The position numbers and the translations under genes are program-made. From Kudoa neothunni (lineage: Eukaryota > Animalia > Cnidaria), in assembly GCA_964304625.1 (NCBI GenBank), contig OZ199840.1:1712332-1776331 (forward strand): a DNA stretch of 64,000 nt. Direction: 5' to 3'. Each line of letters starts with the position of its first letter. Position 1 is the first letter of the stretch. This document shows positions 1 to 64,000 of the stretch, piece after piece. A model generated the notes under the pieces. It saw only the letters and a list, made by a program, of their open reading frames with translations, ran no database searches and was not told the origin of the DNA.

Positions 1-3000
1 CACTGGTATCGACCCTTACTCTCGAAGGAGTGTATGGGAACTTATCATTAAATTTAAAAAAGGTTATTCGATTTTTCAAAAATATTACTTATTATCGTCT
101 CTTATAGACAGAACGATTCTCCTCACCACTCATCGTATGGATGAGGCTGATATCCTAGGCAGTAAAGTGGTATTTCTTTCAAATGGCAGGATATTTACAC
201 AAGGAACTCCATTCGATCTTAAGCAAAAATATGGAGGAGGGTTGAAGATCACCTTGAATAAGGCAATGATTTGTCTTAATTAATTATATAAATTTTTAAA
301 ATTATTATATGTCAAATATTATAACATATGATAATTAAATAAAGAGTATTAATATTATATTTAGACCACCGATTGGACCAAGAGTCAGACCAATTATATG
401 TTAAATAAATTTAACATATTTGTTCCAAACACAAAGTTTCTTAGATGCGGTAGGAATGATGCTGTCTTTGAGTTGGAAAAGAATGCGGAAAAATTCCCAA
501 ATTTTATCGAATTACTGGATCACCTTGATTCGAATATGGGGTTTTTTCAAATAAAAGGATACGGGTTGGATGCCCCATCATTAGAAGACGTGTTTATTAA
601 TTTGAAAACGCTTCAGAAGGGAGAACTTGTCTCGGGAATAACTCATAATCATCGAATATATAATAAAGGTTCACATGATGAAAATTATTTGACTAATAAT
701 AAGACATATCACGTAAGTCCGGTAGTCGACGAGATTACTAACATGGAAGATTGTTCGCCTTCAGAAGATGAAGAAATTTTTCCAGAACCCCCAGATAAAA
801 AGGCTAAATTAGATTATAGTCAACATGGTTGTCCGTGTGGCTCATCCGCCGTCTCAAGGAACGGAATGTGTCATATTTTTAGAATGTTTATGATCATTTT
901 TAAAATAAGATCCATAAGATTCCTTCGAGATTGTCGAATGGCTGTTTGCAACCTCATTTTACCTGCTATTTTTATTGCTATGTCATGTCTTATTGTGTTC
1001 GCCAATTCCAAAGTAGGAACAGAACCCACACTGTCTTTAGATATAACGTCGACGATCAAACTACCTCAAACTTTTGTGATTAATCACCAAAATCTAAAAA
1101 ATGAAGATTCAAAATCGTTATTAAATACATTTAAAGAATATTACACAAATAATGGTTCCAATAAATAAATTAACTAAAAATAATTTCCATTTTTAGATAA
1201 TAGACTATTTCCAGTTGTGAGGGATTGTTTGGCAACCGACGTTCATCAATTTAGCGGCTTTGTTAATGAACACAATGATCGAAGATTAGAAGATGATTCG
1301 TATAAACGTTCTCGAATGCTAGAACCTTATGATAATTGCTGTTTCATTTGGGCTGATGAATGTCCCCTTGATTCCTATCTAATGGAGAGTCAGTCTTTGT
1401 ACGAGAGACAAAGGTTAATGTTGAATGAAACATAATATTAGAATTTATTTATATGATATTTGAATATAATTTATTATCTAATAAATTCATTCTTTAGGCC
1501 GTTCTCAATATCCTTTAATAATAACTTTAATCGCGATTATGGAGATATCGAATTATCCACATATGTAAACATTAGAATTCGATTCCTTTTTCGCTATAAC
1601 AATTAATTTAGATACAATATGATTATTATATGCTTCATTCTTCCACGATGGGTTTAAACTTTTTGAATAATATGATTTTTAAACATAACTGTAATGAAAA
1701 TGGTTTCAAGTGTCAACATTACTCAATAAAAGGCTATATTCAGAAGCTGTTTAATGAGCCATATGACCGTAGTAATGCTCTCGAGTATGATTTTTTCATT
1801 AACAACATAATCGATAATATTCAATTTTTTAATACTTATGTTTTAGTTGTCATTATTTATAATTCTGACAGTTTAAATGCATTAGTTTTATTCATAGACG
1901 ATTTCTGGTGTAAAATGACATTAATTTTTAAATCATAGTTATTAATAAAAATATTAACATGGATTTATCTTGTTAATATAATTAATCCGCTTTTGGTAAG
2001 ACCAAACATTTGGGGAATGCTTTTATTTTCATATATTAAAATATTTTGCTGCATAATGATATATAATATTTTTTAAAAGAGTTACTTTCGTTGAAGAAAA
2101 TGAATGCATAATAATTTTTAATAAACCTATGGTTTTCCCATAAAAACTAGATATATATTGATTTTTCATTGAAACTATATATTTGTCTTTTATATAATGC
2201 TAAAAATTATTTCCATAAAAATATATTCATGTATTAAATTAACAAATTTAATTGTTAATAAATAGGTGATGGTCTCAACAATAATGTTATTCATCGATAA
2301 AAAATGATGGTTATAAAATATTTTAAAGTTTTAGAAATTATTTTATTTTAATAAAATTTTAATATTCCAGTGATTTAAATTTTAAATATTTATTTAAGTT
2401 TTAAGATTGATATTTTTTAAATCCATAAATAAAATGAATTATTTTTTATAGATAATTTTATTTATCTTCAGGTCAATAATCAATAAAAAAATACTTTAAT
2501 TTTTTTGATACTTAGTTACATCATCAAATTTTTTATTTTTATTAATATAAGTTTAAATTATTGTATTTATTTTTTTAATGGGCAGAAAATGAAATATAAT
2601 GATTTTGTATTTATGTGTGTTGTTGAATGTATATTTTATTCGATTAAGCTCTATTTATTTTAAATAACGTAATACATACTTGATTTCTTTTTTATGTTAA
2701 ATGTATTTAAAATGAAAATAATATTTGAATTTAAATTACATATAATAAATAATTTATTCATATAAAAATAAGTTTATAAAAGATTAATTAATAATATTTG
2801 GAACAATTGTTAAATATTTTAAGATGACTTAATTTTGGATATATAGTTTTTTTCAAATAATATAAAATTATATAATAATATTTCTACATAGTTGAATAAT
2901 AAATATGTATTAATGTCGAAATATTCGATAGCTCAAAACTTCAGAACTACATGTCAGCAGGAATATTTTTGGGTATTGCTTTTGGCTTCATGATTTCGTC

Positions 3001-5360
3001 ATATTGCTTGTTTGTGATTGAAACCCGCGCTTCTAACTTACGTCATCTTTTTACAATGTACGGAATGAACACTTGGGTTTACACGATTGGAAACGCTATG
3101 TTTGACCTAGTAATATTTCAATATATCCAACATTTCTAAATCATAATAATCTAATTAGTTTACCTGCTTATTTTGTGTTTTCTTTTCCCTTTTAATGTTT
3201 AAAGTCACTGGCGTAAATTCAATGACTGGTAGCAATTCATTCCATACTATCGTACATTTTGTTTCATTCGCGTAAAAAGAATTCTAAAGGGCTTGATTCT
3301 TATTTTATACATATAGATACGCAACAATTCCACAGATGTATGTACTTTCTTATTTATCCAATTCTGCTGTCTCGGCATATATCAATTTGGGTGCATATAA
3401 CATGATATTGAGTACTGTTGGAAACTTGATATTGGGTCTGATTGAAATGACAGGCAAAGTTGTGTTCATTCAGTTCTTATATTTGCTAAAATTAAATATA
3501 GTTGAGTGCTGACGTCGTCTCTCTAATCAACTACTGTATGCTTATGGTTCCTCAACACACCTTCGTCAACTCCATTTTAAATATATATAAAAATCATTTG
3601 AGTATTGAGCTAAATCAAATGCATCGTATTTTATCGGGTTTAACTTAGTTTATAATTATTATTTATATTTTTAGCTAAATATAATTTAAAAATTTACAAA
3701 AATTATCAATTTATGTTCACAGGAAGGGCTATTCTCTCATTCGTAGCTATTGGGACTATAGGAATAATTGCTCTCATCGTGATTGAAAAAATCAGCCAAT
3801 ATCGTAGAAGAAAATTCATCAAGAACTCAAAAAAGTATAGATTATTATCCTCAATTATTTTATCAAGAATTTAGAAAAAATAAGCAGACAAACTACATAT
3901 CTCATGAACAATCGGAATGTGATGTTATAGAAGAGAGTGGGGTAGCAACATCCGATTCGTTACAAGACTATACGCTTAAAGCTTGCAAGCTTAAAAAAGT
4001 AAATAATTCAATAATCTTCCTTATTTATTTGACTTTTAATAATAACCACCATTCATTAAAAGGAATACTCAGGATTGCTTAAGAAAAAAGTAGTAGCTGT
4101 CAAAAATTTGTCTTTTCATTTAAAGAAAGGAGAAGTGATTTTATTGAATTATTCATTATATTCATTCATATGTTATAGTGTTTCGGCCTTTTGGGTACTA
4201 ATGGGGCAGGGAAAACTACAGCCTTCAAAATTTTAACTGGAGAACTTGGTCCTAATTCTGGATGTGTATCGTTTGGCGAAGAATCAAACGAAAAAGAGTC
4301 TTTTATGCTCATGAATTTATACATAAAATTGATGTTCATTTAGATTTTCATGTCAAAAATTATCTTATTGCCCACAGATTGATGCTTTGGATTTGTTCCT
4401 CACACCAGCTGATCATATTAGAATATTTTCTCGTTTGAAAGGATATTCCGACGATGTAACAAAGCAAGTATGTCCATAGTTTTTTTAAATTTATTGCAAT
4501 AATGTAAAACATTATTAAGATTTGCTCTAAGTTGATAAAAAAATATGACCTTATGAGTTTTTCAAATACAATGGTGAAGAATCTCAGTCTTGGAAATAGA
4601 AGGAAGTTGATGGTTTCATTATGTGAGATATCCAGACCAAAAATTATCTTCTATGATGAACCTACTGCTGGAATGGATCCAACCGCCAAGAGAAAAATTT
4701 GGGGAGCTATCCAAGGGCTTATTAAACATGGGACAAGCGTTATTCTGACCTCTCATAAGTAACGCTATTTATTATCCTCTATAATTAATGCATTTGCCTA
4801 AATTAAACGTATCTTCTAATAAGTATTTTAATTTTAGTATGAGCGAGTGCCAAGTTTTATGTGATCGATTAGGAATCTTGGTGAAAGGACAACTTGGTTG
4901 CATCGGTTCCCCTCAACATTTATCTAACAAATTTGGAGACGAATATGAAATAATTGTGAAAATTCGTTTTGGTGAAATAGATAATGTTATAGCATTATTT
5001 TCTAAATTTCTTCCGTTTGCCAATATTGAGGTATTCATGATATTACTATATCTTTTAAAAATAAAAATTGTGATCTTAATATAATTGATCTCAAATTTTA
5101 CTTAATATTCTCTAATATTAATAAAGATTAAATTTGTTAAATTTGAATAGGAAACCCACATGGAAACAATTCATTACAAAGTTCCTACTAGACAACATAC
5201 TATCAGCACAATATTCAAAGCCTTAATTAACATATCTCAACAAACTGACATTGAAAGTTTCTCGGTTAGTCAAACAAAGCTAGAAGAGGTAATATTAATC
5301 GTAAATAATTTTTTTTATTAATTTCATTAGATATTTATTAATCTATTATCAAAAAGTTAA
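1..5360 (+). CDS. ABC transporter subfamily A, 5'-truncated (end of NBD1, TMD2, NBD2), multi-exon
   Basis: Spliced translation starts [37 protein letters not shown] (NBD1 D/H-loops). NBD2 has [14 protein letters not shown] (Walker A, ~4180-4220), [21 protein letters not shown] and ILTSHSMSEC. It ends [22 protein letters not shown] at 5360. Introns include 63-107, 263-364 (GC-AG) and 1785-2931. Confidence 0.95.
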
Positions 5361-6826
5361 TTCTTCTCCAAAAATATGAAACTCATATATTAATGATTTT
5401 ATCAGTTTTATTTACATAGTTATTCGACGTTTATTCTATTAATCTTATTTATATCGCAACGCTACATTTATTTAGTTCCAGTTTTTGTATTAAAAAAATA
5501 TTACATCGCAGGGCAAACTTTGGCCTCCGGCATTTGTCGACGCATACGCGAGAGTAAAAAAGACTAATAGCTCAAATTAGGTTAGATGTTATTTATAAAA
5601 CATAGGAATTATGATTCATTATTATTTGAGTTTTTAGTTATAAGTTGTTGCAACGGCTTTAAATAAAAATAAATCATAATATGGGTGGTAATTATGACAT
5701 GTTTTTAAAGTTATTTATTTTTGTGATACTTTACTTTGGGGATCATAGGTAGGATTACACAATTGTAACATTATTTCATGTTGAGTAGAACTTTCTTGGA
5801 TTTTGATGTTTATAGTAAATGTCATTTATCCTGAATGAGCTTGCTCGAAACGGGATTGGAAACGCCTATTAAAAATTTCGGCATTGTTGGAGGTAAGTTT
5901 AATATTATTGAATATTTGATCATAGTCATTCCGCGATTCATTGTAATATTTCTTACTATTAATACAGTTTTTATTACATTATTCTAGGAAATCATCTGTA
6001 TTCATATTTTTAAATTCATTCTCGACGAAATCTTTAGGTGCAAACGCAAGTAAGGAAATATATTTGAGGTAAAAAAACAACATGATATATCATATTTTTT
6101 TTAGTTTATAAATGACAAAATTTACATTAACGTTATTATTCATTTTGTTTAATTTGTGTAATAAATTATTAATGCCCCCGCGCATGTGCCTACAAAAATT
6201 GGGAATTCCACATATTATAATTGTTATAAAATTGTATACTTATAAAAAAATTTTTTTATTTTTAATTTTTGGTGTTTACTTTAAAGGTATTTATTGTTAT
6301 ATAATTAATACTTTATCCAATATTTTTCAATAACTTTTAAATAATGACGCAACATTTTTATTTTCTCTTAATCTAATTATATTTTATTTTCTAATCAAGC
6401 AGAATGTTTTCCTGAAAATAAACGGAAAATACCGTGTAATATTTTATCATTATAGCCGAAAGCATGTTGAATACATTAAAAAAACGACTTAAGAATTTTG
6501 AAACTACATATAAGCTGTAAATTATACTTTGATTGTGTAATTTATGTAGAGTAAAACATAAATCTAAAGGGATGGGTGGTTTAAGAACTATGTCTATTCA
6601 ACAAAGTGACGTAAATCGGTTTATTAGTAATAATTTAATTTTGGATTCTAATATTATAGTGACTTCGAAATTTATTTATATAAAAAATACATTAAAAGTA
6701 TTTATAAAATTGGTTATAAAATATATTTAACACTTATTCGGTACAATATATATATATATATATTGATTTGGGGCCATTTGATTTGTTGAATAAAGCGATA
6801 TCTTTCGGAGTGGATTATCCAAAAAA

Positions 6827-9808
6827 ATGAAGAGTCAAAGTTATTATTTCGGGATTTTTCTTATTCTATACTGTAAAAATATATATTTTTACTAAAATTT
6901 TTGTGATTTTAATAGTAAAAATTTTTCTTCTAAATGCAGAAGTTGCAAGTCCTGCTCCGGTAACGACGGTTAACTCACTTTCATACAAAATTGAGAAAGT
7001 TGATGAGAATATGAGGGTCCATTTAACATTTAGTGGTGGAAGTTACTCTTCTTCACAAAAATGCTACATTAAAAAGTCTAATGAGGCTGGCGTAGCCTAT
7101 GCAGAGATCAATCCTTGCCCTGAAACTAATTCCGAGGCTGGAGACAACAAATGCGTTATAACGTGTAATGGGAGTGATAATAAATTTACATTTGACGGAT
7201 TTTCACCAAGAACAAAATATATTGAAGTTTTTGACGCGAATGGTATTACAGAAGCTGCTGGAAAAACCACCGGTGGAACTGTCCTTGGATTAGAGATACG
7301 TAAATTTATATTGTTATAATTTTTAAATAATATTTATAGCGCTTTTGGTAAATCCACAAGTTTCAGTAAGTATTACAAATGATAAAAAATTGCAATTAAG
7401 GACGAAAACATGTAAACAAGTTGCATGTCCCATATACTACAAGGGTATTCAATATGTTGCAGGGACAGCTGGGAGTAGTTGTATTGCACATAACAGTGCT
7501 AATGAAGTAGAATTTGATATAATGATACCACATTATGAAATGAAATGCGAGGGTTATCCTAGTTTCTTTTATAAATTGCGAAATAAACATACTTTGATGA
7601 ACACCGATGTTTATATACCACAGTATTATGTGACATACAGCAACACTGAAAAAACAAAATACTTACTAAAATTCACTAATAAATTTCCATTTGAAATTTG
7701 CCGGTTTGGAATTAAACTACTGTCAACTCAAATTACTTCTCAAACATCTAATGAGTACACTTCGAATTGTGGAGGGGCAAATAAACCTTGTTTTGCTCCA
7801 TGCAATAATGTGGAACTTATTTTCACAACTTCCAACAGCGTTATTGAGATATTGATTCAAACGAGATATTTCTCACTACAAAAAAATACCGACGGTAATA
7901 GTTACGACGGTTATAAACAGAAGAAATTTGGTAATTAATGAATAATTATTATTGAATCAACTATATTTAGTTGTTTCTAAAACTATTGATAGTGGCGATT
8001 CTGTTGAATTATTATCAGCTTACTCCGCTACTGGTGTTACATTAGATGTGCGTTTATTTAATCCAACTGCTAACCCAAAATTTACATCCTGTACCGTAAG
8101 TTATTACGCTGCTGATAAACCTGCATCAATTGCTACAAGTGCGATGTGTACTGTTAATACTAATGAGCAGGATTGTGCTACTACATGTACTGATGCGTTA
8201 ACAATATCACGGTTACCTAGCGGGAAACCGTATATACTTGAAATAAAGGCAGCGACAACAGAACCTTCAACTAATGGAGTCCCCTCTGCGTTTATAGAGC
8301 ATATATTTTTTAGAACGAGTAAAAATAAAAAAAACTTATTAAAAATTTAGAATCATTTAGAACAAGCCGAAGCAAACACATTTCCCGACGTTACACCAAC
8401 CTTACGTGATACGAGTTTAAGTATAAAAGCACTTGAGGTTACAATTGAAGCTTCAAAAGACGATATCACCTGTGCCTACTACCTTAGCCCTCGAGGTAAG
8501 GATGTTTACGTATGTGCAATGTGTCAAGATAGTTATCCTTGCAGAGGATACTGTAGAGAGCCTCAAACTATTATGGGATTAAGCCCAGGAACAGAGTATG
8601 ATCTTAAAATAGTTGCACACAAAGATTACGGTATCAAAGTTCACGGAATTACTACAAGTAAAAAAATGCTGATGTGAAATTAAATAAATAATTGTTAAGC
8701 AATGTCAACACTTAGACTCGAAAAGAAATTTTTGGACAAAGGTTTCAAAGTGATAGGTTCATTGTTATCGCCACATCCAACGGCTGTTTGTCATTACAAA
8801 ATAAAAGTTAAGGTAGGCGAATCATATGATTTAATACACGAATGTCCTGCAGCACCTCCAGTAGGAAACACTGAAAATGCTCCTTCAAAATCAGTACTCT
8901 CTAAAATAGGAGTGGCTAGATCGGCAAACCAACCATCAACAAATCTAACACCCACAACTACCAACGTCGCAATTCCTAATTGTCGAACATTGCCTTTATG
9001 CAACAATATCGTATTCAGTGAAGGATACGAAGCAGAAAAGGAATACCAGGTTTTAGTGACTGCTGTCGGTAGGTCCGTTGAAGTTCCAATAAATATACCC
9101 AAAAGTAATAATTTTTCATCTAAAATTATATCTATATTTACGAATAAATATACCTTTTGAAAAAAATTATCCAAATTTATTAATAAATGAATTTGTTATA
9201 AATGTAATTTACTAGTTTAATAACAAAGGTTAAATTAGACCCTCTTCTTAAATCTCCTGAGGACCCTACAAAGGAAATAGCAGTGGTGATCACACGTGTT
9301 GACAAAACTTTAAGTGTAAAAACAACACTGCCAGAAAACGTGAATTCAAATTCGGTATGCAAATGGAAATTAACAAATTCGGAGGATACTTCTAATCCGA
9401 TCGTAAAAAAATGCATGGCAATTGGTAAAGGTTGTACGGTGTTTCCTCCATGCAAAGAATTCACCATTAACGAAGTCGAAGATACCAGCAATTATCACTT
9501 GGCAGTATTTGTTAGTGGAAACGAACAAATTTATGGAATTGGGGAAATAAATCAAGGTAGCTTATTTTTATTGCTTTATCAAATTTTCAATAATATTAAT
9601 AAAAATAGGCGAAGCCTCAAACAAATCTACGTAACTTTAATATGTGAATATCATTATACATTTATTTAGATCTAAAAATTCGATGTAAAGTAACCTGGAA
9701 TTACTTTTTTTAATTATCATATTTAGAATTGTTGCAGTTATAGTTCCAGTTGCTATCGTTGTAATCGGAATTGGTTTCTACTTTGGTTACTGGAAAAATA
9801 GAAGTTAG
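6827..9808 (+). CDS. Cys-rich FnIII-like repeat type I membrane protein, paralog A (~835 aa, 10 exons)
   Basis: Exons 6827-6872, 6916-7299, 7340-7930, 7971-8318, 8361-8657, 8700-9104, 9239-9556, 9609-9630, 9670-9684 and 9727-9808 join in frame via GT-AG introns. N-terminal signal-like segment MKSQSYYFGIFLILYLKIFLLNA; FnIII-like motifs GLSPGTEYDLKIVA, LPSGKPYILEIKA, GYEAEKEYQVLVTA; C-terminal TM IVAVIVPVAIVVIGIGFYFGYW then KNRS-stop. Confidence 0.85.
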
Positions 9809-11069
9809 AGAAGTTCATATAAAGATTAATTTATAATAACTAGAATACATCTAGATAATAGAAATCATTATCTTTTATAAATTTTAACTAAAAATTTTTT
9901 CCTACTGTTTCTTATTAAAAATGAGACTAATGACATTTTAATTCATTTTAAATAATTATAATATATTTACTCAGATAACCCTAAAATACACAATGAATAA
10001 TTTTTTTGCACGTTATTTTTTCATAATTTTTTAAATATTTTCTAAAATATTAAAATCTTTTATCACTCTGCTAAATAATAACTGCACCTTTAATAAAAAT
10101 TACTAATTATGTTCCTTTACTTCCTTATAATCTTATTTTAAACTTAATATCATTTATTCATTTAAGAATAGCATTTTTACATAAAACAAAAATATTAATG
10201 TAAGAACAATAAATGTGTAATTGTATTCAAAAATTCAATAAATTTATTTTTTTATATCGTATAAATAATATAAAATTATTTTAAATAAAGTGATGAGTTA
10301 ATTATATAATTTAAGATTTCAATATATAAGATGACTGTTAACTTCCAACGACCATTACTCTGAAATAAGCGAACTTTAATCCTGTTATTATTATAAATTA
10401 TTTTGGGAAAGGTGTAATCTGCTTAACCAATTTAAATTCTATAAAATCCTCACTTTTAAATAGTTTGATAACTTTTGGAGTTTTAGTACTAAAAATATAA
10501 TTCGAACTTTATTTAATGATTAAAATTTCCATTAATGTCTTCCTTTAATATCAGAAGAAAATATTTTTACGATCCTATTTAATTATACGTAGACATATTT
10601 AGGATTTTACTTAGTAAATAGATAACATTATAATTTATAAACATTTCTGATCATTTATTAATAGCTAGAATGAATTCATATTAGTGTAGATATTTTTGTA
10701 AACTCGTATACGAAAACTTTCTAAATGAATAAATTCAACTATTTTAGTAGATTAATTCAAATAAAAATTATACCACCAATTTGATGGTAATTAAGATTAA
10801 TATATTCGAATTTTTATAATGAACTGTAAAAAAGCTTTATTCCAATTTATCAATCTAAGACTTATGCTTTACATATAAAAATAATGGATATGAATTACCT
10901 GTTGTTTCGATTTAAAATTTCGTAATTATAAGCAATGAATGAATTGAATAGGGAACACCCAAGAGTAGCAACACAATGTAAACGAAGATTTTGTTTAGTT
11001 TTGGATTTAAGTCTATGAAGTAGCTACATTACCAATATAGACCTACTTTATATATATTTTAGACAAACG

Positions 11070-11394
11070 ATGAATACTATAGAATCAAATAATCATTTAT
11101 CTCGAGCATCTGTATTGGTTATCAGTAGTGTCTGCTATTTACTATTTAGCCTGTTGGTCTTTTTAGTTGATTATTACAAAGGTGATTTACTCCATTTTAT
11201 TATTATGTGATAGTTAAGGATCGTTTCATAATTTTATAGAATATTTCCAAAAACGATTTGGTTTAAGAACCAAGAAACCTCAAACAGATTGGTCTATTAT
11301 ACCTAGAGCAGCGGATTTGAAATCAACAACCCCACGCTTGTCCGGTGTAAAAACGAATAATTCTCCCGCTATTTCAGCCGTAAATCGACCTTAA
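11070..11394 (+). CDS. Small single-TM orphan protein (~88 aa; upstream exons possible)
   Basis: ATG at 11070, exon 11070-11181, phase-1 GT-AG intron 11182-11239, exon 11240-11394 ending TAA. Translation MNTIESNNHLSRASVLVISSVCYLLFSLLVFLVDYYKEYFQKRFGLRTKKPQ...NRP: hydrophobic helix followed by basic residues. Confidence 0.55.
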
Positions 11395-11469
11395 AATAGA
11401 AAACTTTATCTCATATATAGACATATAATAAATATTTTATGAAATTTTGCGCAAATATTAAGAAGTTTT

Positions 11470-13020
11470 TTAGGGTTCTATTTCATTGTATCTTGGTGGA
11501 CGGGTGTAATTATTGAATTCCATCTTCCATATATACGTATCAAAAATTCCACCTTCAAGGATCTAAAGGTTAAATAATTATTATTTATAAAAATAAAAAA
11601 CTACCAGTCGAGAATCATTGATGAGAGTGAGCGTTTGGATTTGTTTTATAATTTCGGGTATCTGGAAAGAAATAAGATTTTTACATTGTTCACAAGAGAT
11701 TGTTTAAGTCGGTTAAAGTTTGAAAATCGGAATCGTTCAAGGGATTTTCTCATAGTATGAACATTAGGAAAGTCACCAATATGGACGCCATGTTTTTTCG
11801 ATAGCTCGACGTAGATATTACGCAAATTATCGAGTAAGTAACGTTTGGTTTCGTCTTCGTTAAAAAATGTGGTTTCGTTTTTCAAATAAGACACAATATA
11901 GGCATTAATCTACACCATAGATAAAATAACACCACCAATAAAAATTTACAATTGCAAGATGAGCTCGTTTGATGAAATCATTGATCTTACTTAGAAGGGC
12001 TGTTTTTGGTAGATTTTTAATTTCATTCAGCAGTTCTATTTGTTCATTATCGAACAGATTTGTAAATGTTTGGTTATCATAGTTGAAAATCCCTCCGAAT
12101 GTGCCGACATACACTCTGGGTGTTTCGGCCGAATTGAACAATTGTGTAAGATTCCACATAAACGAACCATAAATCCGCATCAATTGTTGGCTATTGTAAC
12201 TAGATAAATAAATAAAAATCGTAAACGTTTTATCCTTAACCACATTCACTTACATTTCAGCTTTGTTCAGCACCATTCTAACTTTGGTTAGATGGGGTGA
12301 TAGCATTTTTAGTAATTCTAACTCTTGAAATGAGAAATTGATCTTTTGACAATCAAACATGAATATAATAAGATCAGCTTTTTCTACGAACCATCGGATT
12401 GCTTGTTGATAGCTTAATTTGCGATCTTGATTGTCCTTGGCTGTGAAAATCAATCCAGGTGTATCAATCACAGTTAAACGTTCAAGAATTGGATTGTCCG
12501 ATTCGATGCATTGCATTTTTTCCAAAAAACTGTTTCCAAACTGAGCGAAATCGCTGTAACTTTTAGTACTATCACTTGCCAGTAGATTCCCAGGTATTGC
12601 TCTATTTTGCTGCCCATGAACTATTACATTAAATTGTTGGGTGGTGGGTTCTGGTCCAATTCGAGACGATTTATATTCATCATTTAACAAATAGCGAATC
12701 AGTGATGTTTTCCCTGAGCAAATCTGACCCATAATCAAAACAATTGGCACATGTGTAAATTGTTGAGGGGTTAATTTTGGCGAAATCAATCTCTGAAAAC
12801 AATAACTATTTTCCAACGGCCACAGTACAGTCTCATACAGATGGTGTAAATTGGCAAAGAACTTTTTCAAAGAGAATAAATCATGTGGTGATTCTTCTTT
12901 TAACTTGTTATTGTGCTTATTTTTGGCAGCGCCGTTACAGGTATATTGCGTAGTAGGTAGACAAAAACAACCTTTTTTCATGAGTAAGTTCCCTAATACT
13001 CCATTATCATTGTTGGCCAT
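11470..13020 (-). CDS. Divergent EHD-family dynamin-like ATPase lacking the C-terminal EH domain
   Basis: GQICSGKTS P-loop, IGPEPTT, DTPG, NKAE, QQLMRIYGSFMWNL, PRVYVGTF. Introns 12200-12253, 11910-11949 and 11563-11604, plus a 23-nt intron or 1-nt frameshift at 11662-11684. The last exon ILEGGIFD...EIEP-TAA stops before any EH domain. Confidence 0.85.
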
Positions 13021-16000
13021 AGTTAGAAGATTAACCAAACTTATGTTAAAGACAACCTACAAAATCTATAATTTAATACGGCTTAGTCTTATGGCCTTAA
13101 ATACAATACATTACAACTGCCTTATTCCTTTCTAAATTAAAAATCTAGTCAACAATAATAATTAATATATGCACCTAGCAAAAATATAACTTTAATGTAA
13201 ATAATTATCAAATTAATTGAATTATTATTAATACACAAAGAATTAAAAAAATATACCCGGTTGGAACTGGTTTTAATATTAATCCACAGATGGACTACTC
13301 CTTCCATACATTTACCATGTTCATCTACTATAAAAAGGCAAGAGTGATTTAACAAAACGCATTGATATAAAAACAAATGAATATCACGAATCATGAGATT
13401 TCATGAAAGTTTAAATATTCAAATCAACATCAACGCTTCATCAATTTACAGATTTGTTGTTTCTTAATCTATTCATTAATAGTTTAAATAATACTCCTGA
13501 ATTCATAATTAGTTTTATTAACATTAAAAATATTGAAATCTGTATTAGTTGATACTTTACTCGATTGAAAAATTCATTTCAATTTAACTAATAATATAAT
13601 AAATATTGTCTAATAGCTTTTGCCAAGTAGAATGTAATATTTGTCGCTCTATTAACTTTTAATTATATTAATATATATATATATATATATTTTATTATTT
13701 TAGATTCTGGATATGATCTACTAGAGATTAATAAATATTTCTATATGTTTCTATGCCAAAAAATTACAGAAATTATAATTTAATGGTAAAATTTCGTGAT
13801 TTGTATTTTTAGTCAAATTTATTACGATATTAAAATAAACTTAACTTAGTCCAAATTTTACTATAAAACAGACGATAATATTTTACAATAATTTTAGAAA
13901 AGGTTTGTGATATTTAATTATATGTTTGATATAAACGTACTCTAACTTTATATAATAATGCGCATGCGCTAGAAATTCAAAATATTTTTGCGATAATTTT
14001 TTAAAATTGTGCGAATTTACACGTAAAAATATATAAAAGTTTGAAAGATTTATTTTAAAGTAAAATGAGTATAAAAGATGAAATAGACAACGACTTAAGC
14101 TTAATTAACTTAGAATACAACCATATTTTTTATGAAAAAAATTCACTTTAATATATTAATTTTTCACCATAATCCCTATAAGTTTGTTATGACATGATAA
14201 TTCTTTTTATTGGAAGTTTTAGTAGAAATTATTCTGCAATTTAGTTTTGTATAAATATCACCGGGAAACAGTATTTAAACGATTAATAATGCACTATTAT
14301 TTAGTGGTGTGAAAGTATTTTTAAGCCTCAATATAGTGAGGGTTAATTCTAATGTCTTTAAATTCGCCTTGAGAGGTTTTAGTCCCAATTGAACTAATTG
14401 AATTATGATACCTATTAATCATTTCACCTCTTTTCCCTAGGATACCCTTATTATAGGGTTTCTCAGTTAACCTCGCCACTTTCGCATTCAAACTCATTAT
14501 TTGCAATTAAACACGATATTTTTTATTTAAAATCGGCATTTTCGTATCGAGGGCGATGCATCTTTGACAGGGCATTTGTTTGTTGGGAAATATTCATAGA
14601 ATTTGGACCATATTTTAACAGTGACTCCTGAAAGAAATGTTTGTCTTCTGATTCTAGAAATTCAATATCTGAGAATTATTTATTATCAACTTCTCATCTA
14701 CAAACACCAAAGTGAAACCATCTCTTCGGTTTTATCTCCTCTGTCCGAAGTGGGTTCCATTTGGGACCCCAATTTCATCATTTTCATGTTACTCCGAAAG
14801 TAAACTGCTGATTCCTTAACTGTTCCATGAATGTCTCACAGGGTTAACAAGTTTGTATAAAAGCTGTAATTTTGTTTATAATTTAAAAAATACGCTTTAA
14901 AGATTAATTTTATTTCATAATCTGGGTATTTGTTCTAATAGAATTTCAAAAAAATGACCCCTTTTATACATATTAATCTATTTTACTCACTTATATTTAT
15001 AAATTTTGTTTAATTTTTTTTTAAGCCATACATATGTATGTTTTTATATACTTCGACTTAATAGGAGATCAACGAGAACTAATACGTGTCAAGTTTGACT
15101 TGTAGGCTCTTGTTTCTCTAAAATTCCTCATTTATCGACAATAAACTAATACATGATTCATTATATGAAATATAAATATAGAATCCTCGTGTATTGTTTG
15201 GGGATTCCGTAATTTTTATACAGAATAATATAAATTGGTAGAATGTAAAGTAGTCGGAAAATGATTGTTCTGTTGCTAATTTATTAAAATAAACCATAGG
15301 ACATATAAATAATTTTTAAAAATAGTCATAAGTAATGGCTAATGATATTTTTATTTAGTATATATCAATAGTTAAAGCATCGTGCGTTTATTGATTATTG
15401 ATATCGACATGTATGTGCTACGAATTATTCGCATAGAAGCGTTAAACGTATGTTTCACCAGTTCCATTAATGTGGATACCAAAATATTTAAACTACTTAG
15501 GTTACCTCAAAATAGATTGTTTATCGTAACCATACTAACTCTTAAAAATGAAAATAAATTAAGAATTAATTCGTAAAAACTTAAATGAGCCACTAAGCAA
15601 TAAAGCTTTTATAATTTTTTTATTCTACTTTTGAAGACATTCAAATGATGTGAATCTTTCAAACATTGATTTCTATGAAGTCTCAGAATAAACTGATTGC
15701 GCGGCTACATTTCCTACTCCCGAAACAGTTCGTACAATAATTTCTACAGAACGGTGCTTAGTTGAGTTTATGTTTCATCTTCATCTGTTAATTTTTTATG
15801 GAATCTAGTCGGTTAAAATAAATGTTTATTTCGTTTAGACTTGTTCAAAATCTTTAGTGCTGAAATTTATGCGCTGATTTCATCACATTAGTCCAAAACT
15901 TTAAATTCATATCGGCCTGGTATCTGCATTTTAGGCTACCGGAGAGAGTTAGATTTAATTTTTTATACTCACAAATTTCTTTAAATAATATCACGTTAGA

Positions 16001-16499
16001 TTCGTAATAAATGATGGCGTTTAAGACCAATTTAAAAGGGGCCATATACACACCCCTTCGGCGCTCGTGGAATTTTCTCGCACACAGTACGGGGAGGATT
16101 AAAGAGGCAAATATATAATTTTCCACCAGTGGATGAAGTCACTCTTATATTGCTCTTGGAATGCATTTTCTGTGACCAGCTGTTTAGCCTAATTTATAAA
16201 ATTTCAAATAACAGAATATATCGAATCAAAATCCAAAGACGGGGAGAGGGCTAAAATTCTTTAAATAGAACAAAAGCAAATAATTATTAATTTGTGGGTG
16301 CAGATTCGTAAGTAAACCCAAGAGACCTCAAAAAAAGTTCACAATGGGTTCCGTCTTTAAATTTCCCTCATTATAATGGATGATGTAATAGTTCAACCCA
16401 ATTACACCCCTAAACCCCTAGTTAGGGTACACAAAAGAAGGAATTGCAAAGCCTCGGCTCAGAAGAGATTTGATTATTCCCGAATATTTCGTGAGCTAG

Positions 16500-18000
16500 A
16501 GACAATGGTGAATCTTTAAAACATTGCGTTCCTGGATGACGAGGGTTTCTCGGTTGTTACGGGATCTAAAAGAAGGCTACCATTACCACGTTTAACCCCG
16601 AATTTAATTCATTGGCTGAAAAAAATTCTTTTTCTTCTTCTTAAATTTTAAATAATTTTGTCTAAAATATCGAAAAATCGGAGAGTCCATTTCAAAAATT
16701 AAATAGATACACACATGGTGCCGAGCGGAAACATTGGGACCGTGCTTATTTCAATATACGGGGGTGCCGTATGTGCTCGTTTTTATGTTACATTGTTTTT
16801 AACCAAAAAATTACTCTTCCACCATCTGAAATGAGATATTAAATTATTGATTACAATTTCAATAATCCAGAAAGTAGTTTCTGTTTTTATTGAGACACAA
16901 ATGGACAATACACCTAATGCGAATATGTCCAAATAATCTAACATTGAAGAATCGGTTTAAATAAGTAAAACATTAAAATATAATATCTTCAACTTGTTCA
17001 AAAATATCAGTTGTTTCAATATAATTGCTTATTTAATTTTTATCGTTCATTGTCTAATTTTAATGGTAGTCATCTTCCTCCTCATCACTATAACTGTATT
17101 CGGATGCGATACCATCATATTGACTATACAAAATGAAATACGATTCCATTCCAACGTCTGAATTGTGCCCACCTGGTAATAATATGATTTTTTTAAAGTA
17201 TGCTATATTTATCCCTCCCCTAACCTAGTCAGAATCTATTCCAAAATGTATAGACATACTTAAATCTTAAATCGAGGGCGAACGTTACCGTGTGACAACA
17301 CTCACTATATCCAATAGCTCAATGTTGCCTGATGGCAACTTGGATTAACCAGTCCTTATAATATACATATCGAAAGATATTTTCTTCGTAGACTAATTTT
17401 TGAAGAAACTTATTTAATACTATATGTGTGTATTTTTTAATTTTACTGAAACCTCAAAATTACAAGTTCAATTGCAAAATACTTTTAGTCTATTTTATAC
17501 TTGCTGTAGAGTTAAATATTCATCTGTATTGATATTGATATAAAACATACAAATTAGTATAATTCATTTATATAAAATCAAAATAACATTAACTATATTA
17601 ATATAATATAAATAAATTTACAAAATGTAATTAAAAGGTTAAAAACACTAACAAAATTAAAACATTGCCATTTGGCAACATTGGAGTTCAAAGGGTTAAA
17701 GAGCACGTATCATACTATTTGGTTTCAGATGCTAAAATTTGAACTATTTCGGCTGTTGCAATTGTTAATAAAAATGGTATCATCAATATAAGATCCATGG
17801 GAAGGGCTGCAAAGTGAGAAAACTATAAGTTTTATTTCAGGAACTTAAGAGATCATTCACTTCGAAGGCATCTAGGATCGAATTTTTATAATGAATAATG
17901 TTAAAATCCGTCGTTATATTGAATTACGAAAGATAATGAGGGAAAACATCATTATAAAGTATTTGGCATCATTCAGCCAATTGCTCTTTCCAAGCAAAAA
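16500..18000 (+). mobile_element. Fragmented Tc1/IS630-type DDE transposase relics interleaved with a piggyBac-like end
   Basis: IAFLDDEGFSVVTGSKRR (~16523-16578), ISAVAIVNKNGII and IFIMNNVKI (~17745-17910). A piggyBac-like end ...GGCAACATTGGAGTTCAAAGGG-TTAA lies at ~17670-17699, with an inverted partial copy at ~17320-17340. Confidence 0.45.
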
Positions 18001-18072
18001 TGTCCCTTCCGTAGGAAAAGTTGATTATTCTATGGGGTTGCAGAAATAAAACGATCTAAAAATAGAAATCAA

Positions 18073-19224
18073 ATTTATATAAAATAGGAATGTTCGTGTG
18101 TCTGTGAACCTGTGAACGTGGGAGAGTACGCGTTTGCAGAATTTCTTGTCCTTATAGAGGGATATGTAAGAAACTATAAATGGTTGATAATATTGTAAAA
18201 ATTCTATAATTTGTTATTCACTATCAAAAATTTTAATCGCATTTAGAAAATGATGGTTACATCTGCTTTATTTTGTTAAATTGAAAACAAGACGTCGAAA
18301 CAATGATTAATATTTTAACAAAAAGATTAAAATCTTTTATTTTAATATCGTAGTATATTGGAGTATAACTTTCTCTGTATATGCTCTAATAAATTGTTAA
18401 TTTTATAAGGTCATCTTTGTTTGAATATAAAATAAGTGTATGCACAAATGCACTCCTAAAATTAGGGTTTTAATATAATTGACTTAATTAATAAATTAAA
18501 AATATTATATTTATTGTATTAAATACAATAAAGAGATACACATTTGTGTAATAATGATGAAATTCGGCGCATGTTATAAGATGATAATTTTGGCCTTATA
18601 CTACTGAGATTACGTCATCAGATTTTATTAGAATGACCGCTAAATTTAACTTTAATTGAAGAGATTTAATTCTCGAATGAAATTTTATATTCCATAATTA
18701 TTTAAAATGTTTTTGTCGATATCAAGGGACAGCGCAGTTGTTTTGAGGAAAGAGTGTATTATAATTATTGCCGAATAGTTTGGATATTTATTTAAGAATT
18801 TGAAATTAATTTAATCGAGTTATCTTCTAATTGTATTGTTTTTGTTATTTTTATGATCTCACTAAAACATCGATGTAAAACATTTTATGGCCAGGTCAAA
18901 ATTCGGCCTTAATAACTTCAGGGATTGAGAAAAACAAATTTTTAAACTATAGAAAATATTTAAAATACTGAGAAGGAGAATCAATATGACGCAGACCTTC
19001 AATTATTTAAGGCTGGTTAATTTTTGTGGTTGGTGCATCCCCTCGCCGAAATTATCATGATTTTTATTTCTTTTATCATAAACATTAAAATTAGATTACT
19101 TCAAAAAATTACTTAATCCTATTTGTTGGTTAAATAGAAGGAAAAAAACAATTTTTGACGTTTTTAAGAAACTTTTCAAAACAATGTTTTCCCATCCCAG
19201 GCAGAGCTTTGCAATTCATTCTAG
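18073..19224 (+). mobile_element. Possible non-autonomous Helitron-like element
   Basis: The 5' end TTTATATAAAATAGGAATGTTCGTGTGTCTGTG resembles the motif at 30014. The 3' end CCCAGGCAGAGC...TTCTAGT resembles a decayed hairpin+CTAG terminus. Confidence 0.3.
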
Positions 19225-20132
19225 TAACAAATTATAGGATAAGCTAATAACAATAAAAACAAAAACAAATGAGTTTTAATATGTTGAAGTTTTCTTTAAA
19301 ATATAAGATTAATCAAAATGATATGTCATTATATTTTATCGCATTCAGCGATATCAAATTGAACAATTACATGAAACTCACACTTATTTATGACATTATT
19401 TAAATACTGTATAGATTCATCGTAATATTCTGTAAAAAATGAAGATTCTTTAATGAAATAATGACTAATATTTATCATTATAATTATTAATGACCATTGC
19501 AGTATACTTTTAAATATTTTAATTTCTATCCACTTGAGTACACAGCTACACATACTAAATTTTTCCTTGTGCTATATTTGTATATTGTAATATATTATTT
19601 CGAATTCAACTATCAGTAGTAAACGATGAGAAGTTTAATTTTATTATTTTTAATCACAAAATTTTTTTAATTTATATTTTGAGTTATTTTGCATCATAAC
19701 ACAGCCTATTCTCTAGAATTGAAATTAAATGGTTTTACATATACATAAATAATGAACGTCGCCAAAACAATAGCTTATATTACATAGTTCAATAAAATTA
19801 TCGATATCAACCGAGCCAAATTTCCATTTATTTATTGTATTCTATATATACAAGCAGGTAATGCGGCGAAGAACAATATTTAGTCTGGATTTTTTTTAAT
19901 TATCGAAGAGATGTACCTAATTTTAACTATATATTTTCAATTAAATTTAAAAAGTTTTTAATTACAATCAATCGAATTATAATTTATTAAGATGAATTAA
20001 CAAATCCGAAATGTTATTATTAATGCATTGTTTATTTGAAAGGCAAATATAATTCTATATATATATGTATATATGAATTAAAATCCGATCAAACTATTGA
20101 TATTCATATTGAACGACAACTCTAATTTTTCG

Positions 20133-23092
20133 ATGTCACAGACTACGTTATCAGGCTGGCTCTATTTATTAGGGATTTATACTTTTTCTTGTGTATACAT
20201 ATTTATATTGTAAGACTCATTGTAAATAAAAATAGTCTATATTCCACTTCTACCCAAAGTACAAGGTCAGGTAGGAGCTCCAAATCAAGTTGCTACTGAA
20301 AACTCTTTAAAATACAAACTTGTTGAGGATGCACAGGCAATTAAAGGTCAATTTAGTATTGAGTGGAAGAGACTATCCCGCGTCGAAAAAGTGCTATATT
20401 AAAAAATCGAATGATGATATCACGAACCTTGTCGATATTGATACCACTGAATGCGCTATTGATGGTTCACAAAAAGTTTCTGGAAAATGTGTTATAACAT
20501 GTTCAGGAAATGGAAAAAACTTAGCTTTTGATAAATTCTCCCCAAGGACAAAATATATTGCAGTTTTTACTCATGAAGATGCAGAGACGGCCTCAGGGAA
20601 AAGCAGCGGTGGGGCAGTCTTTGGTCTTGAGCTGCGTAAATAAAGCATTTAAAATATTATGGTAAACTTCTTTTAGAATTATTGGTGAATCCGCGAGTTA
20701 CAATAACAAAACATAAAACAAAATTGAGATTGAGGACAAAAACTTGTAAACCAGTGAAATGCCTCATATTCTATAAGGATATGCTATATATAGAAGGAAG
20801 AGTTGGAAGTACCTGCGTCACAAGTATTGATAGTGAATTGGAGTTTAATTTAATGATTCCTCATTACGAAATGAAATGCGATAATTATCCCAGTTTCTTT
20901 TATAAACTTCAAAATAAATACACTTTGTCAAACATTGATATTTATAAGCCACAGTATTACGTGACTAAAAAGTTGAATACGGCAAATAGATATTTTCTGA
21001 AATTTACAAACAAATTTCCTTTTGAAATGTGTCTCTTCAATATTAGAGATCCGTCAGCTAAACCAACAAACCCAAATACCGATGGCTTCACGTCAAAGTG
21101 TAGTTCAACCGAGAAAAAATGTTATGCACCATGTAATAATGTTGAACTTGAGTTCACAGCTTCCAAGTCTCTTGTTGAAATATTGATTCAAACCAGACAT
21201 GTACCGTTGAATAAATATGAAAACGCCTATATTGGTTATATTCAGCAAAAATTTGGTAAAGTCGTGGATAAAATTAACTTTGATAATCTTCTTATAGTTA
21301 TCACCGAAACATCAGATAATGTCTTGTTGACAGAACATTCACCCACTGGTGTAACATTAAAAGTTTCCTTGTTTAAACCATCTGATGGAGCTCGATTTTT
21401 CAACTGTACTGTAACTTATTATGAAGCAGACAAACCAGAAATTGCACCCGGTGCTCCTCAAAGGGCAAAATGTTCTAACAGCCATCGAAGCTGTCAAACA
21501 GCGTGTACTACTGCTCTAACGATTACAGGGCTTGGATAGCGGAAAACCATATATAATTGAAGTTGCAGCAGGCAACAAAGGTGGCAAGCTTAGAAACTTT
21601 AAGGAACATCTATTCTTTCGAACGGGTAATATAATATAAAAAATATTTTTTAAAATAAGTGTATAGAAAAAAAATCTGGATCTGACTTCTCTGGAACAAA
21701 CCCAGCAGTAAAGGATACAACCGTATCAATTAAAGCAATAGATGGAACTAAAACACTTACAGATCAAGAAGAGACTTGTGCTTATTATATTAGCCCTCGT
21801 GGAAAGGATGTATATGTGTGTGCGATGTGCGAAGAGAGTTATCCTTGCAGGGGTTTTTGCAAGGATTCTCAAAATATTCTAGGTTTAATACCTGGAACTG
21901 AGTATGACCTAAAGGTAGTTGCACACGAGGGATTACGGAGAAAAGTATACCGAATTCGAACATGTATATAATTATTTAACTATGAATTAAATAAGTAATT
22001 CCGTTTCAAGTATTGTCCACGCTTACACTTCGATCGGAATTTATAGAAAAAGGCTTCAAAGTGACCGGTGCAATTTCAACACCATATCCTACAGCTGTTT
22101 GTCATTATAAAGTAAAAGCAAAGAAAGGGCAAGAATTCGTGCCGATCTATCAATGTCCACCTTTAGCTTCCACAAAAAATACTGGTGCATCCTCCATCGA
22201 GTCTACATCTTCTAAAGCAGCAGTGGTTAGGACAGCTAATGGAAAACAAACACAAGATGCACCTTCGTTAAATGAAAAACCACATTCACTCCATGCACAC
22301 AAGCACCATTATGCACTAATATAATATTCAGTGAAGGATACGAAGCAGACAAGGAATATGAAGTTTTAGTTACGGCCGTCGACAGGTCTGTTGAAACTCT
22401 CATCAAGATACCAATTAGTAATAAAACATCAAATTTTAAATTAATATCTTTTATATTTTGATTACATTTTTGAAGCTAATAAAAATATTTACATTAATTA
22501 CTGTTAACCTATATATTAATTTAGACCCAGTGCTAAATTTTAACACGAATAACACCATGAAACTAACCGTGGTGTTTCAAAGGGAAAACAATAATATAAT
22601 AGTTAAAACTTCTCTTCCCTTGGGAGTGATGAGGGACTCGTTATGCAGATGGGAATTGAGAAATTGGGATGATCCATCGAAAGCAATCGTCCAAAAATGT
22701 ATGGTGGCAGGTGAAAAAGATTGCTCGGCGTTTCCATCATGCAAGGAATTCACAATTTTAAATGTGGGGAACACCAACAACTACCGTCTGATTTTATTTC
22801 ACAGTATAGATGATAATATCGCTGGTTTCGCTGAAATTAACAAAGGTACTAAATAAAAACGTTATTCTACATTATTAATGAATAATTTAATAGACGATGA
22901 ATCGAATAAATCAATGTAAAGTGAACTATTCGTCTTCTTATTAATTTATTTTAGGTCAAAAAATGCAATGTACCTATTTACGAAATTATCCTGTTAATCA
23001 ATTATTTTAGAATTATTGCAGTAGTGGTCCCAGTGCTCATCGTGGTTATTGGTGTAGGATTCTATTTCGGATACTGGAAAAATAGAAGCTAG
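20133..23092 (+). pseudogene. Cys-rich FnIII-like membrane protein, paralog B (frameshifted as assembled; pseudogene or consensus errors)
   Basis: Same 10-exon structure as paralog C. Single-base run-length indels relative to C at ~20188, 20336, 21534, 21930, 21942, 22277, 22626 and 22633. Confidence 0.7.
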
Positions 23093-23371
23093 AATCGAAA
23101 TTAAATGGTTTTACACATACATAAATAATGAACGTCGCCAAAAACAATAGCTTATATTACATAGTTCAATAAAATTATTGATACCAACCGAGCCAAATTT
23201 CCATTTATTTATTGTATTCTATATGTATATATATATAAGCAGGTAATGCGGCGAAGAACAATATTTAGTCTGGATTTTTTTTAATTATCGAAGAATGTAC
23301 CTAATTTTAACTATATTATTTTCAATCAAATTTAAAAAGTTTTTAATTACAATCAATCGAATTATAATTTA

Positions 23372-26300
23372 GGCTGTGTCTATTTTGCCGGACGCGCTTT
23401 TTCTCTTAAAATAATAATTCAATCACTACAATTTTTTCCTAAAAAATATCTTTTATAATTGCAGAATATAAATTTAGTTTTCATTAATTCAGTGACAAAT
23501 TTTTACATAGCTAATTTGTATCCATAATATCCAATGAAAATACAGTGAAGTAAAACTATTTGGCCAATTCGTATTTAAAACTTTTATAATTAGGTAAATG
23601 TTTTTATCAGATGATTGATACACCACTAAAATTTAATAAAATGTTGAGTATTCTACTTTAAATAATAAATGTTTGAAATTATCTTGTATTGCAACGCCAA
23701 ATAATTGGGGGACTGTTTAACTTCCACATAAATTATATTTGAATATAATATATCGATATTGGTGTTGTTATTATTACTACTATCATCATTACCATAATCA
23801 TAATTTTCTTTTTTTTCTTAAACCAATAACTGTTTGAAATACACCTTTTGGTCTACCTCTCAATTTCACTACTGTTGGCAGCTTAATTCCTATAATTTTA
23901 TGAATTTAACAAAATGGACAAAAGATACACACCCTTCAAAGATGGATTTTTAGTTGTGGTATTATCTACAATATTCGGGATCTCCATATCAATTATTGAT
24001 GATGGAACATTATCATCAACTGCTTCTAGTATATCCTCATTCTCTAATCGTTATTCCTCAGTAACTAAACACGAAATAAAAATTCTACTAAAGACAATAT
24101 CATTAATTACATGCTGGGATTAAAATCTCTTGATTGTTTTCGTCGACAGATTCAGACGTCAACTTGAACTAAATTAAGATGATATATTAATAGTAGAATA
24201 AATAGTCACTTTATCCAGAGAATCCCCATTGGAAATAAGAGAGTTTAATTTACCTAGAATCTTTTTTAATGAATCATATTGACTCCCTGTTTTTTCAGAC
24301 CCTAGCGAAGCTATTTTCTTACAAAGAATTTCTAGCTCCCTGTATCGCTTTAAAGCCGAATTCGGAACGGGACACTGACTCGAAATTTCTGTAATACTTG
24401 GTTGCACACAACACGAAGGATTTTGAAGATATAAATTTTTGGTCATTTGAATAAATGACAGGTAATATTCTTTGTGTCACCTCTTATTACAAATTTTCTC
24501 TTCATATAAATTGATGTTCATTATTTTTCTAGCGTAAATAATATGCCTACATGGTAACTCCATACTTACGTAGAAACAACATGTACAACTATTGGGATCA
24601 GGATTGGCATAGGATTCGATATGATTATTTATTTCATCCTGCATAATATTATACGCATATGAAGTCAACAATGTTTTATGTTGTTCGTTAATGTCTGAAT
24701 TTAATTTCTCAACAGTTTGGGTTGTCCACTCTCTAACTGCTTTACTCTCACGCTCAGTCCTCATACTTGATAAATAAATAAGCAGATCGCTGAAAAAGAC
24801 TTCAATTGTTGAGAATTTTTTTATGATTTGTTTAATTTTGGAATTTATGCATTCTAATCGATTATTTGTTCTATTTAAAAAGTACCCTTTAGGTTCATAT
24901 ATGCCGGGCACCATTCATGTTTGATTGGATCCCAAGATTTGTTATAAGTAATGATTTTTTTGTTACATGTCTTATTTAACAATTCATGGTAATTTTCATA
25001 AATTTTTGGATCATTGGTATTGCAAAGCTTTTGAATCAACTCTAAGGCAGTTTTTCTTTCGGCTTTGTTTATTCCCATTCTTAATGTAGAGATTTCTCTC
25101 CCAAATGTTCTTAAGACATGGTACAGGCATAAGTTTGTACTTACGTTAGGAAATATAGATCTTATAGAGTTTCTTTCAATCATGTCTTTATCCGTAATGA
25201 AACAAACTGTTTTGGTTGACATTTCCTCGTTATGTTTAAGTAGAGATTGACATAACCAGGTAACAGTCACGGTACTCTCCTCAGATAAAAGAGCAATAGC
25301 TCCTATTTGACTTTGCCCAAAGGAATCGATAAACAGACATATATACAATGGCATACGATTATTGATTAATTTATGAGTGGCATCCATAAATACTAGTTCG
25401 GGAAATTTTTTAATAACGTTTTTCATATAAAGGTCTTGGAAAAATATTCCAGTCATTTCATTGGAGTTATTGTGCAATATTTCGATAGTTGCATTTTGGT
25501 GAGAATTTTTTATTGAATTAAACAATTCCGAAATATCCAACGAAACCTTTTTTTGTGATTGGTTTATGATTTCTAATTGTACTCCTTTTAAATTTCAATC
25601 ATAAAAATGAACATTTTTTATAAGATTCTTGCTTTCTTCATCTAATTTTCTATTCATTGGTAACAAATCCCTAAAATGCTCATTTCTGTTGCAGCTGTGA
25701 GTAAGATCCAATTTTCTAATAACTAACATATTCATGTATTTAGGAACTCGCAGTGTAATGAAGAAATTGCAACCACTTTTATGGCTGTTGATTTTTCTCT
25801 TCCCAGCACTTTTAGATTGTATCTGAATTCAAATTAATTGCATCAATATTTATATAGATGATTACATTTTTACCACCATGAGCACAACAAAAAGTGGCTT
25901 CATAATAAACAAGATCAGAGTTCATGTCTCTATCAAATTTTTTTAGGGCTGTTGAGATTTTTCTAGAGACTCGGATCCAGTAACAAAAGTTGTTCCGCTT
26001 TGAGTATTTATCCATAAATTCATTAGCCTATTCAAAGTTTGTAAATGCATTTCCGACCATAGGTTCAGATGTAATATCCTGAATTAGTAGTGTTTGATCA
26101 GACTCTCCTTCCATAGTGATTCTACTCGCGACTATCAAAGTTACAACCGCACGCTAGAGGGTATTTTACTCGTTTATGCTGTTATAACACATAAAATTAG
26201 ATTAATTATATAAATAATACAGATTTATAAAAATTTAATGTCATTTATAATAATACTTATGAATGAGTTTAAAATATCCTCGATGTATTTTGATACCTAA

Positions 26301-26429
26301 TTATTAATTAAAAGATAAATGAAACTAAATTTATATTCTGCACTTATAAAAGATATTTTTAGGAAAAAATTGTAGCGATTGAATTATTATTTTAAGAGAA
26401 AAAGCGCGTCCGGCAAAATAGACACTGCC
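23372..26429 (-). mobile_element. Mutator-like (MULE) DNA transposon, full length, disrupted transposase
   Basis: ~113-bp TIRs (GGCTGTGTCTATTTTGCCGGACGCGC... 23372-23485; inverse at 26318-26429). 9-bp TSD TATAATTTA at 23363-23371 and 26430-26438, with the empty site at ~19978. Transposase motifs FMDATHK, FITDKD, LCLYHV, SWIM finger CTCCFYVSMELPCRH and N-terminal FCCAHGG. In-frame TAG near 26030 and frameshifts. Confidence 0.95.
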
Positions 26430-26586
26430 TATAATTTATTAAGATGAATTAATAAATCCGAAATGTTATTATTAATGCATTGTTTATTTGAAAGGCAAAT
26501 ATAATTCTATATATATATATGTATATATGAATTAAAATCCGATCAAACTATTGATATTCATATTGAACGACAACTCTAATTTTTCG

Positions 26587-29544
26587 ATGTCACAGACTAC
26601 GTCATCAGGCTGGCTCTATTTATTAGGAGTTTATACTTTTTCTTTGTGTATACATATTTATATTGTAAGACTCAGTGTAAATAAAAATAGTCTATATTCC
26701 ACTTCTACCCAAAGTACAAGGTCAGGTAGGAGCTCCAAATCAAGTTGCTACTGAAAACTCTTTAAAATACAAACTTGTTGAGGATGCACAGCAATTAAAG
26801 GTCAATTTAGTATTGAGTGGAAGAGACTATCCCGCGTCGAAAAAGTGCTATATTAAAAAATCGAATGATGATATCACGAACCTTGTCGATATTGATACCA
26901 CTGAATGCGCTGTTGATGGTTCACAAAATGTTTCTGGAAAATGTGTTATAACATGTTCAGGAAATGGAAAAAACTTAGCTTTTGATAAATTCTCCCCAAG
27001 GACAAAATATATTGCAGTTTTTACTCATGACGTCGCAGAGACGGCCGCAGAGAAACGCAGCGGTGGGGCAGTCTTTGGTCTTGAGCTGCGTAAATAAAGC
27101 ATTTAAAATATTATGGTAAACTTCTTTTAGAATTATTAGTGAATCCGCAAGTTACAATAACAAGACATGAAAAAAAATTGAGATTGAGGACAAAAACATG
27201 GAAACCGGTGAAATGCCCTATATTTTACAAGGACGTAGAATATGCACAAGGAACAGTTGGAGGTACTGGCGTCACGAGTATTGATAGTGAATTGGAGTTT
27301 AATTTAATGATTCCTCATTATGAAATGAAATGCGATAATTATCCCAGTTTCTTTTATAAACTTCAAAATAAATACACTTTGTCAAACATTGAAATTTATA
27401 AGCCACAGTATTACGTGACTAAAAAGTTGAATACGGCAAATAGATATTTTCTGAAATTTACAAACAAATTTCCTTTTGAAATGTGTCTCTTCAATATTAG
27501 AGATCCGTCAGCTAAACCAACAAACCCAAATACCGATGACTTCACGTCAAAGTGTAGTTCAACCGAGAAAAAATGTTATGCACCATGTAATAATGTTGAA
27601 CTTGAGTTCACAGCTTCCAAGTCTCTTGTTGAAATATTGATTCAAACCAGACATGTACCGTTGAATAAATATGAAAACGCCTATATTGGTTATATTCAGC
27701 AAAAATTTGGTAAAGTCGTGGATAATTTAACTTTGATAATCTTCTTATAGTTATCACCGAAACATCAGATAATGTCTTGTTGACAAAACATTCACCCACT
27801 GGTGTAACATTAAAAGTATCCTTGTTTAAACCATCTAAAGGAGATCGATTTTTCGAATGTACTGTAACTTATTATGAAGCAGACAAACCAGAAATTATAT
27901 CCGGTGCTCCTCAAAGGGCAATATGTTCTAACGGCAATCCACACTGTGAAACATGGTGCTCTACTGATCTAACGATTACAGGGCTTGATAGCGGAAAACC
28001 ATATATAATTGAAGTTGCAGCAGGCAACAAAGGTGGCAAGCTTAGAAACTTTAAGGAACATCTATTCTTTCGAACGGGTAATATAATATAAAAAATATTT
28101 TTTAAAATAAGTGTATAGAAAAAAAATCTGGATCTGACTTCTCTGGAACAAACCCAGCAGTAAAGGATACAACCGTATCAATTAAAGCAATAGATGGAAC
28201 TAAAACACTTACAGATCAAGAAGAGACTTGTGCTTATTATATTAGCCCTCGTGGAAAGGATGTATATGTGTGTGCGATGTGCGAAGAGAGTTATCCTTGC
28301 AGGGGTTTTTGCAAGGATTCTCAAAATATTCTAGGTTTAATACCTGGAACTGAGTATGACCTAAAGGTAGTTGCACACGAGGATTACGGAGAAAAAGTAT
28401 ACCGAATTCGAACATGTATATAATTATTTAACTATGAATTAAATAAGTAATTCCGTTTCAAGTATTGTCCACGCTTACACTTCGATCGGAATTTATAGAA
28501 AAAGGCTTCAAAGTGACCGGTGCACTTTCAACACCATATCCTACAGCTGTTTGTCATTATAAAGTAAAAGCAAAGAAAGGGCAAGAATTCGTGCCGATCT
28601 ATCAATGTCCACCTTTAGCTTCCACAAAAAATACTGGTGCATCCTCCATCGAGTCTACATCTTCTAAAGCAGCAGTGGTTAGGACAGCTAATGGAAAACA
28701 AACACAAGATGCACCTTCGTTAAATGAAAAAACCACATTCACTCCATGCACACAAGCACCATTATGCACTAATATAATATTCAGTGAAGGATACGAAGCA
28801 GACAAGGAATATGAAGTTTTAGTTACGGCCGTCGACAGGTCTGTTGAAACTCTCATCAAGATACCAATTAGTAATAAAACATCAAATTTTAAATTAATAT
28901 CTTTTATATTTTGATTACATTTTTGAAGCTAATAAAAATATTTACATTAATTACTGTTAACCTATATATTAATTTAGACCCAGTGCTAAATTTTAACACG
29001 AATAACACCATGAAACTAACCGTGGTGTTTCAAAGGGAAAACAATAATATAATAGTTAAAACTTCTCTTCCCTTGGGAGTTGATGAGGACTCGTTATGCA
29101 GATGGGAATTGAGAAATTGGGATGATCCATCGAAAGCAATCGTCCAAAAATGTATGGTGGCAGGTGAAAAAGATTGCTCGGCGTTTCCATCATGCAAGGA
29201 ATTCACAATTTTAAATGTGGGGAACACCAACAACTACCGTCTGATTTTATTTCACAGTATAGATGATAATATCGCTGGTTTCGCTGAAATTAACAAAGGT
29301 ACTAAATAAATCGTTATTCTACATTATTAATGAATAATTTAATAGACGATGAATCGAATAAATCAATGTAAAGTGAACTATTCGTCTTCTTATTAATTTA
29401 TTTTAGGTCAAAAAATGCAATGTACCTATTTACGAAATTATCCTGTTAATCAATTATTTTAGAATTATTGCAGTAGTGGTCCCAGTGCTCATCGTGGTTA
29501 TTGGTGTAGGATTCTATTTCGGATACTGGAAAAATAGAAGCTAG
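26587..29544 (+). CDS. Cys-rich FnIII-like repeat type I membrane protein, paralog C (~836 aa, 10 exons, intact)
   Basis: Exons 26587-26647, 26691-27089, 27131-27709, 27751-28077, 28119-28415, 28463-28870, 28978-29298, 29346-29367, 29407-29421 and 29463-29544 sum to 2511 nt in one frame. Intron positions match paralog A. Motif GLIPGTEYDLKVVA; ends IIAVVVPVLIVVIGVGFYFGYWKNRS. Confidence 0.85.
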
Positions 29545-29699
29545 AATTTTTTTTTGAAAAAACACCTCTATTAATTAACGTTTAATTTAATGATAATTTT
29601 AATATCAACATAATAATTTATTATTTATCAGATGATTTTGTTTATTGGCAACAAATATAATGTTCAATAACTTTATAAATACGTATTATTGCGAAAATA

Positions 29700-30010
29700 A
29701 TATTGTAATGTTTATTTTTATATGCGACAATATAGAAAACCCTTAGAAACGTTTTATTTCAATAATTATAATTGCTAATTCGTGATAAAATACATTATCT
29801 ATTAGAGTCTTCAGGAATGATTGATGTGGAAAATTTAGTAGTAAATAATCTGCCTCCATATTCACCCTTCCTCAATATTATTAAGAACGTTTTTTACCCT
29901 GAATAACCTAGTAAAAGAAAGAACTTTAAAAACGAAAAAGAACTAGAGTTAGCTAATTCTAAGTGAATCGACCGAATAACACTTATACGCTATGATGTGT
30001 TATATCGAAA
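29700..30010 (+). mobile_element. Tc1/IS630-type transposase relic
   Basis: FICDNI (~29718) and LPPYSPFLNIIKNVF (~29850-29895) match the DN and YSPxLNPIE motifs of DDE_3 transposases, with stops around them. Confidence 0.6.
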
Positions 30011-30013
30011 AAT

Positions 30014-30715
30014 ATCTACTATATAAAGCAAACCGGCAATCCGTGTGTGTGTTTCAGTGTGTACTTATTTTTCATTTTTTATAGAGAGACATATAGCTTC
30101 ATTTGAGCAAATATATGGAAAGATAAAATTTGATTTTAACACAGAAAAATACGTAAAGAATTATAAAAGATTTGCATCCTGCAAAATGACTAAAGACATT
30201 ATCACATGGTATTATTGGTTTGATTTGAGGATTTATGCAAACATATAGATCATTTTGTTAAAGTTTTAAAAGTTAATTTTAAACGTACCATAATGTTTAT
30301 TTTACTTTAAAATTATTGAAAAGTAATTTAATAATTCAAATATTTCAAATAAGGAAGGTAATATCACGTTATGTAGCCAATAATTAATATGAAATTCATT
30401 TGATGATGTTTAACAAGATTAGTCCTTTTCCTACGGTATAATTTAGAGATTACTGCGAATAATAAGGAGAAAATCGTTGTTTTAGGAGCCCTAAATAGGA
30501 AATTCAAATGCTCTGTAGTGTTTATTCGTTTTTAAAAATATTAAATAAGGTTCATGCGCCCTATGAGTTAAATAAATCATCAGTTAATTGGGTAATCTTT
30601 GTACTATTTATCTAAATACTCTGAATTTACTTTAACTTCAAACGACCTTGGCCTTCTCAAGGCTTTAGTCTACGTGGTCGGGCAAGGAAGCCAATACGAA
30701 GCGGGGTTTTGCTTT
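30014..30715 (+). mobile_element. Possible non-autonomous Helitron-like element
   Basis: Starts A|TCTACTATATAAAGC followed by (GT)n, and ends with GC-rich CGAAGCGGGGTTTTGCT resembling a decayed Helitron 3' hairpin. Confidence 0.35.
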
Positions 30716-30717
30716 AA

Positions 30718-30721
30718 TATA

Positions 30722-30753
<32 letters not shown>

Positions 30754-30764
30754 ATAAAAAAAAA
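30718..30764. repeat. (AT)n microsatellite followed by poly-T and poly-A runs
   Basis: Directly visible low-complexity tract. Confidence 0.9.
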
Positions 30765-30984
30765 CCTATAAATATTAATTTTTTCAAATATTGAATAAAA
30801 TATCAAAAACAATAGATATGTCACTAATATAAAGATAAAATCACTTTAAAAACATTTCTGTAACATTATTTATTAATTCTTTGTGCATCATAAATGATAC
30901 ATTGACCGTTAATGATTTGAATATATCCGAAATAAATTTTAAAGTTTGCTGATAAACAGTTTAAAAATAAATTACTCGAATTAA

Positions 30985-31593
30985 CCCTCTAAGTCTAAGT
31001 ATTTAGCGGTGGAATTCATCCTAAACAACTTTAATCCTACCATATATCATTTCATTGTTTTTTAATGCGAATGAAATTATTGCTATATTTATAAATTTAT
31101 CCAAAATATAACCATCAAATATTTGAGATTTTACAAAAACATGGGAAGCCATTGAAAATTAAAACAAACTCTCCAAAGATTTTGAGGTGAAATTCACCTC
31201 ACCATAATTTTTCCTTAATTATTCATCCAAAATATATGTTTATTGTTCAAAATGAATTCTAACTTAGCTCATTACATTAAAAAAAATAAATAAAATTAGA
31301 AATTTAAATATAAGAAAATACATCAAAGTCAGAATATATACTTTTAAAATAAATTGCTTTAATTTTGTGCGTTACTGAACAATTGGCTACTTAGGACTTA
31401 TTCCGTATAAGATTTATGAGGATTAATAACGAGTAATGACACTTTTTCTCTGTATGTAATCTGTAAAACCATATAATATTTTACGAATAATTTTATTACA
31501 TTGTTTTGCTTAAATATATTTAAACAAAACAATGGGGCTAATTTCACCTTCAAAATTTTTGGAAGTAGTTCATCTATTTATTGCATAAGGGGG
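30985..31593. mobile_element. piggyBac-type MITE
   Basis: TTAA-CCC...GGG-TTAA ends (30981-30987; 31591-31597). Internal inverted repeat TCCAAA-ATTTTGA-GGTGAAATT at ~31172-31200 versus ~31531-31563. Confidence 0.55.
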
Positions 31594-31838
31594 TTAACTA
31601 CAAAAGATTAATAATAGAAACATAAAATGTGTTAGGTCTCCCTCCTCGAAAACAAGCGCACGAAATTACGCGAATAAACCGTAAAACACATATCAGTAAT
31701 AAATTATCACTGGTAATTTTCAGTGACCAAATTAAAAAAACAAATATTATATCAAATTTCAAATGAAAAAAAACGACAATTCTAAAAAGTGTTCCCAATT
31801 TCAGCTGGCCAACTGTAAAAAGGCGATTATGATGATGG

Positions 31839-33543
31839 TCATGCTTTGGAGGAGTGGGGTATTCTCAAATGATCAGGTAGTTCGTCTGGCATTGCCACAC
31901 CTTCACGACCCAGTTTACAAAGATAATAAATAAGAGCGAATTCGTCACGCGACAGTTTTCCGTCACGATCAGTATCAACAAGATTCCAAGCTTGAGCAAG
32001 GACTTTGGTGGACAGTTTGGTTTTCATGAGTTCTTCTCTGACCACATGGCCATCTAGCAGACCGTTGGTGGTGGGGTGGGAATCGAAAATCTAAACAAAT
32101 TTAAAAACAACCAAAAATCAAGTCAACTAATACTTGATCAGATGGTTCTCTGTATTTGTTAACAATCCAAGCCTCACTATTTTTGCCATAGTTGATACCA
32201 ACTTCGGCTCCAGCTGAAAATGGATTGTATTCATTTTCGGTGCGATATTTACCAATTTTCTCTGAGAAAATGCCTCCTTTGATAGCCTAAACACAACCAT
32301 ACTCAATTAGAATACGAAAAGCAACATCAACAACTACTCTTTCCTCTGCTGTAACCTGATTCTCATCCGGTATACGTTTGAGTAGTTCAGGAATTTTATT
32401 GTAGAGAAGATCGGTTGCTCTATCAACTAGTTTTTGGTTGAATGTTTTGAGTTTACTGAAATCAACATTGACCAAAACTTTTCGCATATTATCAACTGGA
32501 GGAAAATCTCCTGGTGAGATGGATTTTTCGAATTGGATTTTCTTGTAGAGTTCGTCCAAATTTTTGATAAGCTCAGCTTTTTTCTTATCTTTACCGAACA
32601 ACGGCATCTCCTTGGCTAGTGTTGAGACAATGTACGCATTGATAATAACGTAACGAATTCTTTTGATGAAATCATTCAACTTTCGAATGGCAGCATTTTT
32701 GGGGAGGGTTCTGATTTCTTCTAGAAGGTCGTCTTGTTCTAGTTGGAACAGATCTCTGAAATCAACATTGTTCAACGCGCCATCCCAGAAACTACCAATG
32801 TACACTCTGGTGACCTCTGGGGTGAGGATTACTTTTCCTAACGACCACATCAAAGCACCATAAACTCGCATGAGTTGTTGATTGGAGACTGAATCTGCTT
32901 TGTTCAAAATCAAACGTATTTTGGAATCGTATGGACGCAGAGTTTCAATGGTTTTTTTGAATTCGTCAGAAATGTCCAACTTGTGTGAATCAAAAAGCAA
33001 CATAATCAAATCGCATCGTTCCGCAAACCATGTCACAACACCAGTAAAATCGTAACCTCGTTGAATAGTTTGTTTATCACCAGCAAGGATTCCCGGTGTA
33101 TCAACCAAAGTGACACGTTGTAAAAATTCGTTGTTAGCCTCAGCACAACTTAGCCTATTCAAAAAACTATTTCCAAAATAGTCCAACGAGCAGAATTGTT
33201 TAGATTTATCACTGGCCAACGCATTTCCTGGTATCACCCGATCTGTTTCACCATACATTATCACATTGAATCCATCGGTTGTTGGTTCCGGCCCTATTCT
33301 CATTCCTGGATAGTCTGAGTTGAGTAGGTATTTTATGAGTGATGTTTTTCCAGTCGAATACTGTCCAATAAATAGAATCATTGGTGCGCAATCAAAATCT
33401 GATTCTTGCATTCTAGGTGCTTGCAACTCATTGAATTTGTAATATTCTTCCAACCGAAGAAGATTGTCCATATAGTGAACTTTAAGCTCCTCGGCTACAG
33501 TTTGGTAAACTTGTCTGTCATCTTTTTTTCGTAGAGTTACCAT
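31839..33543 (-). CDS. EHD1: EH domain-containing protein (EHD1/Past1/RME-1 family)
   Basis: GQYSTGKTS, RIGPEPTTD, DTPGIL, LLFDSHKLDISDEF, LNKAD, QQLMRVYGALMWSLGKV. Introns 32287-32337 and 32091-32133. Linker NPF and EH domain LAQAWNLVDTDRDGKLSRDEFAL. Confidence 0.95.
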
Positions 33544-36500
33544 ACTAAATTGGCATCAAGGGAAAATAATATATCTGGCTGCGCGTGCGTGCGTTATAAA
33601 CACCTTGTCGGATGTGTCATTAAAAACCTTGATTTAATAGTAATGCTAATTGTATTCTTTCTAGTTTGAATACTTCATGCCAACTTATACAATATAATGA
33701 TACGTTATTGTTAAAACAATCTAGTTAAGTTTTGGCACAACTCGACATTATTAATTTGCTAGATTCGGTATAATATATATGAAATGGTCATTCAAGTCAA
33801 GTTTAAGCGGTGTCCCTTATCAATCCTCTTAGGTGTAATCCTCTCGTTTGGATAAATGCGTCTTATCGCATTAACCACTTTTACTACATCGAACCGTTTA
33901 CCAGTTGGGAATAATACTTGTGATTGATGTGTGGGTTAGATTTTATAAAATTCTTGCATACCTATAACAACCATGTATTGATCTCAAATGTAGAATATGT
34001 TGGGTGAGGTGAAGAGGTTAGTTTTTATTGGTCCGATTAATTTGTTATTTAATGGTCAATCCATTGGATTAGACGTCGTGAGTTTATTTTGAGAAGTCGT
34101 TAATTTTTAATGACTAGGAATACTCGTAGTGTGGTCGCGATTTAATTTTGCAATTGTTTTCCTGTGTGAACATAATATTGGGATGTATGTCGGCATAGCT
34201 AGGTTGACGATAAACCGCTTGGCATTTGTAAAATCGAATATTTTCAGTTATTCAATAATTCTCGGTTAATCAATCAACCATAAGATTAATACTTTAAAAT
34301 TGTTTGAATATTCTAGTTTTAAAAATCGTTGATATAATTCAGCTTATCGCTATCATTTTAAGAACATTTTGAAAAGAATAAATGCATGTAAAGCTTATTA
34401 GAGGGTCACTGGAGAAAAACAGCCAATATTTGATGATTATTTAGGATTTAAAAACAATATTTAAACCTAGACTCATTAAATATTATATGTGTACATTGGT
34501 TCGATGTTGGATGATAATTCTGTTGTGTCATACTCAATTCCCTTGTTAGATGGATATTGATGTTTTTATGATCTCCGGTTAATCTCCACAAAATTAATAA
34601 GCCGTGCCATAACTTTTTAATAATTATTATAGTTATTCAATAGATTTTTATCTATTGACGTAGATATGTTGAAAAATTGTTCTACTTGACTACCTGTAAT
34701 ATGTAATATGTAATATTCACGGTTGTAATTTTTGGGGGGTTTATTGTGTCGTTGGCTTCTCTAGTAAATTAAATATTAGAGTTAAATCGTCCATAAATTT
34801 TAGTTATAATATTCTTGATTATTTTTGAGCTTTTTCCTACATTTTGAAACCGTATGGGTGAATAATTATTTATGGGATTTGATGGCGCGAATAACTGTTA
34901 ATTATAGTAGTTAATCGATTTTTCCGTAATCCTTGGGACCAGAGAAAAATTACTGAAGGTGCATCACCTACCGATTTTACGTGCTTTTGATGCGTGCTCA
35001 GACAATTAAAAATATTTATTATTGAAGTAATATTATAAAGTTCACAATTATTATTTTTTAAGAGATTTTTATATCTTTAACATAACATGAAGAAAATCTA
35101 GTGGAAATACATTTAGATCACAATCTTTTCCATTAATGTGGTATTTAACCATAATACTTTTGTAGTTGAACTTTGAAAAATAAGTTATTCCTTTATTGAG
35201 ATATAGTAGTTAACGTGATGAATTTTCTGAAAAATACGAGAATGATGTAATATAATTTAGTTTCATGATTAAAAGCTGATCTACAGAAATATAGCTATAC
35301 ATTTAAACATTATTTTTGAAATCATTATTTTAAAATATTAAGTATATGTTAAATGTTTTAGTATCACTCTTCCCGTTTTAATTTATTCAAATTGAATAAA
35401 ATAAACATTGACAGTCGTTAAAAACCCTTTAATTCTTGTGATGGCAAATCAAAGAACCATGTGAACAATTCCTAGACAGGGACATAAAGAATTAGCTCAT
35501 CAACCATTTTAGATCTCTTTTCTAGAGGTGAATTAGATTCAAGATGTAAATAAAAATTAATTTTGGAAACTTTGCATATATTAATATAATTTAACAGTTT
35601 TTTATTGATTGATTAGTACACTTTTACATAAATTGTACAAAAATGACAGGTAGAAGATCTTGCAGCAATAACACTTAACTTGTTTGACCGTTTATGGTAC
35701 CAGTTTTAAGTGCGTAAATGGTCACCCAAGAAAATAAACCATTTTTAAATTAAGACGCGATCTGTCACGATAATATCCCCTAAATTTAATAATTTTATTG
35801 AATTGAATTCCTTAACTAATTTTTTCACATATAAAATTGTCTATAATAAATAGGTTTTCTTGACTCTAATGTTTTTATTCAATTATACACTATAACATTA
35901 AAAGTTTTATTTGGTCCCTTTTTCAGGTTTCTTTTTAATGAATTCAAACTCATTTTACATGAGGAAATTAATTCAATATTCTTAATTTAGAATTTTCCAA
36001 AGTTGAAATAGACACAAAATCAAAATCACGAAATGTAAAGATTTATCGGTTTCCATTAGAAAATTTTAATTAATGGTAAAAACATAAACCTATTTTTTTA
36101 TCTAAATGATTCACAATGATATTATGTGTGTAATAAGTTGAAACGATGGATTTTGAGAATTGATTGGAGCCGAAGAAATACCTAAATCCATAATCACAAC
36201 TTTTTGTAACAAGACCTCGTTATAAATTACATTTTTCTTGTGATTTTTAATTTGAATTTTAATTAAATAAACTTGGTTAATTTTTGAAAATGGTTTCAAC
36301 GCTAACGATTATATTTAAGAGAAGAAAAAGTCAAAGTACATAGAATCGAATAGCTACTGTATTTAGTAGATTTAGATTTAATAGATTCATATATTAATAT
36401 ATTTATATTTAATTACGGATTTTTTTAAATAGATTATCCAATATTTTAATCAATTAACTAACACTGATAGTTTTCATAGGTGGGTAAATTCGCTAATTTA

Positions 36501-39500
36501 AAATTATATAAGAAATCGTTTGAGATCTATTTTAGCTCCTAGATTTGATTTTTATTATTTTACATTTAAATTATTTTGGCCGATAATTATTTTTATATGA
36601 AGAGAGATTTCGAAATAAAGTTCTAGGTTCAACAATTTAATTCCGTTCGCCCTAAAACAGATTATAAAATTTATCTTTTATTTATTAAACTAGACTTGTA
36701 AAAATGTAAAATTAAAATTCATTTCATAAATAAATAAATAAATTGTATTAATAAAGAATTATAATCAGTAGATATTAAATTGATTAAAAATCTAATTATT
36801 TTACATGAATTACTGATTTTCAATGCCGGGAGATTGAAAATTAATGATACGGAATTTTTTAATGTGGTATGAAAATTAAAATTCTTAATTATATTTAAAA
36901 TTAACTGCTAAAATATTTGTTTACTTATTTTTAAAATCTGAATTTAGCAAGAACATGTAAAAATTGTTAAACTTCTTTCGCGGGTTGGACTTGATGTTAC
37001 GTATTAGTCGTTGGTGATCTAAAGTAGTTAGACTCACAACAAGAAAGCTGTAAACAGAACAGGAAGCAACATTTAAACTTTATCACTCATCTTCTTGTAG
37101 TAATATTCAAATTCAATCCAATAAGCATATTCCGAATAGGATAAATCACACCCCGACTAAATCTTAACCTTTCAACATTATTTGTTATGGCACGCGAGGT
37201 CTGCGTGATTATTATTAGCTAATAAGTTTAGACCAGGGATCGATAACCCGCCGCTCCCCATTTTATGTTCAAAGTATAAACTATAATATCTAAGATTAAA
37301 ACGCGAATAAATTATATAATTGCTAGTCTTTGCACTCACTATTACACTCAAATTTTGAATTATCATTAGACATAAATCATTTTTAATAAAAATATTTGGA
37401 TAATGAATAAATGTTTGGTACTCCAATATCACCACCTCGGACTAATTTTATTTATTAAAAAATTAAACAAATTAAATATAGAAAGAAAAGATTAAGCATA
37501 ATTTGAATAACTGCTAAATGTAAAGAATTCCTCATTGAACTAAAATCCTATACATCTACGATCATTAAAAAATCTCAATAACTTTAAAAATTCTCAATTT
37601 TTTATGTTTTTAATTAAAAATTTATTTTTACCACTAGTCAAAATTTCTCCTTAATAAAAAGATTAATATTATACTGAAATTCATCAAAAATAGACTTTTT
37701 GAGTAATATGTACAATACATCTTATTTATTTATATGCACAATTTTTATAAACCTTTAAGCTGGACTAAAGGAAGTGTTGGTAGTTCTTCCGGTTTACAAA
37801 TTTTTTGAATAAATTTATTTCAATAAAAAATACTCTTGAAATATTAGACGATCATTATATTTACTACAGAGAAAATTCTATGTAGCATGTTGCAGAAATA
37901 ATTTAATTGTTGAAAACACAAGAAAGTAAATTATTCGTACAATTTTAAAATATTAAGTTATTCTGTTAAAATTTTCTTTTTGTTGACGATAATATTCACG
38001 AAGATAGATTTTTTATCGTATACTCGTTGTATAGAGGTTAATGGTAATGTTTCTTATTTATCATAATAGGAATTATTTAAAACGAAATTACAATATTACT
38101 TGTAGTAATCAGAAAAATACAAGTGTATAATTTTTTATTTTTGTTAATTCCTTCCGCATTAAAAACATTAATATTTAAATAATTGGTTAATTAATTACAG
38201 AAAAACGCATAGAAGAATCAATTCGATGATTTCCCCAGATTTTTCTGGAATGTATGTTTTTACGGTTTCAAAGTTGAATACTTTGATTTTCGAGGCTATA
38301 TTTAATGTGAGATCCGGAAGAAGTAAAATTTTTCCCCATTATGAATATTTGGCCCTTCCGGTCAGATCGGTTGCCGACCCCTGTTCTAAACGATTCATTC
38401 GTCGAACACAAGATTTTCCGATTGAGACATCCCGGACTCCCTTGGCCCTAGGGGATCCGGGAGACAATTATTGGGTTGGTTCGAGACTCATAAAATGAGC
38501 TAATGTAAAATTTAACAAGCTGAACATACTTGTATGTAATCTACGAATTCTTCACAATCGCAAACCCCCCCCCCCCCCAAAAAAGTGTCGTGTTCGATTC
38601 ATGCGCAATCGAGATTGAAATAAATCCAGAAAACAATAGTCAGATGAGAATTTTTAATGATAAATATATCTTTTTTTTTAATATGAATTTTTATATTTAA
38701 TATTAAATGAAACAATAATGTACCAAAAAATTTGTATTCGTGTATAACTTATTAATTTTCTATAGTAAACTATACAGAAAGTAATAATTAAAATTAATTA
38801 GCATAAAAATAATGTTTTTAGATTGTTTTATTTAACTATTTTAAGTTTTTATACTTTAGGTTAAAATTAATTCGTTCTCAAAAATTTTATAAACTAACAC
38901 TTTACATTTATAATTGATTAATATATTTAGTTTTATCAATTAATTTTTAAATCAATTATTAAAACAATAAAATCCATATTAACCAAATGCGCGACTATTC
39001 TCAATTGATATTTTACACTATGATATTGAATATCTAGTTCGTTTTTAAGTTATGATTAATGCATATCGTTATCAAATTAAGTTACTCGTTGAAAGTTAAT
39101 TATTTCCCAAAAACGACCAGAAATAATTAGCACTAAAATTTATTATTAGTTGTAGTTATTTTATTTAATTTACTTTCTCGTTAATGTAACTTCCTTTTTT
39201 TCGTGTAATTTTATTAGAAATATTTTCCCCAACAAAATAGATCCATTTCAGAATATTATTTTTGAGAAAAGATGTGGAGTTGTCCTTATAAGTGACGTGG
39301 GGTGCGGAAATTAAAATAATCGGGAGGCGCTATTTGGATATTATCCTCCCCATTTATCTGAATTTCATATATGTACAAATCTCAAGAAAGTGGGGAACAT
39401 ATCTAACTAATGATTCCGTGTGCAATTGGGACACAAAACATTGGGGAAGTCGTTTTATAGAGATCTTAGCTTAAACTCGCCACTTGCCGATTCGTATCCA

Positions 39501-40167
39501 ATGGCCTGGCATCATCGCCATTGGTACAAACGTATTTTTGTGTGGAAAAATTTAATGATTATACAATGTATCGAGAATAAAAATTATCCAATAATGGCCA
39601 CCTCTGAATATTTAGATTTGAGTTAAATCATATCTTCATCTTATTAAAGCTTCTATATACATTATCGTTATGTTTCTATAAATCATTCCGCGCTGAAGTA
39701 TAAAGCCAAAAATTAACAACGTTTACATTTGCGGGATAACAATATTCTTGAACTTAACATTTAGATTCAGATATCTTAATTAGAGTTTAAAACGACCATA
39801 TTAGGATGCAAATATGACAAGTTAGATCAAATGGCCTCATATTTTGAATTATATATTAGTACTTCAGAATAGAAATGTAAATTTATTATTCTGGCGAAAA
39901 TGTAATTCGATGAACACAGCTTAAATCCATTTAAATATTTATTAACGTCCAAGTCATTGTTAAGTACATCTGAATAATCTATTTATTTTTCTTCAAAAAT
40001 AAACTAAATTTTTTTGAACTCATCTATTATTTTTGAAAATAATCTTTTCAATTTTGTAACTCAAAGTAATTAGCCGACAAAAATAAAACGTCATTATTAT
40101 TATTATTTTTTGTTATTATTATCATTAATGCTAATCGCAATTTAAATCATAGAAATAAATAATTAGG

Positions 40168-41241
40168 ATGTCTTATGTGACCATAAGGAATAGAATTTTG
40201 GTTTCAACTTGTCTCACATTATTAATCCTAGAATGTATGCATTCTAGAAGAGCGGCAATAAATCCTGCTGTAAGAATTCAAATACCTCTAGAAGATAATC
40301 AGTATAATTTTTAGGGTGCCAAAAATATTTACTCTAGATGTATGAAATGGAATCTAAATCCCTATTCCCAAAATCCACATCCGGTAATAGTGAAAGATCC
40401 AGAGGTGATAATACTGGTCGATTCGAAAGCTGACGACTTCGAATCAAGATGTGCTATTCGAGCAGTTTGGTCGCATTATTCGCAAAAAAATCTATCACAT
40501 GTAATGTCATACGTGGTTTATTTTCAACTGGGTTTCAAGAGCAATGATACATTGAAACAAGTTCAGCATGAAAACCAACTCTATCACGATCTACATATAT
40601 TTGACCATATCAGCGAAACTTATTCTAACCTTAGAAACAAACTCTTGGCATCTTTAGAACACATAAATAGAACTAGAAGTTCAAAGTTGAAGTATATTGT
40701 AAAAACAGACGACGATGTTTATGTTGCCATAAAGAAATATCTTATCCACCTGAAGGCTACAATCAATGATAATGTGGACTACGAAGGGTTGTTGTAAGTT
40801 TTAGGTTGAGAAACCTCATGGTAAGTATATTATAATATTTATATATTTCTTATATGTAGATGTGCAGATATGCCAATCATAACTGACGAAACCCATAAAA
40901 ACTACCAGCCACCACTACCTTTTCTAAAAGATTTTTATTCTCCGTTTTGTTTAGGTCGTGGATACTTTATTAAACCACATAAATTAAATTGTCTACTTTC
41001 GTCAACAAAAACGCATGTAAATCTGGCAAATAGCGACGCACACATTGGTTATATGTTGCAGTTATGTAATACAACCATGAAAAATGATTCAAACTATGGA
41101 TTGATTTCAATGCGTAATGATAACTTGATTCATGGGGTAGATCTCATCAAAAATAAAACCCAGTTCTATTTTATGCACGGAATAAGAAAATATAACCAAC
41201 TATTATTCGATGAATTATTCCACAATCTGCAGAGTACTTAA
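40168..41241 (+). CDS. GT31 beta-1,3-galactosyltransferase/GlcNAc-transferase family protein
   Basis: N-terminal hydrophobic anchor, RCAIRAVWS, ENQLYHDL, ETYSNL, KYIVKTDDDVYV (DxD), FCLGRGY, SDAHIG. Introns 40270-40314 and ~40794-40859. Confidence 0.9.
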
Positions 41242-41949
41242 ATCTATTTATCAGCTTATTTTACTACGTATATATATATATATATATATTCTCTATTTTA
41301 GATCCTTAAAGAATAACATTCCCAAATATCCACTACATTCTGGTTACACTGCAATTTATTACTAAATTTATTATCGTTATTTGGTCAATACAATTGCATT
41401 AGATCTATCAACAAATTCAGTGCTGATTAACAAAATAGATAATATTAATTTTACATTAATTAACAAGTTACATTGAAATAATAGCATGCTTTTTAATGAA
41501 AACTTTTGAGGGTTTTGGTTATATTTTATCCCTATCCTTAATAGAATTGTCAATAATGTCATATATCTTCATTTATATTTCTTGAATGACTTTATAATTA
41601 CAAAAAAGTGTCTGAAAAGTGAGAGAGTATCACACATTGTGAAAAATGGCAATAAATGGTAGTTTATCTCATTATGAGAAATCTTCAAATGAGTTTTTTC
41701 ATACCTGTTGTAATAGTTACATAGTTATTATTAAATGTTTTATGATAAAAGTATTTACTTATAAAGTCTAAAAAATAATTAATAGATATCTTAAGCACAA
41801 CATCGAATCTTAAATCATAAATAGGTATCATATAATCGTTGATTGAACTTCGATTAGCTTTTAATTTTACGATAAATAGGAAAATTACGCAACAATCATT
41901 GGCAAAACTCGAATAAACTTTATTATAATTCAATCAGGTAGTTTATTAC

Positions 41950-43260
41950 TTTTTTCTTTTCTTCCCATATGCAGTCATTCTAAAATCTCTTAGTCTTCAA
42001 ACATCTTTAGGCTTTTTGGACCGTAAAATCTGCAAAAAATGTATGATGATACACTGAAGCTTAAACCTTATAATTCCAGTAGATGTGGTTTATTTTATAT
42101 TGTCTGATAAATTAATAAACTGTGATCTAATTGGATACCAATTTTTTTTGAAATACAGATTAAAATCCTTAACATTCAGCTGTCAAGTTTAGTCCGCATT
42201 TTTTAATAATCATCTTAATTTCTAACGAAGATTATTTTTTGAAGAATTTTTAGCATCATATCTTGTAATGCACACGTGATATTATATATTTAAAACAATA
42301 TCTACCACTCGAAAATTTTCAAAACATAAAATTTACATATAAGTAGTTCGGAATCGTTTTTCAAGACTTTCAAATCTTTGCTGATGATTATAGAAAGTCC
42401 CGTTTCCTCTATCGATGACAGAATAGATATTAATTATTAATGTATTAATTTAAAATAATTTTCTTTGTAAATAATACGTGCACTACTTATATGGCTCGTT
42501 GCAGGGGAAATCGTTGACTGTTAGGTATTGGGGAACACTGAAGAAACTTTAATAAAATGGTGAGTTTAAAAAATCAATAAATTACGAATATTGTGTTTTT
42601 TATTGTGATTTCTGTAATTTTCAGGCAGTATCAACATAAATAGCTCTAGCAACAAGGAAAAACCCTTCTTCATCTCATCCCCTATAAATATAGTTGCACA
42701 AAGCCGATTCGCATCTTCACTAAGAATTCTAACATCATAGTTATGATCCAGAGTTAAAATGTTATAAAATTAGTTGATATTATTACCTTGGTAAGATGCT
42801 ATTTTCGTGTAATATATGGAATCGAGTGCAATATTACATTCGTTTCGTATTCTACCTTAGGTTGAAGCGTTTTTTCATTGACAAATTTAGAAATTAATGT
42901 TGATATTAATTTACGTTGTGAGGTACACCTGAATAAAACCAGATTTCTTCTGTGGTTATGTGCTACATGTAGAAATTTTACTTCAAGTTTTTTTTCGTCG
43001 GAGCTGACTCTTACCTTAATATGAGTCTGACAGGTGCCCCACGAAGTTTTAGCCTCTTTTACACCATTTGCTCTATTACGAAAATAATTGTCAAAATAAC
43101 AAATTTACTAAATATAACATTATTTTAATTTCCTATTAATTTTTTAAATCTCTATCTATTAAGTTACATAATGATTTTTTTTTCGTATAACTAAAGAATA
43201 TTCTGGATGATGAAACTGGAAAAATCTTCTCTCTACTTAAAACATATCAATCTTAGCACT
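41950..43260 (-). mobile_element. Degenerate MULE transposase relic
   Basis: The minus strand reads CQTHIKVRVSSDEKKLEVKFLHVAHNH (FAR1/WRKY-GCM1-type C...HNH, ~42950-43035) and RAIYVDTA (catalytic D region, ~42630). Many stops. Confidence 0.5.
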
Positions 43261-44279
43261 GCCTTATATTATTTCTTATTCTGGCATATTATAAAGATCA
43301 TAAAAAATTCCACGTTAATGAATATAAATTATTTATAATCGTTAATATTAAATATAAGCATAATTCATAATTATAAGTATTACAAGTTCTGTAAGTTCAT
43401 TTTCGTAACACTTTTACATCCTACCTCACAGTTATCCATTTTAAAGTACCTTAAAAGGGCAGGTAAAAAATTTTTTAACAAACAAATAAAATGTGTATTT
43501 ATATGCACATACAGGTTGGGTACTTACGATAGATTTGATTTAGTTAGGGCGATTTGAGGATGGATTATCGAATTAGAATTAAAAAAAATCTAGAAATACT
43601 CAATTGTAATAACATAAAATCAAAAATTATTTCAACGGCCACAACATATATATACATACATACATAAACTGATATTTTAAACTTTTAAGTCACCGATTTT
43701 TATCGTAAAATCTATATAATAAATTTTAACGCGAAAATTTAAAATTTAATAGATAAAAATATGTTTAAATAGTAAAGAATATTATAGGTTTAAGCATTCT
43801 CAGAATTTGGAGAAATTCGTTTTTGTGATAATAGCCAATGCCTAAAAAGATACGCGTATTTTTTACACGTAGTGTTTTTGAGGTCATATATGACCCAGGT
43901 AATTTATATTAAATAATGCGGCTAAATTGTGAATACCATAATCCGAAATTATATAGAATTCTAACGATAAAATAAAGAGAAAATGAGGAAAAACCTTTAA
44001 AGGATTCATGTGAGTGACAACGAAGCGGATTAATTTCGAATAACGGATAGTTTGGACGAAGAATATTCCACAAATTTTAAGAGTTACTTTAGTGAAATTT
44101 TCAATTCTACTCAATCAGGCAGTGTCCATTCGTTCGTGCACATGCACATGTTATTAATATGGTTTCGTATCCGCTTTTCGTTATGTTATGTTATGTTGAA
44201 CTGGACTGTGGAAAAAATCTACCACGAATTCTAATGAATGGGACATTCCTGTTCCATCTTTACTAAAGACGTGGGAATG

Positions 44280-45041
44280 GAACATCCCAAATTGATTTTA
44301 TTGTTTGCACAAAGTGCAACAAAACATTCCTGCTTAAGTCATCTTGGGGGAATAGGAAACTTCTTACTCAAAATAACTTACATACTCAAACAAACAAAAA
44401 TATAAAAATTAATGAATTATTTGTTTCACATTCCTCTATTGTTAATATAAGCGTATAAGAGGGGGTAATGTTTGACATTTAAATTTCTAATTTTGTAGCT
44501 GAATTAATCTCTCGGTTTACAATAACGGGAAGTGCATCGTTTACAGAGAAGATAAACTTTGCATTTAACTTAGGCAAAAAATTCAATGAACGTAATGCTA
44601 AGCTTAAGATCTTATCCTAAAAATGCGTCAAAAGAATAATTACGAATGAGTATGAGCGCATGTATTTAAAAATGGAAAAATTATTTAAAACAACCAATCA
44701 CAATAGTATGTGCCCAACCGTTGATATCTGGACTGATATTATCAAAATTAATTAATTAATTAATTAAATGATATGACAGTGTTATTTGTTAAAAATTTCA
44801 CCCTCTACATTTCCAATATGGCATGATATATTTTCCTGTAAAACGCATTGCAGAAAATATAAATTCAATCCGCACGGAATTTTATAGTAAATTTTCACGT
44901 AACAAATCTGATCTAAGAATTGTTTGTAACTCCGCAGCAAACTATCTATCAGGTCTAAAAGAGTTCAACACAACCAAGTGTGTTTCTCACCGCCTTCATA
45001 CTATTATATCTCAAGTTATTTTATGTATTAAATTTAAGTAA
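44280..45041 (+). mobile_element. hAT transposase relic
   Basis: BED-like FIVCTKCNKTF (~44297), TVDIWTD (~44717) and KCVSHRLHTI (CxxH motif, ~44976). Confidence 0.6.
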
Positions 45042-47605
45042 AAATTTTCGTAAGTAAATAAACGTAAAAGTGGTATACATAACGATACGCTTTCTTAATC
45101 TCTCAAAATTCTGTTTGGTAAATAAAGGAAAAACTGTTATGATCCAAATTTAAATAATTTATATTTATGTATTTTAATATGTTGATTAAACGCTTTATCA
45201 TTACTAAGTTTATAAATAAATTTTACTTTCGATATAATGGCTAATTTCGATTTTTTATTATGTGTAGCTTGGGATCTCAGTACAAACAGCACATCCGATT
45301 TATCCATACTAAGGGTGAATGTTGACAAACTGTGCGGATCTTTTCATAAGATTGGCAATACATCCAATACATTGTATAACACTTCAGCTGCGAGTTAACA
45401 GCATGGTAGTTGTTACAAAGAATGATTTGGACATAACCCACATATTAAAATCATTAATTATTTCATTACAAAGCTTTGTTATATACTATAACATTAATGA
45501 AACATTATTTTATTAAAACGAATATTTTTGTCCCAAAAAATTAAATTTGTAATGTATATTAATTGTATACTTTATGTCGTATTTTAAATATAAATAGATC
45601 AATGTACGATTAATATAATTATTGTTAGTTTCAATTTCGCAAGTAATTGATGTATAAAAATTACTTCACTAATAATAATGTACTAATAAAAATTTATAAA
45701 CTAAAATAAACAATTATAAATGTTACTAAATGGATTAAAAGTTAATTTGACGTTTAAAAATAAAGATAGATGACATATTACTTCATAATATTAGACAAGC
45801 TTATTTAGAAGGTTTACTACGCTAAATTTGGTATGTAATTCTTAAGAAAATTTAAATAATGGTTAAAGTATATTAATTAGGATAAAATAAGCAAATAATC
45901 AGCTATGTTTCGTTATATTTATGCAAAACGATATGGGTTGCACGTGTACCCCACTGTAGTCGAATAGGAATTAGGCCAAAATTTAGAAGTAATTTATTTG
46001 AGCTCAATATTTTTTGATTTATTATTGATAATCGTAAAAGAAAAAGAAAAAACGAGGAAAAACGGACCCAATATGGTGTTTTTCTAAAGCCATGTACGTC
46101 ACCATTATCAAAAATGATTCTAAAATATTGATTATTAGATTTTTAAAAGTGTTATAATTCAAAAAAAATATGGAGTAAAATTTACCCCAAAGTCCATTAC
46201 ACACTACACACTCATCGTTTTGGAGATCATTAGAGTGTTAATATTGAGATATAACTGCTCTTAATATTGTTTCATCTAATCATTATATAGGAGGCACTTA
46301 ATTTTCTTGAACCATTTTCACTAAATCAAATCTAGGTTTGGATATGTTTACCCAGAACCTAGATTTCTAAAAATTCAATTTACAGGATACTTTTAACCAG
46401 TGTATATTGGAGGTTCTAATATAATTCTGTATTATATTTTAAAATTCCACTGAGTATGTTAATTTATAGCAGTTTAGAATGCAGTATAGGAGTAGTTATC
46501 GTCCCCTCGGAAGGAAATGTTACTTTATTGCATTATAATTTTATATCAATTATTGTATACTTATTTCTACAAAAAAGTATTAGTAATACAAAATAAAAAC
46601 ACTTATCAATAAACAATTTCCAGTCCAAAAAACGTAAAACTGGTTAGTCACATGATTCCCACATGGGTTATTTTCTGTCTTGTTTTAATTCTAATTGACT
46701 TTTAATTCACAAAAATATCTAAAAAAACACAGGTATTTTTCATTTAATATTTTTATAGTATTTTATGTTTTTGGAAACTGAGTAAAAGTGGGTGTGCGGG
46801 ACACTTTTTATCTATTATAGTCACATTCTTTTTAAAATATGAAACTCATTTCATTTCATTTTACCAATTAAACCATTGCATTTAAAATGTGAAGTCAAAC
46901 TTTAAGTTTTACTTAAAGGAATCTTTTTAACTAAAAGTATAATGTTCGAGCAATATTAAACCTGGGAAATGTCTGAGAAATCGTCTAATCCTCATTTTGA
47001 AGAAATTTCAAGTCTCTTACAACTAGAACATCTTAAACCTCCTGTAATAAATTCTCGTGATAGGAAAAAAAGAATTACCGAAAATAGCAAAATATCAATT
47101 ATCTACTGCACTCAATTTATGGTATTAGTCCAAAGTTTAGGGCGCAAAAGTGAGCACAACACATACTCAAGCATCGAAATACCTTGTTTAAAACTCAATG
47201 AGGAATTAATCAAACATGAATACGAGTAGGTCAAGTTATTAACGCGAAATTCTACAAATTTATTTCGCAAAGAAAATTGGCATTTAACACCACAGCAGAT
47301 CCCCCCAAAAAAATGAAAATATAATTAATCGCAACTGATCTAGTTATGTATTGACAAAGAGCTAACTCACGGTAGAAATGTGATGAACTTATCTTAGCAA
47401 AAGCGCAATCTAACCCAACTCGAGAGTGAATTAAAGAAGTATATAGAATCATAATATACGGCACTCTTGGCACCAATAACGAGCATATATATTATTAAAA
47501 ATTATAGAATTCTATGTTTCGGTCAACGCAAAATCAATAATCCAACAAATATGTTCAACAAACCAACAAATAGCTAATACTAACAGTATTCAGTTTTTAA
47601 TTCAT

Positions 47606-47863
47606 TTAATTAAGCTAGAATGTAATTAGTAAAGGGCAGATTTAGGTTCAATTACTTTGTTGAATCCAATTTTCTTGGCATTTTCTCTGAAACATTGACG
47701 ACACACATCCAATCCATATTTTCTTATAAGACCGTGATGGTTGCGGCATACGCGACTATAGAAATTAGTTAGGCGGCTAAAATTCATTAAAATCAACAAA
47801 CCATTTACGACTTCCTTGGCCATAGTTTCTAGGATGAGAATACCAAATTCTTTCGTGAACCAT
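47606..47863 (-). CDS. RPS29: 40S ribosomal protein S29 (uS14), 56 aa, 3 exons
   Basis: Spliced product [56 protein letters not shown]. The last coding exon is only CTT AAT TAA (47606-47614). Confidence 0.97.
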
Positions 47864-49473
47864 CTTGCTAGAGACTCGTGTGTACAGCCCGACTTATTCC
47901 GATCAATTGATCGGGGGTTGTATTTGGTTACATGCATTTATAGTAATATGCTGGGATTTCTTTGTTCAGAATTACTTATTTTAAGTTCGAATCAACTGTT
48001 AAGACACTTTTCTCTCCATTATTAATAATTGTAGATATTCGACGGAAACCAACGAAGATAATGATGTTGTAGGAAATGATTGGATTCTCATTAAACTTAC
48101 AGATTTTTACACGTCTTAGTATTTTTTTGAAATTATTTTTTATAATTTGTTGACTTAAAAACAACATACCTATAACGGAGGTTCTAAAAATTGATCTGGT
48201 TGTTAATAGTCGTGAATTTCCGCCCCGGGCATATGAGGGGAATTAATCTATTCCTTTATTCATGTTTTTTATATTTTGTATTAAAAATGCTACTGTAATA
48301 ATATTAGTTTAAAATATTAACATTAATTTTAGGGGTCATTTCGCTTCTATAACTTTAACAAGCAGTTATACTCTCTCAAAGAGTTAAAGTAAATATAATT
48401 TCTAAATAATAGTTTTGTTGTTAGTTGATTATTGTTCTAATCAATTGTTAGTAATAAAATCTCTAGTACGAATTGAAATTGTTATGCTCGATTCAATAAA
48501 CGTTCGATAAAATAGCTTAGTTCAATCTCAGATAGATATGCCAATAGATGAGACAAATTATAAGCGATAGTTAAAAAAAAGTTTTATTACCGAAATAACT
48601 CTTGGGTGAATAAGAAATTTTCTCTTAAGCTGCGGGCGTCGGCAAAAAATACCTTAGAAAGTAACTAGAGCTGCCGAAAAGAGAAGGAAAATGATGTGAA
48701 TATATCAAAAGCTTATCTATGGAAGGTGTCATTTCTGAAAGGTGGGGTGTATACAGCGATCATAAATGAAAAGTTATCGATTCGTGAATGAGTGTTTACT
48801 TTTTATCAAATGAAAATAATGAATCATAGGCAGTACAGTGGATAAAATACGATTATTCACACTTCTGATGAATTAATTATTTTGAGAGATTCAATAATAC
48901 TATTGAATTTATCTTAAATTTTTATGTATTGATATTTTTACATCTGAATAATTCTAAAGTTAAAAAAAAGATGTAAAAATCAGAACGCAGGTGCAGGTAT
49001 TTCAGTATTTAAGACAAAGCAGGGTGGACTCACTGTGAAATACCTCTGACAAAATATTTCAGCGATTTTATCCGAATAAAACATTTATCAAAAATTTACA
49101 TTTTTTAGACATGTGGAATGGATCGATTTTATAATTTTATCTAGATACGCAGAAACTAAAGTAGATAATAAGTTTTTGAAGCTGAGAACAACTTTAAAAG
49201 TCCCATCCATATTTTACGTCTCACCTAATCAAAAGAATTATATTTCTATAAATTAAATAAAATTTAAACTGCTTATATTTCAAAAAACGTTTTATGAAGA
49301 ATATTTGAACAAAATTTCTGTATTTTACGTAATTTTAGGTAGGCAAAAAATAATAAAGTGAAGGAAAATAAAGAAATAATTTATAACGATTTAATTCACA
49401 TATATATTAAATATATTTTGGGAAATGTGGCCATTTAAATAAAGAAAAATTTGTGCCGACTTCAAATTTCTCA

Positions 49474-51432
49474 ATGAGAAAAAAACCGGAAAACTTTACA
49501 CAATGCTGCAAACGGGTAAAATATCTTTCCCAGCGATAGTAGTGTAATCTCTTCAGGTAGTGAAAATTGCCATCAAGTTAGCATCCCAAAGCGATGATAA
49601 TTATTCAACTGTTTGCGATACTTATTCTAGTTAATACCAGGATATACTCGATGGTAGTAGACGTGTGATAGATGGATACTAAGTGATCGATTAGAAAGGA
49701 ATCGTTGCGAAGGTGTATTCAAGAGCGGTGGTGATAACTGTGTTCGATAGTAGTCCAGAATTGGTAGCATCGCCTTATGAATTTACCTCACTGATAGGAC
49801 ATCAAGAAATTGTTCATCCATGTACATTTATTGATGCAATCCAAAATGACGAACTAGTTTTAGATGATCTATTAGAAAAGTCAAACATAACCGACTCCTT
49901 AAGTTATATTTGCGAGCTCATCAAAGAGGCTCTACAAAAGAGCGGTTGGAATATCACCAATGACATCATTTCAGTTTCGATTCTGCTTCACCAAGCGTTA
50001 TTCCACAAGTAATGTGTTTGCAGCCACCACCTCAAAAATTATAATCTTACATTTTTAGCGGATTTTACACATTGAGTGATCATTTGGTGAATAACTTTTT
50101 TCGGTATTACTTTAGCGAGTCTTTCCCAACAAATATACTCTACCATCAACAATACTTTGATGAAATAGACTCTGTGCTTTGGAAATATCTTTGGTTCAAC
50201 TATAACAAGAAAAATCTTAGAGTAAACAAAAATGGCAACGCATAGTTTGAACCAGCATATAGTTGAAAGATGAGGCTGTAATATCGAGAGATCCGTATGC
50301 CGGTATGGTAGTGTTGTTTCCAGTTAATGTACCACCCAAAAAAATTCCAATGGATGGGAAATTAATTCGAGTTAAATTTATCAACAAATATTACTCCATC
50401 TTTGGAATGGTATTAAAAAATTTGAATATCGATGTATTACTCACAAGAGGGGTGGATATTTTATTTCAACCGGTAGTTGGTTTTGTGAGAAATATCGTAT
50501 CAATCAATTTTAGTTGAGCAATAAAAACCATCCTTGTTTCCAAGTGGGTTCTGAGGTATTAGTGAAAAAAATGCCTACCCCTGATTCGATTCAAAAGTTG
50601 AACCAACTGAATTCGATCTTGAACTACTCCACAGAAGTGTTTTATGGATCGGAAAACATTACTCAATGCTCTGAGATGTTGTTGTCAGGTAATAAACTTT
50701 TCGACCTAGTGGAAGAATACATGTTCTACATAACTGAATACATCTACAACGCCAAGTTGAATATTCCTAGGGTCTTCAATGTAACTATAAAGATAAATGG
50801 GCGGGGTTAGTTGCAATTACTTATAGCTGATTACAACCGAAGAAGACTACCTCAAAGAATGTTATAGTGATGATCAGTTTAAGGTCTTCAAAGACAATGT
50901 AATTATGTAAATAATGACTGTTGATGTATTGGCTATAGAAAGAGAAATTATTTTGGAACTGTTCCACGCTTTTGAAAGCTTATGATTTAGCAATGGTCAA
51001 ATTGTTGGAGGAATTTATTTCTTTAAAAATTATATCCAGTCACGTATTAATTATGCTTTTAGTCTATTGATCTAAAGTTAACTGTTCACTTTGAGGTTAG
51101 TGACTAAAATTTAGGTGGATCTGAAATATTTCAACCTTGGAAGTTTGCTAACAGATAATCCTATATATAAAAGAAGTTCCAAAGATCTAACCAATGATGA
51201 ATTGAAAGATAAATCAAAGCATATCCCAAAGACCACAGCCGATATCACAACAAAAACTTCCACCACGAGAACTTCGGGACAGCCAAAAATTAAATACAAC
51301 AAAGGAATTATCGCAGCTTTGACTATAGTTTCTGCGCTTGTTGTTATTTTTGTGGCCTGGGGTGTACTTATTTTGAAGAGGCGACAAATTCGTCGTAATC
51401 TACGTCTACGTCAACGTCAACAAGTGCAATGA
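49474..51432 (+). CDS. Unknown multi-exon protein with C-terminal TM helix; 5' end uncertain
   Basis: A chain of coding-like ORFs (49713, 50263, 50514, 51115) is separated by short GT-AG gaps. The last exon has a Thr-rich stalk, TM GIIAALTIVSALVVIFVAWGVLIL and a basic tail KRRQIRR. No family recognised, and the exon junction near 50000-50060 is not resolved. Confidence 0.6.
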
Positions 51433-52000
51433 TTCTCTTTCGAGTTATTCGTTTTACTCTATCACTTATATTAGTCTAATATTAAAATAATTTATTCCTA
51501 TCTATTATATATTGTTTATCTTATCGATTTTATTATTATTTGCTTGCGAATTAAGTTAGAACTGAGGCTGATTTAATTCGAATTCATATCATTTCGCCTC
51601 ATTTTTTGATATTATTATTATTAATTTTCGGTGGAATTATTTAAAGATATATTTATAAATTTTTAATTAATATTAATTTTATATTAAAAAAATATGAATT
51701 ATCATCTCCATAATAAATTTAAATATATATTGTTATTTTGATTAGACTAATTTTAACTCAACGGAAATTATTTTTAGGAAGTGGCTATGGAAACGGATCA
51801 TAATATCCAAGTTAATGTAGTTTTGATTATAGTAAATCATTAATTTCAATAACAGCGAAACGTGGACTAAAACTAGTTAAATCGATACATATCATGTGAA
51901 TAAGGGTTCGTAGGATTAAAAATTTTCATCGAGTATGTGTTAATTTGATAATACCTAAGTTCCTAGAACGGGCACGCAATAATTAACCACCTTAACGGAA

Positions 52001-53150
52001 ATGAATAACGTTTTTTTAAAAATATTTGAAAATAATCCTAAACTGAAAATTTTTTATGTTGGGTTCTTGTTGCTAATTGTCAACTTTATTTTGGCTGGTT
52101 ACAATGTGATTACATCATTCTATGTGAAAGAAAAGAACGATTTATGGCTCGTAACATTCTACAGAGTGCTTATCGCCACTCCGATTAGCATACTCATGGC
52201 ATTATTGGTTGAGGGGAAATTCAAATTATGGTATAATCAATGGTGGTAATTTTTTGTAAAAGTTTAATAGTACATAATCGTCTTTTTGTATTAATTTAAT
52301 TTCTATTTATCTTTTTTCCCAATTTTATTCAAATAAAATTTTATTTAATATATAACATTTTAGTTCGATGCTTTTCTTTGTCGTATTTGGAGTTACCTCT
52401 GCAGCATTATCTCCAGTCATGTATCTGATGGGTATTGAGTATACTGATGCAGCCTACATGTCTATATTAACTCAAGTGATACCTATTTTTTCGTCAATTT
52501 TGTCTATAATTTTGAAAATGGAACCGTTTCCATCAATACAAGATAAATCCACAATTGTGAGGTTTGTTGGTATTGTTTTTGGAGTTGGTTTTGCTATTGG
52601 AATTAGTGTGGTTCCATTGGTAGACACTCCTCCCAATTTTATCATCAAAAATTGGATTAATGGGACAATTATTGCAATAACCTCCAATTTGATATTCTCT
52701 TGTTATTTGGTGCTACAAATGAAATTATTCTACAGAAATCCAGATAGTTCTCTTCAACTTAAACCTTTCACTGTTAATTGTTTATGCACTCTCTACGGAA
52801 CCGTCGTCTATTTTATTATTTTTGGCATATATTTCTGGATAAAAAAAGGAAACCTACTACACGATAATGATATTGCTATTCCTGCTTTCTATTCTGGAGT
52901 GTTGACCGTTGTCGTTGGATATGGTCTTCTAACCTACTGCATAAAGCACTCGTCGGCTATTATTTCAAGTTGTCTATTTTCGATCCAGATCGCAACCAGT
53001 CTTGTTCTATTGAGGTTATTCAAACGTGCCAGTCTAACCACCACACAATATTTACTATGTCCATTTTTACTACTTTCAGGCTTAATGGTTGTATTTTCGC
53101 CATTACTCAATCCCAAAAAACCCTCCTCGCCAGCAATGAAGCTGAGATAA
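52001..53150 (+). CDS. EamA/DMT (MtN21/WAT1-like) transporter, paralog 1
   Basis: About 10 hydrophobic helices; FYRVLIA, YLMGIEYTDA, QVIPIFS, FYSGVL motifs. One intron, ~52246-52363. Confidence 0.85.
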
Positions 53151-53480
53151 AGTGGCTTAATTAAATGCGAAATAACTCGTCCATTATTTTCCTTTTCAAT
53201 ACATTTCAAAATGAAAATATGTCGTATTTATATATATATATATATATATATACAAAAGAGAACTATCGATGTGTTGGTTTTTATATGTGCTTCTAAGTAC
53301 ACCTGTGAGGGGAAAAATATTTTTCCTTATACACAGATGTCTATGGAACTTAAAATAATTTACACTAACATAAAAAATCTTTTTCTGTTATTGAAATTTA
53401 ATGAGATCTAAATAATTTAGGAAATGGTGATGGTATCGGTTTAGGATTGGTTTAGGGAAAAGGTTACTGGCACGGTAAAG

Positions 53481-55048
53481 TAGTGGTTCTTAAGCTTTTT
53501 TCCTCGTGGACTCCTAGTTTGTTTAATGGACTTATCACGGACCCCACCTTGTTTTAATGCATAATCCAATCATACATCTGAATATTTTACTCCTTCGTTC
53601 CCATCGTTCACTTCAGTAAACAGATTAAAAAAGATTTAAAATTATTTATTTAAAAATAAATAAAATTCAAATTGTATATAATTTTAATATTAGTTTTATT
53701 TAAAAAATTCTTGGTGAAGATGAAAAATCTGAATTATTTATCAAATATCCCCAATTTTATTAAAATATTTTTTATATAAATTAATTATGTATTGCTTTGG
53801 TTTTAAAATATGTATTAGAAATTTTTAATCGCTAATACGTGAATTACTTTTGGTATTAAAACTAAAATAATAAAAACTATGAAATCCTTCCATTTAATTA
53901 TTTTAGAATTATTAAAATTCTAAGCAAATACAAACGATGATGCAAAATATGATAAAATAAAAAATTTATTGAATTATTATCTATACATGGGTAAATGTTC
54001 AAAAGTAAAATCCATAAAAAAAATTTTGAGTCAGAAATTTTCTAGTAACAATCGAAACATTTTTACTATATAAAATCTCTATTTTCGATAATTAGTATGT
54101 TTATTACAATAAAAGGTTAACAAAGGTAGAATTTTTTTATAACAGAATGCGAGATTAACCCTTAATCGACAACCAGGGACTCCACTATCCCACCTACGCA
54201 GTAAAATGGCTTAAAGTAGCCTAAATTGTGAAGTTTTAGTTCAAATTTGAAGTAAATTCTTGAAATCATTTTTCCCCGCATTTTAAGCCTAAATTAAGCT
54301 TCACGTTAACAGTATTCAATACGTTTATGGTGAGTGTGATTTAAATAACCGCAGTGTCTATGGCTCATTTCCTTATCAATCGCCATTGCGTTCGAAAAAA
54401 ATATGTCACGACTGTGAACAATGTTAGTTTTTTTGTTACGTTATGTCTTGATTTTATTTATCCCTCATATCTCAACTGCAAATTACGAGGGGAGATTAAA
54501 AATAATACTGTTCTTTTGTTAAATAATCCGCACAATCTCTGTTTTGAATAGGTGGGTTGGTCGACCCCCCTGGTTGTCGAATGAGCCTTTCTGTTAAGAG
54601 TATCGATTATGGGTTAATGCACAAATCCTATCTTTTTTATTCTTGTAATAGACATTAAAAGAATATTTAATGAGATTTTAGTGGTTGCTTTTTATCAAGA
54701 AGTTCACAAGATTCAGGCAAAATATTCGAAAAAACCAACATGCATATAAGCAATTTCGTGATTTTGTTTTTATGATAACCAACATGGAAATATGCTTTCG
54801 CGATTATAAACTGTTGTAAAAGGAGTAATCATTCTAAATACATAATTTGCAACACTAAAAATTTTTATTTTGGAAATTTTATAACAAATATAAAATATTT
54901 ATATGAAACCATAACGAAAAGTATATATTTAAAATTTTTTATTATTACGCTAACGTTTAAAAATACCTAATTATAATGAATGTATGATGATAAAATTGAA
55001 TTCAGTTTTTATTTAAATCACTCATAAACCCCAGATTAAGAACTGCTG
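53481..55048. mobile_element. hAT (Charlie-like) non-autonomous element containing a nested piggyBac MITE
   Basis: Termini TAGTGGTTCTTAAGCT and AGATTAAGAACTGCTG are imperfect inverted repeats. Subterminal GGACTCC/GGACCCC repeats; flanks CGGTAAAG and CGAGAAAT (5/8, decayed 8-bp TSD). Confidence 0.5.
54159..54613. mobile_element. piggyBac-type MITE (455 bp)
   Basis: TTAA TSD on both sides; TIR CCCTTAATCGA / TCGATTATGGG; internal inverted repeat TCGACAACCAGGG...CCCACCTA versus TAGGTGGG...CCCTGGTTGTCGA, offset from the right TIR by a spacer. Confidence 0.85.
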
Positions 55049-55128
55049 CGAGAAATTCTAATCCTAAACGGCATGTACACTTCCGCGAGAGAAATTTTGG
55101 CTAATCTACACTTTTGGAGACCCAAGTA

Positions 55129-56106
55129 GGCAAAGATCGGCAATAAACGCAAAAACAAAAATAATAACAGTTTAGACAACGAAATTAATCATAATTTCTT
55201 CCATAAATGTGCTAACTATCTTTCCTTTATATTTCGGTGGAATATAAAGTCTACAATATAATCCTGAATACATTCTTCAGTTTTGTTTGTAATCGACCGG
55301 TATCTTCTTTTGAAAGCGCCTATATGCTTTCAATTCTGTTTATACGTACCCCATTCCGCGAGACAATGTTATATTTATGGCTGACTATGTCAATGAAGGA
55401 ATGATAAATTTTTTAAGTTACAATAACCTCGGCCAACTATCAGTCCAAATTATGGATTTTTCTTCCATGTGTCTCAAGATTATATCCTCCAAAATATTTT
55501 GAGTTCTTTATTTTGTTAGAACAAAAAAAACACCCTCCGTTGTCATTAATACTACCAACAATCCAATATTGTTGGTTCTTCAGAAGACTTCCCGCATTAT
55601 ATTTTCGTTTTAAGACAGCACATCGTCAATTTGAACTACCACTCCTTCTTCACCCAATTTTTTTCAGAATTACCGCTGATTTTTACTATTGGGGTACTCC
55701 CCACCGGTTCCTTCAGATCAAAAATTGTTGACTGGGACGATATCTGTAAATAATTTTGGATATCTTCGTAATAACATTTTTGATTGAAGATTAGGGATAA
55801 AAAAATAGGAATATCTTCTATAATGGGAGATAAGAATTTTCAAAAATTGTACTCCACCTTAAAGAGAATTTAATCCTACATTTTGAACACCTGAAAAATA
55901 TAATTATTATTAACTGATTTGTACGAGATTAAGCTCATAACTATTCCACATTGACACTAAATAGTTTGTAGGTAGTAGACCAAAATTTTGAAAAATTAAT
56001 GATCTTAAAATTAAGTTCGTCTCACCCATACTCAAGAATCGCTATAATGTCGATCGTCTCAAAGTCAAAAATAACTTTTATTTCTTATTTTTTTGCCGAT
56101 GTTACC
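55129..56106 (-). mobile_element. Merlin (IS1595/ISXO2-like) transposon relic
   Basis: The minus strand reads GEEGVVVQIDDAVLKRKYNAG...YWIVGSI, IWTDSW and HKYNIVSRNGVRINRIES. Imperfect TIRs GGCAAAGATCGGCAATAAA / GGTAACATCGGCAAAAAAA; no clear TSD. Confidence 0.7.
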
Positions 56107-56327
56107 AGACTAGACCCGACATAGGCATCCAATAATGTACATTATTCGAAATCTTTGGTCCAAGAAACTCTTATTCGCAAATTGTGTACAGATTTAATTT
56201 TTTATAATCCGCTATATATAATTATATATATAAATTATTTCTGGTCACAAATAACGAAGCGGTGGGCTAGAAATCATTAAACATAGTCAAAACTAGTGAC
56301 ATGAATATTATTCACCTTGTCTACAAC

Positions 56328-56788
56328 TAGAGTTTCTAAAAAGCGTGATGCGTGATGCATTTCACGCCATATCACGGGCGCAACGTGGCACGTGTAAAAA
56401 CCCTAAAATTTCTACCAGATTTTTTTCTTAACTTTTAAAACATTAACACTATGATTTATAAATAAAATTATTGAATTCAGTATAGCCGTTCTTTATTATA
56501 TTATTAGCTGTTAAGAGATGCCTGTATATAGCGTCAGTTGATCGCGTACTGATCATATCTTTAGAAACTCTTTTAACCACGCATAAATTGCATTTGGTCA
56601 TTCGATCTCCGTGTGTTTCTTTGAAAAATAACCAACCATAGCTAACATTCATTATGAAACTTTAATAAACTTATATAATTAAACTCACATTCTCTATTAA
56701 ACAAAAAAGTAATGATAAAATTCTAAGGATGCATTTCACGCTCATCACGTCATATCACGCGCGTGATGTGACACGAGTATAAACTCTA
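56328..56788 (-). mobile_element. Internally deleted hAT element retaining a BED zinc-finger remnant
   Basis: TAGAGTTT...AAACTCTA termini and subterminal TCACG/CGTGA arrays at both ends. ORF 56449-56652 reads WLFF...KCNLC...STDAIYRHL. Flanks TCTACAAC / CCAGCAAC. Confidence 0.65.
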
Positions 56789-58144
56789 CCAGCAACCACT
56801 CCCATTGACGAATGTTCATCTTCATCGGTTAAAATGTATAATAGCGGTCGTAATCCAAATCAGCGACCATGATAAAAACGAACCTGTTGATTATTTTAAT
56901 TTTTGTATTTATCATTGTTTCATTACCAGTAGGTTATTTTAGGCATTGTACTTGTTATCAATAATAGTTGCTGTATAATGTTCTTTAATAACTGCAGTAA
57001 GCTAGCAGTTATTTCCAACTGCAATATTATTTAATCGATTGAGTAAAGATTGCTGTATTTATCCTAAAATTTGACTGTAACAGCTATGATTTTTTATCAA
57101 ACGTCATATTGCATCTTTAGCAGTTGCCTACTATTAATTAAATGTTTAACAAATTTCGTACTAATTTTATTTAAAAATTCGGGACTAATGTCCGAACACA
57201 TTATAATCTTTAATGTGTACATGCGGCCATTGTTCTACATGTTAATCTACATCGATAGTGATAATGATAATTATAGAAATAAGAAATAATTTCTTCGTTG
57301 GGAAAAATAGGAGTGCATGCTTATTGCGCACCCGAAATCTGTTGTTTGATTACATTGGCATGGTTAGTACCCAGTAGGAAGATAGGAAAAATTATCGCTT
57401 ACTTGAAAAAAACGTGTAGATTATTAAATAATTGGAAATATTATGAATTAAAAATGACAATAAATCGCACATCGTTAAACGTCCTCGGCCTTAAATCAGT
57501 CACCACATCGAATACAATTGTACCAATAAAATCAAAATTATTTTCAGTCGTCGTTTCATCAAGTGATTTAAGCTTTTATCGCAAAATCCGAATAAAAAAT
57601 TCAAACTACTAGATATAAAAATTAATGGATCAAACTTTCGAGAACTAGAAATATAAAGCTGTCCATACAGTACAATATAATATGAAAATAAATTATCCAA
57701 TGACATAAAGGATGACACGAAAGACAACAATCCTAAAACTGTCAGTCGATGATAGTCCCATGAGTTTGCTTCGAGAGTTATTCTAAAAATGAACTAATTA
57801 AATAGAAAATCTAAAAGAAATAAAGAAATTATTCAAGATCCATCACACCGAAATGAAATGCTGGAGAAAATTACAAAGTTTAATTTTTTCTTTTGAAAAA
57901 TAGAATAAACTTCGTTAAACAAGAGAAGTAACAACTTTCTTGTTGGAAAAAAAATTATGTCTTAAACCACCTTATTTATTTTCGAATACTCTGTGAACAA
58001 TAAAAAAATTAATACGAAAATTTTTCACACCTCAATATTAAAGTTATTATTAGTGCAACGAGAGAATACATAAAAAAGCCCCCCAAGTGGCCGCGCACCC
58101 ACCCAATTTCCCGCTATGTGCGCACGCATTATAAATATGGATGT

Positions 58145-58261
58145 CAGGGATGGCAATTTCGTTCAAAAATGTTATGATTGTGATTTCATTCGTTTTTTCA
58201 ATGTGAGAATTTTTATTCGTGAGAACGAACACGAATCAAACTCACGAAATTGCCAACACTG
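58145..58261. mobile_element. 117-bp hAT-type MITE
   Basis: TIRs CAGGGATGGCAATTTCG / CGAAATTGCCAACACTG; 8-bp TSD ATGGATGT / ATGGATAT (7/8). Confidence 0.8.
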
Positions 58262-59618
58262 ATGGATATTAAGTGGTGCAGGGTTATTACGCACCCGAGT
58301 CTTTGTCCCCAAAAAGTGTGTAATATCCCTGCACAACAATATAACATTTATATTCTGATAAGTAATCGACTACGGGAATAATCAATATTTTTAAATGTTT
58401 AATCTTTCATCCAATATTTAAAAAATATTTCGATTATCATGAAGATTATAAATATAGAATTATCCTGAATATGAATAAGGTTACTCTCTTTTATCATAAA
58501 CCGCAGAGCCTTTCGGTGACATTGGGATAATATAAATTATATTGTACAATCAAATGCCAATAAGTAGAATGAGTTTCTCAATAGGATGCTAAATATACTA
58601 AATATATGGTGTGAGAAATATCCTCATAAAGTAATTGAACATACCTTAAAAGGTAGGTTCAAGAGTCATCGCAGATGAAGTATAGATTAAAAACAGTTTC
58701 ATGTATATTATGGAATAATTATTTATCAGGTTCTAAAATATTTTAATTTGAAATTTATTACTCTAAAGTAAAAAATAAAACTCCTTATATATAATTTTTT
58801 ATTCAAATCCGCATGCGATGTGTTTTTATCACACATATTTTTATTATTCACCTTTTTCCAAAACTCCAAAAACAATTGCAATAGGCATTGTTGTTCTTTA
58901 TATGGAATATTGTGCCCATTCCGATCAGAATCAACCAGAATTTAAATCTCCTAATACCTACCATAAGAAGTTTAAGATGAGATAATGAGCTGTTGCTGAA
59001 TGGATCAGCTCCCAACATGATGGTGTAATTGTACTGATTATAAATTAGAAATCAGCTTATGCATATAGGATATTTCTATAAATCCCAAAAATCCCCTATC
59101 GGAGAAGAAATTACTGCAATATTCTTTATTTTAATTGATTGTTGAAAAAAGTTGTTTAGTTGATGCTTTACTTTGTTTTGACTAGATAAACCGATCCCAA
59201 TCTAGGAATCTAGATTAGGGAACACATCAATATATACAGATATAACTCTGTAATATTTTTTTGTAATAAAAATTAGACAAAATTTTTCAGATTATATTAA
59301 AATTTTTGTGTCATTTCCAACGAGAAAGCAATTGATATTGGAGGGTTTATTATCCGTAAGGATGATCATTTAATCCATCTTATAAGTTAACTTACGAGTT
59401 AAACTTATAACTCAATAATCTGTCATAACGAGGTACATTTAATTTGCGTACGACGATTTAGTCGATTGTGTATAGTTAATATCATTAAATCGTTATATAT
59501 TGATAAAAAATGTTGGATATTTAAATTTTTTAATATTTGGGTCAAATAGATTGAGTAATAATTTTAAAATATCTAAGTTCCTAGAACGCGCGCGCAATAG
59601 TTAACCCCCTTAACACAA

Positions 59619-60769
59619 ATGAAAAACGTGTTTTTTAAAAAATTTGAAAATAATTCTAAATTAAAAATCGTTTATGTTGGGTTTTTGCTGTTAATTGTCA
59701 ACTTTGTTTTCGCTGGTTCCAGTGTGATATCATCGTTTTTTGTGAAAGGAAAGAACGATTTGTGGTTGGTAACATTCTACAGAGTTCTCATCGCCGCCCC
59801 AATTACCATATTCATGGCATTATTGGTTGAGGGGAAATTCGAATTATGGTATAATCAATGGAGGTAATTTTTCCGAATAGGTGGAATTTTACATAATCGA
59901 CTTTTTGAATTTATTTAATTTCCATTGATTTTTTTTCAATTTGATTCAATCTATAACTCTTTAGTACGATGCTCTTCTTTGTGGTTTTTGGAGTAACTTC
60001 TACAGCGTTAAATCCGATCATGTATCTGATGGTGATTGAGTATACATATACAGCCTACGTGTCTATATTAGCCCAATTGATACCCATTTTTTCGTCATTG
60101 TTGTCTATAATTTTGAAATTGGAACCACTCCCATCAATCAAAGATAAATCCACAATTATGAGGTTTGTTGGCATTGTTCTGGGGGTCGGTTTCGCTACTG
60201 GAGTTTGTGTGGTTCCATTGGTAGACACTCCTCCAAACTTTATCCCCAAAGATTGGATTATTGGTACAATTATTGGAATAATAAACAATTTGACATTCTC
60301 GTGTTATTTGGTGTTACAAATGAAATTATTCTACAGAAATCCAGATAGTCCTCTTCAACTTAAACCCTTCACTGTTAATTGTTTATGCACTCTCTACGGA
60401 ACCATCATCTATTCCATTATATTTCTAATATATTATTTTGTCCATAAGGGAAACCTACTACACGATAATGATATTGCTATTCCTGTTTTCTATTCTGGAC
60501 TGTTGAACGTTGCGATTGGATTTGGTCTTCTAACCTATTGTATAAAGCACTCGTCGGCTATTATTTCCAGTTGTTTGTTCTCGATCCAAATCGCAACCAG
60601 TCTTGTTCTACTAAGGTTATTCAATCGTGCCAGTCTAGCCACCACCCAATATATATTGTGCCCATTTCTACTACTTTCTGGCTTAATGGTTGTACTTTCA
60701 CCATTACTCAATCCCAAAAAAAAACCCGCTCCACCTGGCAATGAAACTGAAATAAAGGAGCTTGATTAA
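59619..60769 (+). CDS. EamA/DMT (MtN21/WAT1-like) transporter, paralog 2
   Basis: Colinear with and highly similar to 52001-53150; same intron position (~59864-59964). Confidence 0.85.
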
Positions 60770-61229
60770 CTACGAAATAATTAGTCTATTATATTTCTAT
60801 ATGGAAACTATTTTGTTTCTTTGAATATATTTTAAATTATAAGTATATTCTATTGACAGATATTTCTGGATATTACGCAACAAAAGAGATCACGCAATAT
60901 TCAGGTTATGAACATACGTAAAATAAAGCTTTTGCAGAATTTTATTACAATAACCAATGCATTGGTTTAACATAGTTTTTATGGGTTGTACGACGATTCT
61001 ATATTTTAATATATTTAAAATAATAATTTTGAAATATGAACATTGAATGAGACCGCTTGGATCCTCTATTTTAATATTGCTTTCAAGTTTTTCCGATGCG
61101 TGTATCGATCCGGAGGTTGAATCTTTTTCTCATCTTAATTATGTTCACCATACGCGAAAATGTATTATAGAACGGTTTTTTTGTTTACAAGATAAAACTC
61201 CTGCCGCAACCTATTTATTACCACCGATT

Positions 61230-61656
61230 AGGTTGTGAAGTTATGGTTGGTTAGATCACTACCACTAACGTTGTAGGAATCGCAGGACAGGTAACATCTA
61301 CACCCTCGTCCCTTATCCTTTCTGCGATAGTGGAAGATTTTAATCCATTAAACATTCTCGTTTCAGGTCAACCACCACCCCAAACCTTGTACATAAGGAC
61401 TTTGGCTCCACAGAGATTTCAACCTCCTTACTTAGAGCATCCCCGATGATTCGATTCAAGCATCTATAATTCTACCTCCTCTGCTAAATATAACTTTAAC
61501 CGCAGGTAAAATTACACTTATAATGCAATCGCACTCTACCAAAAGCTATCATTACGAGATAGAAACATTCGTACAGAAACAATAGTCTGATCAGTAGCGG
61601 GAATCGAACCCATTACCTCCGATCCGAGTATGGAGCCCAATCACCACACCAATGGG
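61230..61656 (-). mobile_element. tRNA-derived SINE-like element (Pol III head at 61592-61656)
   Basis: The minus strand has an A-box-like TGGTGTGGTGA and a B box GGTTCGATTCC but no complete cloverleaf, followed by a GC-richer body. The 3' boundary is approximate. Confidence 0.45.
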
Positions 61657-62136
61657 TAATTTCTTCTCGGATATTTGTTGCCGAGAAAGGCAGCGACACA
61701 AACAATTTTAAATTCTCCAGCTGCTTACGCCAGGAATAAATAAAAAAATAATTGACCCCAAAAAGGGGATGTTGGTGAGTCCAATTAAGCGCGTTTTTAA
61801 GTAAGTATGCAAAATAATTTCTACTGTCTTCTAGAATTGTTTGATAAACAATTTATGCGTTTGTTTATTGATTTAGCTGACCTCTTCCATTATTAAAAAG
61901 ACTACCATGATGTTAATTAATTGATATAAGGATTTGTGCGGATTAATTTTGTTAATTATATTAAAAAGAATTACTTGTATTATCTATTTAAATACTCGTT
62001 GGGTTAAAATTAATTAGTTTATTTCGTATTTATAGCAAATTAAATTGGATGACTGGTCATACTTAGAATTTATAGCTACGTTTACTTTTTCATTTAGTTA
62101 AAGTGAAAAAATTATTATCTTAAGAAATGCTCTAAT

Positions 62137-62215
62137 ACAGCTAAACCACGCTTATCCGGTGAACTTGGGACCAACGGTTTTTGTTCTGGATATCAAGATT
62201 CCAGTTAATCGAACA
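62137..62215. mobile_element. Tigger/pogo-like terminal fragment
   Basis: TA-CAGCTAAACCACGCTTATCCGG resembles pogo/Tigger TIRs; no partner end was found. Confidence 0.35.
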
Positions 62216-64000
62216 CATGCCAACTGTGTAGGCGTGTTAAAATTTTCGTATCCAACAGAAACTTATTTGCATGTTTAGTAACAATGTCTTCTACTGTTTT
62301 ATGTTTCCCAATTTTATTATCACAGTTAAAAATTAAAAATACTAGCCTATCCGTGAACTTAAAAACTTTTGAGACTTCAAAAGAAAACAACAGGTAATAA
62401 TTACAAATAGGCACATATATGTTAATATAAAAGTAACCTAAAGTGTTAAAAATTATAATTCAATATTATAATTTTACTTGGCTGATTATAATAATTACTT
62501 TTCTTAGACGTCTTTTAGCGAGGTTACTAGCGCACAATTTAAATTATCTCTTAACCCTTCGGAGCACGAATGGAGTCCAATGGATCCTACGTGGGTTTAA
62601 TTTAGTCTAAACACTTAACTGGAGTCATCTTTTGCTTTAACAAAATTTGTATTCACGTATTTTTGTCTATTTAACTTTTTTCGAGAATATATAGGTTAAA
62701 AAAAATTCTAGTCGTACAAATGTCAGTTCAAATATGTCAGACATGGAATTTTGTAGTAGCAACTTTTAGTATGGTAATTAATTGGTGGGAAAATGCGATG
62801 ATTCATTATGAGTAATTTTGAAGTCCTTCGATGAGAGGTTTAATGGTTAAAATTCCGCGTTATCTGTTTACCTTATGAAATAATTTTCTTGAAAAAGGAG
62901 ACACATAATACAGTAGTAGGTAATTGATCTTCCATATTAACCGATTTTACATATTTTCACTTTTTCTTCTCTTAAACATAATTATCAAAACCAAAATTAT
63001 TTTCATAACTTCAGATAGTTTACTTTATGTTATTGAAATTAACAATTACAAAAAAGTAATTTATAAAGAAGTTTTTTATAAAAAATAGAGATTATCGATT
63101 TTACGTAGTTTTCCGACTACGACTCTAATTTCCAAAATTCTCTACTTTAATTATTTACATCCATAATATCATTGTAAATCATTTAGACATAAAGAATAGT
63201 TAAATATTTTTCCATTATTTAACAATTTGCAAATGAAGAATCATAAATCTTTTAAATTCGAGATTTTGATCTCGTGCATATTTCTAGTTTGAAAACTCCG
63301 AAAATAAGAATATCGAGTTAATTTCCGCATATAATATAAGTTTGAATTCATTCAAAAGAGACATTCTGGATAAGTATTCAAAAAATAATTTTTATGCTGA
63401 AGTTTGTAAATGATTAAAAGAATTAGAGTCAATTAAACATAATTTAATAAAAACCACTACGACGTATTATTTACGTAGTAAGGCCATAAAGATGTTTCCA
63501 TGGAATCATGGTCACCATCTAACAACAGGCTATCATCTTTATCGCTCCACAACTTCTGTATATTATGAGCATATTCTTTGAAATATGATTTAACGTTGCA
63601 ATACATTTTGGAATGGAAGGTATCGAAGTCAAATGTATTATTCCCAACCATTGAAAATCTCGTGGTGTAAAAAACTTAATCTTCTTTTTAAACATTCGAC
63701 AACTAACATTACGTCGTGTTTATTTAGTTTCCCTTATCAATATCGTATATTATGATTTTAATGAAAAGTTTTACGTATATTAAATTTTAGTTTGTTTCAA
63801 GTCAAATTTAATTTATGATCAAAAATTAAAAGTTTCGATGCATAGCTAAATATTACAAAAGTCACTCTCTACGGATAAATCTGATTTATAGATTCCTGAA
63901 ATTATTACACTAAATATGATTTCGCATTTTTAGTTAAATAAACTATAAAAAATACTTTACGATACTTAGGTGACTCTATTTGATCCATTCCTACTTGGAC

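What the first reader, a model, noticed from the sequence alone, without database searches (positions are those of the whole stretch)
27785..27970. Hypervariable patch in exon 4: replacements far outnumber silent changes between near-identical paralogs
Comparing B (21331-21520) with C by hand: SDGARFFNC...EIAPGAPQRAKCSNSHRSCQTACTTAL versus SKGDRFFEC...EIISGAPQRAICSNGNPHCETWCSTDL. I count about 15 amino-acid changes against 2 synonymous ones, several via 2-nt codon changes, and every cysteine is kept. The following ~1.5 kb, introns included, differs by only a couple of substitutions plus single-base indels. This pattern is expected from diversifying selection on loops of a disulfide-locked scaffold.
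Basis: partly seen in the sequence, partly recalled or inferred. Interest (0 to 1): 0.8.

Follow-up and report, generated by a model that had tools for sequence, protein, structure and literature searches.

The report
Fast-changing loops in twin surface genes
Two neighbouring, almost identical copies of a surface-protein gene of the tuna parasite Kudoa neothunni differ mostly by amino-acid-changing substitutions packed into the loops of one fibronectin-III-like domain; this hints at selection for diversity, but it rests on one gene pair in a low-coverage assembly.

Summary
In 27785-27970 (exon 4 of gene C) versus 21332-21517 (gene B) there are 22 substitutions: 15 amino-acid replacements, 2 silent changes, 7 codons with two changes, and all four cysteines kept. 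The rest of the 3.1-kb tandem duplicate differs at about 0.5% (clustering P=3e-10).

The genes are 10-exon, single-pass members of a very large FN3-like surface-protein family, which this scan has already met on other DNA of this genome. The genome is the published Kudoa neothunni assembly.

The replacements fall in columns that are hypervariable across the family (P=1.7e-4), mostly in predicted loops.

Support for dN/dS>1 is moderate:
- The patch alone gives 3.2, P=0.077.
- Loop codons give 16 replacements and 0 silent changes. Family loops have a silent share of 0.265, so P=0.007, or about 0.12 after correcting for 17 pairs.
- Family loops average pN/pS 0.89.
- A site-model test is strong with a whole-exon tree (LRT 74) but weak with local trees (LRT 7).

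No donor for either version exists in the genome. The neighbouring exon-3 patch has dS 0.375 and looks like gene conversion.

Copy B carries many 1-bp indels, which may be consensus errors at about 7x HiFi coverage. Reads could not be obtained.

Verdict: probably diversifying selection plus concerted evolution. It is not proven.

The parts
27785..27970 (+). The patch in exon 4 of gene C: 22 substitutions against copy B, of which 15 are replacements and 2 are silent
21332..21517 (+). The counterpart of the patch in gene B
27751..28077 (+). Exon 4 of gene C, encoding one FN3-like module of 108 full codons (27753-28076). Predicted loops: residues 26-34 = 27828-27854, 43-55 = 27879-27917, the cysteine-stapled loop 59-72 = 27927-27968, and 92-99 = 28026-28049
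26587..29544 (+). Gene C: 10 exons (26587-26664, 26726-27089, 27131-27709, 27751-28077, 28119-28415, 28463-28870, 28978-29298, 29346-29367, 29407-29421, 29463-29544). Uninterrupted 830-codon frame, hydrophobic N-terminus, one membrane span, tail GFYFGYWKNRS
20133..23092 (+). Gene B, the upstream tandem copy. In the assembly its frame is interrupted by single-base length differences at or near 20188, 20336, 21534, 21931/21940, 22274 and 22628/22633. All of these are B-specific when compared with 11 other paralogs
27136..27280 (+). The second divergent patch, at the start of exon 3. Sd 9.5, Nd 15.5, dS 0.375, ratio 0.41. It looks like a gene-conversion tract or an older tract, and includes loss of a cysteine pair in C (W at 27199-27201, G at 27268-27270)
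27029..27056 (+). A small patch at the end of exon 2: 5 replacements and 1 silent change in 10 codons. It is separated from the exon-3 patch by an identical 41-base intron
23372..26429 (.). MULE-type DNA transposon inserted 157 bases upstream of gene C's start codon. It has about 123-base terminal inverted repeats and a 9-base target duplication. The site is empty in front of B. At least 60 related copies exist in the genome
23089..23095 (+). Junction of the tandem duplication. The 7-base microhomology CTAGAAT contains B's stop codon, and is also present at 19713-19719 and 29541-29547

Best explanation
B and C are true tandem duplicates of a gene for a single-pass surface protein built from cysteine-stapled FN3-like modules, in the myxozoan Kudoa neothunni. 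Exchange between the copies (gene conversion), or simply their youth, keeps most of their length about 99.5% identical. The loops of the third module, and above all the stapled loop between Cys58 and Cys69, have taken up many amino-acid replacements in both copies with almost no silent change. That is what selection for new loop sequences on a fixed scaffold produces.

Shown: the anatomy, the counts, the match with the family's variable columns, and the absence of a donor. Inferred: that selection is the cause, that the loops are exposed and bind something, and that both copies were functional when the changes arose.
For: - Clustering P=3e-10.
- Nd 20 against Sd 2, ratio 3.2.
- Replacement divergence in the patch is 14%. 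Neutral sites of the duplicated unit differ at about 1% (13/1341, P=2e-13). The local silent sites plus the upstream non-coding DNA differ at 2.6% (P=8e-6).
- Hypervariable codons defined without B or C: 15 replacements, 0 silent (P=0.014).
- Loops defined from the structure model: 16:0, against a family silent share of 0.265 (P=0.0073). The next most extreme of the 17 pairs has P=0.18.
- Replaced positions sit in family-hypervariable columns (P=1.7e-4).
- The cysteines are invariant or nearly so.
- Changes arose on both lineages: at least 9 derived in C and at least 7 in B.
- No third copy is closer than 77% to either version, and no short exact donor match was found.
- The site model gives omega about 3 for about 10% of codons, at residues 60, 61, 63, 64 and 68, which include four of the B/C differences.
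- The microhomology junction shows a real duplication.
Against: - Within the patch the excess is not significant (P=0.077).
- The pair was picked because it looked extreme. Corrected for 17 pairs, P is about 0.12.
- Family loops average pN/pS 0.89.
- In 11 independent pairs the Cys loop gives 0.72, with silent divergence also raised (0.49 against 0.27 elsewhere).
- The site-model LRT falls from 74 to about 7 when trees are fitted locally. My model has no synonymous-rate variation and ignores recombination.
- The two silent changes in the patch exceed what the flanks predict, so the patch may be somewhat older than its surroundings.
- B is frame-broken in the assembly.
- There is no read, population or expression evidence.
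Confidence: 0.5

Rival explanations
1. The patch is a mosaic made by gene conversion alone. It is a tract with a different history, either older than its flanks or imported from a copy now lost or unassembled. The loops are merely unconstrained, and nothing is positively selected.
For: - The exon-3 patch in the same pair has dS 0.375 and ratio 0.41.
- Other young pairs are block mosaics, with 0-1 versus 10-24 differences per 100 bases.
- L010 and L013 are 98.4% identical over 612 bases but 82% elsewhere.
- Family loops evolve near neutrality, at 0.89.
- Upstream non-coding divergence is 2.2% against 0.65% in the gene body, which suggests later homogenisation.
- Both lineages carry derived states in the patch.
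Against: - A neutral tract with 22% replacement divergence in its loops should show similar silent divergence inside the same codons. Observed: 0 of 22 silent sites in loops, and 2 of 42 in the whole patch (P=0.007).
- The silent divergence of patch 2 differs from that of patch 1 (P=0.003).
- No donor exists in the 40-Mb assembly.
Confidence: 0.25
2. The patch is a local burst of mutation, for example error-prone repair of a break or some targeted mutagenesis. Only the variants that left the scaffold intact survived, with no selection for novelty.
For: - Seven codons changed at two positions.
- The B-derived changes are bunched, with 5 inside 16 bases at 27933-27948.
- By plain counts, 2 silent changes among 22 is not significantly fewer than the 5 expected from random hits (P=0.09).
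Against: - The changes lie on both lineages and in three separate loop segments, with untouched framework between them.
- They avoid conserved columns.
- No comparable burst is seen in the introns or in the other five modules.
Confidence: 0.1
3. The patch is an assembly artefact. The two versions are alleles, or a haplotype mix wrongly placed in two tandem copies, or consensus errors of a low-coverage assembly.
For: - K-mer coverage was about 7x for a diploid stage, with haplotypic duplication purged (PMC12239612).
- B carries 8 exonic and 2-3 non-coding single-base indels, all B-specific. This is more than its 8 substitutions outside the patches.
- Some transposon copies elsewhere show the same excess of 1-bp indels (L035: 10 indels, 4 substitutions).
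Against: - The junction joins B's stop codon to an upstream site through 7 bases of microhomology. An assembler would not invent this without spanning reads.
- HiFi errors are mostly indels, not substitutions clustered at codon positions 1 and 2.
- The differences track the family's variable columns.
- Even if the two versions were alleles, the replacement excess would remain.
Confidence: 0.1

Closest known systems
Fibronectin type III domain (Pfam PF00041), including engineered 10Fn3 'monobodies'
   Same: The predicted seven-strand sandwich finds 10Fn3, monobodies and Eph-receptor FN3 as its best structural matches (TM about 0.5). The E-strand/EF-loop leucine and the F-strand tyrosine motif (L78, G81-K-P-Y84) are conserved. 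Protein-language-model features point to fn3 clusters (0.94-0.95). As in monobodies, the variation sits in loops on a fixed scaffold.
   Different: The Pfam score is 18.9 bits, below the 25-bit threshold, and the Foldseek E-values are 0.03 or worse. The module has four conserved cysteines and an enlarged, stapled region between strands C' and E, which ordinary FN3 lacks. No sequence relatives were found outside this genome in the length range searched.
The large FN3-like single-pass surface-protein family of Kudoa neothunni, noted earlier in this scan (s1-698963, s1-698964, s1-698985)
   Same: The module type, the phase-1 domain exons, the membrane anchor and the tandem arrays are the same. 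Exon 4 of C matches at least 150 places in the genome (342 candidates).
   Different: This finding concerns one very young pair within that family and how its members diverge, not the family's existence.
Multigene surface-antigen and recognition families that combine gene conversion with positive selection on exposed residues (Plasmodium var/rif/stevor, Giardia VSP, plant NLR leucine-rich repeats, vertebrate MHC and KIR)
   Same: A large clustered family, birth-and-death turnover with broken copies, segmental conversion mosaics, and amino-acid change concentrated in exposed segments. Variable surface-protein families have recently been proposed for another myxozoan, Sphaerospora molnari (bioRxiv 10.64898/2026.02.11.705288).
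   Different: There is no homology to any of them. There is no evidence here for surface exposure, host antibody pressure, switching or expression. Kudoa neothunni lives inside muscle fibres, so what the selective agent would be is unclear.

Membership tests
Fibronectin type III domain (PF00041) | Score at or above Pfam's gathering threshold (25 bits) | tested here: not met
   18.9 bits, E=0.0017, for exon 4 of C. Exon 5 scores 13.9 bits.
Fibronectin type III domain (PF00041) | Seven-strand beta-sandwich that superposes on solved FN3 domains | tested here: inconclusive
   AlphaFold model with pLDDT 77.5 and pTM 0.71, strands 10-14, 17-20, 35-42, 56-58, 73-78, 84-91 and 100-106. The best Foldseek matches are 10Fn3 and monobodies, with TM 0.47-0.52, probability 0.98-1.0 and E at least 0.03.
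Fibronectin type III domain (PF00041) | Conserved EF-loop leucine and F-strand tyrosine motif (I recalled this motif from general knowledge) | tested here: met
   L78 is invariant, and G81, K82, P83, Y84, I85 and L86 are at least 90% conserved in 31 sequences.
Kudoa FN3-like single-pass surface family (undescribed; from this scan's notes) | Homology of the module to many loci in the same genome | tested here: met
   150 scored matches with E up to 5e-10, out of 342 candidates. They cluster on C2 at 7.9-8.6 and 9.8-10.2 Mb, on C3 at 0.86-0.95 and 4.6-4.9 Mb, and on C1 at 16.3-16.9 Mb.
Kudoa FN3-like single-pass surface family (undescribed; from this scan's notes) | Hydrophobic N-terminus, chain of module exons, micro-exons, one membrane span and a short conserved tail | tested here: met
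   10-exon model of C with an intact 830-codon frame, 22- and 15-base micro-exons, and the tail ...VIGVGFYFGYWKNRS.
Variant surface-antigen type system (a functional class) | dN/dS above 1 in exposed segments | tested here: inconclusive
   B/C loops 16:0 (P=0.0073, about 0.12 corrected). Family loops 0.89. Site model LRT between 74 and 7 depending on the tree.
Variant surface-antigen type system (a functional class) | Segmental gene conversion between members | tested here: met
   Block mosaics in L009/L010 and L011/L013, and L010/L013 at 98.4% over 612 bases against 82% elsewhere.
Variant surface-antigen type system (a functional class) | Surface display, host immune pressure, switching or exclusive expression | not testable with these tools
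   No RNA or protein data. The genome paper reports that very few host transcriptome reads map to the parasite.
Simple gene-conversion tract | Silent and replacement sites raised together inside the tract | tested here: not met
   Patch 2 has Sd 2/42 against Nd 20/141. Patch 1 does meet this feature (Sd 9.5/32).
Simple gene-conversion tract | A donor sequence present in the genome | tested here: not met
   The best third copy is 77% (B version) or 72-76% (C version) identical. No short high-identity hit was found at E up to 10.

The most novel reading that the evidence does not exclude
The loop-coding DNA of these modules is the target of a dedicated diversifying mechanism, either localised mutagenesis or templated micro-conversion aimed at loop segments. 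The parasite would then actively generate new surface-loop variants rather than wait for ordinary mutation. This would fit the multi-base codon changes, the bunch of five B-specific changes within 16 bases, the raised silent divergence of loops across the family, and the sharp boundaries of the patch.
Probability: 0.06. Interest if true: 0.85.

Novelty: new member of a known kind. Interest (0 to 1): 0.45.

Why it matters
Myxozoans are economically important fish parasites, and their surface molecules are almost unknown. If the loops of this very large FN3-like family are under selection for change, the family becomes the leading candidate for the interface of Kudoa with its hosts, through adhesion, recognition or immune evasion. 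The B/C pair would then be a natural experiment showing which residues matter.

The case also shows how concerted evolution and diversification can act side by side within one 3-kb gene. It gives precise sites (residues 59-72 of module 3) to test by population sequencing, serology or structure determination.

If the signal does not hold, the pair remains a clear example of mosaic evolution in a young tandem duplicate.

Tried and rejected
I made none by any other route. I used pairwise counts and marginal-likelihood site models instead.
I replaced them with my own M0/M1a/M2a likelihood on fixed nucleotide trees.
- Donor search for both versions of both patches found none.
- The idea that B and C are alleles wrongly placed in tandem is largely rejected because of the microhomology junction.
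- A word-index protein search with exon 3 gave no hits. I did not run the large representative search, because no claim here rests on the absence of relatives.
- The spliced protein was never sent to any search or fold tool. The exons were joined only inside a local script, to check frame, length and cysteine count. All searches were done exon by exon, by reference.
- B was never read through its breaks. Codons touching a break were treated as missing.
- The fish-assembly contig holding a 71%-identical EHD protein (P0003) was not pursued.

Full report
**What the sequence is**

The window is G000:C3:1712332-1776331. G000 has 40,260,978 bases in four contigs. Three of them are 17,154,348, 12,040,071 and 11,048,340 bases long, which leaves 18,219 bases for the fourth.

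The published Kudoa neothunni assembly, recovered from yellowfin-tuna HiFi and Hi-C data, is described as 40.2 Mb in three chromosome scaffolds plus an 18,219-bp mitochondrial contig (PMC12239612). The identification suggested by earlier notes of this scan therefore holds.

Two further results are consistent with it. A conserved EHD gene in the window is only 56-60% identical to cnidarian and bilaterian homologues. The DNA is about 30% G+C, with introns of about 41-107 bases.

The paper states that k-mer coverage was about seven, that the fish stage is diploid, and that haplotypic duplication was purged. This limits what can be concluded below.

**Anatomy**

A self-comparison shows one direct duplicate, 19978-23095 against 26430-29547, 97.5% identical over 3126 columns. 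A further 284 bases upstream (19713-19986 against 23089-23371) are also duplicated. A 3.06-kb insert with about 123-base inverted ends lies between the copies.

The insert is a MULE-type transposon with more than 60 relatives in the genome and a 9-base target duplication. The site in front of copy B is empty.

The duplicated unit runs from an upstream CTAGAAT to the CTAGAAT that contains the stop codon. B's stop codon is therefore joined to C's upstream region through 7 bases of microhomology. That is the signature of a real tandem duplication, not of two haplotypes stitched together.

Gene C has a clean 10-exon model with GT-AG introns and phase-1 boundaries between its module exons. It gives 830 codons and 28 cysteines, with a hydrophobic N-terminus, 22- and 15-base micro-exons, one membrane span and the tail GFYFGYWKNRS. 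The exons were joined only in a local script, to check the frame. Every search was done exon by exon.

Exon 4 (27751-28077) encodes one module:
- Pfam gives fn3 below threshold (18.9 bits).
- An AlphaFold model built from 31 family sequences is a beta sandwich (pLDDT 77.5).
- Its best structural matches are the tenth FN3 of fibronectin and monobodies, at TM about 0.5 with weak E-values.
- Protein-language-model features also point to fn3.
- The module matches at least 150 places in the genome (342 candidates).
- Exon 3 has no relatives in the public protein collection within the length range searched.

**The observation**

There are 22 substitutions in 61 codons: 15 replacements, 2 silent changes, and 7 codons changed at two positions. 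All four cysteines are kept.

Only two substitutions follow in the remaining 1.5 kb. The other differences there are changes in homopolymer length. The apparent runs of substitutions at 28383-28392 and 29081-29086 are pairs of compensating 1-bp length changes.

The clustering has P=3e-10. Outside the three patches the copies differ at 13 of 2738 positions.

**Is dN/dS above 1?**

Within the patch, Nei-Gojobori gives dN 0.157, dS 0.049 and a ratio of 3.2. Fisher's test gives only P=0.077.

Three sharper tests are available:

1. Codons that are hypervariable among 29 other paralogs, defined without using B or C, hold 15 replacement and 0 silent changes (P=0.014). The replaced positions have much higher family entropy than the unchanged ones (P=1.7e-4).
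2. The comparison with neutral sites of the same duplicate is more striking. Replacement divergence in the patch is 14%. The neutral reference (upstream DNA, introns, and silent sites outside the patches) is about 1% (P=2e-13). Taking only the patch's own silent sites plus the upstream DNA gives 2.6% (P=8e-6). This test assumes that the patch is the same age as the reference sites.
3. I fetched 60 more exon-4 homologues and found 17 independent young pairs. I defined loops from the structure model rather than from variability. In those pairs the loops have pN/pS 0.89 and the framework 0.38. The silent share of loop changes is 0.265. B/C has 16 loop changes and none is silent (P=0.0073). The next most extreme pair has P=0.18. 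Corrected for 17 pairs, P is about 0.12.

**Family-level tests are ambiguous**

My own M1a/M2a likelihood on a fixed nucleotide tree gives LRT 74, with omega about 3 for 10% of codons. The selected sites are residues 23, 55, 60, 61, 63, 64, 68 and one FG-loop residue. Four of these differ between B and C. A closer clade of 19 sequences gives LRT 52.

With trees fitted to half-exon segments, however, the LRT drops to about 7 (P about 0.025). In 11 independent pairs, the nine codons between Cys58 and Cys69 have pS 0.49 and pN 0.35, while the rest of the exon has pS 0.27.

So the loops diverge faster at silent sites too. This could be saturation. It could also mean that conversion homogenises the framework more than the loops. 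Either way, a model without synonymous-rate variation will overstate omega. I therefore treat the site-model result as supportive but not decisive.

**Direction of change**

By majority of 11 to 29 outgroup paralogs, at least 9 of the patch differences are derived in C. Examples are K12, I57, S70, D72 and W68, where the family mostly has E/A, K, T, A and E/D.

At least 7 are derived in B, and five of these lie within 16 bases at 27933-27948. In the exon-4 nucleotide tree, C's branch is 0.070 and B's is 0.023. Both copies changed, C more than B.

**Gene conversion**

The pair has a second patch at the start of exon 3 (27136-27280) with Sd 9.5 and Nd 15.5, giving dS 0.375 and a ratio of 0.41. 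Its silent divergence differs significantly from that of patch 2 (P=0.003). It has the look of a converted or older tract, although no donor above 84% exists in the genome.

Other young pairs are block mosaics. Distant members share near-identical 3' parts (98.4% over 612 bases against 82% elsewhere).

Upstream non-coding DNA of B and C differs by 2.2%, against 0.65% for neutral sites in the gene body (P=0.03). This suggests that the gene body was homogenised after the duplication.

Conversion is therefore part of the picture. It cannot by itself explain replacement changes that have no silent changes inside the same codons. Neither version of patch 2 has a donor: the best third copies are 72-77% identical, and there is no short exact hit.

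**Copy B**

In the assembly, B's frame is interrupted by single-base length differences in exons 1, 2, 4, 5 (two), 6 and 7 (two). One of them lies 19 bases after the patch and leads to a stop.

Every one of these differences, and the clear non-coding ones too, is specific to B when compared with 11 outgroups. They outnumber B's 8 substitutions outside the patches.

This ratio is unusual for natural decay. It matches the error profile of thinly covered HiFi consensus. Some transposon copies elsewhere show the same excess of 1-bp indels (L035: 10 indels against 4 substitutions; L033: 6 against 6), whereas the transposon copy between B and C does not.

I cannot tell whether B is a pseudogene or merely poorly polished. 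I did not read B through its breaks.

**Conclusion**

The differences are biological in character, because they follow the family's variable columns and spare the scaffold.

The best reading is diversifying selection on the loops of one module in a young tandem pair whose remainder is kept alike by youth and by conversion. I give this about 0.5.

The rivals are:
- a conversion-only mosaic with unconstrained loops (0.25);
- a local mutation burst (0.1);
- an assembly or haplotype artefact (0.1).

This is a known kind of evolutionary pattern, found in an undescribed parasite gene family that this scan has already flagged elsewhere in the same genome.

Noticed in passing
window 27136-27280 (C) / 20682-20826 (B): A second and denser divergent patch at the start of exon 3, with many silent changes (dS 0.375, ratio 0.41). 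It includes a cysteine pair that is present in B and in copy A but replaced by W and G in C. No donor above 84% identity exists in the genome. The 41-base intron between this patch and the small exon-2 patch is identical in both copies.
   Followed up: partly
window 20188, 20336, 21534, 21931-21940, 22274, 22628-22633 (B exons); 21270, 22855 (B introns): All single-base homopolymer length differences between the copies are specific to B. They outnumber B's substitutions outside the patches. Two pairs compensate each other within 5-10 bases and recode 2-4 residues. They are either real decay or consensus errors at about 7x coverage.
   Followed up: partly
L035 and L033 (MULE copies at G000:C2:2026522-2029635 and C2:11052966-11056077): Some transposon copies have more private 1-bp indels than private substitutions (10 against 4, and 6 against 6). 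This suggests regional consensus errors in the assembly, and it matters for every 'broken gene' call made in this genome.
   Followed up: partly
window 19713-19719, 23089-23095, 29541-29547: The 7-base microhomology CTAGAAT lies at both ends of the duplicated unit and at its junction. The duplication breakpoint sits exactly on the stop codon.
   Followed up: yes
window 20677-21625 (B exon 3, intron 3, exon 4): In B, intron 3 is 42 bases long (41 in C) and has no stop. Exon 3, the intron and exon 4 therefore form one open frame (ORF 20682-21539).
   Followed up: no
window 6903-9808: A third and much more distant family member (copy A, about 45% identical in exon 4) lies about 10 kb upstream in the same orientation. 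The locus is therefore a small array.
   Followed up: no
L010 2717-3328 versus L013 50-660; L005 2693-3324 versus L013 41-673: The 3' parts of otherwise 80-82% identical family members are 94-98% identical. This indicates concerted evolution of the membrane-proximal end across the C2 8-Mb cluster.
   Followed up: no
window 51941-53191 versus 59559-60797: A second and older duplicate (84% identical) carries two multi-pass membrane-protein ORFs of 260 and 266 residues.
   Followed up: no
window 12250-13038 (-) and 32287-33543 (-): There are two EHD/dynamin-type G-domain genes in one window. The second is 71% identical to a protein annotated on a 61-kb contig of a fish assembly (Pempheris klunzingeri), which may be a Kudoa-like contaminant there. 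I did not pursue this.
   Followed up: no
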